Source: Candidatus Freyarchaeum deiterrae
Lineage (GTDB): Archaea > Asgardarchaeota > Jordiarchaeia > Jordiarchaeales > Jordiarchaeaceae
NCBI GenBank assembly: GCA_037305845.1
Contig: CP147778.1
Location: 2,624,001 to 2,688,000 of the forward strand
Reading direction: 5' to 3'
DNA length: 64,000 nucleotides
In this document: positions 1-64,000 of the stretch, piece by piece
How the letters are laid out: each line of letters begins with the position of its first letter
How positions within the stretch are numbered: position 1 is the stretch's first letter
Made by a program: the position numbers and the translations under genes
The notes under the pieces: generated by a model
The model's database searches: none
Told to the model about the DNA's origin: nothing
Seen by the model: only the letters and a program-made list of their open reading frames with translations

Positions 1-446
1 ACTTCTGCTCCTTTGTCGGTCGGAAGATAGTCTTTCTCTTTCAATCGGACCCTGCCGATTCTTGGCAGTTGGATTGAACCGTGGAAAACTCTGATGGAGC
101 CGGTGAGCCGGAAACTGCTGATTCCGCGTTTCCTACTCCTGAATTTGGGGTATTTCGCCCGTCCCTCGAAGAAGTTCTTGAACGCCCTGTCGAGGTCTCG
201 GAGAGCCTCCTGCGGGGCGCACTTGGAGACCTGGTACATCCACGGAAAGCCCGTTCGCTTAAGCGCGTTCAACTGCCGGTGTAGCTCGATGGCGTTCGAG
301 GATTTACCCGTCTTCTCGTATTCTTCCTTCCTCCGAGCGAGACCCCAGTTGTACGCAAACCTCGCCGCCCCACTGTGCTTGAGCAGAGCCGTGCGCTGGG
401 CATTGTTGGGTTCTAGCTCGGTTTTGTAGGCGCGATTAATCAACAT
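1..446 (-). CDS. tnpB: TnpB RNA-guided nuclease, N-terminal part (truncated by window edge; missing from ORF track)
   Basis: Manual translation from ATG 446 gives MLINRAYKTELEPNNAQRTALLKHSGAARFAYNWGLARRKEEY...QEALRDLDRAFKNFFEGRAKYPKFRSRK...IQLPRIGRVRL, the typical TnpB HTH/WED N-terminus. Overlaps the tnpA stop. Confidence 0.93.
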   Translation of the reverse strand, partial: MLINRAYKTELEPNNAQRTALLKHSGAARFAYNWGLARRKEEYEKTGKSSNAIELHRQLNALKRTGFPWMYQVSKCAPQEALRDLDRAFKNFFEGRAKYPKFRSRKRGISSFRLTGSIRVFHGSIQLPRIGRVRLKEKDYLPTDKGAE

Positions 447-1011
447 CTTTAGTCGCCTCCTCCAGCGCCCTCTTGGCCCTATTTTTCGCCGCCCTCTTCC
501 CATACAGCCTCGCACAGAAACTTGTCAAGACATCCACCATGTCCTGCACCAGATCATCGTTGCATTCGGTCTGGTTTATAACTTGCAACTGACGATTGGC
601 GGCCGCCAAAGCGGCGGAAATGAACTCCTCTGCTCCGAACCGAGCCAGACGATCCCGATGTTCGACAACTATGATGGAGATGGATGGGTCGGCAAGGAGC
701 TTCAATAACTGTTTGCGGTGCCCGTTCAACAAACCAGACCCAGTTTCCTGAACTTCCTTGATCACCTTCAGGCCTTGAGCGGCGGCGTAGTCGCGTAGGC
801 GTTGCATCTGCCGCTCCAGATCCGATTTCTGGTCGGCTGATGAGACCCGCGCGTACAGGGCTGTATTGTTTGTTGCAGTCGGTGTTTCGTGGACGAGGAT
901 TGTCCCGGTGGGTAGTTGTTCGGTTGGTCGCGGGAACTTGCCGGAACGGTAGAGGCGGTACGCGGTTTTGTAATCGATGCCCTGTTTCCTCGCCCAATCA
1001 GCTAGTTTCAT
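436..1011 (-). CDS. tnpA: IS607-family transposase (MerR-like HTH + serine recombinase)
   Basis: MKLADWARKQGIDYKTAYR HTH; catalytic YARVSS motif; EHRDRLARFG; DDLVQDMVDVLTSFCARLYG. Confidence 0.95.
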   Translation of the reverse strand: MKLADWARKQGIDYKTAYRLYRSGKFPRPTEQLPTGTILVHETPTATNNTALYARVSSADQKSDLERQMQRLRDYAAAQGLKVIKEVQETGSGLLNGHRKQLLKLLADPSISIIVVEHRDRLARFGAEEFISAALAAANRQLQVINQTECNDDLVQDMVDVLTSFCARLYGKRAAKNRAKRALEEATKDVD

Positions 1012-1240
1012 AATAGTATCACATGACCATATATGGTATTATATGGTATTAAATATTTCTGCTGTTGCTAACCCTGCTTCTCGGGGAGGATTCGCCCCCT
1101 CTAATACAACTTAACACCAATCAAAAAAGCAAAAAAATTCAAGATTCCGAAGTACTACTCAATAAAAAAAATATATTAGTCCTTAACACTATTATATACA
1201 GTAATGTTATGACCAACGTAATTAAGAGAGGTGACGGAAA

Positions 1241-1945
1241 GTGGACAAAGCGAAGACTTCAGATTTTAAAATGCTTGATGATGTACCAAATACAGAGCCC
1301 GATCTCGAATCCTTTACAGCAATACTTGTGCAAGGTTTAGCCGCGGAAGAAAAAATCTACGGTCAAGTATTCACCACTCTATCAATAAAGAACGCCTTAA
1401 ATTACATTGCTAAAAAATTTGGAGAAAAACCGCCGGAAGATATCAAAACCTTAAGCCAGCTGCGTGAATACATACTCGCATTGACCGAAAAACACCACAC
1501 CGCTTATCATGCATTTGTATACGCTCAGTTCAAGACTGAAAATGAGCTCCAAGGCCAAACTGGGGCAGGGGCTCGAATGGGTTCAGTAGAGGTTTATAAA
1601 GGCACGGAGAAGAAATTAAACGTTGAAGAGCGAAACGTTGATTTAGACAATGTTATATCAACCTACCGCCAGGCAACGATCGCGATGAAAGTTGCTACTC
1701 GGGAATTTGGATATAAAAAGAATAAGGATGGAAGTGTAGATTTAGTCTTGCCAATGTGTTACTCTACGGATGTATGCCAATATATCTTTGAAGAGGGATT
1801 GCTAAAACGGCCCGACGGTAGAGTGCGGTGCACTCGCGCATTTGGCATATCCCAGTTCTTTAAACTGGCTACGAATGAAGATTGGGACTATGACCTACTA
1901 GAAACTTTCAAACCATATTGCATGATAAGAATATACCCCGTCTAA
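1241..1945 (+). CDS. Hypothetical protein with C-terminal Cys cluster (V4R/metal-binding-like)
   Basis: 234-aa ORF, GTG start with GAGGTGA SD; C-x5-C...C...C pattern in the C-terminal half. Confidence 0.6.
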   Translation: MDKAKTSDFKMLDDVPNTEPDLESFTAILVQGLAAEEKIYGQVFTTLSIKNALNYIAKKFGEKPPEDIKTLSQLREYILALTEKHHTAYHAFVYAQFKTENELQGQTGAGARMGSVEVYKGTEKKLNVEERNVDLDNVISTYRQATIAMKVATREFGYKKNKDGSVDLVLPMCYSTDVCQYIFEEGLLKRPDGRVRCTRAFGISQFFKLATNEDWDYDLLETFKPYCMIRIYPV

Positions 1946-2349
1946 CCACTATTTTTGGAAGAAATGATTTAAACAAACCTCCGGTGAAGTAGATTCGCCC
2001 GATTCTACCCCTTATTTTGGGGTTCTAAATTGGAAAAGAAGCTCTATAAAAGCTCCTTTTGGAGGCAGAATCGAACGAAACTACATCGGCTATTTTATTT
2101 CATAGAGATAATAGTTAGCAAATTATTTTTTCCAATTGTGTTGATTGGTATTCTGAATGTTAGGAGTTCTTTTAGTGTCCAGATGCGGTTTGCGATCCCG
2201 GCTGCTATGGCAGGTGTTCTCTTCTCCCACTTCTTTCTTCCGATCCCTTCAACCTAATCCTTAGGGCTTTCTTGCGAATCCTCAGTAAAAAGGTCTTTGA
2301 TACACGCAATAATAATTCTTATATATCTCAGATTGGCTCGTTTTTATTT

Positions 2350-3303
2350 ATGATAATCGATTTTAGTGCTCATTATATGTCGTCTTCCGTGGCAAAAATT
2401 TTCTTGTCTGCAGGAAGGCAGTTTTTGTATCCACAAAAGAGTGATGACGCAGAGGAAAGACTGAAAATTATGAGAAAATATGGGATCGACATGCAGGTCT
2501 TGAGTCAGACGACTCCGATGCTTTCGGGAATTGAACCGAGGGAGGCTGCTGAAATCTGCAAAGCCTCAAACGATGACATTTATAAGTTGTGTGTGGAGTA
2601 TCCTAACAAATTTGAGGGGTTAGCCATCGTCTCTCTTCTGGATGTTGAGAGTGCTCTGGAGGAGTTGGATCGCGCCGTCAATGATATGGGTTTCAGGGGG
2701 GTCACCATTGCAACTAACCAGAACGGTACGGGGCTGGACTCTCCTAGTTATGCACCGTTTTACGACCGGGTCACAAAATACGATATCCCCATCTTTCTGC
2801 ACCCAACTAACTGGAGCTCCTATCCTCTGCTTGAGGGAAGGGATGGCTTCGGTCTCATGTTCATAATAGGCTGGCAGTTCGACACCACTCAGGCATTATG
2901 CCGCCTGATATTCGGCAAAGTTCTGGAAAAATATCCTTCGCTCAAAATTGTTACGCATCACCTGGGCGGTTTCTTTCCTTATAGTAGAGTGGAGACTTTC
3001 TATGAGGGGCTTCTCAGGCAATCGTTGGTGCTGAAGAAACCCTTGGCGGAGTACTTGAAGCAGATCTACGGAGATACGGCTCTAAGTGGAATGGGCAGGG
3101 TAAGAAAGGAAATACTAGACCTTGGCTATGCGTTCTTCGGGTCGCAGCGTATAGTTTTCGGGACGGATTATCCATTCGGCTCCGAGGGTGGGGAGGGTTT
3201 CGTTAGAGATAACCTGAAACCGATAAAAGACCTCAAAATTTCAGAAGAGGACAAGAGCAGAATATTCGAAAAGAATGCTAAGAGGCTCCTAAAAATAAAG
3301 TGA
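2350..3303 (+). CDS. Amidohydrolase_2 family protein (ACMSD/decarboxylase-like)
   Basis: MIIDFSAH start at ATG 2350; PIFLHP, HHLGG and FGTDYPF motifs. Confidence 0.9.
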   Translation: MIIDFSAHYMSSSVAKIFLSAGRQFLYPQKSDDAEERLKIMRKYGIDMQVLSQTTPMLSGIEPREAAEICKASNDDIYKLCVEYPNKFEGLAIVSLLDVESALEELDRAVNDMGFRGVTIATNQNGTGLDSPSYAPFYDRVTKYDIPIFLHPTNWSSYPLLEGRDGFGLMFIIGWQFDTTQALCRLIFGKVLEKYPSLKIVTHHLGGFFPYSRVETFYEGLLRQSLVLKKPLAEYLKQIYGDTALSGMGRVRKEILDLGYAFFGSQRIVFGTDYPFGSEGGEGFVRDNLKPIKDLKISEEDKSRIFEKNAKRLLKIK

Positions 3304-3360
3304 AGCGGGCTGGGAATCTTTTTTATAGGTGTTTCTTATTCTACTAAGGGTGGTGATGTT

Positions 3361-3642
3361 GTGACTGCGAGTGTTGAAGAGATTTCAGCGGCTCTGGGTT
3401 TGAGTAAAGAGGAGTTGATTAGGAGGGGTGTTAGAGCGTACTTGGAGCTTGAGCTGAGGCGGCTTAACTCCGAAATAATGACTCTCTACCGTCGATACAA
3501 CGTCAAGTCACTTAAAGAATTGGATGAGAAAATTAGCAGAGGAGAGCTTAGTGAAACTGACACCTTCGACGACTTCACAAAGCTAGATTTCCTCGAGGCG
3601 AAGAGGGACGAGGTGGAAAAGTTTCTGAGGAGCACGAGTTGA
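3361..3642 (+). CDS. Putative antitoxin, partner of the downstream DUF6516-like protein
   Basis: 93 aa, RHH-like N-terminus; 4-nt TTGA overlap with the next gene. Confidence 0.6.
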   Translation: MTASVEEISAALGLSKEELIRRGVRAYLELELRRLNSEIMTLYRRYNVKSLKELDEKISRGELSETDTFDDFTKLDFLEAKRDEVEKFLRSTS

Positions 3643-4022
3643 CCCAAAGGGTAAGCAAGACATATGACAAGCTGACGGAAATAATTCTGCGATCTTTTCC
3701 TGAGATAGTTGTTTCTATTGATGAACCTTATGGTAAGCTCAGAATTTATCTTGTTGATGGGAGCTATCTCGATGTTTGGTTATCACATAAAATTCCTAAT
3801 AGATATGCTTACCACTGGGAACACAGACACATAGATGGCAAAGTACATCGACATGACAATCGTCCCCACGAATCTCTAAAACACATGAAAACTTACCCTA
3901 AACATTTTCATAACGAAACAGAGAACAACATACAGGAGAGCCGCATAAGCGAAAAACCTGAAGAGGCACTAATCTACTTTCTAAACTTCATCAAAGAGAA
4001 AATCCAAAAACCAAAGGCTTAG
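3639..4022 (+). CDS. DUF6516-like putative toxin
   Basis: YAYHW...RHDNRPH...TYPKHFH motif. Confidence 0.75.
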   Translation: MTQRVSKTYDKLTEIILRSFPEIVVSIDEPYGKLRIYLVDGSYLDVWLSHKIPNRYAYHWEHRHIDGKVHRHDNRPHESLKHMKTYPKHFHNETENNIQESRISEKPEEALIYFLNFIKEKIQKPKA

Positions 4023-4261
4023 AGAAACTTGAAAAATCAACTTACTATAGATTAGTGGCTTCGTCAGCCTAGAATTTATAAATTATGATGGTAGAATAAT
4101 TATAAGCTAATGCGAATTTTTTTAGAAAAATGGATTTTTATGTATTTTTCTCAAAGTTTTTTGTATAAAGTTCTTTTTTTTGATGTTTTATTGCGATTTT
4201 CCCAAATTTGAACAAAAGCTATAAAAACTATTTTGGCGCCATAATATCCTAGTGAGCAATA

Positions 4262-4507
4262 ATGACAATGCTTGGAGTGTGGAATTGTAAAATGGAGCTA
4301 GAAGTTGAAACTAAAAAAATGCAAGCTGTTGCCCTAAAGCAGGAACTGGAAAAAATGGGTATAAGCAACGAGCAACAGGTTAAAGAATTGTGGGAAGAAT
4401 GCATATCAAAAACTCCTGCACTTAACGGGAATTTCAACTGCAATATATCCGTCAAGTTCCTAAACAAGTACTGCGTAGCCGACATAGAACTCACACCCAA
4501 ACAATAA
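4262..4507 (+). CDS. Small hypothetical protein
   Basis: 81-aa ORF in an AT-rich region; the real start may be ATG 4291. Confidence 0.5.
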   Translation: MTMLGVWNCKMELEVETKKMQAVALKQELEKMGISNEQQVKELWEECISKTPALNGNFNCNISVKFLNKYCVADIELTPKQ

Positions 4508-4743
4508 AAATCTCTTCCCTATACGGGAAACCAAATTTTAAGAAAACGAAAAGAAGACCAATACTCACATATCCTTTATTTTCGAAAATGCCCGAAAATT
4601 GGAGAGAATTTACTCATTTTTGTTAATTGTAATGCTCTGCTTCCCGGGTTGCCTAAAACCAAATTTTTGCTTCTGTTCCTCTTCAATAAAGTATAAAAGT
4701 GTATTCTTTTTTCAGTATCATGATTTTTTAATAGTGATTTAGA

Positions 4744-5244
4744 GTGGTTCTGATGATTAAACTGGTTATTTTCGATGCTGATGAAACCCTATGGACTACT
4801 TATGGATACTGGGCTAGTTTACTTGTTCCTCCCCTGGAAAAGGTCAATGATAGTGAGATAAGAGACTCGGAAGGTAAAAGGCTCACTCTGTTTGATGGTG
4901 TTAGGCAGCTGTTGGAAACTCTGAATGATAGGGGAATTTTGATTTCGCTGGTTAGTATTAACGATCATGAACCAAATAGAGTGGCTGAATGTTTGGAGCT
5001 TTTTGAGTTAGACCGCTTTTTTGTTTATCCGCAGGTTGATTGGGGTGATAAGGGTCAGAACATCAAGAAAGTTTTGAATCTCCTGCGGGAAAACGATGGG
5101 AAGATACTCAAGTATGATGAAGTTTTGTTTGTGGATGACCTTCTACCCTTCATAAAAAACGCGAAGGCGGCTTGTCCGGGTATTAAAACCCTTCATATCG
5201 GCAGCGAAATATCTGTTGTTACCGAAATAATGAACTTCTTATAA
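4744..5244 (+). CDS. HAD subfamily IIIC, magnesium-dependent phosphatase-1-like
   Basis: IFDADETLW motif I; LFVDD motif IV. Confidence 0.85.
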   Translation: MVLMIKLVIFDADETLWTTYGYWASLLVPPLEKVNDSEIRDSEGKRLTLFDGVRQLLETLNDRGILISLVSINDHEPNRVAECLELFELDRFFVYPQVDWGDKGQNIKKVLNLLRENDGKILKYDEVLFVDDLLPFIKNAKAACPGIKTLHIGSEISVVTEIMNFL

Positions 5245-5502
5245 GAAAAATAGGGACATAATAGTTCAAAAGCTGGGAGAAAAATAAGTCACTTACAATT
5301 ACTGATCAAAGTATTGCTCTGAAAACTTGAGGTTTTCATAATTTGCTCAAAACAATTTTAGCGTATGAGGTTTTATCCTCATAATTGCTTTTCCTTCTTT
5401 GTCGAGACGCTAAATTAATTATTTTTTACAGTGGATATAAATATTATAATTCTTACAAAAAATATAAGTATTGTTATTTCACAGTTTATTTGGTGACCAT
5501 AA

Positions 5503-5772
5503 ATGTCTACAATCCAAGTTGACGAGGAAACAAAAAGAAAACTTTTAGATATTGCCGGCCGGCTTCAGTCTGAGCTTAAGAAAAATGTCACCTTTAATGA
5601 CGCAATCAGGTTTCTCATCGATGAGTACGAGGGGAAGAAAGACTTCAGTGCCTTACGTCCCTTCTTCGGCGTTCTAAAGAAGAGTCCGGAAGAGGTGAGG
5701 AGGATTCTAACTGAACTCAGAGACGAGGAGGAGAAGAGACTTGAAAAGTTTACAGGGCAATCTAGCGGTTGA
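5503..5772 (+). CDS. vapB: VapB-like antitoxin
   Basis: MSTIQVDEETKRKL...TFNDAIRFLI RHH fold; overlaps a PIN gene. Confidence 0.75.
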   Translation: MSTIQVDEETKRKLLDIAGRLQSELKKNVTFNDAIRFLIDEYEGKKDFSALRPFFGVLKKSPEEVRRILTELRDEEEKRLEKFTGQSSG

Positions 5773-6175
5773 CACAAGTGCTTGGGTAGAATACTTCCTA
5801 GAAACAGAACTTGGAGAGAAACTTGATAACTATCTCAGTTCCCCTGAGCCCAAAAAAGTTTACATCTCCCTGTTCACACTCTCCGAAATTTACTACGTGC
5901 TGTGCAGGGCTGGCGGAGAAAAACTAGCCGAAGAAAGCTTAGAAACTCTAAAAGCCATAAAAGACTTGGTTATAGAAAGATCTGTGGATTTGGCTGGGAA
6001 AGCGGGAAGTCTAAAATGCAAAAGAGCAATATCACTAGCCGACTGCACTTGCATATCCTTGGCAGAAAAATATGGATGTCAGGCTCTCTTCGCTAGGAAA
6101 GAAAGAGAAATAGAAGAGGAAGAGAAGCGGAAACCATTCAAAGTAAAATTGATTTTCCTTGAAGAACAATATTAA
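5741..6175 (+). CDS. vapC: VapC PIN-domain toxin
   Basis: AVDTSAWVEY, LSEIYY and ISLADC PIN motifs. Confidence 0.9.
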   Translation: MKSLQGNLAVDTSAWVEYFLETELGEKLDNYLSSPEPKKVYISLFTLSEIYYVLCRAGGEKLAEESLETLKAIKDLVIERSVDLAGKAGSLKCKRAISLADCTCISLAEKYGCQALFARKEREIEEEEKRKPFKVKLIFLEEQY

Positions 6176-6255
6176 TATTCGTAAATGACAATAATTGTTG
6201 TTAGAAGTTAGAAGTTAAGTTCTTTGTATGCAGTTAGAAGCAAGGAGGACTAAAA

Positions 6256-6744
6256 ATTAGCTATCCAAACTACTCCTGGGTTGATCATCCAAAATATAAA
6301 AAATGGCTAAGTGAGTACGTTTCAAACCTATTACAAAAACTGGGCGAAAGAGTTATTGCACTACTTGTTTTCGGTTCAGTCGCCTCCGGAAAAGCTCGAT
6401 TTGACAAGGAGTACCAGAGCGACATAGACCTCCTAGCCGTTATCAAAGACTTACCGGTAGACTACTTCGATAGATCGATGTACAAAATAGGCATAGAAGG
6501 CATGACGGGAATCGGCTTTGATTCCATATGGTACACCCCCGAAGAGATGCCGAAAATCGTGGAGAGGAAACCTCCGTTCATCCTCGACGCTCTGGTACAC
6601 GGAATAATTATTTATGATACCGAGCAATTTATGGAGAAAACAGTTGAGAATCTCAAGGAAGAGCTGAAGAGGAAGGGTGTTAAAGAAACGGAAAAAGCTT
6701 GGGTGTGGCCCACCAAAAAATTCATGGAAGAAATCGAATTCTAA
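6256..6744 (+). CDS. Minimal nucleotidyltransferase (MNT, Pol-beta superfamily), probable ATT start
   Basis: The frame is open upstream of ATG 6478 and carries the catalytic LLVFGSVASG...SDIDLLAV motif. There is no ATG/GTG/TTG in frame before it. GGAGGA lies 6 nt before ATT 6256. Confidence 0.8.
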   Translation: MSYPNYSWVDHPKYKKWLSEYVSNLLQKLGERVIALLVFGSVASGKARFDKEYQSDIDLLAVIKDLPVDYFDRSMYKIGIEGMTGIGFDSIWYTPEEMPKIVERKPPFILDALVHGIIIYDTEQFMEKTVENLKEELKRKGVKETEKAWVWPTKKFMEEIEF

Positions 6745-6917
6745 AAACACCTTGGCAGAATTTTTTGTGATGAATTGTCAATATATTAGACTCGTTTATT
6801 TTCCGCCCGACGTTCTAACGATTTTTTTCACGAAAACTTAATATGCTTTTAAATTGGAGCGTTCACTGTCTGGAATTAAGCGTTTTATTTTGAGAAACCA
6901 TTCCACCATTCTTCATA

Positions 6918-8126
6918 ATGGAAATTAAGGAAGTTGAGGTAATGGGTCCGCTTGATGGTATTAAGGTATTGGATTTGACTCGTCTTTTACCCGGTGATTA
7001 TTGTACCCTGCTTCTAGCCGATCTGGGCGCGGAAGTGCTTAAGGTAGAGGAACCGGTAGTCGGAGACTATGTTCGCTGGTATCCTCCCATGGTTGGGCAG
7101 GAGAGTGCGATGCATCATCTTTTGAACCGGAATAAGAAGAGTATTACTCTTGACCTTAGGAATGATAGGGCGAGAGAAATCCTGTACAAGCTAGTCAACG
7201 AGTATGATATTCTTATTGAGAGCTTTAGGCCGGGAGTTACGAAAAAACTGGGTATCGACTATGAAATACTGGAGGATATAAATCCCAAGTTGGTGTACCT
7301 TTCACTCACCGGTTATGGTCAGAGTGGTCCCTACAGGGATTTGCCGGGGCATGACATTAACTATATTGGACTCGCGGGGATACTAGGAATCACGGGTGAG
7401 CGTAATGGGCCGCCGGTGATACCCGGTGTACAGGTAGCGGATCTTTCGGGCGGTATGTTTGCAGCTTTCTCGGTTCTCAGTGGAATAATTTCTCGTGATA
7501 GAACGGGCAGAGGGCAGTACATTGATTTTGCTATGCTTGATGGTGTGATTTCATGGCTCACGGTTCACGCCTCGACGTACTTCGCAGGAAACGTTAATCC
7601 TAAAAGGGGTGAGATGCCTCTATCTGGAGCTTTGCCGGTTTACAATGTTTACGAAACTAAGGACGGCAAATATCTTTCTGTGGGCTGCTTGGAGGATAAG
7701 TTCTGGAAAAACCTGTTTAAAGCCATTGGAAGGGAGGATATCCCAAATATTGATGTGTCTTTCCAGAATCTGCGTTTTGACATGTTGGATGAGGTTACCG
7801 CGGAGCTGAGAAAAATTTTTCTTACAAAAACTAGGGATGAGTGGGTGAAACTTTTCTGGGAGCAAGAGGTTATTGCGGGTCCAGTTTACACTTTTGAGGA
7901 GACCTTTAAAGATCCACAAGTTAAGGCGAGAAAGATGATTGTGGAACTTGACCACCCGGAAGTTGGCAAGCTTAAACAGACCGGTATTCCTGTCAAGTTC
8001 TCAAAGACTCCTGGCGAAATTCGAATGCGTGCACCCCACTTGGGGGAAAACACTGAAGAAATTCTCCTAAGTCTAGGTTACAGTGAGGAGGAAATAAAAC
8101 AGTTAAAAAATGAAAAGGCTGTTTAG
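6918..8126 (+). CDS. CaiB/BaiF family III CoA-transferase
   Basis: GPLDGIKVLDLTRLLPG, NRNKKS, ESFRPGV, GYGQSGPY, GHDINY. Confidence 0.95.
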   Translation: MEIKEVEVMGPLDGIKVLDLTRLLPGDYCTLLLADLGAEVLKVEEPVVGDYVRWYPPMVGQESAMHHLLNRNKKSITLDLRNDRAREILYKLVNEYDILIESFRPGVTKKLGIDYEILEDINPKLVYLSLTGYGQSGPYRDLPGHDINYIGLAGILGITGERNGPPVIPGVQVADLSGGMFAAFSVLSGIISRDRTGRGQYIDFAMLDGVISWLTVHASTYFAGNVNPKRGEMPLSGALPVYNVYETKDGKYLSVGCLEDKFWKNLFKAIGREDIPNIDVSFQNLRFDMLDEVTAELRKIFLTKTRDEWVKLFWEQEVIAGPVYTFEETFKDPQVKARKMIVELDHPEVGKLKQTGIPVKFSKTPGEIRMRAPHLGENTEEILLSLGYSEEEIKQLKNEKAV

Positions 8127-8240
8127 TCTAAACTTTTCAAAGAATTCATAAGTCTGTAATACTGTCGTACACTCCTTAAACTTAACAATTACCACGCGTT
8201 ATTAGTGGTTTACTAATAGGAACACGGTTTTGACGGAGGT

Positions 8241-9692
8241 TTGTTGTTGAGTTCAACGATAGTGGAGCAGCTTAATCCGCTTTTCCATGCGAAATCAACT
8301 GCTATTATCGGTTTGTCCAAAAAGATTTTTAGTGTCGGTGCCATGGTCGCTCAGAACATAATCGATGGGGGGTACACTGGAAACTTTTACGCTGTGAATT
8401 CCCATTCAGATACGGTTTACCATGATATGAAGGCTTATCCCTCTTTGAAGGAGATTCCTGAGGAGGTGGATTTAGCCGTTATTGTTACACCCGCAAATAC
8501 TGTACCCGAAATAATGCAGGAGTGTGTTGACAATAATGTTAAAACAGGTATTCTAATTACCGCGGGATTCTCCGAGCTAAGGAATTCCGAAGGAAAACAA
8601 CTCGAGGAGGAAATACTAAGAATAGCCAGAAGCGGCAAGCTACGCTTTACGGGAGGTAACTGTAACGGGGTGAGCAGTGCTTCAGTAAGTTTGCATGCTC
8701 TTCTCTCTCCCATAAGACCGAACTTCGGAAACGTGGGAATACTCAGTCAGGGCGGCTCCCCCGGTGTAGCTATGATAAGCTGGGCAAACAGGTTCCGGAT
8801 CGGAATAAGTCTATACACGAACGCTGGAGACGAGGCGAATCTCAAGATACCGGAGCTGCTTGAGTATTATACTCACGACCCTCAAACCAAGGTCATCATG
8901 ATGTACCTGGAGGGCATCAAAGACGGACGCAGCTTAATGAACTCTGCCAAGGTAACTACCAAGAAAAAACCTCTCCTAATCTACAAAGGGGGAACAAGCG
9001 AATTAGGCAAAAAAGCAGCCATGGCACACGTGGGAGCTCTCGGAGGGTCGAACGCAGTATGCGAAGCCGCTTTCCGACAAATAGGTGTAATCCAAGCTAA
9101 AAGCATCGACCAGATGGTGGGAATAGCCGCAGCCTTCAGCACACAGCCCCTACCCAAGGGTAAAAAAGTGGGAATAATGACCATAGGAGGAGGGCTAGGA
9201 GTGGTGACCAGCGATTACCTGGGAGAAGAGGGAATAGAGATTCCACCTCTTCTAGAAAGCGAAGTTGAACACTTGGATCAATTTTTGCCTCCGCACTGGA
9301 GTAAAGCGAACCCCGTTGATACCACTGATGGAGCTATTGACGCCAGAGTTTTCAGCGAAATCACGGAAACACTCCTGAAAAAAGAAAATATAGATGGCAT
9401 AATACTGATAGGACTGGGCATGAGAGAAGCTTTCGGAAAGCTCCACTATCTTCCAGAATTAGGTGATCTCGTATCTCAAGAGGAGGTTCGCACAGCTCAA
9501 GAACTGGAAAAATTAATGGATAAGTACCAGAAACCCATACTAGCAGTAAAAATATACGCTGCAGAGGACAGTCCTACGGTCGCAGAACTCAGGCAGCGTG
9601 GAATCCCCGTGTATGAAACCCCACAGGATGGCGCAGCAGCCTATAATTCACTAGTAAAATACTACGATTACCAGAAAAATAACCTAAAGTGA
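8241..9692 (+). CDS. acdA: ADP-forming acyl/acetyl-CoA synthetase alpha subunit
   Basis: CoA-binding domain (ITAGFSE), SQGG, YLEG, phospho-His segment AHVGALGG, NPVD. Confidence 0.9.
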   Translation: MLLSSTIVEQLNPLFHAKSTAIIGLSKKIFSVGAMVAQNIIDGGYTGNFYAVNSHSDTVYHDMKAYPSLKEIPEEVDLAVIVTPANTVPEIMQECVDNNVKTGILITAGFSELRNSEGKQLEEEILRIARSGKLRFTGGNCNGVSSASVSLHALLSPIRPNFGNVGILSQGGSPGVAMISWANRFRIGISLYTNAGDEANLKIPELLEYYTHDPQTKVIMMYLEGIKDGRSLMNSAKVTTKKKPLLIYKGGTSELGKKAAMAHVGALGGSNAVCEAAFRQIGVIQAKSIDQMVGIAAAFSTQPLPKGKKVGIMTIGGGLGVVTSDYLGEEGIEIPPLLESEVEHLDQFLPPHWSKANPVDTTDGAIDARVFSEITETLLKKENIDGIILIGLGMREAFGKLHYLPELGDLVSQEEVRTAQELEKLMDKYQKPILAVKIYAAEDSPTVAELRQRGIPVYETPQDGAAAYNSLVKYYDYQKNNLK

Positions 9693-9774
9693 TTATTTTT
9701 TTATTATTATGTATCTTAACGTCTTGAAAAATCATAAATAGGGAATTACCTATAATTGGTTACAGTGATGGAGG

Positions 9775-9999
9775 ATGTTAGTTAAATTCGAGGTTTATAA
9801 TGACGGCGAATACTGGTGTGCTCGTGGTATCGGGGTGGATATTTTCACTCAGGGTAAGACACTGGATGAACTCATGGGAAACGTAAAGGAGGCAGTTGAA
9901 CTTCATTTTGACGAGGTGTTATCCTCAGGGGTGGACATACAGATATTGTCGATATTCGAGTTTGAGGTGCGCTCACTTGCCGAAGCTGCCGGTAGTTAG
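9775..9999 (+). CDS. hicB: Short HicB-like antitoxin
   Basis: IFTQGKTLDELMGNVKEAVELH motif. Confidence 0.85.
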   Translation: MLVKFEVYNDGEYWCARGIGVDIFTQGKTLDELMGNVKEAVELHFDEVLSSGVDIQILSIFEFEVRSLAEAAGS

Positions 10000-10225
10000 C
10001 GGAGAAAAACTGGTAAAACTGTTAAGGAAGATGGGATACGAGGTAATCCGGCAAAGAGGTAGCCATATAGTACTACGAAAAATAACGGAAGGGGGAGAAC
10101 ATAACATTACTATACCTAATCACCATGAGATCGCAAAAGGAACACTTAACGACATATTATCAAAGGTATCAATATGGAATAATATATCGAAGGATAATTT
10201 GATTGATATGCTTAAGAAAATTTAA
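9977..10225 (+). CDS. hicA: HicA mRNA interferase toxin (TTG start at 9977)
   Basis: MPKLPVVSGEKLVKLL...RQRGSH...IPNH..IAKGTL; GAGGTG SD upstream. Confidence 0.9.
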   Translation: MPKLPVVSGEKLVKLLRKMGYEVIRQRGSHIVLRKITEGGEHNITIPNHHEIAKGTLNDILSKVSIWNNISKDNLIDMLKKI

Positions 10226-10425
10226 ATTTAAAAGAACAAAAAGTAAGAGCGGTAAGAAGTCACTATAACTAAATCAGCGCTCTACAAGATTTGACTCTGG
10301 AAATACAGATTGGACTTCCTTTTTAGATAAAAGAGTATTCAATCAAGAGTGGTTTCTGTATGCTAAATACCTACTTTTATTATACTTTATATATGAGAGG
10401 TGAGTCTGGGGCTTCAGGGTAATGG

Positions 10426-10968
10426 TTATTTCCTTGCTCCTTTCTGGACTGGTGCTTGCTTCAATTTTTTCTTTAGGGCTTCTATGGCTCCGCCTTCTTT
10501 TATGATTTCCATGAGGAAATCTGGGAGTTTCGTTCCTTGGAACTCTTCGTGGGTTCTGAGGTTTCTGATTATTCCTTCTTCGAGTTCGATTTCTATAGTG
10601 TCTCCTTCCTCGAATTTTTGTGTGGCGTCTTTGCACTCTATGAGCGGTATTCCGAGATTTATGGCGTTTCTGTAGAATATTCTCGCGTAGAAATCTGCAA
10701 CTATGGCGCTTACTCCTAGTCTTTTTAGGACATAGGGGGCTTCCTCTCGGCTTGAGCCGCATCCGAAGTTTTTGCCAGCGACGATAATGTCTCCCGGCTT
10801 CACATTTTTCGCGAATCTGGGGTTAACCATCTCCATGGCGTGGCTTGCCAGTTTGTCCTGGTCTCTTATGGTTAGGTAGGGGCCGGCGATAATTACGTCA
10901 GTATCAATATTGTCTCCGAATTTCCAAACCTTTCCTCGAATAACTTTGCTCATAAACATTCTCTCCAT
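10426..10968 (-). CDS. leuD: 3-isopropylmalate dehydratase/homoaconitase small subunit
   Basis: FGDNIDTD, NFGCGSSREEA, ARIFYRNAINLG. Confidence 0.93.
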   Translation of the reverse strand: MERMFMSKVIRGKVWKFGDNIDTDVIIAGPYLTIRDQDKLASHAMEMVNPRFAKNVKPGDIIVAGKNFGCGSSREEAPYVLKRLGVSAIVADFYARIFYRNAINLGIPLIECKDATQKFEEGDTIEIELEEGIIRNLRTHEEFQGTKLPDFLMEIIKEGGAIEALKKKLKQAPVQKGARK

Positions 10969-11003
10969 TAGTTTAACTTCATAAATTTGCTTTTCCGTTA
11001 TTA

Positions 11004-12308
11004 TTATTGTGCTTGTTGTTTAACTTTTCTGGGGTCGGTTATTTCGCCCTTTACTGCTGAGGCGGCGACTGTTAGTGGGGATGCTAGGTAAACCTTGCTG
11101 TCTTTGCTGCCCATTCTTCCTATGAAGTTTCTGTTTGAGGAGGATATACAGACCTCTCCGGGTCCCAGTAAGCCGGAGCTTCCTCCGATACAGGGTCCAC
11201 AGTGTGGGTTGCAGATCACGTTTCCTGCGTCCATGAATATGTCTAGGAGTCCTTCGTGCATCGCTTGGGTGTAGACTTCTCGGGAGGCGGGAATAACTAT
11301 TCCTTTTACTTCTCTGGGAATTTTTTTGCCTTTCATAATTTTTGCTGCTGCCCTTAGGTCTTCTATTCTGCCGTTTGTGCATGAGCCTAGGAATGCTTGG
11401 TTTATTTTGATTCCCTCGACTTCTGAGACTGGAACCGAGTCTCCGGGGCTGGGGGGCATTGCTACTTGGGGTTCGAGGTTGGATACGTCCATTTTTATGA
11501 CTTCTTCGAAGTCGGCGTCTGGGTCGTTTTTCACCACTTTGAATTTTTCCTCTGTTCGAGACTTGACCCACTCGACGGTTTTTTCGTCGGGTTCAATTAT
11601 TCCAGCCTTGGCTCCAGCTTCTATAGCCATGTTGCTCAGGGTGAATCTTCCGTCAACACTCAATTCTCGGACAGCTTCTCCAGCGTATTCCATGGTTTTG
11701 TAGGTGGCTCCTTCCACTCCTATGTCTCCTATTATCCTGAGAATGATGTCTTTGCCCATAATGCATCTCGGAATTTTGCCCGAAATCTCAAACTTCATGG
11801 TGGCTGGAACCTTAAACCACAACTCTCCAGTAGCGAGAACCATAGCCATATCAGTGGAACCTATACCGGTACTGAAGGCTCCGAGGGCACCATAAGTCGT
11901 GGTATGAGAGTCGCTCCCAACAATGAGGTCTCCTGGCTTTACGAAGCCCATCTGGGGGAACACCACATGGCAGATTCCCTCACGCATCCCTAGCCAGTTA
12001 TCAATATTGTACTTGTCCACAAATTCCTGGCACTTCTGATGGATAATAGCCTCATCCACTGTTCCCGCAGGAGTCCAGTGGTCTATTAGTGCCACTACCC
12101 GATTCGCGTCCCACACATGATCCAAGCCCAGTTCATCGTAAATCTGGGCGATGCGCAGTCCGGTCAACCCTTAGCATGAGGAGGGCTGATTTCCGAGCAT
12201 CTCGTGTACCATGACGCGGTCAATCGTGGCGTTTACAATGTCTCCGGGCTCAACCTTCTTGTTTCCGGAGTGGCTAGCCAAAATCTTCTCCGAAATTGTC
12301 ATTCCCAT
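11004..12308 (-). CDS. leuC: 3-isopropylmalate dehydratase/homoaconitase large subunit, two exons (12308-12191 and 12157-11004), 423 aa after splicing
   Basis: N-terminus [13 protein letters not shown] from ATG 12308 is in frame with the downstream ORF (GICH, DSHT, GSCTNGR, CGPC, SNRNF) but interrupted by TAA at 12173-12171 inside a 33-nt insert. Confidence 0.9.
12158..12190 (-). other. Candidate 33-nt archaeal bulge-helix-bulge intron in leuC mRNA
   Basis: mRNA reads GAUGC-UCGG-AA^A-UCAGCCCU-(10-nt loop)-AGGGUUGA-CCGG-AC^U-GCGCAUC: a 4-bp central helix with two 3-nt bulges. Cleavage after bulge nt 2 on each strand removes the stop and restores the frame. Confidence 0.85.
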
Positions 12309-12446
12309 AAATCAAATCCTCCAAAAGATAACAATCCAATCAATTACCTACAACACTACTACTCCAATCATAATAATTTTGCATTGAGAACAAGTAACTT
12401 ATTCCCGCATGCTTTTTTTATTTTTTCATCATAGCTCCAAATTCTC

Positions 12447-13574
12447 TTAAGATTTTTCAATTTTTTGCACTACTGCGTCTCCAACCTCTGAGGTGGTACT
12501 CGGGGTTATACCGCTGTACTTTCCGTAGCATAAATCTGGTGTTCTAATACTCTCCTCACTCAGAACGCTGGCGACGGCTTCTTCTATTTTAGCGGCTGCT
12601 CTTTCGCACGCTTTATCATTGTGCTTTAGAGCTAACCATTCGAGCATCATTTTTCCGGAAAGGATGGAACCTATTGGGTTCGCTTTGTTTTGACCCGCTA
12701 TATCGGGTGCGCTGCCGTGAACTGGTTCAAACATCCCGTGTTTCTCACCGATATTCCCGCTGGGAGCCATACCCATTCCACCGATTAGTACTGAGGAAAG
12801 GTCGGATAGTACATCGCCCATGAAATTCGATGTCACCACTACATCATAATGTTCAGGTGTTCTAATCATCCACTGGGTCATGGCGTCAACGAACACGTAG
12901 TCTCTCTGAACCTTCCCATAGCTTCCTGCTACTTCGTCGTAAATTTTTCTGAAGAATCTGCATCCGTCCAACACGTTGCTCTTATCAACGCAGGTCACAC
13001 GATTCTTACCGTCGCTGGGGGCACCGTTACGCCTCAGGCATAATTCAAAAGCGTAACGAATAATCCGTTCAGCTCCCTTTCGGGTAATCACTCTGACATC
13101 GATAGCAAGTTCATCAAGTCCTCCCCTGCTCAGCATGCCTCTGATGGGTACGTAAAGCCCCTCGGTGTTCTCCCTGACCACCATGAAGTCCACATCTTTG
13201 GGACCCTTGTCCAGAATTCGAGACTCAATTCCCTCGAACAACTTGGCGGGTCTTAAATTAACATAGAGATCCAAATCAAACCTCATACCCAGCAAAATGT
13301 CTATACCCGCAAGAACACCGTTAGGCTTGACTGCTCCGGGGTACCCTATGGCTCCGAAAAGAATAGCGTCGTTATTCTTGCAGGCCTCCCAGGCTTCGTC
13401 AGGCCACTCCTTTCCACTCTCCAGGTAGTACTTGCCGCCGCACGGGTACTCCTCAAAATCGTAATCAAAACCGGTGACCGCGTCTCGGGCAGCCTCCAGA
13501 ACCTTGACGGTTTCCGGAACAACTTCTCTGCCTACTCCATCACCGGGAAGAACCACAATCTTGTATGCCCTCAT
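12447..13574 (-). CDS. leuB: Isopropylmalate/isocitrate/tartrate dehydrogenase family
   Basis: LPGDGVG, VRENTEGLY, DKSNV, NFMGDVLSD, FEPVHGSAPDIAG..ANP; adjacent to leuCD. Confidence 0.85.
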   Translation of the reverse strand: MRAYKIVVLPGDGVGREVVPETVKVLEAARDAVTGFDYDFEEYPCGGKYYLESGKEWPDEAWEACKNNDAILFGAIGYPGAVKPNGVLAGIDILLGMRFDLDLYVNLRPAKLFEGIESRILDKGPKDVDFMVVRENTEGLYVPIRGMLSRGGLDELAIDVRVITRKGAERIIRYAFELCLRRNGAPSDGKNRVTCVDKSNVLDGCRFFRKIYDEVAGSYGKVQRDYVFVDAMTQWMIRTPEHYDVVVTSNFMGDVLSDLSSVLIGGMGMAPSGNIGEKHGMFEPVHGSAPDIAGQNKANPIGSILSGKMMLEWLALKHNDKACERAAAKIEEAVASVLSEESIRTPDLCYGKYSGITPSTTSEVGDAVVQKIEKS

Positions 13575-13710
13575 CAAAATTATTCCTCCGTAGGGAAGGA
13601 AACGAAATCGTTGACATATAAGCGTTATGTTCAACTGATTTTAACCTTAATCCTAAAAACCGGGGACGCTCAATAAATTATTCCTGACGGGAAGGTTGAA
13701 CATTGCATGA

Positions 13711-14643
13711 TTAATTAGAACTACTTTTCTGGAGGAGGGAGTATCCTTCCAGTTTGTTTCCTTCGATTATGTTAGCCATGCGTAGAACGTTAATCGCTCT
13801 GCGGGTTTCAATACTGTTGACCTTCTCAATCTTCTTGCTGCAGGTCTCCCAAATCTTCAACTCGTCAACTCTCTCATTTTTAGACAGAAGTTCAGAAATG
13901 CACAACATACAGAATAGCACAGTTTCAAAGGACTTGACCCTTTGGGTGACATCAACTCCCTTATGGGTCAGTTTGTGATAAATGTGGAACATATTCTGGG
14001 GAGCGGGCTCGGGACCTGCGTATTCCACCACCCCCAACCTCATGAGTTCTGACATCCGTGAATAAATGGAACTCTCCTTCTGTCCCTTAACTCGAGCAAT
14101 GTCCGCGGGAGAAATCGGCTTCTTACCCATAATCTTAACAATTTTTTTCAGGTAACCGGGCAACTGGTCGAAATCCAGCTTAACATCGTTCCTGAGTTTG
14201 TAGTGAATCTTAACTGTTTTCACAAGCCCCATCTCTCGGAGCTTCTCCAACTGGGACCAACCAGTACGCCTACTAACACCCAAAAAACGCATCAGCTGCA
14301 TATTGGTCTTAGGGTTCTCCAATGCTAACAGGTAGCGCAGCTTACCATACAATTTTAAACAATCAATATCACCAAACAAGTCCATAGCCAAAAAACCGAG
14401 CGGAGTCAAAACAAAATCACCATTAGCTGCCGCTATAAATCCCGATTTAGTAAGGGGCTCCAGATACCTTTTCTGAAACTTGGAGGCAAAATCGCGCTCA
14501 AAGCCAAGCCTCTCCATTAAGGTGTTAGAGTTCAGTCTCTTATTCTCAAAGAGTAAATTCATTAACGCTTGGCGATTCTTGCTTGCCAATGCCCCTATGG
14601 CTTTTTCTACTCCAGCTCGTTCAACGCTCAACGAATTCACCAT
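13711..14643 (-). CDS. Multi-winged-helix DNA-binding protein
   Basis: Several tandem wHTH-like segments (LEPLTKSGFI, LEKLREMGLV, MSELMRLGVV, INVLRMANII). Confidence 0.7.
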   Translation of the reverse strand: MVNSLSVERAGVEKAIGALASKNRQALMNLLFENKRLNSNTLMERLGFERDFASKFQKRYLEPLTKSGFIAAANGDFVLTPLGFLAMDLFGDIDCLKLYGKLRYLLALENPKTNMQLMRFLGVSRRTGWSQLEKLREMGLVKTVKIHYKLRNDVKLDFDQLPGYLKKIVKIMGKKPISPADIARVKGQKESSIYSRMSELMRLGVVEYAGPEPAPQNMFHIYHKLTHKGVDVTQRVKSFETVLFCMLCISELLSKNERVDELKIWETCSKKIEKVNSIETRRAINVLRMANIIEGNKLEGYSLLQKSSSN

Positions 14644-14716
14644 CTAAATAATAAACAGGAAAATTACTACAGAAAAATGATAAATAAAGAAAGGAAAAAA
14701 GTGGGGAAATAGTTTA

Positions 14717-15985
14717 CTAAAGCAATGAATTCAGGAGCTCAATTAGCTCATAGATTTCCAGCTTGCTGCCGCTATCTTTTATGCCGTCTCTAAGGTTGAG
14801 GAAACAGAACGGACACGAGGTGACTATTGCTTCGGCTCCCGTTGCTTCGGCTTCCTTAATTCTCTCTTTCGCAGTTTCTAGAGCTAGCTCTGGGTACTGG
14901 GTTTTGACACCTCCACCCGCACCGCAGCACCAAGTGTTGTCTTTGATTCTGTACATTTCTACGAACTTTATGCCAGGAATTTGGGTAAGTACGTATCTTG
15001 GGAGTTCATACCATGCTTCCTTCTCTTTCTCTATTGCTCTGGTATCTACTAGCCAGTTCTTGCTCTGCTCTAACCGTGTCTTCTCTATGTTGTCTGCGAT
15101 GTGTCTCGTTAGGTGGCAGGGGTCGTGCCAGGTGACTGTCTTGTTGAACTCCTTCGTTATTTTGAGTTTTCCTTGTTTCATCAAGTCTGCTACATACTCT
15201 ACTGTGTGTACGGGTTTGAAGGGTAGTGGTTTTCCCGAGTATTTCGGATAGTCTACCTTAATTGTTCTGTAACATCCGGCGCAGCTGAAAACTACTGTTT
15301 TGTATTTGCTGAATGTTTTAATATTCTGCTCCATAACTCTAGTTGCATCATCGAGCTGTCCGGTTCTGAACAGTGGTGAGCCGCAGCATACTTCATCTTC
15401 TAGTATGGCTATTGGTTCTCCAATTTTGCTAAACAGACTTGCCGTTGCTTCGGCTACGTTTTTGATTCTGTAAGAGCCGGTACATCCCACGAAGTAGGCG
15501 GTTTTAGCGGTTTGAGTCTTCTTTCCCTTGAACCAACTGGTTCTTGTTGCGTGTGGTTCATTGTATGGGTTGTTCTTCTCCTTTATGCTTTTGGCTAGCC
15601 CCGCAGTCTTCGGTGCTAGTTCTACACCTTTTTCTACCAGTGTAGCTCTTAGGGCTTCAATAACATCGACGGTAGGAATCTTGTTTTCACATTGTGCTGC
15701 GCAGTTTCCGCAGGTGGTGCACTGGTATATTATGTCTCTCATTGCTTCATCCGGTACCAGGTCCTCTTCTAAAACGGCTCTAGCCATCCACATTTTCCCA
15801 GAGTTGTAAAAGCCTTCCCACTGCTTGCTCTTTCCAGCTGGGCACCCTGTTACTATACCCTCATAGAGGGTGCCTTCATGCTCACCTATGCCTTCTTTGT
15901 CCGGTTCACCCGAAAACGCGAATCTGCAAGCTCCACAGTGAATGCATCGGTAGATTTGTTTTTTCATACTTTCTAATCTTTCCAT
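14717..15985 (-). CDS. Fe-S oxidoreductase, GlcF/HdrD-like (4Fe-4S + two CCG domains)
   Basis: CIHCGAC, CTTCGNCAAQC, CCGSP, HDPCH, CCGAGGG, SCPFC. Confidence 0.92.
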   Translation of the reverse strand: MERLESMKKQIYRCIHCGACRFAFSGEPDKEGIGEHEGTLYEGIVTGCPAGKSKQWEGFYNSGKMWMARAVLEEDLVPDEAMRDIIYQCTTCGNCAAQCENKIPTVDVIEALRATLVEKGVELAPKTAGLAKSIKEKNNPYNEPHATRTSWFKGKKTQTAKTAYFVGCTGSYRIKNVAEATASLFSKIGEPIAILEDEVCCGSPLFRTGQLDDATRVMEQNIKTFSKYKTVVFSCAGCYRTIKVDYPKYSGKPLPFKPVHTVEYVADLMKQGKLKITKEFNKTVTWHDPCHLTRHIADNIEKTRLEQSKNWLVDTRAIEKEKEAWYELPRYVLTQIPGIKFVEMYRIKDNTWCCGAGGGVKTQYPELALETAKERIKEAEATGAEAIVTSCPFCFLNLRDGIKDSGSKLEIYELIELLNSLL

Positions 15986-15997
15986 TTTATTAACCTC

Positions 15998-17476
15998 CTA
16001 AGGAATCGAGAGTCTTCCAGGATGCATGATGTAGTTTGGATCCCATATCGCCCTTATCTGCTTGAGAATCCTATGATAGGTCTCTGCTTTGGCATACATC
16101 AGTGGGGCGTGCACGTATGGGTCTGGCCTGTACTCCACCCAACCCTTCTCAAGGAATATCTCAGTGGTTTCACGGTTTAACTTTTGGACTTCTTCCATGC
16201 TTTCTGGTTTAGTGGCATCGTAGCATATTATTGGCATGCATATGGCTTCCCGGGCATGATCTATGCTCGCCACCCACATGACTGGTGGGAATCCATGTTC
16301 AACCATTTTCTCGTTGTAGATTTCGGAGAACTCAGCGCAGTCCTTCCAGGGCGTGTACCAAGTGATGAACAGAAACCCTGCATTCCAGAGCGAGTATGGA
16401 ATAGCGATCTTGTTAGGCTTCTTTAGCCTGCTTGCTATCTGCTTGGGGTGAAGCATCTGTTGCGGTAGCTTATGGCCAGTTTTAACCTCATAATCCTTCA
16501 TAATTTCATCAATTCTCTTAGTTACAAAGTCCAACTCCTCTTGAGTGTACGCCCAAACCTCAAAGTTCATCCACCACTCAGAAATACCCATCTTCTTATA
16601 GGCTTCATAGTCAGTAGGAACCTTATCCTGTGGCCATCTTGCCATAACCAGAGGCCAGTTTCCTCCCTGAACCATAACACAGTGATCTGATATACCCATT
16701 TCGTACTTGGATACTTCGAGTGTTGCGTCCTGCATATCGTATGGGTTGTCCATTCCGTAGGCCACTACTGTTTTGAAGTGTGGATGAGGAACGATTTTAA
16801 CAGCGGCTTTGGTGATGACTCCCATTGTTCCCTGAGCACCTAAGAACAAGCCGCCAATGTCTGGTCCGGGACCCCACTTGTAGAACGGTTTCGCTCCGGG
16901 TAAGGCCCAGCTTCCGGTATAAATCACGTCACCCGAAGGTACTACAATTTCTGCACTCATTACCATGTCTGCCTGGGGGCCGTATCTGCCGGTCACCATG
17001 CTGAATCCTCTTTCTAGTGCGTCACCTAACACCGTTGCTGCTGGTGGTGCGCCGTCAGGCACTGGTGGTGCCCATTCCGGGTAGTTTTTTCTGAAGTAGG
17101 CCCATATTGTTCCGCTTCGCACTCCGGGTTCGACCACCATGTATCTGCAGTCTGTGTCAACCTCTATGATTCGATCCATTCTTGACATGTCGAGCAGTAT
17201 CCCGCTGGGGGATATAAGTGGTGAAGCGAATCCTCCGCTTAGCCCTCCGGCTACTGGGGTTACCGGGTTTTTGTTTTCGTTGGCTAGCATGAGTACTTGT
17301 CGGACTTCTTCCACATTCTTCGGGCGTACTATTACTTCCGCCGGTGTGGATTCTAGGCCCATAATTCCCTTCGAAACATAAGCGTAGCGCATTGGAACGC
17401 TGTCATTGACATATTCTTTTCCGACAATGTTTCCTAATGCTTCAACTATTTCCTTCGTTACTGGATTATAACTCAT
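15998..17476 (-). CDS. FAD-binding oxidoreductase (GlcD/VAO-PCMH family)
   Basis: FAD_binding_4 features (VEPGV, GAQGTMGVIT); C-terminal DPNYIMHPG; co-oriented with the CCG protein. Confidence 0.9.
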   Translation of the reverse strand: MSYNPVTKEIVEALGNIVGKEYVNDSVPMRYAYVSKGIMGLESTPAEVIVRPKNVEEVRQVLMLANENKNPVTPVAGGLSGGFASPLISPSGILLDMSRMDRIIEVDTDCRYMVVEPGVRSGTIWAYFRKNYPEWAPPVPDGAPPAATVLGDALERGFSMVTGRYGPQADMVMSAEIVVPSGDVIYTGSWALPGAKPFYKWGPGPDIGGLFLGAQGTMGVITKAAVKIVPHPHFKTVVAYGMDNPYDMQDATLEVSKYEMGISDHCVMVQGGNWPLVMARWPQDKVPTDYEAYKKMGISEWWMNFEVWAYTQEELDFVTKRIDEIMKDYEVKTGHKLPQQMLHPKQIASRLKKPNKIAIPYSLWNAGFLFITWYTPWKDCAEFSEIYNEKMVEHGFPPVMWVASIDHAREAICMPIICYDATKPESMEEVQKLNRETTEIFLEKGWVEYRPDPYVHAPLMYAKAETYHRILKQIRAIWDPNYIMHPGRLSIP

Positions 17477-17870
17477 TTCATTTCCTCCACGCGTGTTTGT
17501 TGCTATGTGGGAAACGGGTTACGTTTTACTGACATTATTTATTAATATTTTGCCAACATTGCTACATTAGACATACTGTTGCTTCTGAAACTCGTTTAGT
17601 AATTTTTGAATTATGTTTTGTTCCTCTCTTATGGGGTGGGTTTCGTTTTACGCCATCGAAGTTTGGTGTAGTTAAAGACATTTTTATGTAATTTACTACA
17701 TCATGCTCCAAACGACAATAACTCTTAACGAATATAAAGTTTATCGCAAACCCACAGCCAAAATAATTGGCAATCAATTATTACAAAAGAAGCTCTCATA
17801 AAAGTACAGAGCCCTACGCTAAAAAATGCAAAGCAAATTCATTTTCAGTCATTTTATAGTCAACATATCT

Positions 17871-18194
17871 TCAAAGCACTCCTAGCCATTGCTCCTTTCC
17901 GTCCTCTGCGTAATGAACCGTAGACATTAATCTGTTCTCTTCTATCTGCTCATCTAGGTAGAGGCTTCTCAAAATTATTCTGTATGTTGTGCCACACTTG
18001 TTACACTTGATTTTGTAGGTCTTAATGTTCAGAATTTTGTTTCCGTCTTTTTCTGTCGTTTCCTGCCTATCTAGCAGTTCAAGTTCGTCTTCGTTTGGGT
18101 TACCGCATTTCATACATTCTCTAAGATTGAATCCCTCCATGCCTCGGTTCCCTACAGGAATATACGCTTTGCCAGGAAGATCTCCAACGCCCAT
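17871..18194 (-). CDS. Zn-ribbon hypothetical protein
   Basis: CMKC...CNKC pairs. Confidence 0.7.
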   Translation of the reverse strand: MGVGDLPGKAYIPVGNRGMEGFNLRECMKCGNPNEDELELLDRQETTEKDGNKILNIKTYKIKCNKCGTTYRIILRSLYLDEQIEENRLMSTVHYAEDGKEQWLGVL

Positions 18195-18390
18195 CTACTA
18201 TTCCCTCTAAATTTGGTGATTAAGCTCTTTTTGAAACACTCCATTCCTAATACTTATAACTATCGAGAAATCTCCCCCCTAGTTTCTTATCGATTAATTT
18301 TTTAATGGAAATGAAAATATTTCTGTTAGAAAAGTTAAAATCGGGATAGTATTTACTAGTTAATCTAAAGCGGTTTATGAAGAGGTTGAT

Positions 18391-20904
18391 ATGCAGGCAA
18401 TAATATTGGCTGGAGGAGCCGGAACTCGGTTAAGGCCTCTGACGGTTAATGTACCTAAGCCTCTGGTTCCGGTTGGCGATATTCCCATTATGGAGCACAT
18501 GATAAGACTTTTGAAGAGATATGGTATAAAGGACATAATTATATCGTTGGGATATATGAGTGAGAAGATTGAGCAGTATTTTGGTGATGGTTCAAGTCAC
18601 GGAGTTAAGCTACTTTATTCCTATGAGAAGACCCCTCTGGGGCCTGCGGGAGGAGTTAGACATGCTCGAGAACTTATTTCGGGCAGGTTTATCGTTGCCG
18701 CTTCGGATCTTTTGACCGATATTAACTTGTCTAATTTTGTGTCGGAGCACCAGAAAAGAGGGACTATAGCTTCGATAGCGTTAACTAGATCCGTTAGCCC
18801 TACCGCGTTCGGCATTGTTTTTTTGAATGATGACGGTTACATAACGCGTTTCCTTGAGAAACCAGCTTGGGGGGAGGTTTTCAGCGATATAATAAATGCG
18901 GGTATCTATGTTTTGGAGCCCGAGATTTTGGATATGATACCCGAGGGCGGAGAATATGATTTCAGCAAGGACCTTTTTCCAAAAATGGTTTCCGAGAATA
19001 AGGAATTGTTTGGATACACTATTAAAAATTATTGGCTGGATGTTGGGACTCCGCAAAAATATCTGGAAGCCAACTATGATGTTCTTAAGGGTTCGGTTAA
19101 AGTGGATTTACCTCATAAGAAGGTTAAGGATGGATTATGGATAGGGGAAGGGGCCAAGATTGATGATGATTGTGAAATTTATCCACCAGCAATAATTGGA
19201 GACTCCTGCCGTATAAGTAAGGGAGCGGTTATTGATCGTTTCAGTGTGATTGGTCCTGGCTGTTATGTGGGCGAGGGAGCTAGGATAAGTCGTTCCGTTG
19301 TTTGGGGTAATTCTTCTATACATAAATCTGCCTCGCTTCGTTCCTGTGTAATAGGTGCGAGGTGTGAGGTGGGTGAGAAGAGCAGTGTACTTGATGGAGC
19401 AATTATTGGTGATGACTGTATTCTGGGTCCAGAGAGTCTGGTGCAAGAAAACGTTCTTATCTGGCCTGATAAGGTGGTTCAGAAGAATGCTATCGTTAAC
19501 ATGAATATAATGTGGGGAGTGACCTGGAAGAAGAGCCTTTTTGGAGATTACGGCATCACTGGTGTTTCAAACTTGGAAATCACGCCGGAATTCGCTACCA
19601 AACTTGGGGCGGCGTTCGGAACTTACTTGGGGGAGGGTTCAAAAGTGATAATTGGCAGGGATACTTACCTGATATCCCGAATGATTAAGAGAGCTTTGAT
19701 AGCTGGGCTTCAGTCTGTGGGGGTGAATGTTTATAATGTTAGAGTGCTACCCACGCCTTTGATAGAGGAGGCTGTTAGAAGCTTTAAAGCTGAGGGTGGG
19801 GTATCACTAAGCGTTCCCCGCGAAAATGAGAACCTGATCAACATTAGAATGTTTGACTCCGAAGGAATAGATCTGAATGAGAGTCAGCAGAAAAAGGTGG
19901 AGGACATTTTCTTTAAAGAAGCCTTTAAGCGGAGCCAGCCTGTCGGTGTGGGTGACATACTTTATCCCACGCGTTTTGTAGAATCCTACCTAGAATATTC
20001 TCGGAACTTTCTGGACACAAAACTGTTATCCTCCTCCAAAAAGCGTGTCGTAATAGACTGTGCCGACGGAAGCAGCTCGATGATTGCACCCCCGTTCATC
20101 CGGGAACTGGGGTTCGAAGTTGTCACACTCAACGCGTTTCTTGGGGACTCTTTTCCCAAAAGATCTACTCCCTCCGCTCCCGATTCTCTCTTCACCCTCA
20201 AAAAGACGGTGAAAGCCCTAGATGCGGACCTAGGTGCAACCTTCGACAGTGATGCGGATAGAGTGTTATTTGTTGACGAGAAAGGTGAGGTGATGAGTGG
20301 GGACACCTCGGTGGCTCTTTTAGCCCAAGCGGCTTTAACCGAATATGGGAAAGATAATAAAATAGCTGTGCCAATCAGCACTAGCCAAATTGTGGATTTG
20401 ATAGTTTCCGAGTACGGAGGAACAATGATTCGAACCAAGCTGGGGTTAAGACCACTAGCGGAGGCTGTGATACGAAACAAGGCAATATTCGGAGGAGAGG
20501 AATCCGGAGGCTTCATCTTTCCAAGGTTACACCCCTTCCGTGACGGTGTAATAAGCATCGCTAAGCTTCTCGAATTTCTAGCAAGAACAAAACAAAACCT
20601 CTCAGAGATAACAAAAGAAATCCCAAGATTCTACACTATGAAAGAATCCATATCAACCCCCATACAACATAGAGGATTAATTATGCGAAGAATCCTCGAG
20701 GACGCAGAAGGAGAAACATTCGACACAATTGATGGAATAAAAATATACCTTGATAAGGGTTGGGTTCTAATCCGCCCCTCATCAGATGATCCTGTGTTCG
20801 ACATTTTCGCAGAGTCGCAAACTGAGCAAAAAGCCCAGGAACTTATCAAAACCTACAAGAAAGAAATACAAGAAATCCTATCAGAAACTGAAAAAGCCAT
20901 ATAA
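18391..20904 (+). CDS. NDP-sugar (mannose-1-P guanylyl)transferase + hexapeptide repeats + phosphohexomutase-like fusion
   Basis: ILAGGAGTRLRPLT...PKP; left-handed beta-helix region; PGM/PMM domains with DSDADR and GGEESG. Confidence 0.9.
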   Translation: MQAIILAGGAGTRLRPLTVNVPKPLVPVGDIPIMEHMIRLLKRYGIKDIIISLGYMSEKIEQYFGDGSSHGVKLLYSYEKTPLGPAGGVRHARELISGRFIVAASDLLTDINLSNFVSEHQKRGTIASIALTRSVSPTAFGIVFLNDDGYITRFLEKPAWGEVFSDIINAGIYVLEPEILDMIPEGGEYDFSKDLFPKMVSENKELFGYTIKNYWLDVGTPQKYLEANYDVLKGSVKVDLPHKKVKDGLWIGEGAKIDDDCEIYPPAIIGDSCRISKGAVIDRFSVIGPGCYVGEGARISRSVVWGNSSIHKSASLRSCVIGARCEVGEKSSVLDGAIIGDDCILGPESLVQENVLIWPDKVVQKNAIVNMNIMWGVTWKKSLFGDYGITGVSNLEITPEFATKLGAAFGTYLGEGSKVIIGRDTYLISRMIKRALIAGLQSVGVNVYNVRVLPTPLIEEAVRSFKAEGGVSLSVPRENENLINIRMFDSEGIDLNESQQKKVEDIFFKEAFKRSQPVGVGDILYPTRFVESYLEYSRNFLDTKLLSSSKKRVVIDCADGSSSMIAPPFIRELGFEVVTLNAFLGDSFPKRSTPSAPDSLFTLKKTVKALDADLGATFDSDADRVLFVDEKGEVMSGDTSVALLAQAALTEYGKDNKIAVPISTSQIVDLIVSEYGGTMIRTKLGLRPLAEAVIRNKAIFGGEESGGFIFPRLHPFRDGVISIAKLLEFLARTKQNLSEITKEIPRFYTMKESISTPIQHRGLIMRRILEDAEGETFDTIDGIKIYLDKGWVLIRPSSDDPVFDIFAESQTEQKAQELIKTYKKEIQEILSETEKAI

Positions 20905-21092
20905 CATGAAAAATCGACCGCAAATAAGAAAGAGCAGAAAAGAAAAGTGTGAGAACACAGAACCAGGTGTTTAGACCTAAACTAAAAAACTACATTTTAA
21001 AATAATCAAAAATTGGAAACTTAACAAACTGTGTGGAGTGGTTTGTTTCTCAAGGTTTAGGGTAGAGTAAAGTAGAGTAAATCTAATTCCTT

Positions 21093-21650
21093 TTATTGAC
21101 TCTTTTTCTTGGGTTTTATTTGTGTTGTGAATGATTCTAGAACTATTGTGGATAGAATTTCGAAATAAGCTCCCGGGGGTTCAGGTGCACCCTTGACTCC
21201 TCTTCCCGTGTAACTTTGCTCCTTGGCTTTCTCTCTTCCCACAATCTTGATGGTCTCATCCGCAATTTTACCTAGGGACGAGTCTTCCCAAGATGTTATA
21301 GCAACAATATTTCCTTTAGATTCCTTGGTTGCTTTCGCCACAGCTAAAACTTCGCTTGTTTCACCACTACCAGAAACGGCGATAAGCAGATCTCCCTCTA
21401 CTATTGGAGGAACTAGGTCTACCATCTCGATGCTTATAAAGTAAATCTTGTAGCCCTTCTGGAGTAAACGCATTGCAAGCATCATACCCGCAAAAGAAGA
21501 CCTTCCCTTACCGGTAACAAAAATTCTGTTCGCATTTTTGATATACTCCTCAAGTCTTACGAAGTCATCAAAGTTGATTAACTTCATGTTTTCGTGCAAT
21601 TTTTCGAAAGTGCTGTTTATCGCCTCTATAAGACCATCATTTTTTCCCAT
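21093..21650 (-). CDS. hxlB: SIS-domain protein, 6-phospho-3-hexuloisomerase-like
   Basis: TGKGRS, LAMRL, AVSGSGET motifs. Confidence 0.8.
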   Translation of the reverse strand: MGKNDGLIEAINSTFEKLHENMKLINFDDFVRLEEYIKNANRIFVTGKGRSSFAGMMLAMRLLQKGYKIYFISIEMVDLVPPIVEGDLLIAVSGSGETSEVLAVAKATKESKGNIVAITSWEDSSLGKIADETIKIVGREKAKEQSYTGRGVKGAPEPPGAYFEILSTIVLESFTTQIKPKKKSQ

Positions 21651-21899
21651 TCTTGTAACCTCCTAAAAGTCCATGGACTTCCAATACCTTTCCTTTTATA
21701 TAACATAAGAATTATTTAATTCCCTTCTAACATACTCTATTAAACTTTTTCATTTTTCCAATCCCAGTTGCCCTTAAAAAAGAATTAACCGAAATCATAA
21801 TAATAATTAAAAAACCCAACACTCACAACGTTTTATACTTTTCTTAAGAATTTAAATTTAAATAAGATAAACTGGTATTCCAAGTGGATATTGACAATT

Positions 21900-22328
21900 C
21901 TACAACGCTTTCTCCATTTTTTTAAACGCGTCATCAAGTTTGGATTTTTTATCCTTATCTTTTTCCTTCACGAGTTTTTCAAGAGTGTAGAACTCTGATA
22001 GGGCGGGAAGCCGGCCCCTGAGGTTTATTGCTGCGAGCCGTGATATGTGAGAGTCTTCCATGATAACTATGACTCCAGTTTTATCTGTGACCTTCAAGAG
22101 GAAGGAGATGCTGTTGTTTATGCTGTCTCCTATATGCATTCCTGATAAAGGGAACTTTTCGTAATAGTCAAGAAACTCCTTTGAAACATTTCCCTTTTCA
22201 CCCCAAACCCTGTGTTCTATGTCAACTATAGCTACTGCTAATGGTTTCCTGCTACCAGTGTTCAGCTCAACAAGCTCAATTAGCCTTTCTGTGTTGATTT
22301 CTCCACTCAAGGATTTAACCTCACACAT
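21900..22328 (-). CDS. Hypothetical protein, paralog 1 of tandem triplet (roadblock/profilin-like pattern)
   Basis: Strong identity to 22532-22900 and 23132-23536. Confidence 0.75.
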   Translation of the reverse strand: MCEVKSLSGEINTERLIELVELNTGSRKPLAVAIVDIEHRVWGEKGNVSKEFLDYYEKFPLSGMHIGDSINNSISFLLKVTDKTGVIVIMEDSHISRLAAINLRGRLPALSEFYTLEKLVKEKDKDKKSKLDDAFKKMEKAL

Positions 22329-22512
22329 GTCGTTAATGTAAATATGTATTTACATTTTATATATGTTTGTTTGATGACAAATTGTATGGACATAAAAAAA
22401 ATAAATAAATTTTGGCTTAATTTATTTGGATTATTCATCATTCAGGAAGCCGAGTATAAACACACGGGTGAATGGTGTTATAATTGAAGAAGGTTTTTGT
22501 GACTAGGCCAAT

Positions 22513-22535
22513 CCCTTCAGGGTAGGGTAGTTCAC
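22513..22535 (+). mobile_element. IS200/IS605-type right-end remnant
   Basis: CCCTTCAGGGTAGGGTAGTTCAC resembles the subterminal hairpin + TCAC right end of IS200/IS605 elements. Confidence 0.5.
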
Positions 22536-22900
22536 TTGATGAATTTCTCGAGAGTGTAGAACTCTGATAGGGCGGGAAGCCGGCCCCTGAGATTTACTTC
22601 GGCGAGCCTAGATATCCGTGGATCCCCCAAAATAACTAAGGCTCCCGTTTTCTCAGTGACTTTCATGAGGAAGGAGCCACTGTTGTTAATGCTTTCCCCT
22701 ACATTCATCTCTGATAGAGGAAATCTCTTGTAGTATTTGAAAAACTCCTTTGAAACATTTCCCTTTTTACCCCAAACGTTGTAGTTTAAGTCAACTATGG
22801 CCAACGCTATGGGCTTCCATTTACCAACGTTGAGCTCAACGAGATCAATAAGCCTATTTACAACAGTTTCTTCACTCAAGGAAAATCCTCTCTCTCTCAA
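22532..22900 (-). CDS. Hypothetical protein, paralog 2 (C-terminal tail missing)
   Basis: Paralog of its neighbours; ends at EKFIK exactly at the IS-end-like motif. Confidence 0.75.
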   Translation of the reverse strand: MRERGFSLSEETVVNRLIDLVELNVGKWKPIALAIVDLNYNVWGKKGNVSKEFFKYYKRFPLSEMNVGESINNSGSFLMKVTEKTGALVILGDPRISRLAEVNLRGRLPALSEFYTLEKFIK

Positions 22901-23131
22901 AATTAATTAATCTAAGTAAAATGCTGACATGTTATATATCTATTTTACGGTGATAAATTACAAAAGGATAGCATTAGCGTGAAAATTTCCAAGTAAGTTA
23001 TTCGTCGGTTAACAAAAGTCACAACTAAACGCGCCAAAAAATAATCAGAAACTACTAAAATTTTTATAATCTACAATCTCGTCATTGCAATTCTGAGAAG
23101 GCTCATCCATTCAAACGCCTATTATGATTGT

Positions 23132-23536
23132 CTACCACATTGTCTTCTCATTTTTTCGCGCATTGCCCAATGTGGTTTCTTTCTCCTTTTGCTTGACGAA
23201 TTTTTCGATATTGTGGAACTGTGATAGCGCGTTGAGCCGGCTTCTAAGGTTTATTGTGGAGAGCCTTGATATGGTTGGGTTTCCCATAATAACTATGACT
23301 CCGGTTTTATCTGTGACCTTCATCAGGAAGGAGTTGCTGTTGTTAATACTGTCTCCAACATGCAAGCCTGATAGAGGGAAAGTCTTGTAGCAGTTGAGAA
23401 ACTCCTCCGGAACGCTTCCCTTCTCACCCCAAACCTTGTAGTTTACGTCAACTATTGCTACCGCTACAGGCTTCCAATTACCAACGTTCCGCTCAACGAG
23501 CTCAATCAGCTGGTCCACATTAATTTCCTCGACCAA
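23132..23536 (-). CDS. Hypothetical protein, paralog 3
   Basis: Paralog of the two genes at lower coordinates; TTG start with GAGGGTG SD. Confidence 0.75.
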   Translation of the reverse strand: MVEEINVDQLIELVERNVGNWKPVAVAIVDVNYKVWGEKGSVPEEFLNCYKTFPLSGLHVGDSINNSNSFLMKVTDKTGVIVIMGNPTISRLSTINLRSRLNALSQFHNIEKFVKQKEKETTLGNARKNEKTMW

Positions 23537-23619
23537 GTGAACACCCTCTTCTCATAATAATGTGAATAAAATATTATAAGCTATATATGTCTTTTATGGT
23601 AATAAATTATAAGGGCAAT

Positions 23620-24088
23620 GAAAAATTAGGTAGATTTTAGCCTTAAAAGAACTATTCCGAGAAATAATGATCCCTGAAGGAGTCCATAGAGAGGTAGTAA
23701 TCGAAGGCTGGGGTCTTCCGGGTTCCTTGGAGACTTCGGAAGCGATAAGAACAGATTTAATAAAAGTTGTTCAGGTCATGGATAAGGAAAAAGCTAGAGA
23801 GATAATGGAAGAGTATAAGTGAGTTTAAGTAATGCTGAGGTAATTCAACTGGCTAAGGAAATAAATGCTACAATTGTTTTGGCAAACGAAGAGGAAATAA
23901 GAGAGGCAGCTGAATCTTCTGGATTTAAAGTAAGAGGTTGTTTGGGTGTATTAATTGAGGCGGTAAAAAATAAAATTATATCTCCTCGGCAAGCAATACA
24001 AGATATTGATAATTTAGTAAAGTCTGGTTATCGAATAAGTGATGACATAATTAATAACATAAAGGAGAATTTGCGGAGGCTGAAATAA
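23620..24088 (+). pseudogene. DUF3368-like PIN toxin, 5'-decayed and frameshifted
   Basis: Upstream frame LKELFREIMIPEGVHREVV...EEYK* shifts at ~23818 into VSLSNAEVIQLAKE...GCLGVLIEA; no intact N-terminus. Confidence 0.7.
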
Positions 24089-24306
24089 TGAATGTTACTC
24101 CGGCGATTCCAGAGAGAATACGAGAGAAGTTCTTAAAAGAGATATTAGAAATGTACGCTCAAGGCGAGCTGTCGGCAAGTAGAGCATCACAAATGCTAGG
24201 AGTGCCCAGAGCTGCTTTCTATAAGATTCTAGCTGAAACAAACACCCCTTTACCGAAGAAACTGAATGAGAGCATCAAAAGGGAACTCAAAGAGTTACTA
24301 AAGTGA
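24088..24306 (+). CDS. UPF0175-like antitoxin
   Basis: MYAQGELSASRASQMLGVPRAAF HTH; adjacent to the DUF3368-like gene. Confidence 0.75.
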   Translation: MNVTPAIPERIREKFLKEILEMYAQGELSASRASQMLGVPRAAFYKILAETNTPLPKKLNESIKRELKELLK

Positions 24307-24628
24307 AAGAAACAAAGCCTTGAGAGATAGAATTCCTCCCTGTCTCGCTAATTCCCACGTTTTAGAATACAGAAAAATTCAAGCTGAAATGAAAGCTGCT
24401 TATGAATTCTTTTGTTCATTTTATAAGATTAATAGGCCAAGAGGCTAGGTTTCTGAAAGGATTGTGCTATTCTTGAAACCTTGCTAAAATATTCAACCCA
24501 GATTTTCAACCAGTCATACTATTATAAAAAAGGTTAATAAACTGGAAGTTTCACTAAGTTAGAAAACACAAGATCAAAATATCGGGATTAGAAATTAAGG
24601 AAACCAAAAGCTGAAAGGAGGGGCTTAA

Positions 24629-25621
24629 TTGAAAAAAGTTCTTGTGTCTCGGATGCTCCCCGAAATGGCGTTCCAGATTCTGGGCCAGACTGCGAATGTT
24701 GAAGCAGATTTTAGGTACATGCCTGATAATAAGGCGGAATTACTGAAAGAATTGAGAGACACGAATGGACTCTTAGTGTTGCCACAGAGTGTAATCGATT
24801 CTGAGATTCTTAACGCCGCTAAGAAGCTTGAGGTAATATCACTTATTGGAGTAGGTTATGAAAACATTAATTTGGAGGAGGCGTCGAGGAAAAAAATTCC
24901 CGTGGCTTACACTCCAGTTTCCGCGAAATGCGTGGCAGAACATACCTTCGCTCTGATTCTGGCAGTATCTCGAGGCATTGTTTTGGCAGACGGTTATGTT
25001 AGGTCAGGAGAATGGAAGGAGCTGGTTCCAATGGTTGAGCCGGGCACCGATCTTTCCGGAAAAACTCTCGGCATAGTTGGGCTGGGAAGAATTGGAAGCG
25101 AAGTGGCTAAGAGAGCCAAGTGCTTCGAAATGAACGTGGTTTACTATGATGTCGAGCGTAACAAAGACAAAGAAAAGGAGTTAAACGCAAAATTCGTTTC
25201 CCTAGATGAGCTGTTGTCCTCATCGGATTTTGTAACACTGCATACCCTCTTAACTTCTCAAAACAAACACATGATAGGTGAAGAGGAATTTAAAAAAATG
25301 AAGCCCTCAGCATATATCATAAACGCTTCCCGGGGACAAATCATAGATCAGAACGCTCTATACGAAGCCCTAATCCAAGGGAAGATTAAAGGCGCTGCAC
25401 TGGACGTTTATGAAAAAGAACCGGTACCCGCTGATGACCCTCTTCTAAAACTGAAAAATGTGGTCTTCACACCCCACATAGCAGCCAACACTGTAGAAAT
25501 TAGAATTAGTATGTTTCTTGCGGCTGTTCAGAACCTAGGGCAAGCATTGAGCGGAGAAAACCCAAAGTATCTAGTAAATCCTGAGGTGCTACCGAGCAAA
25601 AAATCATCGAAACCGAAGTAA
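24629..25621 (+). CDS. D-2-hydroxyacid dehydrogenase (glyoxylate reductase/glycerate dehydrogenase-like)
   Basis: GIVGLGRIG, INASRG, LDVYEKEP, TPHIA. Confidence 0.92.
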   Translation: MKKVLVSRMLPEMAFQILGQTANVEADFRYMPDNKAELLKELRDTNGLLVLPQSVIDSEILNAAKKLEVISLIGVGYENINLEEASRKKIPVAYTPVSAKCVAEHTFALILAVSRGIVLADGYVRSGEWKELVPMVEPGTDLSGKTLGIVGLGRIGSEVAKRAKCFEMNVVYYDVERNKDKEKELNAKFVSLDELLSSSDFVTLHTLLTSQNKHMIGEEEFKKMKPSAYIINASRGQIIDQNALYEALIQGKIKGAALDVYEKEPVPADDPLLKLKNVVFTPHIAANTVEIRISMFLAAVQNLGQALSGENPKYLVNPEVLPSKKSSKPK

Positions 25622-25791
25622 ATCATGTTTGCCAATAAACTTTTTAACAGCCTGTCAGGCCGAATCACTTTTTTAGAAAATGGCAAAATTTTTATGAATA
25701 TCCATCCTTCTGAAAGGAGAGAAATATTTTGCATTTCTAAACAAAAATATGATGCATACAAATTATTGGATTATTTTTAGAGGTGGTGTGA

Positions 25792-27024
25792 TTGCCCAAA
25801 GAGGGTCACGTATCATTTGAGGATTTAAACATGAATTTTGGTTATAGCACTTTTGAAGGAAGCTTGTTTCTGTACACCGAGGAAGAAAACGAGTTCAGAC
25901 AAGAATTTAGAAAATTTGTAAAGAACGAAGTTGAACCCGTAGCCGACAGAATAGACCGAGAAGAGAATTTTGACCTTATTCACGGTACACTGAAAAAAAT
26001 GGGTAAAAAGGGATACCTAAGCTTAGCCTTCCCAGAGGAAATCGGAGGCGGCGGAAAAGGACTGGTTTACCGAACAATAATGGGAGAAGAATTAACAGCC
26101 CTAAACTACGCGACCGCTGTGACTTATGGAGCCAGCTGTGCGCTCTACGCTATGCCGATAATAAAACATGGTACACAGGAACAGCATGAGACGTTTCTAA
26201 AACCAATAATGAACGGAGAAAAAATTGGAGCAATAGCCATGACCGAACCCGGAGCAGGATGCGACGTTGTGGGAGGAATGCGGTGCAGCGCCAAAAGAAG
26301 CGAGGACGGATACGTTATCAACGGTGAGAAAAGATTCATAACAAACGGGTCGAAAGCAAGCTATCTTTTACTGTACGTGATAACCAATCCCAGCGTTAAG
26401 GCCAACCAAGGAATAAGCGCATTCATATTCCCCACTGACACCGAGGGATTCGAGGTAGTGAAGGACTATGAACTGATGGGAAGGCGGGGGTCAGTAAACT
26501 CTCTTCTAGCCTTCCATGATTGCTGGGTTCCCGAACAATGCCTCCTAGGCGAGGAAAACAAGGGCTTCAATATTCTGATGAGCGGTCTAGACGGCGAGAG
26601 AGTTTTCGCAACCAGCCAATACATGGGAATAGCAAGATCCGCATTCGAAGTAGCCCTAAAATACTCCGCTCAGAGAATGCAGTTCAAAAAAGCCATAAGC
26701 GAGTTCGAAGGAGTCAGCTTCAAACTGGCCGAAATGTACGCCAACATAGAGGCTTCAAGACTATTAGACCTCAGAGCCGCAAGAATGATCGACGCAGACC
26801 ACAAAGCCACAAAGGAAGCAGCAATCGCCAAATTCTTCACTACAGACATGGCAGTAAAAACCTGCACAGAAGCATTGCAAATACTGGGCGGAATAGGCTA
26901 CACAAAAGAGTATCCATTAGAAAGATACTTCAGAGACGTGAAAATTGGACAAATAAGCGCCGGAAGCTCCGAAATCATGAGGTTCCTCACCCAGAGGGAA
27001 CTATTCAGAGAGATTGGAGAATAA
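25792..27024 (+). CDS. Acyl-CoA dehydrogenase
   Basis: AMTEPGAGCD, NGEKRFITNG, QILGGIGY, ERYFRD. Confidence 0.95.
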   Translation: MPKEGHVSFEDLNMNFGYSTFEGSLFLYTEEENEFRQEFRKFVKNEVEPVADRIDREENFDLIHGTLKKMGKKGYLSLAFPEEIGGGGKGLVYRTIMGEELTALNYATAVTYGASCALYAMPIIKHGTQEQHETFLKPIMNGEKIGAIAMTEPGAGCDVVGGMRCSAKRSEDGYVINGEKRFITNGSKASYLLLYVITNPSVKANQGISAFIFPTDTEGFEVVKDYELMGRRGSVNSLLAFHDCWVPEQCLLGEENKGFNILMSGLDGERVFATSQYMGIARSAFEVALKYSAQRMQFKKAISEFEGVSFKLAEMYANIEASRLLDLRAARMIDADHKATKEAAIAKFFTTDMAVKTCTEALQILGGIGYTKEYPLERYFRDVKIGQISAGSSEIMRFLTQRELFREIGE

Positions 27025-27091
27025 ACTGATTGTTCAACAACAATATTCTCCAAAATTTTTATTTCTGTTTTTTTTTGGGAACTGTTTTTGT

Positions 27092-28252
27092 TTAGAACAT
27101 ATATTCCCAGGCTCTGTCTACGGCGAATTCTCGATTCTTGAGTATCTCCGCTTTGGTCATTTTTCCAGAGGCCACTACCTGTATTTCCTTGAGAATTCTT
27201 TCCCCCGATTCTTGTAAGGTTTCTTTGCCCTCTAGTACTGGGCTTACATCGATATCGAGATTATCACCCATTTTCTCGAAGGTGCGATGGTTACCGGTTA
27301 TTTTGATTACGGGAGCTATTGGGCTTCCCATGGGCGTGCCGAGACCGGTAGTGAACGTTATCAGCTGTGAACCTGCTGCTGCAAGACCTGTTATCGATTC
27401 AACGTCTCGCCCCGGTTCATCCATTAGATATAATCCTTTGCTTGGGGGTTTTTCCGCATACTCTAATAACCCTTGTACGGGTGAGTGCCCCGCCTTGCAG
27501 ATATTTCCCAGCGATTTTTCTTCTATGGTTGTTATTCCGCCTGCTATGTTCCCCGGGGTTGGTTGCGTGCCCCGGACATCAATTCCCAAGGATAGAACTT
27601 TGGATATGTATTTGTCTACTGTGGCGTAGATCTTTTTTGCAATCTCCTCGTTTACTGCTCTTTTTGCCAGCAGGTGTTCGGCTCCTATCCACTCTGTGGC
27701 TTCGGGAAGTATAGCCGTTCCACCCGCCTTAACAATCATGTCTGCGGCTACCCCGACTGCCGGGTTTGCTACTAGCCCCGAAGTTGCGTCTGATCCTCCG
27801 CACTTCAAGCCAAGAATCAGTTCGCTCAGGTCACATTTTTCTCTCTCAAACTCGGAGGCTTCTTCGGATAAGCCTAGCAGTATTTCCACTCCTCTCCTGG
27901 TCGCCTTAAGTGTTCCACCCTCATCTTGAATGTTTATGTACTGCACTGGTTTCTTGAATTTAGCGATCTCGTCGGCAACTAGTTTGGCTGGCACATTCTC
28001 GCACCCTAATCCCACAACCAGCGTGGCTGCAACGTTGGGGTTCCGTCCAAAACCCACAAAGGATGAAATCACTCGCATAAAATCTGCACCCAAATGCCCA
28101 CACCCCAACGGATGTGTAATATAAACCGCGCCTTCAACATCATTGGCTACGTTTACCGCAACCTGGTTAGCACAAACTACACTAGGAATTACCAAGAGGT
28201 GGTTTCTTGTTCCTACCGTTCCATCATCTCTTCTAAAACCTTGGAAACTCAT
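27092..28252 (-). CDS. UxaA/GarD/SuyB family dehydratase, large subunit
   Basis: GTRNH, SVVCAN, GLGCE, KCGGSD, GNIAGGITTIEEKSLG, FTTGLG. Confidence 0.9.
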   Translation of the reverse strand: MSFQGFRRDDGTVGTRNHLLVIPSVVCANQVAVNVANDVEGAVYITHPLGCGHLGADFMRVISSFVGFGRNPNVAATLVVGLGCENVPAKLVADEIAKFKKPVQYINIQDEGGTLKATRRGVEILLGLSEEASEFEREKCDLSELILGLKCGGSDATSGLVANPAVGVAADMIVKAGGTAILPEATEWIGAEHLLAKRAVNEEIAKKIYATVDKYISKVLSLGIDVRGTQPTPGNIAGGITTIEEKSLGNICKAGHSPVQGLLEYAEKPPSKGLYLMDEPGRDVESITGLAAAGSQLITFTTGLGTPMGSPIAPVIKITGNHRTFEKMGDNLDIDVSPVLEGKETLQESGERILKEIQVVASGKMTKAEILKNREFAVDRAWEYMF

Positions 28253-28557
28253 TTCCTTTCCCTTCTCTCCTGCACTAATTCTATAGAGTAGACACTTTCA
28301 ACGTTTTGAACATGGACATGCTCCCCTTCCTCTATCGGTTGGGTGGCTATCCCTATGACTTCACCGTATTTGATTACTTTGTCTCCTTTCGATATTTTGG
28401 ATACTGCAAACTTGTGTCCGAAAGGAATTTTCTGTTTCACCTTAATACTTCTCGTTTTTCCTCCTATAACTAAGGGGACACTTGTTCCCTGTTCCAGGTC
28501 TTCAATAACGGTTGCCACATTATCGTTGGGACCCATAACAAGTGCTTTATTAACCAT
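28249..28557 (-). CDS. UxaA N-terminal SAF-domain subunit (SuyA-like)
   Basis: DNVATV, IPFGHKFA, KYGEVIG, GEHVHVQN; ATGA overlap with the large subunit. Confidence 0.9.
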   Translation of the reverse strand: MVNKALVMGPNDNVATVIEDLEQGTSVPLVIGGKTRSIKVKQKIPFGHKFAVSKISKGDKVIKYGEVIGIATQPIEEGEHVHVQNVESVYSIELVQERRERK

Positions 28558-28638
28558 ACTAACTAAACTCTCCTCCAAAATAAATTCCCGTTTTTGAATA
28601 AATTCAAAATAGACACCACCTTGGTTCTTCCCTGGTGA

Positions 28639-30057
28639 TTATTTGTCTCTCCCGAATATTTTTTTGTATCGGTATAGTGTTGCGATAGCCTTTGCTGCGT
28701 TTTGGACCGAATTGATTAATGGTATTCCTGATTGGTTGAAGACTTCAATGGCCTTCTTAACTAAGTCGTAGTCTCCGAAACTGTAAAGTATAATTGTCTT
28801 CTCGCAATGTTTGTCCATTATTTCTTTATAAAACTTGTAAAAGGGAGTCAAGTCTAAACCCATACCGTTAGGCTTGGCTATAATTCCCGGAGGTGCGGCT
28901 ATCATAAACAAGCATCCCACGTTTTTGTCTTCAAGAACCGCCTCCAGCACCTGAGCTCCGACCTCCAACATGGCTGGTCCAATATCTACAGGATTTTTGA
29001 TAGATGTCCAGTAGGGAACAACTTTTTTCATCTTTTCCACTGTTTGGGGTTCAAACTTGGCTAGTTTAATCCCCTGTTTTTCCAGTTCGTCGCAGGTCAT
29101 AGCGGCCAGTGAACCCGAATTCGTTATGATTGCGACTCCCTCCGATTTTGGAAGAGGCTGGGTAGCGAAGACTTTGGCGAAGTCTAGGAGCTCTTCGACA
29201 CTGTCAACTCTTATAGCTCCCGTCTGTTTCAGAACCGCGTCAAATATTCTATCATCGCCGGCGAGGCTTCCCGTGTGGCTCCTTATCGCTCTGGCACCAG
29301 CTTCGGTTCTTCCGCTCTTGAGAACCAGAACCGGCTTTTTCCCTGTTACGCGTTTGAAGGTTTCAATGAATTCTCTTCCCCTACCCTTTTTTATTCCCTC
29401 TAGATACAGACAGATAACTTTGGTTTTTTCGTCTTTCTCCAAATAGTTCAACACATCTATTTCGTCAACATCACACTTGTTGCCTAATGTTATGACCTTG
29501 CTTAATCCAAATTTGTTGGCTCCAGCCCAGTCTATTATCACTGTTCCAAATATTCCCGACTGAGCGATGAAAGCCGCGTTTCCCTCCGTCAGGCTATCTA
29601 TATCGATCTCCGCCGTGGAGAATCTGTTTGAGAGATTGGTTATGCCGACACAATTAGGACCGATAACCCGCATTCCATTCTTTTGGGCTATTTCTACTAT
29701 TTCCTGTTGTCTCCGTGCACCCTCCTCGTCTACTTCGGCGAAGCCGGCGGAAAGAACAATCACATATTTTATTCCCTTCTCAGCGCAGTCTTTCATCGCG
29801 TTTGGGGCGGCTTCACTTGGGACGAGGAAAATCGCTAAATCCACGTTATCGGGTATATCCTTCACAGATTTGTACGCCTTCACTCCCATTATTTTATCAG
29901 CCTGAAGGTGAACCGGGTAAACTCTCATATCGGTACGTGAAAGAATGCTTTTGGTCACGAAGTATCCGAATCTAAGCTTTTCACTCGCACCTATTATAGC
30001 CACAGATTTTGGACTAAAGAACGCCTCTAGGTTCATATTCTTCTCCAAGGGCTTCAC
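28639..30057 (-). CDS. acdA: ADP-forming acyl-CoA synthetase alpha subunit
   Basis: FFSPKSVAIIGAS, SAGFAE, GPNCVG, SHTGSLAG, NPVD. Confidence 0.92.
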   Translation of the reverse strand: MKPLEKNMNLEAFFSPKSVAIIGASEKLRFGYFVTKSILSRTDMRVYPVHLQADKIMGVKAYKSVKDIPDNVDLAIFLVPSEAAPNAMKDCAEKGIKYVIVLSAGFAEVDEEGARRQQEIVEIAQKNGMRVIGPNCVGITNLSNRFSTAEIDIDSLTEGNAAFIAQSGIFGTVIIDWAGANKFGLSKVITLGNKCDVDEIDVLNYLEKDEKTKVICLYLEGIKKGRGREFIETFKRVTGKKPVLVLKSGRTEAGARAIRSHTGSLAGDDRIFDAVLKQTGAIRVDSVEELLDFAKVFATQPLPKSEGVAIITNSGSLAAMTCDELEKQGIKLAKFEPQTVEKMKKVVPYWTSIKNPVDIGPAMLEVGAQVLEAVLEDKNVGCLFMIAAPPGIIAKPNGMGLDLTPFYKFYKEIMDKHCEKTIILYSFGDYDLVKKAIEVFNQSGIPLINSVQNAAKAIATLYRYKKIFGRDK

Positions 30058-30247
30058 CTTTACCGTATTTCCTTTTTTCAGGACAATAGTGTTCCTAGAT
30101 TTAACTTTTCCCTAATTAACTTTTTATTCCATAAATATCTAAGATACTTATAGCACTTACCGAGCTGTGGTTCGATAACGTTTAAGTTAAGGCAAGCTTA
30201 GTTTAACTATACAGAAATACGCAGAGGGATGTTATATAAAGGAGGCT

Positions 30248-31243
30248 ATGTTTTATACAAAATTGGGAGATAGTAAATTACAGTGTCACCTTTGTCGACA
30301 CGAGTGTGTTATTGCGGATGGAAAGACCGGGATTTGTGCAGTAAGGGAAAACCAAGGAGGCACATTGTACTCACTGGTTTATGGGAAGGTGATTTCCATA
30401 AGTGTGGACCCGGTCGAGAAGAAGCCATTATACCATTTTCTTCCTGGAAACGATACTTACTCATTTGCCTGTCCCGGTTGCAATTTCAGATGTGAGCACT
30501 GCCAAAATTATGAGATCTCTCAGATGCCTAGAGATAAGCAAGTTATACTGGGAGACGAACTTACTCCAAAGGAAATAGTGAACGACGCCTTGGCACAGCA
30601 ATGCAAGAGTATTTCCTACACTTATACTGAACCAACAATATTCTTCGAATTCGCCTACGACGTAGCCATACTTGCGAAAAAAGAGGGTTTGAAAAACATA
30701 TTTGTTACAAACGGCTACATCAGTGAGGAGCCGCTGAGAACCATCGCCCCCTACTTGGACGCTGCAAACATTGATTTAAAGGGCTTTACCGAGGAATTCT
30801 ACAGAAAAACATGTGGGGCTAGATTGGAGCCTTTGCTCGAGTCAATTAAGCTCTATAAGGAGTTGGGAATCTGGATAGAGATAGCGACCCTCATAATTCC
30901 TGATCTGAACGACTCCGAAGAAGAGCTTAGGCAGGCGGCGCGTTTCATCAAAGGTGTAGGAGAAGAGATACCCTGGCACGTAACCGCATACTACCCCGCT
31001 TATAAGATGAGAAAACCACCAACACCACCAGAAACCCTGCGAAAAGCGAGAGAAATCGGATTGAAAGAAGGCCTAAGATACGTCTATGAGGGAAACGTGC
31101 CCGGTGAGAAAGGAGGAAACACCTACTGCTACAAGTGCGGAGAAACGTTGATTCGCAGATACGGATTCAATGTTCTGGAGAACAAAATTAAAAATTCAAA
31201 ATGCCCCAAATGTGGAACCACAATCGACGGCTTATTCGACTAA
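30248..31243 (+). CDS. AmmeMemoRadiSam system radical SAM enzyme (PFL-AE-like)
   Basis: CHLCRHEC, DPVEKKPLYHF, CNFRCEHCQN, YTYTEP, C-terminal Zn ribbon. The frame extends upstream as IKEAMFY, suggesting a possible ATA start at 30236. Confidence 0.92.
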   Translation: MFYTKLGDSKLQCHLCRHECVIADGKTGICAVRENQGGTLYSLVYGKVISISVDPVEKKPLYHFLPGNDTYSFACPGCNFRCEHCQNYEISQMPRDKQVILGDELTPKEIVNDALAQQCKSISYTYTEPTIFFEFAYDVAILAKKEGLKNIFVTNGYISEEPLRTIAPYLDAANIDLKGFTEEFYRKTCGARLEPLLESIKLYKELGIWIEIATLIIPDLNDSEEELRQAARFIKGVGEEIPWHVTAYYPAYKMRKPPTPPETLRKAREIGLKEGLRYVYEGNVPGEKGGNTYCYKCGETLIRRYGFNVLENKIKNSKCPKCGTTIDGLFD

Positions 31244-31336
31244 CAAGTTTCTCTCAATTTTATACAAATCTTGTTTATGAATAGCGCTGATAATTCAAGT
31301 GTTCTGGTGGATGAAAAGTTAGTTTCGCTCTCTGGA

Positions 31337-31546
31337 TTATTTGCTTATAGCATTTATTCTTTTTCGGGTTTCTTCAATCTTGTCTTTTAGACCCGCTTTA
31401 GTGTAGTAGCTAATCGCTCCCTCTAGAAGTTCCTTCGCCTTCCCGGGTTCGTTATCGTGAAGATGCTGTTGGGCTAGTTCCACGTTGTAGTCGCCTCTTT
31501 TTTCTAAATATTTTATTAGTTGATCACTTGCTTTTTCATCAGACAA
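31337..31546 (-). CDS. Small helical (TPR-like) hypothetical protein
   Basis: 69 aa; AKELLEGAISYYTKAG pattern. Confidence 0.65.
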   Translation of the reverse strand: MSDEKASDQLIKYLEKRGDYNVELAQQHLHDNEPGKAKELLEGAISYYTKAGLKDKIEETRKRINAISK

Positions 31547-31720
31547 GTTATCACACTCTCTCTACTCTAAATTCTTATAAGCTATCTTGTTTTCAGTTCA
31601 TATTACATTTTTGGTTTTTCACTTATTTGATATTTAAATAATACTTTTGAGCTTTTCCACAGATGATCAGTTTACAGAAATTGGAAATTTCTAACTCCCC
31701 TTTCTAAAGGAATAATATTA

Positions 31721-31828
31721 CTGTATATCATAGATGAGAAAAGAAAAATTGGCGAAATTGTGGGAGCCGCCGGCAGAGAAGAGTTGAAAAAAATTCCAGG
31801 AAAAATATTGGGTTTAAAGACCATCTGA
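31721..31828 (+). pseudogene. 3' remnant of the Cys-rich/thioredoxin-like gene (paralog of 35766-36407)
   Basis: YIIDEKRKIGEIVGAAGREELKKIPGKILGLKTI* matches the C-terminus of the intact copy; about 600 nt deleted. Confidence 0.85.
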
Positions 31829-31829
31829 A

Positions 31830-34800
31830 CTACTTTCCTTCTCGAATGACTTCTCTCAGATAGTCTAGAAACCTCTTGAACTCTTCTTCAGTCTCTAAAC
31901 CGTACAAGCCCAATATTTTCTGATAAGCGTCGTATTTTCCCTTTTGCTCTTCAAACAATATTTTCCAAATATAAGCTCTCACCAATGATCTGAGGGTGGT
32001 TGAACTAGGGTTCAACTTTTCAAGCCAGGGGAAAACAAGTTTCGCAACAACATTATCATTTTCCTTTTCAATAAATTTAAAGGGAGCATCTTCTCCGAAA
32101 CACTCAGCGATTAGATTAATTTTGTCTCCGAAAAACGTCTTACTGATTGTTCCCAATTCCATTACAGGTACTCGGTCCTCCAACGCAAATTTTGGAAGGT
32201 CGTTATCTATATTATTGATGTCTAGTTTCATGTCCTCGTACTCGTTTGATCTATCATTCATGTTTTTGTACTTCTTCCATACATCTGGCGCGAGTATCGC
32301 TAATTCTACGCTCATCATCTGTACCTGCCAAAATAGGTTAAACTTGGCTATATAATCATCCAAAATTTTTTTTGAGGCACTCTCGATATCGATTTGTTCA
32401 TCACTCTCCTTTAGAGTCTCCTTGAGTTCATCAACCATGGTCTTTGAGGGGATTTTCTTTCCAAAAGACTGTTTCACGAAATCGTTTACTAGTCTTTTAA
32501 CCGCTGGGATTTCGTCATTCTCCCAGAAGGCTAGGGCTACATAAGTTTCCATCACATCACTGGTACTCTTGAAGAATGGGTCAAAGGAGAACTCCTGGCA
32601 AATCTCTTCCAGTATTACTCTCTCTTCTTGAAAGAGAGGGCGTGGAGTTTCAAGAATTTTTTCAAATTTTTTGTGATTCTTGGCAATGTTCTCCAATTTT
32701 TGGACAAGTTCGCGGAATACTTCTAGCTGATTCCCTAACTCCTCCAGTTGGTCATCGATTTCTGGTTTCTCTACTCTTATGAACTCGATAATTGCCTGCA
32801 TTGTTTCTCTTTCATTCTTGATTATATTACAAATACTCTGGTAGGCGTCCTCAATGCCCATACCTAGTATTACCCTTACTGGCGGGATTAGTCTAAAATT
32901 AGCGATGGTTTCACTAAAATAGTAAGTCGCCTTTTTTGGTTCTTCACCAGTAATCTTGTTCCAGACCCAGTCCTTTCTCTGTTCAACATACTTTTTCAAT
33001 TTGTTTATGGAATCAAAAGAGTTTTTTTCAACATCCAGCTTCTTCTCAAGTTTTTCCAGTCTGCTTAGGGTTTTCTTCGATTCCTTGGGATCCTGGGACT
33101 TTTTGATGGAACCCAAGTCGCTGATTAACTCATTATAAATCTTTACGACTTCATTTCCCAGCGCCTTAGATCTTATCACAGTACTATTCTGCATCTCTTT
33201 TTCTAGGGCTTCGATAAGGTTAAAGGTAGTCCAAGCGTAGTTTATTTCTCCAATTATTTTCTGATAGTTTTTATACAATTCGACTGCAGGTATCGGTATT
33301 CTAACTTCATCCCCCAAAAAAATTCCCCCAAACCCATCCTTCCCTAATAGCATTTTTCTTATCGCTTCTTGCAAAATTCGCTTCGCCTTATCAGCTCTTT
33401 CTACATTGCAAGTCAATGCGATTTCTTTTTCACTTATTCTTTTTATTTCGCTGCTAACATTTTCGAGAATCTTAACATTCTCAAATCCTGTGTCTTTCAG
33501 GATTACTTTAAAGGCGTCGTCTAATTTATCCAAAATCTTTGACTCTTTTAGAAGATACCCCAGTGTAGGATATATTGAGGTCATCTCTTTACCCACAAAG
33601 CCTTTGACTAGCTCCCTTATAAAACTTAAATACACAATAGAAGCAGGGTCTTTTATCTCTGGTTCCAGATGTTTTAAAGCTAACATTATAGCCGAGGCTG
33701 CATCACCTTTTAGGGAGCTCACAGCTCGCTCGTTGATAAAATCCGCAATTCTCATTCTGAACTGTTCTAAAGGCTCAGTAAATATTGAAAACACAATGTT
33801 AATCTGATAAAGCCTTTCTTGAAGAGTCGTGTAAAGTTTATTAATCCACTCATCCATCTTTCTTCTCAAAGTCTCGGTTTTCTGTTTGCTAAACACATCT
33901 TTCGCAAACTTATCCATACTGAAAACTTCATCTATTATTTTTACAAAGAGCCCCTCTATAATTTCTTGCTCAACCGCTGGAATAACCTCATTAATAATCT
34001 CTAACATTTCATTTTTTAAACCAGCTTTCTTTTTAGAATCGTAGGTTAGAGCCGTGAGTGGAAATGCTTCATAAATTTTATCCACCATACTCACCGCGAG
34101 AAAGTCCAATATCTCTTCCTTTCTCTGGGAGATTTCCTCAAAAGACATTGATTCAAATTTAGCGCCCACACTATATAGGAACTCCGACCCGTACTTCATT
34201 CTAACAAAGAAATCTTTCCTTTTTGTACCCCATTCCCTGAGCTTTTCTTTCAGTGTACTATCAAACAGGTTGAAATAGCTTCTCTGCTCACCAAGAAGAA
34301 GTAAACAAGAGGGATTTAACCGAAACAGACTCTCAGAAGCCGTCAAGGAGATGTGCTTGGGCCAAGATTCTAAATTCATGTCAACATTACTTCTTAGTGG
34401 CCCTAATATTTTCTGAATGCTAAACTCAGCTTCTTCCAACTTGATGTTTTGAGCCTCGTACACCTCATCTAAATATTCAGAGATCATTTCGGAACAAATA
34501 TGTTTACTTTCAACTAATCCTTTGTCATCCGCAGAAAGAGCCCTCAGAATTGTTCCCTGCTCTTTGAGAGCCTGTGTGCAAGCCTCAGAAAAAACTCTCC
34601 ATGAATCGCCCAGATCATCGGGAGATTTTACTATTTGATTCAATTCTCCATACCTAAAAGCGGAGGCACCGGTTCTTAATATTGCATCCAAGTTCGCTTC
34701 TTTTCCACTATTCTCCAATTCCGCAATGCGATAATTCAAGTGTTTAACAATACTTGACATCAGATAATCCTTAAGAAAAACGAAAAACTCTTTTTTACCT

Positions 34801-35213
34801 TTATTCTTCTGCTCTAGGGTATCGATGTCTAGGGAATAAGAACTGCCTGGTATCAGAGCGGCTCCTATATAAAACTCTCGAATCTCTCCCGCAACCTCAT
34901 ATTCTTTAACACACCAGCCGATTCCACCAGAAGAATTAATCCCGCCGAAGAACACATCCTTAGCGGTACCAGCATGCTCTCTAACAGACTGTTCTAATGC
35001 AAAAACCAAGCCCGTTGACATGTCAGGATCACTAGCTTTTTTTCCGCCGCCAACGGTGTAAATAGATATGCCAGTTTGGCCGTCACCAACGAGAATTTCA
35101 AGCATGCCAAAAGCATAATCTGCAGAAGATTTAGCTTCAGCTGAGCTTTCAACATTTACCTTTTCCAAAGCGACACTCCCAAAATTACCCACCGCTCCAG
35201 TAATAAGAATCAT
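31830..35213 (-). CDS. Giant hypothetical protein, N-terminal longin/roadblock-like domain + long helical/coiled-coil region (copy A, intact)
   Basis: 1127-aa ORF with LEILVGDGQTGISIY...DPDMSTGLVFALEQSVRE. The start may be TTG ~35168 by comparison with copy B. Confidence 0.8.
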   Translation of the reverse strand: MILITGAVGNFGSVALEKVNVESSAEAKSSADYAFGMLEILVGDGQTGISIYTVGGGKKASDPDMSTGLVFALEQSVREHAGTAKDVFFGGINSSGGIGWCVKEYEVAGEIREFYIGAALIPGSSYSLDIDTLEQKNKGKKEFFVFLKDYLMSSIVKHLNYRIAELENSGKEANLDAILRTGASAFRYGELNQIVKSPDDLGDSWRVFSEACTQALKEQGTILRALSADDKGLVESKHICSEMISEYLDEVYEAQNIKLEEAEFSIQKILGPLRSNVDMNLESWPKHISLTASESLFRLNPSCLLLLGEQRSYFNLFDSTLKEKLREWGTKRKDFFVRMKYGSEFLYSVGAKFESMSFEEISQRKEEILDFLAVSMVDKIYEAFPLTALTYDSKKKAGLKNEMLEIINEVIPAVEQEIIEGLFVKIIDEVFSMDKFAKDVFSKQKTETLRRKMDEWINKLYTTLQERLYQINIVFSIFTEPLEQFRMRIADFINERAVSSLKGDAASAIMLALKHLEPEIKDPASIVYLSFIRELVKGFVGKEMTSIYPTLGYLLKESKILDKLDDAFKVILKDTGFENVKILENVSSEIKRISEKEIALTCNVERADKAKRILQEAIRKMLLGKDGFGGIFLGDEVRIPIPAVELYKNYQKIIGEINYAWTTFNLIEALEKEMQNSTVIRSKALGNEVVKIYNELISDLGSIKKSQDPKESKKTLSRLEKLEKKLDVEKNSFDSINKLKKYVEQRKDWVWNKITGEEPKKATYYFSETIANFRLIPPVRVILGMGIEDAYQSICNIIKNERETMQAIIEFIRVEKPEIDDQLEELGNQLEVFRELVQKLENIAKNHKKFEKILETPRPLFQEERVILEEICQEFSFDPFFKSTSDVMETYVALAFWENDEIPAVKRLVNDFVKQSFGKKIPSKTMVDELKETLKESDEQIDIESASKKILDDYIAKFNLFWQVQMMSVELAILAPDVWKKYKNMNDRSNEYEDMKLDINNIDNDLPKFALEDRVPVMELGTISKTFFGDKINLIAECFGEDAPFKFIEKENDNVVAKLVFPWLEKLNPSSTTLRSLVRAYIWKILFEEQKGKYDAYQKILGLYGLETEEEFKRFLDYLREVIREGK

Positions 35214-35369
35214 AACGGATTCATAAATTTCTTTCGCAAGAAAATAACTTTCTGTAGTGATGGGAGGAATTGAAATAATTTAAGATGGCGTTATATAATT
35301 CTCTAAAATTCTCTTTAAATATCCCTTTTACCGCTCTCCAAATCTCCTTTCTCTACTTCCAAAAGTTCT

Positions 35370-35490
35370 ATTAGTTCTTGTTCGTTTGGCTCTTCTGAAT
35401 CCCACTTAACTTCTTTAACTCCTTTGTTTTTCTTTTACGTCTTATTTTTTGGAGAAATTTTATTAGTTGATTACTTGCTTTTTCCGACAA
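35370..35490 (-). pseudogene. Decayed copy of the 31337-31546 gene
   Basis: MSEKASNQLIKFLQK matches MSDEKASDQLIKYLEK, then diverges and stops. Confidence 0.65.
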
Positions 35491-35765
35491 GTTATCAAAC
35501 TCTCTCTCTACTCTAAATTCTTGTAAGCTATCTTGTTTTCAATTCAAATTATATTTTCGTTTTTTATTTATTTAATGTTTTAAGAATATTTTTGCACTTT
35601 TTAACCGACAACCATTCCACAGAAATTGAAAATTTCCAATCCCCCTTTAGTTAAGAGCATAATATTGGGGGGCGGGTTTCCCAGAAATTTTTTATATTTA
35701 ATTTCTTCAACAATTCATATAATGAAGGTAGCTATCTCTCCAGCTAAACTAACGGGGCCGCATTC

Positions 35766-36407
35766 ATGGGTGACGAAAAATCAATCAAAAAGACTTACTC
35801 AATTTGTCCCTGCCTACTTAAGGACAAGGAAGAATATATATGTCTGGGGAGGGATGAACTTTACCCCTTATCCTTTTTCATACCAGTTAATTTCGAAATT
35901 GACTTGCCTTTAAAAGAAGAGAATACGTGTCTCGACATGGTTTACTCTGACAGCTCTGGACGCATCTGTTGCGGCTCAACCGGTTTACCGATTAAGGTAA
36001 AAGGAAAACTGATTTTTGATGAAGTTTTTAGTGAATTATACCGATTAGCCACCAGCCTCTTTAATCCAGAGGACATCTGCAGGGAGTGCATGTACAATCT
36101 TCTCAGCTTTGAGAAAATTAATAGAAAACTAATCTTCCTACTTTTCACATCTGGTAACCCCCACTGCAAAGAATTCGAAAAATCTTTCAAGGAGACGGTT
36201 GACAACCTGCAAGTCTGCGAAGAGGATTCCATTGTAAAAATGAAATTCTCTGGTAAAATAAAGGAAACTTTCAAGGATCGAATCAAAGAACTGCCCACCG
36301 TGTACATCATAGATGAAAAAAGAAAAATTGGTGAAATCGTGGGTGCTACAGGCAAAGATGAACTGGAGAAAATTCTAAGAAAAATATTGGGTTTAAAAAC
36401 AACCTGA
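35766..36407 (+). CDS. Cys-rich N-terminal domain + thioredoxin-like fold protein
   Basis: CPC, ICLG, CCG, CREC, then LLFTSGNPHCKEF...LPTVYII...GATGKDEL (Trx-like, first Cys of CxxC absent). Confidence 0.65.
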   Translation: MGDEKSIKKTYSICPCLLKDKEEYICLGRDELYPLSFFIPVNFEIDLPLKEENTCLDMVYSDSSGRICCGSTGLPIKVKGKLIFDEVFSELYRLATSLFNPEDICRECMYNLLSFEKINRKLIFLLFTSGNPHCKEFEKSFKETVDNLQVCEEDSIVKMKFSGKIKETFKDRIKELPTVYIIDEKRKIGEIVGATGKDELEKILRKILGLKTT

Positions 36408-36408
36408 A

Positions 36409-37884
36409 TTACTTTCCTTCTTGAATAACTTCTTTCAGATAGTCTAGAAATCTTTTAAACTCTTCTTCTGCCTCTAAACCGTACAAGCTTAATATTTTTT
36501 GATAGGCATCATATTTTCCCTTATTCTCTTCAAACAACGTTTTCCAAGTATAGGCTCTCACCCATGATCTGATAGACTTCGAATTGGGGTTCAAATTTTT
36601 AAGCCAAGGAAATGCAAGTTTAACCACAATATTATCATTTTCTTTTTCAATTAACTTCAAGGAAGCTTCCTCTCCGAAACACTCGGCGATTAACTCGAGT
36701 TTGTCTCCAAAGAATGCCTTATTAGTTGTTCCCAATTCCATTACTGGTACTCCGTCCTCCCACGCAAATTGTGGAAGGTCTTTGTCTATATTATTGATGT
36801 CTAGCTTCATCTCCTCGTACTCGTTTGCTCTATCGTCATGGTTTTTGTACTTCTTCCAGACGCTTGGAGCGAGTAGCGCTAATTCCACACGCATAACCTG
36901 TATCTGCCAAAATAGGTTAAACTTGGCTATGTACTCCTCCAAAATTTTCTTTGCAGCACTTTCTACATCGATTTGTTCCTCGCTCTTCTTTAGTGTTTCT
37001 TTAAGTTTTTCAACCATGGTCTTTGAGGGGATTTTCTTTCCAAAAGACTGTTTCACGAAATCGTTTACCAGCCTTTTAACCGTTGGAATTTCATCATACT
37101 CCCAGAAGGCTAGGTCTAAGTAGGTTTCCATCACATCGTAAGCACTCTTGAAGAATGGGTCAAAGGAGAACTCCTGACAAATCTCCTCCAGCAGAGCTTT
37201 CTCTTCCTGAAAAAGAGGGTGAGACGTTTCAAGAATTTTTTCAAATTTTTTATGATTCTTGCCAATCTTTTCCAATTTCTGTGCAAGTTCTCGGAATACC
37301 TCTAGCTGATTCCCTAATTCCTTCAATTGGTCTTCAATTTCCGGCCTCTCATCTTCTATGAACTCAATAATTGTCTCAATTGTTTCTTTTTCAGTCTTGA
37401 GTATATCACAAATACTCTGGTAAGCATCCTCGATGCCCATACCTAGCATTACCCTAACCGTCGGGATTAATCTAAAATTAGCGATAGTTTCACTAAAATT
37501 GTAAGTCGCCTTTTTTGGCTCTTCACCAGTAATCTTGTTCCAGACCCAATCTCTTCTCTGCTCAATATACTTTTTCAATTTGTTTATGGAATCAAAAGAA
37601 TTTTTTTCAACATCCAGCTTCTTCTCAAGTTTTTCCAGCCTGCTTAGGGTTTTCTTCGATTCCTTGGGATCCTGAGACTTTTTGGCAGAACCTAGGTTGC
37701 TGATTAACTCATTATAAATCCTTGCGACTTCATTTCCCAGCGCCTTAGAACTAATCAAAGTATTACTCTTCATCTCACTTTCTAGAGCTTCGACTAGATT
37801 AAAACTGGTCCAAGCGTAATTTATTTCTCCAATGATTTTCTGATAGTTTTTATACAATTCGACTGCAGGTTTCGGTATTCTCAA
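36409..37884 (-). CDS. C-terminal half of giant-protein copy B
   Basis: Aligns with copy A from RIPIPAVELY onward; TTG start overlaps the upstream TGA. Confidence 0.7.
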   Translation of the reverse strand: MRIPKPAVELYKNYQKIIGEINYAWTSFNLVEALESEMKSNTLISSKALGNEVARIYNELISNLGSAKKSQDPKESKKTLSRLEKLEKKLDVEKNSFDSINKLKKYIEQRRDWVWNKITGEEPKKATYNFSETIANFRLIPTVRVMLGMGIEDAYQSICDILKTEKETIETIIEFIEDERPEIEDQLKELGNQLEVFRELAQKLEKIGKNHKKFEKILETSHPLFQEEKALLEEICQEFSFDPFFKSAYDVMETYLDLAFWEYDEIPTVKRLVNDFVKQSFGKKIPSKTMVEKLKETLKKSEEQIDVESAAKKILEEYIAKFNLFWQIQVMRVELALLAPSVWKKYKNHDDRANEYEEMKLDINNIDKDLPQFAWEDGVPVMELGTTNKAFFGDKLELIAECFGEEASLKLIEKENDNIVVKLAFPWLKNLNPNSKSIRSWVRAYTWKTLFEENKGKYDAYQKILSLYGLEAEEEFKRFLDYLKEVIQEGK

Positions 37885-39749
37885 ACTTCATCACCCAGAA
37901 GAATTGCCTCTAATCCTTCTTTTCCTGATAACATTTTTCTTATCGCTTCTTGTAAGATAGACCTCGCTTCAATGGCTCTTTCCACACTGCTGTTCAATGC
38001 GATTTCTCTTTCACTTACTCTTTTAATTTCGCTGCTAACATTTTCGAGAATCTTAACATTCTCAAATCCTGTGTCTTTCAGGATTACTTTAAAGGCGTCG
38101 TCTAATTTATCCAAAATCTTTGCCTCTTTTAGAAGATATCCCAGTGTAGGGTACACCACATTCATCTCTTTACCCACAAACCCTTTAACTAACTCTTTTA
38201 CAAAACTCAAGTACACCACAGCAGCGGGGTCTTTTATCTCCGGTTCCAGATGTTTTAAGGCTAATATTATAGCTGAGGCTGCATCGCCTTTTAGGGTGGC
38301 CACGGCTCTCTCGTTAATGAAATCCGCAATATTAGCTCTGAACAGTTCTAAAGGCTCTGTAAATAGTGAAAACACAATGTTTGTCTTGTAAAGTCTTTCC
38401 TGAAGAGTTTTGTAGAGTTTGTTAATCCAATCATCCATTTTTTTTCTCATAGTTTCCGTTTTCTGTCTACCGAACACATCTTTTGTAAACTTTTCTACAT
38501 TGAAAACTTCATCCTTTATTTTTTCAAATAGCTCCAATATAGCCATTCGCTCAACCGCTGGAATAACCTCATTTATAATTTCCGACATTTCGTTTCTTAA
38601 AACAGCTTTCTTTTTAGGATCGTAAGTTAGAGCCGTGAGTGGAAAGGCTTCATAAATTTTATCCACCATACTCACAGCAAGAAAGTCCAGTATCTCATCC
38701 TTTCTCTCGGAAATTTCGTCAAAAGAAATCGATTCAAATTTAGCACCCACATTGTATAAAAACTCCGACCCATACCTCATTCTGATTAGGAAGTCTTTCC
38801 TTCTTGTCCCCCACTCTCTGAGTTTTTCTTTCAGTGCACTGTCAAACAGACTGAAATAATTTCTCTGCTCACCAAGAAGAAGTATACAAGAGGGATTAAT
38901 CAGGTACAGGCTTTCAGCCGCCGTTAGTGAGATATGTTTGGTCCAAGAATCTAGAGCCTTATCTACATTGCTTTTAAGTGGTCCTAATATTTTCTGAATG
39001 CTCCATTCAGCCTCTTCTAACTTTATATTTTGAGCCTCGTACACCTCTTCCAAGTATTCAGAGATCATTTCGGAACAAATACGTTTACTCTCAACTAATC
39101 CCTTCTTATCCGCAGAAATAGCCCTCAGAATTGTGCCATGCTCCTTAGTCGCAAATCTACAGGCATCAGAAAAAACTTTCCAGGAGTCGCTCAAATCCTC
39201 AGGGGTTTTCGCCATCTGATTTAATTCTCCACGCTTGAAAGGAGGGACACCAGTTCTTAACAACGCATCGCAGGTTGCTTCCTTTCCTTTTTCCCCCAAT
39301 TTTGCAATGCAAATATTCAAGTGTCTAATAATGCCCGGCATTAGAAAATCCTTGAGAAAAACGAAAAACTCTCTTTTACCCTTATTCTTCTGCTCCAGAG
39401 TATCGATGTCCAGAGAATAAGAACTACCAGGTGTCAGAGCAGCTCCAATATAAAACTCTCGAATCTCTTCCGCAACATTAAACTCCTTAACACACCAGCC
39501 GATTCCACCAGTAGCATTAATACCTCCAAAAAACACATCCTTGGCGGTGCCGGCATGCTCTCTGATAGACTGTTCGAGTGCAAAAACCAAGCCCGTTGAC
39601 ATGTCCACATCATTAGTCGCCCTTCCGCCGCCGACAGTGTAGATAGACATACCAGATTTTCCATCCCCAACAAGAATTTCAAGCGTACCAAAAGCGCTCA
39701 TGCCAGAAGATTTACCTTCAGCTGATTTTTCAACGTCTCCACTTTTCAA
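37881..39749 (-). CDS. N-terminal half of giant-protein copy B (longin-like domain)
   Basis: Aligns with copy A up to GDEV; stops at TGA because of 2 extra nt. Confidence 0.75.
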   Translation of the reverse strand: MKSGDVEKSAEGKSSGMSAFGTLEILVGDGKSGMSIYTVGGGRATNDVDMSTGLVFALEQSIREHAGTAKDVFFGGINATGGIGWCVKEFNVAEEIREFYIGAALTPGSSYSLDIDTLEQKNKGKREFFVFLKDFLMPGIIRHLNICIAKLGEKGKEATCDALLRTGVPPFKRGELNQMAKTPEDLSDSWKVFSDACRFATKEHGTILRAISADKKGLVESKRICSEMISEYLEEVYEAQNIKLEEAEWSIQKILGPLKSNVDKALDSWTKHISLTAAESLYLINPSCILLLGEQRNYFSLFDSALKEKLREWGTRRKDFLIRMRYGSEFLYNVGAKFESISFDEISERKDEILDFLAVSMVDKIYEAFPLTALTYDPKKKAVLRNEMSEIINEVIPAVERMAILELFEKIKDEVFNVEKFTKDVFGRQKTETMRKKMDDWINKLYKTLQERLYKTNIVFSLFTEPLELFRANIADFINERAVATLKGDAASAIILALKHLEPEIKDPAAVVYLSFVKELVKGFVGKEMNVVYPTLGYLLKEAKILDKLDDAFKVILKDTGFENVKILENVSSEIKRVSEREIALNSSVERAIEARSILQEAIRKMLSGKEGLEAILLGDEV

Positions 39750-39946
39750 AACAACACATCCAGAAAATTCTCTATCGCTTTCACATAAAAGAACATAACA
39801 GATTCCTAAAAGCTTATTGTACCCACAAACATTTTACCAACGACTAAACTGAGATTTGTTAGTTTGAAACGTTTTTCCACAAAATATATTAGAAAAAGGC
39901 TAATTTGTTTAGAGAACTGTTAAAGAAGTTACTCGGACTCTGTTTT

Positions 39947-40900
39947 CTATTCTTGCTGCTTTTTTATCTCCTTTAGAATTTTGTCTCTGGTTTTCTGATC
40001 CTTTGTAATTATTTTTCCATCAGTTGAGATGTATATTTTTGGTGTTTTTGCTTCAATTAGTGGTCCGACTTTTCTGAAATCTATTCCTTGTCTTGATTTT
40101 AACCCTTCTATTGCGTCGAGGATGTTGTCTCCCTCAAGGGTGATTTTCTGTATTCCCTTTACTCCACTGAATTGTGAATCTCCTGCGAATGATGCCTTTT
40201 CTACTGTTTCGTTTTCCATAATCTCTTGTAGAACGTATGGGGGTATGGTAATGGGGGCAAATTTTGCGGCTATTACTTTTTGCAAGGTTTTTATAACTTC
40301 ATCAACTTTTTTCTTTGAATCTCCACCTATTAAAAGCGTCTGTTTCTCCAAGTTTAGGATGCATCTCACATGGTTTACTGGATTTATCACCGTATAATCA
40401 AAGTCCCACTGTTCCACTAAAAGCGGCTTCTCCTCATAAGAATACACCAGGTAATACTCTTTATCCTTAGAAATTTCGAACACATTGAAATTGGCTCTCG
40501 AAGAATTGTCAATGCTCTTTAGCATTCGTTTTAGAATATTCTCTAAACCATTGGTATCTATACTCTCAATAGGCTTCGAATAATTGTAAACACTCCACTC
40601 ATCCTCTTTAAAAACGGTGTTCATATCATAAAGGAGCAGGAGGTCCAAAAACTTTGGGAAAATTAATTCTTTTCCGTCGAGAATTTCTATAATTTCATCT
40701 TTCGGTAAATCGCCAACTATTCCAAATCCCCAACCCGTTACTAGTTTCTGCACTACCTTTGGGCTTAAAGGCTCAAAAAGAAATTCTAAGACTCTCTTAT
40801 CTAACAACACTTTTCTTATTTCTGCGTAGCTCAAAGAAGTCACCGAATTTACATTATTGATTAACCCATAAACTCTATTATTAGAATCCTTTATTGTCAT
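39947..40900 (-). CDS. Hypothetical alpha/beta protein
   Basis: 317-aa ORF with normal composition; no securely recognised motif. Confidence 0.75.
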   Translation of the reverse strand: MTIKDSNNRVYGLINNVNSVTSLSYAEIRKVLLDKRVLEFLFEPLSPKVVQKLVTGWGFGIVGDLPKDEIIEILDGKELIFPKFLDLLLLYDMNTVFKEDEWSVYNYSKPIESIDTNGLENILKRMLKSIDNSSRANFNVFEISKDKEYYLVYSYEEKPLLVEQWDFDYTVINPVNHVRCILNLEKQTLLIGGDSKKKVDEVIKTLQKVIAAKFAPITIPPYVLQEIMENETVEKASFAGDSQFSGVKGIQKITLEGDNILDAIEGLKSRQGIDFRKVGPLIEAKTPKIYISTDGKIITKDQKTRDKILKEIKKQQE

Positions 40901-41031
40901 TTATATGAATTTAGAGGCTTAACCCTCGCCTTCACTTTTTCTTAACCTTGATATAAGATTGGATTTTGATGCTTAAATTTATAACTTGCAAAAATTTAAA
41001 AAGTTATATACTAATTCTCAATAAATGAATA

Positions 41032-41850
41032 ATGTTGAGGGCTTACATTATGATAATAGACGCGCATACTCACCCTTATTTCAATAGAACCTCAACCAAA
41101 GGGCTTGGTTTTGTGGGAAACTTGGAAGGAGTACTAACCTATTCCTCATTAAAATATGCGAAAAACAGACTAGGTATTAAAAGGCTCGGTCACTATCTCC
41201 TGCAACGAATGTACACCAATGGTATCAATAGAGCGATAGTATCCGCGTTCCTTCCCTATACCACAATAGTTGTGAAAAGCCTCATAGACGTGTTCCCAGA
41301 ACAGTTTATCGGATTTTGCTGTGTGGACCCCCATGATCCGAAAGCCGGTCAAATCCTAGAAAACTATATCAGAAGCGGCTTCAAGGGCTTGAAGCTCCAT
41401 GCAGTGCACCAAAACTTCTGGCCTAAAGAAGCTATGCACATCTGGGAGAAAGCTGAAAAACTCAAGATTCCAGTTCTCGTACACTCTGGGCGAATATGGC
41501 AAGGAGACTCTGACAACTCCAATCCCTTATACTACCGGGAAATCATTGATAAGTTTCCGGGATTGAAAATGATTATTGCGCACCTGGGAGGATCATTTGA
41601 GAAAGAAGCATTACAGGTAGCAAAGGAATACGATAATATATGCCTAGACACATCCGGCGGACCTGCAAAAAAGATTATGATCGCTATACAAGCTCTGGGC
41701 AGTGACCGCGTAATCTTCGGCAGTGACATGCCCTTCATTCCTTTCGGGAACCCCGCCGACGAACTCAACAGAATTAGTAAATTAGAAATAAGCGACGAAG
41801 ATAAACAACTCATTCTGGGTCAAAACATACTAAGACTCCTCAAATCCTAA
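41032..41850 (+). CDS. Amidohydrolase_2 family protein
   Basis: IIDAHTH, GLKLH, VHSG, AHLGG, FGSDMP. Confidence 0.9.
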   Translation: MLRAYIMIIDAHTHPYFNRTSTKGLGFVGNLEGVLTYSSLKYAKNRLGIKRLGHYLLQRMYTNGINRAIVSAFLPYTTIVVKSLIDVFPEQFIGFCCVDPHDPKAGQILENYIRSGFKGLKLHAVHQNFWPKEAMHIWEKAEKLKIPVLVHSGRIWQGDSDNSNPLYYREIIDKFPGLKMIIAHLGGSFEKEALQVAKEYDNICLDTSGGPAKKIMIAIQALGSDRVIFGSDMPFIPFGNPADELNRISKLEISDEDKQLILGQNILRLLKS

Positions 41851-41939
41851 TAAATCCCATTTTCAGCTCTTTACCGTCAAGGATAATACTTGATTCAACA
41901 TTTGAAAATTTAAAAAAGTGGGCTACTCCCCTTGATTCT

Positions 41940-42392
41940 CTACTTTAGATTATTATACTTGTAGAAAGCACAGTGTAAATCTTTTAGTAGGGAGTACCTA
42001 AACTCTATGGACGTTTTTCCAATAACCGAATCCTCTGTTGACTTCAAAGCCTCAGCAAACTTCTGCCGGTCTCCCTTTTCAAAGGATTCAAATAGTTTTT
42101 CACCCACCTTAAAAATCGGATTATTTAGGAGTTCGGAGTATTGATCACTTTTCCTCTTAAGAAAGTCTATGGCTTTTCGAGGTGGTTCTCGCAGGTTTAT
42201 CATTATTGAATGTGCAACCATGTCAAAAACGTATTCTGAGGCTCCCTTATAATCTCTAACTTTAAGGCGTGAGCTAATTGCATCAGCAGCACTCCTTGCA
42301 GAGTCCTGTAAATCTTCCCCGCTGTTCGCTACCATAGCCTCAAAAGATTTCATATCCTTACTATCCGGTGGACTTAGATATCTATCAGACAA
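41940..42392 (-). CDS. Hypothetical helical protein
   Basis: 150 aa; TTG start with GGAGGT SD. Confidence 0.7.
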   Translation of the reverse strand: MSDRYLSPPDSKDMKSFEAMVANSGEDLQDSARSAADAISSRLKVRDYKGASEYVFDMVAHSIMINLREPPRKAIDFLKRKSDQYSELLNNPIFKVGEKLFESFEKGDRQKFAEALKSTEDSVIGKTSIEFRYSLLKDLHCAFYKYNNLK

Positions 42393-42704
42393 ACAATTAC
42401 CTCCAAAGAAACACTAAACAACTAATCGAAGTAGTGAATCACCTTTTTTAACATTATCGGAAACTCCCGGAGAGGATAATCCCTACTTTAGTCCAGCTAA
42501 GTAAGAAAACGATAATGAAAAGTCTTTTTAGTGAAACAGAAACTGCCGGTGCAGTTTTCAGCAAAATGCTAACCGCATCAGGTGAGATGTTGAGGTAGCT
42601 GAAAAAAAGCTTGCCACTAATTTCCATCAATTTTAAAATACTGGAAAAGTAACGCTTTTAACAAATTTTTTAATTTTTATCTAAAAAAATTTTGGGTGTG
42701 TTTT

Positions 42705-42947
42705 TCAGTTTTCGCTTATGGGGTCTACTTGGAAAATCGACCTTCCCTTCCATCTAATAATTTTGACGCAGGCGGCTCCCCCGTATCTCCTCATCAAAAT
42801 TGATAATTTTTTGGAAACACAAAAAACAGTTTTTCCCTTTTTTAACTTTTCAAGAGCATCTATAATATCTCCATTATAATCTACTATCTCATCATCTCGG
42901 GGGTGTCTTAGTTGCCTCTTCCTCTCATCAATATTTCCCACTTCCAT
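42705..42947 (-). CDS. Small hypothetical protein
   Basis: 80-aa ORF with ATG start. Confidence 0.55.
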   Translation of the reverse strand: MEVGNIDERKRQLRHPRDDEIVDYNGDIIDALEKLKKGKTVFCVSKKLSILMRRYGGAACVKIIRWKGRSIFQVDPISEN

Positions 42948-43474
42948 AATTACGCCTTCTTCTCACTTGTTGCCCCCGACCGTAGGTCTTGAACAAATCT
43001 TCCATTTTCAACTTCTTACTTATTATTTCCCTTTCTCTTATTTAAATTTATTTTACGTCAGTGGTTCAAAAATTTTTTTTAATATGTTATAAGATTTTTT
43101 CGGATGCATCCTAATCTCAAAATAGATTAAGCATCATAATACTCCTCGGTTCGAAGCCTTTTCACTCACGTTTGGCTTGATGTACAAAAAAATTTTGTGA
43201 TTACTACCATTGTCTCAAACTTAAATTTTTACTAGACACATTCACCCCTTCTAAGTGGCATAGAGCATGTTCTTAAATTTGGAAACATCTTATGCTAAAA
43301 ATGTTAATCATTAACATATAAAAATATAAATTTGGAAAATAGAAAGACAAACTATGCGAGATTAGATGTTCTCGATTAAAAGTGCAATAAATATCTTTTT
43401 TGAGTATCTCATAATAAACCGCTGCTCTATTTTCAGCCGCTTCAGAAATTAATTACTGGTAACATTGATTTATT

Positions 43475-43939
43475 TTATTTTTGGGGAGGACTGAATTTTT
43501 TAACAATATTTTGGGTTTCTTCTAATATTTCTTGGGGTGAGAGTTTTTCCAAATTCTCTTCCAATTTGTTGTACTCTTCAACTGCCTTTTCAAAAATGGG
43601 ATTAGGATTGTGAATCTCATGTACCATATGCTTTCTCGTCTCTATTCCCACAAAAACATTTTCTCTTACTTCATCATCCGTTATTCCAAGATTCTTTTGC
43701 TCTCTCACCAACTCGTCAAGAAAAAGAAACAGCCCTGATCTCACCAGTGTAAGAAGGCGCTTCCTACGATACTCGGGCGTTTCTTGAAAGCCCTCAACCT
43801 CCTTCTCTTTTTTCGGCTTTTTCGTCTTTGGCAAAAAGTCAGGAGGTTCAAAATTATCCCTACTCATAGAAGCAAAATCTCCAACAATCTCATAATCTAT
43901 TACTCGATTAGTCTTCAGTCTTTTATTTAACTTTCGCAA
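43475..43939 (-). CDS. Hypothetical protein
   Basis: 154-aa charged ORF; start uncertain. Confidence 0.55.
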   Translation of the reverse strand: MRKLNKRLKTNRVIDYEIVGDFASMSRDNFEPPDFLPKTKKPKKEKEVEGFQETPEYRRKRLLTLVRSGLFLFLDELVREQKNLGITDDEVRENVFVGIETRKHMVHEIHNPNPIFEKAVEEYNKLEENLEKLSPQEILEETQNIVKKFSPPQK

Positions 43940-44244
43940 AAGGATTCATAGGAGATTCTAAATGGATTGTGATGGATTTGAAAGAGTATTTTAAATAAAA
44001 TTTTCTCACGTTGCAGTTCTACAAACCCAATAAGACCAGATAAATCTGAATCACTGAAAAATAAGAAAAAAAACGTTTAAAATGAAAAGGCCGGTTATAC
44101 TCGAAAGCTATTTTTTGTTCATTCATATTTTTTCTTGTCCATATCTCGCGATTCCACTTTGGATGACGCTTATTACGCGAAGCTAACAAATGATGCAAGC
44201 GATTACAAAAAATTAGGGACTAGTCGAGGAGAGCGCCAAAAACT

Positions 44245-45348
44245 CTATCCCAATTTCGGGTAGTCGATATAACCCTTCTCCTCACCCGTGTAAAAGGTAT
44301 GATGATCTGGCGAATTGAGTGGTGCATTTTTCCTGAAGCGTTCAGGTAGGTCTGGGTTAGCCAAGAACAGGGTTGCGAAGGAAATCAGGTCTGCATCTCC
44401 TTTTTCAATAGCTTCGTTTCCGCTAAGGGCATCGTAGCCTCCATTTAAAATAAGTGCCCCTTTGAATATCTCACGAATGATTGGAGCCAATCGCGCATCC
44501 GGTGCTATTTCAAGCGTGCCTGAAACATACTCAACCATGTGAAGATAACCGAGTTTGGTCTTATTCAGCTCCTTCGCTAAATATGAAAAGGTTTCACGTG
44601 GATTAGTATCAGACATCGACCAGAAAGCAAAATGAGGAGAGATTCTGTATCCCACTCTCTTCGGGCCCCAAACACCAATCACTGCCTTAGCGACTTCAAG
44701 AGGAAGACGTGCGCGGTTCGCTAAACTCCCGCCATATTTGTCGGTTCGATGATTGGAGCCGTCTTTCAGGAACTGGTCCAGCAGATATCCATTGGCACCG
44801 TGGATCTCGACGCCATCGAAACCTGCCGCCTTAGCGTTCTCAGCCCCTTTTTTGTATTGTTTAATAATATCCGGTATCTCACTGAGTTCAAGAGCTCTTG
44901 GAGTCACGATTTTCTTTCTGCCCTCTTGGGTAAAAACTTCGCCCTCGACTGGCAGTGCAGAAGGCGCGACAGGGAGTTCGCCACCGTGAAAATCAGGATG
45001 CGACACTCTTCCTACATGCCAGAGTTGGAGGAAAATTTTCCCGCCTGCCTGATGAACGGCGTCAGTCACCTTCTTCCAGCCTTCAACCTGCTCAGGCGAG
45101 TGAATACCCGGAGTACGGATATAACCAACCCCCTGAGGGCTCACCTGGCTACCTTCGGTGATGATGAGGCCGGCAGAAGCTCTTTGAGAGTAATAGGTGG
45201 CGGCTGCCGGATGTGGTACATTGCCGTCAACAGCACGACTACGAGTCATAGGCGCCATCACCATACGGCTTGTGAGTTCGAGTTCGCCCAATTTGTACGG
45301 AGATAAAAGAATCATACCCAATCCTTCCTCCTTAATTGTTTTTTTCAT
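44245..45348 (-). CDS. nemA: Old Yellow Enzyme family alkene reductase (NemA-like); likely start ATG 45315
   Basis: MAPMTRSRA, QLWHVGRVSH, EIHGANGYLLDQF, NPDLPERF, GYIDYP. Confidence 0.93.
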   Translation of the reverse strand: MKKTIKEEGLGMILLSPYKLGELELTSRMVMAPMTRSRAVDGNVPHPAAATYYSQRASAGLIITEGSQVSPQGVGYIRTPGIHSPEQVEGWKKVTDAVHQAGGKIFLQLWHVGRVSHPDFHGGELPVAPSALPVEGEVFTQEGRKKIVTPRALELSEIPDIIKQYKKGAENAKAAGFDGVEIHGANGYLLDQFLKDGSNHRTDKYGGSLANRARLPLEVAKAVIGVWGPKRVGYRISPHFAFWSMSDTNPRETFSYLAKELNKTKLGYLHMVEYVSGTLEIAPDARLAPIIREIFKGALILNGGYDALSGNEAIEKGDADLISFATLFLANPDLPERFRKNAPLNSPDHHTFYTGEEKGYIDYPKLG

Positions 45349-45515
45349 TTACGAAAAATTATTTACTCTTTTTAATAAGGTTTTTGGGTTGCGTAGAGTC
45401 TTTCCAGAGTTGGACTAGAATCGTTCAATATTTGATAACTTAGTAAATGCAATCATGCTACGTCTCTCACTAAAAACTTCCCATAAAATTACTTAAAATT
45501 TGAATTTCAACTTGA

Positions 45516-46010
45516 TTAGGCAAAACTATACTTAGCTTCCCCTGTAAGATATTTTATTACAACAACCGCAACTATAATTGAAACCAGTCCAATTCCCAAC
45601 AGTAGAGAAGCTAAATAGCTTCCCGCAATTCCAAAAACAAGCAAAGAAGAAACGCTGAGTAACAAAACTGAAATAACGTCCAAAAAGTACAGAATAACAA
45701 ACCACCCAACAATGAAGAGGAAACCCAAACCCACAAGAACAAAAAAACTCCCAAGAGCCAAATAATAAGCCCACATCCTAAGACCCCACAACCCCAAACC
45801 CACAACAAAGCCAAAAACAGCAACGGACACAAACACTAGAGACAACCAATACAACTGAGGAACACCCTGAAAGGGAACAAAAATATTAAAAGACGGAGAA
45901 AAATTCCTAAAAAGCTGGTAACCCCAAACCAAAAACACAGCCGAAACAACAATTACGGAAACCGATAAAATCTGAACACCCAACGGCTTAACCATGAAAA
46001 CACCACACAA
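45516..46010 (-). CDS. Four-TM membrane protein
   Basis: KPLGVQILS start, GLWGLRMWA loop, hydrophobic helices. Confidence 0.75.
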   Translation of the reverse strand: MCGVFMVKPLGVQILSVSVIVVSAVFLVWGYQLFRNFSPSFNIFVPFQGVPQLYWLSLVFVSVAVFGFVVGLGLWGLRMWAYYLALGSFFVLVGLGFLFIVGWFVILYFLDVISVLLLSVSSLLVFGIAGSYLASLLLGIGLVSIIVAVVVIKYLTGEAKYSFA

Positions 46011-46222
46011 TCACAAACCAAATATCATAACAAATTTATTTAGACTTATCGCAACCAAAATTTATCAAAACAAAACAAACCAGAAAACCCAAAAGCACAC
46101 TTCAAGAGCTTCAAAAATAAATAAAAACCACATTCTTTTTCTTTAGTGGACCATGGACTAAGGTTTTTGGGTCGTGTTTATATTACTGCAACAGTTATAT
46201 TATTGTTAAGAGATGAGAGACG

Positions 46223-47272
46223 ATGGAACGGTACACCGTGAGGGATGTTGCGGTTCGTGTGGCTGATTTTTTGGAAAACCCTCGAACAATAAGCAGTGAA
46301 CCGGGCGTCCTCCTAGGTGAGTTTATTGTCGCCTGCCAAATACTGGGAGTTATAGGCGACTCGGTAGCCGTTCCGACTCTCATAAAGCAGTTGAAGGAAT
46401 GCGGAAGTAACAATGGCTTAACAGCTCGTTACTTTATGAAAGCCGCTGCAGACGCCCTAATAAAAATCGGAGAACAAGCAGTAAAACCACTCACGGAACT
46501 CCTAGAAAATGAACACTCGGAGACGCGGAAGTTCGCTGCCTACGCCCTAGGCAAAATCGGGAACAGAGGAGCGCTCCCGACATTAGAGAAAATTTTTAAC
46601 GACCTTCAAGAATCGGAACTGGTACGAGAAGTTGCAGGCAGAGCGTTGCTGCAGGTGAACCCCCAAAAAGCGGCGGAAATAGTGCAGGCGGACAGACTGA
46701 CACCTACAGAAGATCCCACGGAGCTGCCAAAAATAAAAGACGATTTGAAACTCATAAACCAGTATTACGAATCCCTAGACGACCTAGGACCCCCGTCAGA
46801 ATACCAGTATTCAACGAATCTATACAACTACATTGAAGAAGTGGTTTACGACAATTTATACGAGAGACTCGAGTGGGAGGGCTGCCTCGACCCAGAGAGA
46901 TACAACGAACTTGCCAAAAAGCTGAAGTTACCGCGGGAAATAATCGACAAGGTAGAAAAAATCGACATCCACTTCCTACTATGCCTCTGCGGAGAATACC
47001 TCCAGCGAAGATACGTAGACAAACTGTCAAAAAGAATGTGGGAACTCAACGACGACGAAGGATACCACTTCCAAACCGAAGACGTAATATGCACCTACTG
47101 CGAAAACTGCAAAAGATACACCGCACTCGAAAGAATCACAGACGACGCCCACCCAAACCAGGACGAATTCTACTGGTTCTACCTACCCCGACTCCCAAAC
47201 CAAACCGAACTAATCAACGAAACCGAACTAGAATCAAAACCACCAACATGGAAAAAAGAAATCAACGACTAA
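46223..47272 (+). CDS. HEAT/PBS-lyase repeat protein with C-terminal Cys motif
   Basis: AADALIKIGEQAVKPL, AAYALGKIGNRGALPTL; CTYCENC near the C-terminus. Confidence 0.8.
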   Translation: MERYTVRDVAVRVADFLENPRTISSEPGVLLGEFIVACQILGVIGDSVAVPTLIKQLKECGSNNGLTARYFMKAAADALIKIGEQAVKPLTELLENEHSETRKFAAYALGKIGNRGALPTLEKIFNDLQESELVREVAGRALLQVNPQKAAEIVQADRLTPTEDPTELPKIKDDLKLINQYYESLDDLGPPSEYQYSTNLYNYIEEVVYDNLYERLEWEGCLDPERYNELAKKLKLPREIIDKVEKIDIHFLLCLCGEYLQRRYVDKLSKRMWELNDDEGYHFQTEDVICTYCENCKRYTALERITDDAHPNQDEFYWFYLPRLPNQTELINETELESKPPTWKKEIND

Positions 47273-47493
47273 AAAGTCTTTTCAGGGTATCAAAAACAGT
47301 ACTAAAAAGAATAGCCAGATGAACCTCAGGGATATAAGTGTAGCTAAGCACCCTTAGTCTCACTCCAAGCTCCAACCCCGCTCATCAAAAAGCCTCACGA
47401 CGAGCAGGATCAAAGGCCTCATAAAAACTCTTCCTCAACCTGCTAAGAACCACATCAAGCTCAGCACGAAAAGCAACAGTCGTCCTAACCCAA
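47265..47493 (-). pseudogene. Decayed small gene resembling the archaeal PolB2-operon accessory protein
   Basis: With one frameshift it reads MGRTTVAFRAELDVVLSRLRKSFYEAFDPARREAF, followed by stops. Family assignment is from memory of the MGRT-x-x-x-FR pattern. Confidence 0.4.
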
Positions 47494-47612
47494 AACAAAC
47501 TCCAATAAACTATCGAAATATACAGTCTCAAGAAAACTCGGATTTTCCAAGCATATTTAGAATAAAAACTGCGTTTAACTTAGAAAAGAAGTGTGAAACC
47601 GCTTTTTTTCTA

Positions 47613-48794
47613 TTAATAATTATACAGTTTCAGGTCTCCTTTACTATCGATGGTCAGATAACAGTTCGGATTAAGCGTAAGCCAGCAAGCCGCATTCGCT
47701 ACTAGGTTCCCCTTATTGGGATCAATGGGAACATGAGTATGCCCGAATACCAAATAATCGTCCTTCCCAAGTTTTTTTCCAAACACATTCTCGTATTTAC
47801 TTCGAAGCTTCTCCTCATAACTCATGCCCTTTTTGTAATACTTAATTTCCTTCTCATACTCATTAACTAACTCCGAAACATCAATCCCAAGAGCCGGACT
47901 CACGTATTGAAAGACTCCGCCCTGCCGTAGTTCCTTTTTAAAAAGTTCCTCTAGGGGATTTTGGGTTTTTACCCTTTCCTCTGGAGACAGTAAAGTATAG
48001 TTGCAAAGTTCCTTAAATCCTTCCTCTCCAAGGGACTCCAATATGGTGGATTCAAGCAGTTGTTCTTTTTGTTTAGGTTTTAACCCGTTGATTTCTTTAA
48101 ACAATTCGGGGCTCTTAGTTTCCATCACGTGGAATCCTTTAGTGCCGAGTTTTCCTTTTTCTATCAATTTACTTACAGGTAAATCTGTAAGTTTCTTCTT
48201 GAGTTGCTGAAAAAAATCCCATATCTCACTAGCTATCCGACCTCTATCTTCACCCAATGAACACAGACAAAGATAAAGATCCTCATACAGAGGCCTCAAT
48301 ATCGGGTACCCAAGTTCAGTTAATTGATATCCATGAATGAACTTGAAGTTCTTCCCATTGATTGGAGGAAGAACGTACTCATCAGGAATGTACTCGAAAT
48401 ATTGTTTTTTATTTTTCACATTCATATTCTTGAGTATATTTAAGCCCCTTTTATTTATAGTATCATCTTTGTCACTACCATTCGGCCAAGTCATTACCTC
48501 AAGGTCGAAGTCGTGGTTTCCTACTACATAGATCTTATGCTCAACATTCGTTAGGCTAAGTAATTGTTCAAGGATGTCCCTATTTTCGTCTATTACCGTT
48601 TCGTTATCTCTTCTCCAGAATTCTAGCATATCCCCTAACAAGATGAGATATTCAATACTATGTTTTTTTAGAAATTTAATAAGAAAGGCATTAAATTTTT
48701 TTTTGTCACACTCTTCTTTACCATTTGAATAGGCTTTATACCCTAAATGGACATCTGAGACTACAACTGCCTTATATTCTGATTTCTCCAACAT
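47613..48794 (-). CDS. Calcineurin-like metallophosphoesterase (LpxH-like)
   Basis: SDVHLG, LGDMLE, GNHD, IHG, FGHTH. Confidence 0.9.
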   Translation of the reverse strand: MLEKSEYKAVVVSDVHLGYKAYSNGKEECDKKKFNAFLIKFLKKHSIEYLILLGDMLEFWRRDNETVIDENRDILEQLLSLTNVEHKIYVVGNHDFDLEVMTWPNGSDKDDTINKRGLNILKNMNVKNKKQYFEYIPDEYVLPPINGKNFKFIHGYQLTELGYPILRPLYEDLYLCLCSLGEDRGRIASEIWDFFQQLKKKLTDLPVSKLIEKGKLGTKGFHVMETKSPELFKEINGLKPKQKEQLLESTILESLGEEGFKELCNYTLLSPEERVKTQNPLEELFKKELRQGGVFQYVSPALGIDVSELVNEYEKEIKYYKKGMSYEEKLRSKYENVFGKKLGKDDYLVFGHTHVPIDPNKGNLVANAACWLTLNPNCYLTIDSKGDLKLYNY

Positions 48795-48838
48795 GAAACC
48801 CCCTAATATATTTCCCTCATTTACTAAAAATTTCCATA

Positions 48839-49381
48839 TTAGCTATAGTCAAAGCTCTCATCCTTCAAATAAATAAATTTGTCGCCCTTTTCATTACATT
48901 CAATTACTCTCTCCTCTAGTTTAAGAATTAGATCGGTATATTTTAAACAGTAATAACCATCCTTCTCCTCCATTTTAAAATATTCTTTAGAAAGGTCGAT
49001 ATTTTTGTTCTCTGTTAGTATTTTTTGTTTTGCCTTCTCCTCTTCCTTCTCATATGTATAAAACTTAAAACAATCTTCTGTAGGTTTATCCCTCATACAG
49101 AGATGACAACTACTGAAGTCAAAAGGCGGAAGAAAATTCTAGCATTTAGCACAACAAGTAGGCTCGTATTTATGAGCAGTCACCCCTCCACCTTTGCAAT
49201 TATGGTCTTTGTTTTTACAAATGAATATTTTCACTTTTCCCTCTTCCAAAGGATATTTTTTATCCAGAAATTTTTTTATTAGACTTTTCCCTTCTTCCGA
49301 TAGAACCCTTAAAGTTAGTTCCTGTTCTTCTGGGCTACTAGGTTTGTGTAATTGTTCGTGGAATCTAGGCATCACTATCAC
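48839..49381 (-). pseudogene. Cys-rich (Zn-ribbon) protein interrupted by one in-frame TAG
   Basis: ORFs 49139-49381 and 48839-49096 are in the same frame: ...CCAKC*NFLPPFDFSSCHLCMRDKP... Confidence 0.65.
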
Positions 49382-49979
49382 TCCTTAAATTCACTTTTAA
49401 GAAAATTTCTAATTCTTCTACAGTCGGATTTATGCTCAGAAATTTTTTTAGGATTTCTTCCCACCGTTTATTACCTGGTCTGTGTAACTTTTTTTTAATA
49501 CATTCTAATGTTTCTAGTTCTCCACCCCAATCATACCGAATATAATAGCCCGCCGTAATTTCATCAAAGACTTTATCAAACCTACTCTTACCCGGACAAA
49601 TTCCCCCATCACCGAAATCTGTAAAGGGATAAAGAGAGCACCCTGTAGGTCTGGCAGAGTATATTGAACATTTTTTATCTTCGGTAAGAAATAGACATGG
49701 GGATTCAGAGTGAAATGGCTTATACGAAACTCCGCCCTTCTCTACTTTTGCTTCAGAACCTATGTATTTATTTATAAAATCCGCTACCCCCTGATTTCCT
49801 ATGTAACCCAGAAATTTAGCAGCCCTTACTATATCTTCATTAGACCACTCCACGTTCCTAGTGCAACACTTTCCGCAGAGCTTTTCGCAAACAAATGGTA
49901 TTACTACCCCGAAAGCACCCTCGAATTCAGGATGGATTATAATTAATTCGAATAAAAACTTATTCAATCTATCACTCAT
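49365..49979 (-). CDS. YkgJ/CxxCxxCC cysteine-cluster protein
   Basis: CEKLCGKCC, CLFL..DKKCSIYSARPTGCSLYPF. Confidence 0.88.
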   Translation of the reverse strand: MSDRLNKFLFELIIIHPEFEGAFGVVIPFVCEKLCGKCCTRNVEWSNEDIVRAAKFLGYIGNQGVADFINKYIGSEAKVEKGGVSYKPFHSESPCLFLTEDKKCSIYSARPTGCSLYPFTDFGDGGICPGKSRFDKVFDEITAGYYIRYDWGGELETLECIKKKLHRPGNKRWEEILKKFLSINPTVEELEIFLKVNLRSDSDA

Positions 49980-50434
49980 ATCCCTTTCAAATTCCTCATA
50001 GTTCGTTATTCAATCACCCCTATTTTTCTCCAATTTCCAATCATGAAATAGGCATAATCTACAGAAAATTTTCTTGGGTTATAGGGAATACTATATACCA
50101 CAATTTTCTTATAGTATACGATGAGGAATACTGTAATTTTTTATAGGATTTATTTAAAATTGAAAACAAACTACGGTAGAATATTCTAATTTTCTTATAA
50201 TATAGTATTCATTTTTTACCTTTTTGTTATAACACTCTAATACTCAAAAAGAAAATAAAAAGCAGCAAGTTTTTAAAACCAACCCTCTAAAACAAAAAGG
50301 GAAACCATTGAATTTCTATTACCTAAGCAAACACCACTAAGATGTTGAGAGAAAGACCTTATCCTCGTTTATAAAAAAATTTAAATACCTAAAAAATTCT
50401 CAACAATAACAACATAAGCGGAAAGGGAGATTAA

Positions 50435-50746
50435 ATGAATATTGGAAAATGGGGCGGGCGTTCAATAGCTCTCGCAGTAGTGTTATTCCTGCTGGGAATA
50501 TTATTCAAATTAATTTCCTCAAAAGCATACTCCCAAGCGTTCTACGCATCCTTCTACTACTACAGCTTACCAACCACCCCTTACCCCAGCCCCCCGGGAA
50601 TTCCTTATAACCTTTACACGATGTTAGTTGACCTACCTCAGGCGATAGGTTGGGGTGACTCATACAATCTAGCTTTTTTAGTTTTATTTATCATTTCAGC
50701 ATTACTCCTAACCGCCAGCATCATACTAATTTACAGGAACAAGTAG
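50435..50746 (+). CDS. Small two-TM membrane protein
   Basis: Two hydrophobic helices; ATG with GGGAG SD. Confidence 0.65.
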   Translation: MNIGKWGGRSIALAVVLFLLGILFKLISSKAYSQAFYASFYYYSLPTTPYPSPPGIPYNLYTMLVDLPQAIGWGDSYNLAFLVLFIISALLLTASIILIYRNK

Positions 50747-50867
50747 CAACACTCAAGAGCTACCCCCATTTTTTATACAAAAATCTATGCACAGAATCAT
50801 AAAGCATATTCTACTTTTCTAGCTATTATTAAAAAAGAGGAAGATGGGGAAATAGAAATAAGAAATA

Positions 50868-53800
50868 TTTGTCAATCCTCGTTACTGAGGAACTTTTTTT
50901 GCAAGTATAGTTTCATAGATATATTTTTACTATTCATAGACTTCTTTCAATCCTCGTTACTGAGGAACTTCTTTTGCAAGTCATAGATCCAAACACCGCA
51001 CTACTAGAGTTACAAACTTTCAATCCTCGTTACTGAGGAACTTCTTTTGCAAGATTCAACAAATAAAATAGAGGAGAAAGAGAAGAATGCCTTTCAATCC
51101 TCGTTACTGAGGAACTTCTTTTGCAAGCAGAAGGAGAAGCGGATTGAAGTATTGGCTCTAATAGACTTTCAATCCTCGTTACTGAGGAACTTCTTTTGCA
51201 AGGGATAAAGGCTGATACAGCACATTCAGAGCATCTAACCACTTTCAATCCTCGTTACTGAGGAACTTCTTTTGCAAGTTGGTGCTCAGGATCCTAAAAT
51301 GATTACGCCTATAATACTTTCAATCCTCGTTACTGAGGAACTTCTTTTGCAAGTAAAATGTTCGAAAAAAAGAATAGTTTATAGGTAAAAACTTTCAATC
51401 CTCGTTACTGAGGAACTTCTTTTGCAAGATAGGTGTGGGGTTGATGAACGCCGGTATGTATATGCCTTTCAATCCTCGTTACTGAGGAACTTCTTTTGCA
51501 AGTACTTCAGCGGAACATTGGCTGCGAATGGTTCAGTTCCTACTTTCAATCCTCGTTACTGAGGAACTACTTTTGCAAGGTTTTTTCGATGAGTTAAATT
51601 TAGACTTGTTGTAAAAGCTTTCAATCCTCGTTACTGAGGAACTACTTTTGCAAGTGAAACTGCAACGAAGAGAGAACATGTACCACTCAAGCTTTCAATC
51701 CTCGTTACTGAGGAACTACTTTTGCAAGTGTAAAAATGTTAGTTCTGCTAGTTATTCTCTTCCAAAACTTTCAATCCTCGTTACTGAGGAACTACTTTTG
51801 CAAGCTAAAAAGAAAAAATGAAAGAAAATTGAATAAAAAGCTTTCAATCCTCGTTACTGAGGAACTACTTTTGCAAGTCTTTTTTTATTTAAATAATTCT
51901 TCTAGTTTGAAAGTACTTTCAATCCTCGTTACTGAGGAACTACTTTTGCAAGCTTCTTCAAAACTATCTATCGCCTCCGACAGAAAAATACTTTCAATCC
52001 TCGTTACTGAGGAACTACTTTTGCAAGGTAATAATCCGTCAAATTGCTTACGCCGTAGCAGTTGTACTTTCAATCCTCGTTACTGAGGAACTACTTTTGC
52101 AAGAATTCAAAGGAACAACATACATTCAGAACACCACACAGACCTTTCAATCCTCGTTACTGAGGAACTACTTTTGCAAGTCAGTGTGAGGAGTCCCGCG
52201 AAATCCGCTGGATCTACTTTCAATCCTCGTTACTGAGGAACTACTTTTGCAAGACTATGACGCAGTAATCCAACAACTCATCAAAGAAATCCTTTCAATC
52301 CTCGTTACTGAGGAACTACTTTTGCAAGGTTTCTATGCTTAACCAAGAATCCTAGTCTTTATAGTTACTTTCAATCCTCGTTACTGAGGAACTACTTTTG
52401 CAAGGACTTTTTTATTTATTTTTTCAAGTAACTTATCTATACTTTCAATCCTCGTTACTGAGGAACTACTTTTGCAAGTATCTAACTGTGAGGAGGCAGC
52501 AAAATAGTGGATAAGCCTTTCAATCCTCGTTACTGAGGAACTACTTTTGCAAGATATATCTGCTAATATCCACAAGGTGAGCAGCTTCACCCTTTCAATC
52601 CTCGTTACTGAGGAACTACTTTTGCAAGCTCGGTCTTGGAGCTTTCGTAATTTCCAATATTTCTTTCAATCCTCGTTACTGAGGAACTACTTTTGCAAGA
52701 AAGGGAGAAAAGACAGAGACAAGCGATTCATAATATTCTTTCAATCCTCGTTACTGAGGAACTACTTTTGCAAGTATGGGCAGCAACGTTACAAACACTA
52801 TGATTCTTAACTTTCAATCCTCGTTACTGAGGAACTACTTTTGCAAGCTAGTATTTACATTCCTTCGGTTTGGCAGTGGCAGCTATCTTTCAATCCTCGT
52901 TACTGAGGAACTACTTTTGCAAGATATAGCGAAGCATTCACCCAACTTGTGACGCTCTCTTTCAATCCTCGTTACTGAGGAACTACTTTTGCAAGAAAAA
53001 TGAGTCTCGGAACAGGAGCCGCAGTGTTCATAGCTTTCAATCCTCGTTACTGAGGAACTACTTTTGCAAGTAATGAAGTATGGACTTATGACGGTATATA
53101 CCTAAAACCTTTCAATCCTCGTTACTGAGGAACTACTTTTGCAAGTTGCATACGCACTTCTAATCTGGGTCAAACTTTTGACACTTTCAATCCTCGTTAC
53201 TGAGGAACTACTTTTGCAAGATATCTCAGACTAGTACCATAGATGCGTATATAGCTTTCAATCCTCGTTACTGAGGAACTACTTTTGCAAGCTACTACCA
53301 GCTTATCGGTGACGCGGCGAACTACTTGCTTTCAATCCTCGTTACTGAGGAACTACTTTTGCAAGACAGAATCGGGTTACGCTCTCCAGGTTAATTCCGC
53401 TACTTTCAATCCTCGTTACTGAGGAACTACTTTTGCAAGTAAATGTGGCTAGTGCTCCTTGGCAGGCTTTTTTTGTTGCTTTCAATCCTCGTTACTGAGG
53501 AACTACTTTTGCAAGTAGTACACCAACTATTCTAGTTATTACTAAAACTAGGGCTTTCAATCCTCGTTACTGAGGAACTACTTTTGCAAGAATTTGGTGA
53601 ATTTGATAGAGAAATTTGTAGATATTACTTTCAATCCTCGTTACTGAGGAACTACTTTTGCAAGGAATAATACGCCTTTTGACCCTTATTTTTCAATTGA
53701 AGCTTTCAATCCTCGTTACTGAGGAACTACTTTTGCAAGGCTTTTCGCGGCGTAAAGTGCAGATTGTAAAACTTGGCCTTTCAATCCTCGTTACTGAGGA

Positions 53801-56714
53801 ACTACTTTTGCAAGATCTAATGATCATTTGAGTCCAATTCCAGAAATTAAGGGCTTTCAATCCTCGTTACTGAGGAACTACTTTTGCAAGCCGAAGCGTG
53901 CAGCGCGAAGGTAATTTAGGGGTGCGAACTTTCAATCCTCGTTACTGAGGAACTACTTTTGCAAGCTCTAAACTCCTTTTCCGTACTGGAATTTATAAAC
54001 CTACTTTCAATCCTCGTTACTGAGGAACTACTTTTGCAAGTATGATTTCTCGTGTCTTTTCCTCTAACTCTTCATACTCTTTCAATCCTCGTTACTGAGG
54101 AACTACTTTTGCAAGCCATTTTTGTATGATCCTCATAAATGTCGTTTTGGCATCTTTCAATCCTCGTTACTGAGGAACTACTTTTGCAAGTTCTTCAACT
54201 CCTTTTTTTTATCCTCCGGAAGCATACTTTCAATCCTCGTTACTGAGGAACTACTTTTGCAAGGACTGTTCGAGATTTTCAATACCGTAGTAATTGCAGC
54301 AACTTTCAATCCTCGTTACTGAGGAACTACTTTTGCAAGAATAAGGCTTCATCTTTTTTCAGGCTAGTTAATGTTTCTTTCAATCCTCGTTACTGAGGAA
54401 CTACTTTTGCAAGAACCATTCCACATCTTTTTTCTCTGCTCGGTCAGCGTACTTTCAATCCTCGTTACTGAGGAACTACTTTTGCAAGTTAGCGCTGCGC
54501 AGATCCCAAAAAACAATAACATCAAGCTTTCAATCCTCGTTACTGAGGAACTACTTTTGCAAGAATAGTTGCGAAGATTATGCAGCTTAGGAATGTTTCT
54601 TTCAATCCTCGTTACTGAGGAACTACTTTTGCAAGCATGTTGTAGTTCATAATTTTGTTTATGATGTGAAACTTTCAATCCTCGTTACTGAGGAACTACT
54701 TTTGCAAGTGTATTCTGCAAAGAATGTTACATCTCCTAACAGACTTTCAATCCTCGTTACTGAGGAACTACTTTTGCAAGGTATTAACCTAACCTCTATT
54801 TTTGCATCTCCTTCTTTCTTTCAATCCTCGTTACTGAGGAACTACTTTTGCAAGGATATTTCAGAGATGCGTATAATGAGAGTTCTATATTCCTTTCAAT
54901 CCTCGTTACTGAGGAACTACTTTTGCAAGCTAATTAATAATTCCTTATGTGTTGAACGGAAAGATGTCTTTCAATCCTCGTTACTGAGGAACTACTTTTG
55001 CAAGATCTTCTTTTTTAATCTTCTTTTGAAGTATCTCACTGCTTTCAATCCTCGTTACTGAGGAACTACTTTTGCAAGCCATAGTCTGCATCCCATGCCA
55101 GTCCTGCATCCACTTCTTTCAATCCTCGTTACTGAGGAACTACTTTTGCAAGGGACTACGTACCATTAGTAAACTCTACGCTTGAATACTTTCAATCCTC
55201 GTTACTGAGGAACTACTTTTGCAAGTAAACAATATCGGAGTTTTATAGCGCAGTTACAAAAATCTTTCAATCCTCGTTACTGAGGAACTACTTTTGCAAG
55301 TTATGTTTTCTATAATGTTCATTTTCTATATTAGCTTGCTTTCAATCCTCGTTACTGAGGAACTACTTTTGCAAGAGCCTATAAAAACTATTAAAAAGAA
55401 ATTGTTTCTTGTCTTTCAATCCTCGTTACTGAGGAACTACTTTTGCAAGATGACTTTTTTCATCAACTTGTATTACTGCTACATCAGACTTTCAATCCTC
55501 GTTACTGAGGAACTACTTTTGCAAGATATCTCAAAGCCCTGATTGGTTCATGTGATACTTGACTTTCAATCCTCGTTACTGAGGAACTACTTTTGCAAGG
55601 TTAAGATTCTTCAGGAGTCGAAGAGGATGAGTTTGAACTTTCAATCCTCGTTACTGAGGAACTACTTTTGCAAGTGATTTCTGTTTTCTATGAGTAGGCA
55701 TCCCAGTTCCAGCTTTCAATCCTCGTTACTGAGGAACTACTTTTGCAAGAACATCTATCTCTCAATTTTTGAGATCTCACCAGTCAGCTTTCAATCCTCG
55801 TTACTGAGGAACTACTTTTGCAAGAAAAACCTGTCAATATTTGATCACACATCAGATATTGCTTTCAATCCTCGTTACTGAGGAACTACTTTTGCAAGTA
55901 ATGAAAGAACTGGAGAGTGTGTTGAAGTGAACTCTTTCAATCCTCGTTACTGAGGAACTACTTTTGCAAGCCAATTTCCCGAAGCTCATTATTAAGCACA
56001 CCTACGTCTTTCAATCCTCGTTACTGAGGAACTACTTTTGCAAGGCTCAACGCGTACGCTAACGCATGCCTGCCGAACATCTTTCAATCCTCGTTACTGA
56101 GGAACTACTTTTGCAAGAGAGAGAAAAGGGAGAAACTCAAGGCTAATAGAAAGCTTTCAATCCTCGTTACTGAGGAACTACTTTTGCAAGAAATATCTTT
56201 TCGATTTTACTGACTTGAGGAACCTGATCTTTCAATCCTCGTTACTGAGGAACTACTTTTGCAAGTGTATCTACGTAGCGGGAGCAATCATCCAGATGAT
56301 TCCTTTCAATCCTCGTTACTGAGGAACTACTTTTGCAAGAAAAATGGGGTTTTCTCGTTCGTGGAAAGGCGAGAAACTTTCAATCCTCGTTACTGAGGAA
56401 CTACTTTTGCAAGTCGATACGGTGATAACCCCGGCATTAACCAATTCTACGCTTTCAATCCTCGTTACTGAGGAACTACTTTTGCAAGCGTGAAATGGAA
56501 TATAGAATAGACCTGGCTAAACTTACCTTTCAATCCTCGTTACTGAGGAACTACTTTTGCAAGATCCTGGGTTCCCGCAGCGAATACAAAACGGTCTATA
56601 TTCTTTCAATCCTCGTTACTGAGGAACTACTTTTGCAAGTCTACTACCAGCTTATCGGCGACGCGGCGAACTACTTGCTTTCAATCCTCGTTACTGAGGA
56701 ACTACTTTTGCAAG
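50868..56714 (-). CRISPR. CRISPR array, ~79 repeats of 37 nt (CTTGCAAAAGTAGTTCCTCAGTAACGAGGATTGAAAG as transcribed), spacers ~34-39 nt
   Basis: Hand count. The ATTGAAAG 3' end on the minus strand, a degenerate terminal repeat at ~50868 and an AT-rich leader right of 56714 fix the orientation. Confidence 0.98.
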
Positions 56715-56900
56715 GGTTATATTATATTACTTATTTTTAGATTTAGAGGCTTATAAAGGCCTCTTTTCGGAGGGTTCACTCGAACACTAGAAAAACTGCA
56801 CATGCTTTATAAATGTGTTCGAGTAACCGAGAAGGTAGCTTACGCCTCCTTCGGCTTCTCTGAGCGTGCAGTATGTCTTCTCTATGTTGTTCCGACTTTG
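56715..56900 (-). promoter_or_regulatory. CRISPR leader with TATA-like boxes and inverted repeats
   Basis: AT-rich; AGAGGC-ttataaag-GCCTCT (56745-56764); ACTCGAACAC...GTGTTCGAGT (56778-56824) flanking TTTATAAA. Confidence 0.75.
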
Positions 56901-57303
56901 GGAAACCTGATTTCTGTCCTCTGGGTTTTGATAGTTTTGTTTTTCGTTTTTCTATTCTATTTTTTTCTTTAGGAGGTTTTTTGGGGTGTTTAATGGGTTT
57001 TTTTGTTGTTTTGGGTGTTTCGCGGTTTTTTCGCCGTTTAAGGTTCTCCTAAATTTCTGGTGGAAGTGATGTGGTGTTCAGGTTTTATTCATTCAACAAA
57101 AAAATTATGCGAAACAGCCGAAAGCTTCCTGATACAAAACGAGAAATCTGCCCGTATCGCGGATAATCATTCGAAAAAGAGCAATCAACGATTAGCTGGG
57201 CAGCGCCACGAAGCCTCCCCTCGAGTTGTTACTCTGTCAATCTGATTCGGTTTCCCCCCCGGGATCCCCTAATTTTCTTTTTTTGAGGGTTTGTTGGTTG
57301 TGT

Positions 57304-58378
57304 TTAGTGTTTCTTGGCTGGTGTTTTGAGGTTTTTGTTCTCCAGAATTTTCTGGTTTGTTTCGAGGAATTCCTGGAGTTCGGGGTTCTCTGTGGCGATT
57401 TTCAGTGACTCCGTGTTCCAGTGGTCCGCCTTTTTGCCTCTCCAGACGCCGTAAATTTTTGCCTTTATTTTTCCGGTTATGCCGATGACCCCGTAAGTGA
57501 TAGCTGCGGTGTAGAGGAGCAGTGCAACATCTTCCCAGTCTACCTCAGTGCTCATTGGGGGTTCTTCTTGGCGGTCGAGGCGTATTCCCTTTAGTTTGAG
57601 TGCGGTGGCTCTATCGGTGAAGGCTTCATCCTCGCTGAAGACCAGCAGGTCTACGTTTCTCTCTTTGGAGAATTTTTGCAGCACCTCAAGTATTTGCAGG
57701 TCACCCCTTCCTCCCTTCAGTTCCTCGAAGTATTCTCGTATTGACATCTTACGGTACTCCACGAAACCCATTCTAAAGAGTCGACAATCCAGCTTCAACT
57801 GGTTAAAGAACTCATCCAAGATATCACGATCCACATTAAGCGCACCACTCATCTCGGAGATATCGGATGTCTTATATTTGGCGTCGATGCCTCCCAGTTC
57901 CGCTAACACACCCTTTGAAGTCACGAACCCCGCTCTCAGTTGATTCGAATGCAGAAGATTTGAAACCAGAGTGTAGTGCCTCCTTATAAACGCGTTAGTG
58001 TCAAAAGAAATAAAGACCGATCTCTCACCCTTCAGAGGATCCCTCTCCAACTCGTCTAAAATCCTCTTCTCTATCTGAGTCCATTTCTCAGGTTTATGCA
58101 CGCCCGCGGCGAAAAACATGTTAAGGTAATCCGCTTACCCGGGAATCTCACCTACCACCTCACCACAACTCCTCCTCAGCCCCTCGTAAACATCTTTCTG
58201 TATTAAGCCACCAACTTCCGTAACCTCCCTAGGACCACTAAGAGTAACCCAAAAACAATTCCCGGTCAAGAAGTTGATCAAGCAGAAAAGACTTCACCCT
58301 AAACGAATTAGCACCATTCAGAAACAAACCATTCAAAAACAGAAAAAAATCCCCAAGCGGAACAAAAAACTCATTCAC
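57304..58378 (-). pseudogene. CRISPR-associated PIN-domain nuclease with 5' frameshift and premature stop
   Basis: PIN motifs FDTNAF, GDLQIL, FSEDEAF. The upstream frame from GTG 58378 is broken in a T-run (~58253) and by TAA 58137-58135. Confidence 0.7.
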
Positions 58379-58871
58379 CAGAACCCCACCCCTCCCTCAC
58401 ACAGTCCAAAACGTTAACCAGCCTCTGCTGATTAAAGGGAATCAAAATGTACGGTCTATCCTGATAAGCAGCATTGAAAAGATACAAGTAGTACAATTTA
58501 CTCACATTAAACTTCTGCCCCCTATCCGCCATCGCAACCGCCATAGCACACGCACTCATAAACTTCCTACCCGGAGTCATATCAACTGCAATCTCGTTAC
58601 CAGCCTCCGACCGAGCAACACCCATGAAAACCTTAGCAAAAGCGTCCATATCCTCCTCATCACAATCATGCTCCTCGAAAACAGGCACAACACCATAACA
58701 CCCCAAAACCCTAACCAGCCAATCCCTCACAGGAGCAACATTACGCTCAACCTTCCCATTCTTCAAAAGATGAACCCTCCCAGACACCAAACCATCACGA
58801 ATACAAGCAGCCCAAAGAGGATTAACAACCACAAAAACACTCGAACCAACCGTAGTAACCCAAACCCTCAT
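58371..58871 (-). CDS. Stand-alone CARF-domain protein
   Basis: VTTVGSS at the N-terminus and AVDMTPGRKFMS are CARF motifs; lies between the array and the type III operon. Confidence 0.85.
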   Translation of the reverse strand: MRVWVTTVGSSVFVVVNPLWAACIRDGLVSGRVHLLKNGKVERNVAPVRDWLVRVLGCYGVVPVFEEHDCDEEDMDAFAKVFMGVARSEAGNEIAVDMTPGRKFMSACAMAVAMADRGQKFNVSKLYYLYLFNAAYQDRPYILIPFNQQRLVNVLDCVREGWGSGE

Positions 58872-59146
58872 AAAACCCCAAACTCCTACAAAAACAACAC
58901 CAAACTAAAAAATATTTAATTTTCAACCCTTAAAAACCTTTACATGAACCGACAAAAAATAATTCCACCTTATCTAATCCCCATTTATCCCCCAATAAAA
59001 GAAAATGAGGTATCAATTGAGATTTCTGGCAAGTTTACCCAGACTAGCAAGAAAAAGGAAACCATGCAAAATTTAGAAAGAAAAGGTTACACACCCGGCT
59101 GAGAGCAATCTAACCTATGAGTTGCAAAATCCAATGAGCCCATAAA

Positions 59147-59242
59147 GTTTCAATCCCTTATAGGTAGGCTCCAAACTCTAAATGAAAAAAGAATAGAGTT
59201 CATGGCAGAGCAGTTTCAATCCCTTATAGGTAGGCTCCAAAC
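59147..59242 (-). CRISPR. Mini CRISPR: two 30-nt repeats (GTTTGGAGCCTACCTATAAGGGATTGAAAC as transcribed) and one 36-nt spacer
   Basis: Identical repeats at 59147-59176 and 59213-59242; non-coding leader-like DNA to the right. Confidence 0.9.
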
Positions 59243-59586
59243 CAAGCGTATTTTCGCTTCTTTTGGCAATTGGAGGATTTTTAAAGCTTCTTTTGGGGAT
59301 GCCTTGTTGCATAATTATTTATGTGCTTATTCGATTTTTAAGGTACGAGGCAATTTTAAAACATGTATTTAGAGATGTTTGAAAGCGTCCAGCCCACTTA
59401 TGTAATCAATAAACAATGTAAAATTGTGTAACAAGGCTCTTCGAACAGTAGACTCGTGGGAAGGTGGCGAAAGTTGAATGGGTGTGTGGTAAGGTTGTAA
59501 AGTTTGAGGATGATTTCTGGTGGAGGGTGTGTTTTTTAGAGTGATTATGGTTATCGTTTCTTTTTGTTTTCTCCTTTTGAATTAAA

Positions 59587-61380
59587 TTATGAGGGTAAGC
59601 CTTCGTTGTCCTCGGAGGCGATCTTTAGGGGGATTCCCTGTTTTTTATTTTTTACGAACCATTGGAAGTTTCTTCCTTCTACGCCGGGTTTTTCTGAGGT
59701 TCTTGGATAGTGTACAGTCAAACCAGAGGAAGGTGCACTTAGTATCGCTTTAAGGTCTTTGACGTTTTCCAATTCTTCGAAAGTTTTGTTGTATTTATTT
59801 TCCATGGCTTGTTTGAATGAATTTTTGCATTCTTTTATTTTTTGGTTGGTTATTTTTTTCCATTCGGTGTTTGAATAGGATGCGTATCTTTCTTTTATAT
59901 TAAGTATACTGATGTTCTCTATGGATATTTTTACGCTTCCAAATCCTAGTGGCTTTGCTAATCCTAATTTGTGGTGCATTTCATCCTCCATTTCTATTGA
60001 CCAGAGCAGTGCTCCAAGTTCTACTGGTGCCAGGTTTTCGAATTCTATTGTAAACTGGAATTTGGCACCGGGGTTTAAGGCGTCTCTGATTGTTCGATTT
60101 TGCTTGTCTATTATTATATTGTCTGTCCGGATGTATTCCTGTTCTTTGGCTTCGGTTTGGTGCCTGTAGAATTTTCTACCCCTTAACTGTGCACCGGGTG
60201 TATCGTAAGTTACGGATAACTTTGGCTTTCCTTTTTCAAAAAGGTAGAAATATGTTGTGGTGGGTTTCGGCGTAGATAGAATTGCACATGGGAATTCTTT
60301 TTGGTGGTCTTTGTTTTCTACTATTTTTGCGTGGCTTATTCTGATTCTTCCCGCGTAGGATACCTTCATTTCAAGTTCTTTAGATGGGTTTTGATGCACC
60401 CAGCCGAATACTCTGCAAGCGGGGCAGAGTTCGTTATAATCTGAGCAGGGATGAAATTCTTTTGGGAGTAGGTCGCCAATAGACTTACTAAAAGGTTTAC
60501 GATAAATCTGAGCATAACCGAATTCGTTTATCTTTTTTCTATTCTTTCCTACTCTAAACCATATTGTATCTCCTGGTCGGGGATACTTTGTATGTTCGTG
60601 TCTATTGTTTCTATTCGCGATAACATAGTTTTGGTACGTTTCATAGGATAATTCGAAGTATGTTGATGAATTATCATCGACAAATACACACTCGTTTCTT
60701 TTTTGAGTTGAACCGGGTATTCCTTTATCGCTTGTTTTTAGATAACCTTCCAAGTAGCCTCCAGTATTTTTTTCTTTTGCATTATATTCTTTTACCTCAG
60801 ATACTTCATTATTATCAATCTTTACTAGGACCTTTTTCCCATTCATCCTGAAATTATTCGTGTAACGAGGAAATCTGTTATGGGGTAATCTGTATGCTTT
60901 CATTTGTTTAACGCGTCCAAGTTTATTTTCACTTTTAGGAATTTCTATTATCAGCCCCGCAATAAGTGGTGTTTCATCGTATTCTTCAGGTCTTTCTCTT
61001 TTCCCTAAAAGTCCCCCTTCAAAAATCGAAAAACAGGAATTGGTAGCGGCTTCGAATACACTCCTCAATGTTCCCCTCAAAGTTGTGGAGGGTATTGCAA
61101 AATATTCTTGCCCATTTTCATTTAGTCTGAAGAATCTGTATGACTTGTGTTCTTTCACTTTGTCATTAACATGAACCTCTTCGGGGTCTGATACGAAAAT
61201 TGGTGTAACAGCCTTTAGTTCGCATTCTATCCTGCCGGTTAATCCTATGAATCTGTCGTGCGGCGGCGGGGCGCATTTTCCTAAAAGTTTATTCTCGGGC
61301 GTATCTTTCTCTTTTCCTTGAGGTAAATATCTTACAAAGTTGTATGGATTTAGGAATCTGTGACTACTCATTTTCATCAT
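59587..61380 (-). CDS. cas7: Type III-D Cas7 with insertion (TIGR03986-like RAMP)
   Basis: FLNPYNFV, IPSTTLRGTLRS, CPACRVFG, RGRKFYRH, G-loop LGLAKPLGFGSV. Confidence 0.92.
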   Translation of the reverse strand: MMKMSSHRFLNPYNFVRYLPQGKEKDTPENKLLGKCAPPPHDRFIGLTGRIECELKAVTPIFVSDPEEVHVNDKVKEHKSYRFFRLNENGQEYFAIPSTTLRGTLRSVFEAATNSCFSIFEGGLLGKRERPEEYDETPLIAGLIIEIPKSENKLGRVKQMKAYRLPHNRFPRYTNNFRMNGKKVLVKIDNNEVSEVKEYNAKEKNTGGYLEGYLKTSDKGIPGSTQKRNECVFVDDNSSTYFELSYETYQNYVIANRNNRHEHTKYPRPGDTIWFRVGKNRKKINEFGYAQIYRKPFSKSIGDLLPKEFHPCSDYNELCPACRVFGWVHQNPSKELEMKVSYAGRIRISHAKIVENKDHQKEFPCAILSTPKPTTTYFYLFEKGKPKLSVTYDTPGAQLRGRKFYRHQTEAKEQEYIRTDNIIIDKQNRTIRDALNPGAKFQFTIEFENLAPVELGALLWSIEMEDEMHHKLGLAKPLGFGSVKISIENISILNIKERYASYSNTEWKKITNQKIKECKNSFKQAMENKYNKTFEELENVKDLKAILSAPSSGLTVHYPRTSEKPGVEGRNFQWFVKNKKQGIPLKIASEDNEGLPS

Positions 61381-61381
61381 C

Positions 61382-61945
61382 TCACTTAATTTCTAGGAAC
61401 CATACAAAGGAGATTACTCCCTGTTCGCTCAATGTTTTGTAGTGTATCTTTGCAAAGTTCGAGTTGCCTTTTACAGGGTAGGAGAGTCTTGCCTTTGCGA
61501 CTCTGTCTTCTTGCCATATACTTCTTTTCGGATCGTATGTTCTTCCCCAGAGGAGTGCTTCTTTTTTTTCTATGAAAAACTTCTTGTCAGGATTCTTTTT
61601 CCAGAAGTCCTCTCCGTTTGTATTTTTTGGTGGATTGTTATTGCCTATGTATCTCCATATGAAACGATTTGTATCTCTCCTTAGATCTAGATCTCCGTCT
61701 TGTCCGAAAATGCGTATTCTTTCGACTTGGTTCGAAGGTATTTTGGAAAAGTCAAAATTCTTTTTAATGATTATTTCTTTGAGTGTCTCTAAAATTGTGA
61801 ATGGCATATTTGAGAAATTCCACTTGCTAATAAATTGTTGTAAACTATTTTCCTCTATCTCGCTGCCCCAAATTTGAATATCGTTTTTTGATATTCTATT
61901 TTCTTCAAGCAAATCATTTATTTTCTTACTAAAATCAGTGCTCAC
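61382..61945 (-). CDS. csx19: Type III-D Csx19
   Basis: RIRIFG..GDLDLR, LLWG, LSYPV; positioned between RAMP genes. Confidence 0.75.
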   Translation of the reverse strand: MSTDFSKKINDLLEENRISKNDIQIWGSEIEENSLQQFISKWNFSNMPFTILETLKEIIIKKNFDFSKIPSNQVERIRIFGQDGDLDLRRDTNRFIWRYIGNNNPPKNTNGEDFWKKNPDKKFFIEKKEALLWGRTYDPKRSIWQEDRVAKARLSYPVKGNSNFAKIHYKTLSEQGVISFVWFLEIK

Positions 61946-63648
61946 ATCACCACCTCCCTGGGATAGAGTTTGTCAATATCTTCTTTGAAATAGGTGTCTG
62001 AGGAAGGAACCATGCCTTTCACTCTAGTGAATTTTTGTAATTCGTTATGAAACTCTTTTATCCAAGACTCAACTGGCTTTTTCGGTTCCGTGGTTAGTTC
62101 TTCAAAATTCCATATTCTGGTATTAAAAAAACCATCAAAGGAGTTATTCATTTTAAGTCCTGTTGGGATATATTCATTTGTGATGGTTCCAATCTTTATT
62201 TTTTCGTCTTTTGTTATCGTCTTTCCAAACCATTTGTTTTGCCCGAATCCTACTGAGAAAAGTCCTTCTTTAAGGTCTCTTAAAACGAGCAACAGCCATC
62301 CCAACTGCCACTCTTTGGGGTTTTCAAGTAGCATACTGACTTTAAAGGTTGGCTGCCATAGGGCTAGTGCGTCAAATTTTGCTCCCTCTCTTCCGCCACC
62401 TGTAAATCTGTCGATTGCTAAAAAGTCCATTGTTTTTATTTCAATTTTATCTGAGAGTGGCAGATATCCATCTCTTATGTATAACTGGCTGCCTTTATAT
62501 GAACTGCCGAAAAGTCTGCATGCAAGGCATAGCTGCTCGTCTTTTACCTCTTCTTCGGGTGATTTTCTATTTTTACGAAATAGAGTATTACAGGAGGTTA
62601 AGGGGCTATTTTCGTCGGCGTGAGGATTACATGCTGGACATCTTGCAAGGAAGTCATTGCCGTTTTTGCTGTTCAGAGTGGTTAGGCTTCTTGCAATTTT
62701 TTCGGCTTGGGAGCGTAAGACTCCCCGTAACGATGATCCGGGAAGTACGAAGTTGCCATTTTCCATTTTGGGACAAAAATCGAAATTAGATCGGACTGAA
62801 CTTAATATATCATTTACGACAAAGCCGCCAGTGAATTGAAGAGTGAAGTCAATCTGAGCAAAAGAATTGTAGAGGTGGTCATTGTCAACGTTAAGTTTTT
62901 GTTCTTTTACCGTTTTCTCTATTAGTTTTTTTGCTTCGTCTAAATGGTTGCTTAGCCAGCCTTTCTCTTCAGTTCCTGTTTTAATCAGGTCATCTTCTCT
63001 CAAAAAAGTCATCAATCGATCAATGGATAATAAGTTTAAGTTATAGACTTTAACATCCTCTAATTGCATGTTACCTAATCCTCTGGCTACGTCGCCCCCA
63101 AGATTGCCCCTTCCACGTGACCATTCCGAAAGAATAGATGCCAAAAGACATTCTTGTTCCCTAGAGACATTATCCTGAAGATCAATTCGAAAAGTAAATA
63201 CTGAATCCTTCGGAACAATTTCAAAATCATACTTTGCGCGTATTGTACGCGCTGAGGATTTTGATTCCCTATCAATGCCTACCCCGTCTCTGATAGAGGT
63301 CCTCGCGTCGCTCGTTAAAACAGCGTTGTATACCCATATCTTTGAAGCTTTGGCTTTTTCTTCATCCAAATCTTCGCTAGGATTAATTGATCCAAACAAA
63401 TCGCAAATACGGCAGTCACAAAAATCGTCTGAAGGTGGTTCAAGTGCGAGGCACTTGTCAAACCCTAAGTGGGGCGCAATTCTTGTAGTTAATGTTCTTA
63501 AAGCGCCCGCAATTGCAGTTCCGGGGATAAGGATGTCTCCTATGACATCTCTAAATATTGGTAGATCTGTGGTTTCGGTCCTATCTCCAGTGCCTATATG
63601 AATTCCGGTTAATGCCCTTAACTTCCCAGAGATTATTTTCTTAATCAT
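61942..63648 (-). CDS. csm3: Type III-D Cas7-Cas7 (double Csm3-like RAMP) fusion
   Basis: Two RAMP units: IHIG...IPGTAIAGALR...LGGDVARGLG and LPGSSLRGVLRS...CRLFG...IDRFTGG...GFGQNKWFG. Confidence 0.9.
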   Translation of the reverse strand: MIKKIISGKLRALTGIHIGTGDRTETTDLPIFRDVIGDILIPGTAIAGALRTLTTRIAPHLGFDKCLALEPPSDDFCDCRICDLFGSINPSEDLDEEKAKASKIWVYNAVLTSDARTSIRDGVGIDRESKSSARTIRAKYDFEIVPKDSVFTFRIDLQDNVSREQECLLASILSEWSRGRGNLGGDVARGLGNMQLEDVKVYNLNLLSIDRLMTFLREDDLIKTGTEEKGWLSNHLDEAKKLIEKTVKEQKLNVDNDHLYNSFAQIDFTLQFTGGFVVNDILSSVRSNFDFCPKMENGNFVLPGSSLRGVLRSQAEKIARSLTTLNSKNGNDFLARCPACNPHADENSPLTSCNTLFRKNRKSPEEEVKDEQLCLACRLFGSSYKGSQLYIRDGYLPLSDKIEIKTMDFLAIDRFTGGGREGAKFDALALWQPTFKVSMLLENPKEWQLGWLLLVLRDLKEGLFSVGFGQNKWFGKTITKDEKIKIGTITNEYIPTGLKMNNSFDGFFNTRIWNFEELTTEPKKPVESWIKEFHNELQKFTRVKGMVPSSDTYFKEDIDKLYPREVVM

Positions 63649-64000
63649 TTTTCTCCCTCCTTTGTGAAGCTGCAATATAATCTGCCAAAATTTCTATGGC
63701 TTTGATTTTCAAGTATTCTCTTAAGCGTTCATCCGCGCTTTGTAATCTTTCCGAAAGTTTATCCAACGCGTCCAATAACGAATTCAACCCTTTCTTTCCT
63801 TCTTCTTCCAGAAACGCCTTCTTATCTCTATAAACCTTTTTTTGCTCGATTGAATCCTTCATAGGCTTTTCGAGGACATGAAAATTACCTATCGTTTTCT
63901 TTATTTCTTCAATAGTCTTCTTTGCATTAGTTCTTAGCCATCGCGATATGGCTGTCCATCTAGGATTAGTAAACTCTTTTTTGTTTATATTTTCCTTTAA
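63641..64000 (-). CDS. Helical Cas11-like (small-subunit) region of a type III-D gene, truncated by window edge
   Basis: Frame is open to 64000 (LKENINKKEFTNPRWTAISRWLR...); overlaps the start of the RAMP gene. Confidence 0.6.
   Translation of the reverse strand, partial: LKENINKKEFTNPRWTAISRWLRTNAKKTIEEIKKTIGNFHVLEKPMKDSIEQKKVYRDKKAFLEEEGKKGLNSLLDALDKLSERLQSADERLREYLKIKAIEILADYIAASQRREKND

Follow-up and report, generated by a model that had tools for sequence, protein, structure and literature searches.

A 33-nt insert that interrupts a LeuC/HacA-family gene of Candidatus Freyarchaeum deiterrae, an Asgard archaeon of the Jordarchaeales, is very probably spliced out of the coding mRNA as a tRNA-type bulge-helix-bulge (BHB) intron. 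Splicing is predicted from the sequence and geometry of the insert, its conservation and covariation, the protein restored on removal and the enzyme genes of the host. The insert lies in the window, i.e. the whole 64,000-nt stretch of DNA that was analyzed, which is part of a closed genome of 3,576,204 bases. As assessed by translation, the interrupted gene starts with an ATG at 12308 and runs in one frame to 11004, with a single internal TAA at 12173-12171, and its closest named protein homologs come from Jordarchaeaceae and Jordarchaeales. The features of the locus are as follows (window coordinates; a slash within a motif marks a predicted cut).

12447..13574 (-): upstream gene of the LeuB/tartrate/homoisocitrate dehydrogenase family, intact, 375 aa
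12318..12322 (-): GGAGG, Shine-Dalgarno-like, ahead of the exon 1 start; GGAGG precedes the start in 12/12 orthologs
12191..12308 (-): exon 1 of the LeuC/HacA-family large subunit, 39 codons plus the A of the junction codon, ending in HEMLG
12154..12199 (-): whole hBHBh' motif, including the 3-bp exon-exon helix UGC 12199-12197 / GCG 12156-12154
12193..12196 (-): central helix, exon strand UCGG; 4/4 pairs in all 12 distinct orthologous inserts
12190..12192 (-): bulge 1 (AA/A), with the 5' splice site predicted between 12191 and 12190 from the geometry and the EndA rule (PMC5829648)
12158..12190 (-): predicted BHB intron, 33 nt, phase 1, with the in-frame TAA at 12173-12171
12164..12189 (-): intron hairpin, 8-bp stem 12189-12182 / 12171-12164 with a 10-nt loop; the stem co-varies, loop length and sequence are free
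12160..12163 (-): central helix, intron strand CCGG; CCGA, CUGG or CUAA in orthologs
12157..12159 (-): bulge 2 (AC/U), with the 3' splice site predicted between 12158 and 12157; the product equals the empty site of the intronless homolog L388
11004..12157 (-): exon 2, UG of the junction Met codon plus 383 codons and the stop; DSHT, GSCTN and CGPC motifs kept
10426..10953 (-): downstream small subunit gene of the LeuD/HacB family, intact, 175 aa

Cutting in silico after base 2 of each bulge takes out 33 nt and leaves the joined sequence HEMLGMRIAQIY, encoding 423 aa; every element of this geometry, and the 423-aa product of the 33-nt removal, was found in the sequence as an earlier note on this DNA had claimed. 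Since four separate Logan assemblies agree on every base of the insert, it is not an assembly error. Single-sequence folding gives z = -1.9 at best against shuffles, and the minimum free energy structure of the isolated 53-71 nt stretch is a shifted register, not the BHB. Minimal BHB shapes, as counted by a structure-only scan, number ~145,000 in the genome and are no commoner than a mirror-image control. The fold alone does not exceed chance, and it is the restored frame and the conservation that lift the insert above it. In the first genome-wide scan for frame-restoring BHB shapes the insert ranked top, and its score (25.6) compares with 16.5 for the runner-up within the window.

The interrupted gene and its neighborhood

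Features of the LeuC/HacA type within the aconitase superfamily are present in the interrupted gene, namely three Fe-S cysteines, the DSHT motif and a partner small subunit. In a profile search with the exons scored separately, exon 2 reaches 494 against the LeuC equivalog TIGR02083 (cut-off 611) and 477 against the homoaconitase HacA model NF040615 (cut-off 550), and passes only the subfamily models TIGR01343, NF001614 and TIGR02086. Judged by its sequence, the gene is a member of the LeuC/HacA subfamily, and "leuC" is to be read as a family call only. Two further uninterrupted LeuCD-like operons, each with a LeuC/HacA-family paralog and a small subunit, are found in the same genome. Because no equivalog cut-off is passed and these two operons exist, a dependence of leucine biosynthesis on splicing is not established. 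The earlier description of the gene as leuC, a central biosynthetic gene, therefore holds for the family but not for the specific function. The LeuB-like and LeuD-like neighbors are intact, as had been stated, with ORFs of 375 and 175 aa on the two sides. In the other Jordarchaeales family, the ortholog of the interrupted gene is found without LeuB-like and LeuD-like neighbors.

Other features of the window were recorded along the way. A HicB/HicA-like toxin-antitoxin pair (9775-10225; HicA Pfam match in L256) lies directly 3' of the small subunit gene. An IS607-like element at 3-1011 consists of a serine recombinase gene followed by a TnpB-like gene, as judged from the translations. Long genes of no known family, encoding 1127, 454, 606 and 317 aa, occupy 31833-40900, and the 1127- and 606-aa proteins share the N-terminal motif FG.LEILVGDG..G.SIYTVGGG. 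RAMP-type (type III CRISPR-like) genes are present at 57307-63648, with only two CRISPR-DR2 repeats (59147-59176 and 59213-59242).

Conservation of the insert and alternative readings

At the DNA level, the insert is found at the same nucleotide in 9/9 orthologs from two families (this gene, four from the same genus and four from the same order), and 21 more distant homologs have no insert at that position. Adding contigs of other collections brings the orthologous inserts to 12 distinct ones, with lengths of 29, 30, 33 and 41 nt. In all 12, the central helix is paired at 4/4 positions and removal by the BHB rule gives HEMLGMRIA. Stop read-through cannot rescue the 29- and 41-nt forms, since these lengths shift the frame. 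Across the nine orthologs 94.4% of the pair cells are paired, compared with 23-39% for slid controls. Two-sided changes affect six pairs, including one in the central helix (UUGG/CUAA), although these are not counts of independent events because the nine orthologs are kin. Helix h has 3 bp in 9/9 orthologs, and helix h' keeps 5-7 of 7 pairs with five two-sided changes. Without guidance, RNAalifold finds the central helix, the first bulge and the inner stem.

The exons themselves are under purifying selection, as assessed by pN/pS values among the 12 orthologs of 0.12 for exon 1 and 0.16 for the first 150 codons of exon 2. The start codon, the Shine-Dalgarno sequence and all three Fe-S cysteines are kept across orthologs, protein identity across the two families is 70-72%, and no other lesion was seen in the 370 exon 2 codons checked. 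In one Logan contig (SRR29366191, L255:1520-1530), a G is missing directly behind the 3' splice site; its loss would put the spliced product out of frame and reflects either an assembly error or a rare allele. Of the remaining Asgard matches (251 genomes, E <= 1e-135), all but one at a contig end show an open frame of at least 419 aa. With full-length open frames in these matches, the intron looks confined to Jordarchaeales.

The predicted product can be compared with genes in which the site is empty. In a quick tree with SH-aLRT support only, the intron-bearing sequences form a clade (support 99) whose sisters (support 88) are the intronless P0049 and P0054. Both of these read HEMLGMRVA, and the DNA of one of them matches the predicted spliced junction at every base. 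The spliced frame aligns to intronless homologs with a gap of 0. The earlier note had proposed the junction residue as a diagnostic, with Met expected from BHB cutting and Leu from loss through the flanking CGGA repeat, and the intronless sisters carry Met. Its other alignment check, whether orthologs use the LTG derived from the insert, also came out in favor of splicing, as they do not. In PDB 4NQY chain A, the counterpart of exon 1 is residues 20-58 (E 3.6e-9), and extrapolation places the beginning of exon 2 at residue 60. The exons are colinear with the structure, and exactly one residue between them falls to the junction. The intronless sister gene is itself clustered (L388:3189-6260), with two aconitase-family large subunits around one small subunit and a gelsolin-domain gene adjoining.

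Searches for the spliced junction found no match in metagenome contigs and, in genome contigs, one only, an unrelated chance match in a bacterium; a gapped junction pattern gave mostly chance matches, with four true loci among the 80 matches listed. The full-length protein is absent among database homologs of at least 70% identity. As the metagenome and protein collections are mostly DNA-derived, both of these negatives are weak.

The strongest rival to splicing is programmed ribosome hopping of the T4 gene 60/byps kind, in which the ribosome would take off at GGA, slide over the hairpin and land at the GGA 33 nt further on, making HEMLG-L-RIA with no RNA cut. In this genome GGA does stand at both take-off and landing, with a stop and a hairpin between them, as is typical of bypassing (PMC8211752). 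However, the stop lies six codons past take-off and is not adjacent to it, the landing codon is GAA or AAA in 3/12 orthologous inserts in which the central helix is still paired, and the intronless sisters have Met, not Leu. Only 4/22 of the inserts listed for this genome (see below) have matching codons, and in these companion genes hopping would replace both the catalytic Asp of Cbf5 and a His of Pcm with Asn and put a stop codon into Kae1. Hopping also leaves the exon-intron helix with its two flanking 3-nt bulges unexplained, and we consider it very unlikely. It is likewise highly improbable that the gene is split or truncated, with a restart at a TTG or ATG inside the insert giving ~385 aa, alone or together with the exon 1 peptide. 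A TTG in the exon 2 frame does occur inside the insert here and in most orthologs, and gene callers annotate the gene in this way, but the L006 insert is devoid of a start codon, and exon 1 aligns with 4NQY over a region that holds the conserved H-E/D motif. Each ortholog ends its exon 1 peptide in a different tail, and a split gene would have no reason to conserve a BHB.

An account in which the hairpin insertion knocked the gene out and paralogs do the job, or in which the insert is an assembly artifact, could draw on the two intact LeuC/HacA-family paralogs with small subunits in the genome. Against it stand the four identical assemblies, the pN/pS values of 0.12-0.16 and the intact Fe-S cysteines in two families, and it appears extremely unlikely. 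Excision at the DNA level through the CGGA direct repeat, in a subpopulation of cells, is hardly credible: CGGA is indeed found on both sides in this genome, but the repeat is a by-product of the near-palindromic central helix and no longer exists in L005, L006, L007 and L009. Such excision would give Leu where the sisters have Met, and no empty allele of this ortholog was found in the metagenome or genome contigs searched.

Splicing enzymes and companion inserts in the genome

The reading that we prefer, a BHB intron removed from the message, calls on enzymes for which the genome has genes, two EndA paralogs (C1:1921033 and C1:1733162 regions) and one RtcB. One EndA (alpha) has Tyr, His and Lys aligned with those of the catalytic subunit of PDB 3P1Z and an N-terminal GQPLGIRKPK loop, as in crenarchaeal-type enzymes, whereas the other looks by sequence like a structural (beta-like) subunit. 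Asgard archaea are reported to have this two-subunit EndA type with a broad-specificity loop (PMC5829648), and the chemistry of EndA cutting is established (PMC10485636). In the splicing that we propose, the end of exon 1 would pair with the end of the intron, forming a central helix of 4 bp with a 3-nt bulge on either side. EndA, which has two subunits in this host, would cut after base 2 of each bulge and RtcB would join the exons (GGA-A/UG-CGC), after which the ribosome would make the 423-aa large subunit of an aconitase-family isomerase. The 33-mer would be freed, possibly (by analogy only) as a circle, and an unspliced message would yield a 45-aa dead-end peptide.

A blind scan of the same genome looked for BHB shapes whose removal joins two coding stretches. 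At one untuned threshold it returned 18 matches, compared with 4 for a mirror control. The scan with a tuned score gave an 11-to-1 excess over the mirror control, an optimistic figure because the score was tuned on positives already seen. Structure alone fails to separate signal from the mirror control; frame restoration and coding potential do so. Removal restores well-known motifs in cbf5, kae1, pcm, ahcY (twice), alba, the POR alpha subunit, an HD hydrolase, gatE, nadE, moaE, tyrS, the TIGR00375 gene, an Obg-like GTPase and rtcB. The hypD, mvhD, hdrC and queE inserts, whose BHB geometry and restored motifs were also checked, were missed by the blind scan, and the census is neither complete nor a formal count; with two weaker cases included, it stands at 22 inserts in 21 genes. 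The interrupted LeuC-like gene thus appears to hold one of about 20 such mRNA introns in the genome. The expectation, voiced from the window alone, of more hidden mRNA introns genome-wide is borne out by about 20 other such inserts, and the blind scan recovered cbf5 as an internal positive control. Among sequences that were considered and set aside, C1:2860631-2860662 reads in frame without removal, and several high scorers (C1:2253786, C1:2971091) look by eye like gene boundaries or in-frame sequence.

The 22 inserts are unrelated in sequence, with no match among themselves or elsewhere in the genome beyond 21 nt, and yet 19/22 end in AA and 16/22 begin with A. In two of the genes, the exons hit consecutive profile positions (59 then 61 in pcm, 136 then 138 in nadE). 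Orthologous inserts with the same geometry were found for kae1, rtcB, ahcY, nadE, tyrS, gatE and pcm, the tyrS comparison leaving out family f2 and G021, in which the junction is not alignable. The cbf5 insert (C1:1483415-1483446 (-)) separates base 1 of the catalytic Asp codon from base 2, the same position as that of the crenarchaeal cbf5 intron (PMC2738675). Eighteen genomes from five Asgard families carry it, with a co-varying helix, and at least five other Asgard families checked at the junction lack it, a distribution that reflects either shared ancestry or repeated gain. The kae1 insert (C1:2203715-2203742) occurs in three families; its version in family f2, of only 13-14 nt, nears the lower size limit for a BHB intron. 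In genome G004 the kae1 gene (C185:6866-6905) has another break around profile position 126-153, possibly a second intron or an assembly error.

In rtcB, a 29-nt BHB insert (C1:1452796-1452824 (-)) splits LPD/AHQG, and four other members of the genus have 30-nt versions with a perfect central helix (all five read at the DNA level); none was found in the other families examined. This interruption of the ligase gene raises the possibility of a feedback loop. Two inserts occur in ahcY, at C1:1877011-1877066 (56 nt) and C1:1876899-1876927. Of these, the 56-nt insert is known from this genome only and has a 7-nt direct repeat at its borders; it is a candidate for a recent gain and may illustrate how introns of this kind arise. 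Within the genus, the nadE insert and one of the ahcY inserts occur in some members only, a sign of recent gain or loss. In another family (G021, L242), gatE carries a BHB insert of 41 nt that lies 5 nt upstream of where the gene of the present genome (L106) is interrupted, and we take the two to be independent gains into the same motif.

The LeuC/HacA-family intron itself would have been gained once, in the ancestor of the Jordarchaeales ortholog, at a site still empty in the sister homologs. We propose that it is kept because the host removes it, selection acting only on splice geometry. As this intron is one of about 20, mRNA splicing is probably routine in this organism and most likely constitutive. 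The regulatory switch that had been suggested finds nothing in its support, neither the loop nor the unspliced peptide being conserved.

Known introns of this type and possible consequences for Asgard biology

The closest known relative is the cbf5 pre-mRNA intron of crenarchaea, described in Desulfurococcales and Sulfolobales (Yokobori et al. 2009, PMC2738675; review PMC10485636). Of the features of a cbf5-type BHB intron, those that show in sequence were all found for the LeuC/HacA-family gene: the motif, the flanking helices, frame restoration, conservation of structure over sequence and host genes for the enzymes. In both cases the intron is short (16-44 nt there, 29-41 nt here), ORF-less, bounded by BHB junctions, in phase 1, in or beside a conserved motif and in a host with two-subunit EndA. 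The host gene encodes an RNA-modification enzyme there and an aconitase-family metabolic enzyme here, in Crenarchaeota and Asgard archaea (Jordarchaeales), respectively. The crenarchaeal motif is relaxed and the intron is the sole one, whereas here the motif is canonical and the intron one of about 20. Splicing was demonstrated there and is predicted from sequence here. The BHB intron in the 5' UTR of Haloferax volcanii HVO_1309 (Schwarz et al. 2020, PMC7714728) is likewise an EndA substrate in mRNA (predicted here), but it is untranslated and interrupts no frame, whereas the protein described here would need intron removal. These two, cbf5 and the HVO_1309 5' UTR, were the only archaeal mRNA cases found in a literature search that left subscription journals largely outside, and the same search found no paper on Asgard mRNA BHB introns. 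What is known is the chemistry of the cbf5-type intron; what is new is the class of host gene, the phylum and the scale.

Protein-only, tRNA-like mRNA cutting is also familiar from eukaryotes, in which IRE1 cuts XBP1/HAC1 mRNA at dual stem-loops and RtcB ligates it, as a regulated switch. A role of RtcB in XBP1 splicing is stated in PMC8718801. The likeness extends to RtcB ligation and a short frame-changing intron (both predicted here); the nuclease and the motif differ, and splicing of the present intron is most likely constitutive.

According to the study describing the 3.58-Mb Freyarchaeum deiterrae genome, 92-95% of tRNA genes have introns (PMC11291895), and non-canonical tRNA introns are abundant in Freyarchaeia and Atabeyarchaeia (PMC11291895; bioRxiv 10.64898/2026.10.13.758758). 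Archaeal and Asgard tRNA introns share with the present inserts the motif, presumably the enzymes and the lack of mutual sequence relatedness, the difference being that they sit in tRNA genes and not in a coding message. A term search of both sources found no mention of mRNA introns, and according to the preprint none of its newly identified tRNA inserts has so far been shown spliced in an Asgard cell. The soil metatranscriptomes published for this organism (PMC11291895, BioProject PRJNA1050611) are expected to hold junction reads.

Public gene callers render the interrupted gene as an N-terminally truncated protein plus an ORF of 43-51 aa, and not, as the earlier note had foreseen, as a pseudogene. 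All of the database homologs of at least 71% identity (42/42) are called without the N terminus. On this reading Asgard proteomes are mis-annotated, with conserved genes such as kae1, cbf5, tyrS, gatE and rtcB appearing split or truncated.

A conserved BHB intron in a metabolic enzyme, together with about 20 companions in a single complete genome of an Asgard archaeon, would turn a curiosity into a step of expression on which many genes depend, and would do so in the closest lineage to eukaryotes. With slightly better than even confidence, we suggest that Asgard archaea of several classes routinely splice dozens of coding messages by means of the tRNA endonuclease and RtcB. The introns would lie mostly in conserved or catalytic motifs and differ in age, with old ones in cbf5 (five families) and kae1 (three families) next to others of recent date. 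In this genus rtcB would itself need splicing. If this is true, the rtcB feedback loop would tie the expression of intron-containing genes to splicing capacity, and the closest prokaryotic relatives of eukaryotes would have a spliceosome-free, genome-wide and potentially regulated layer of mRNA splicing.
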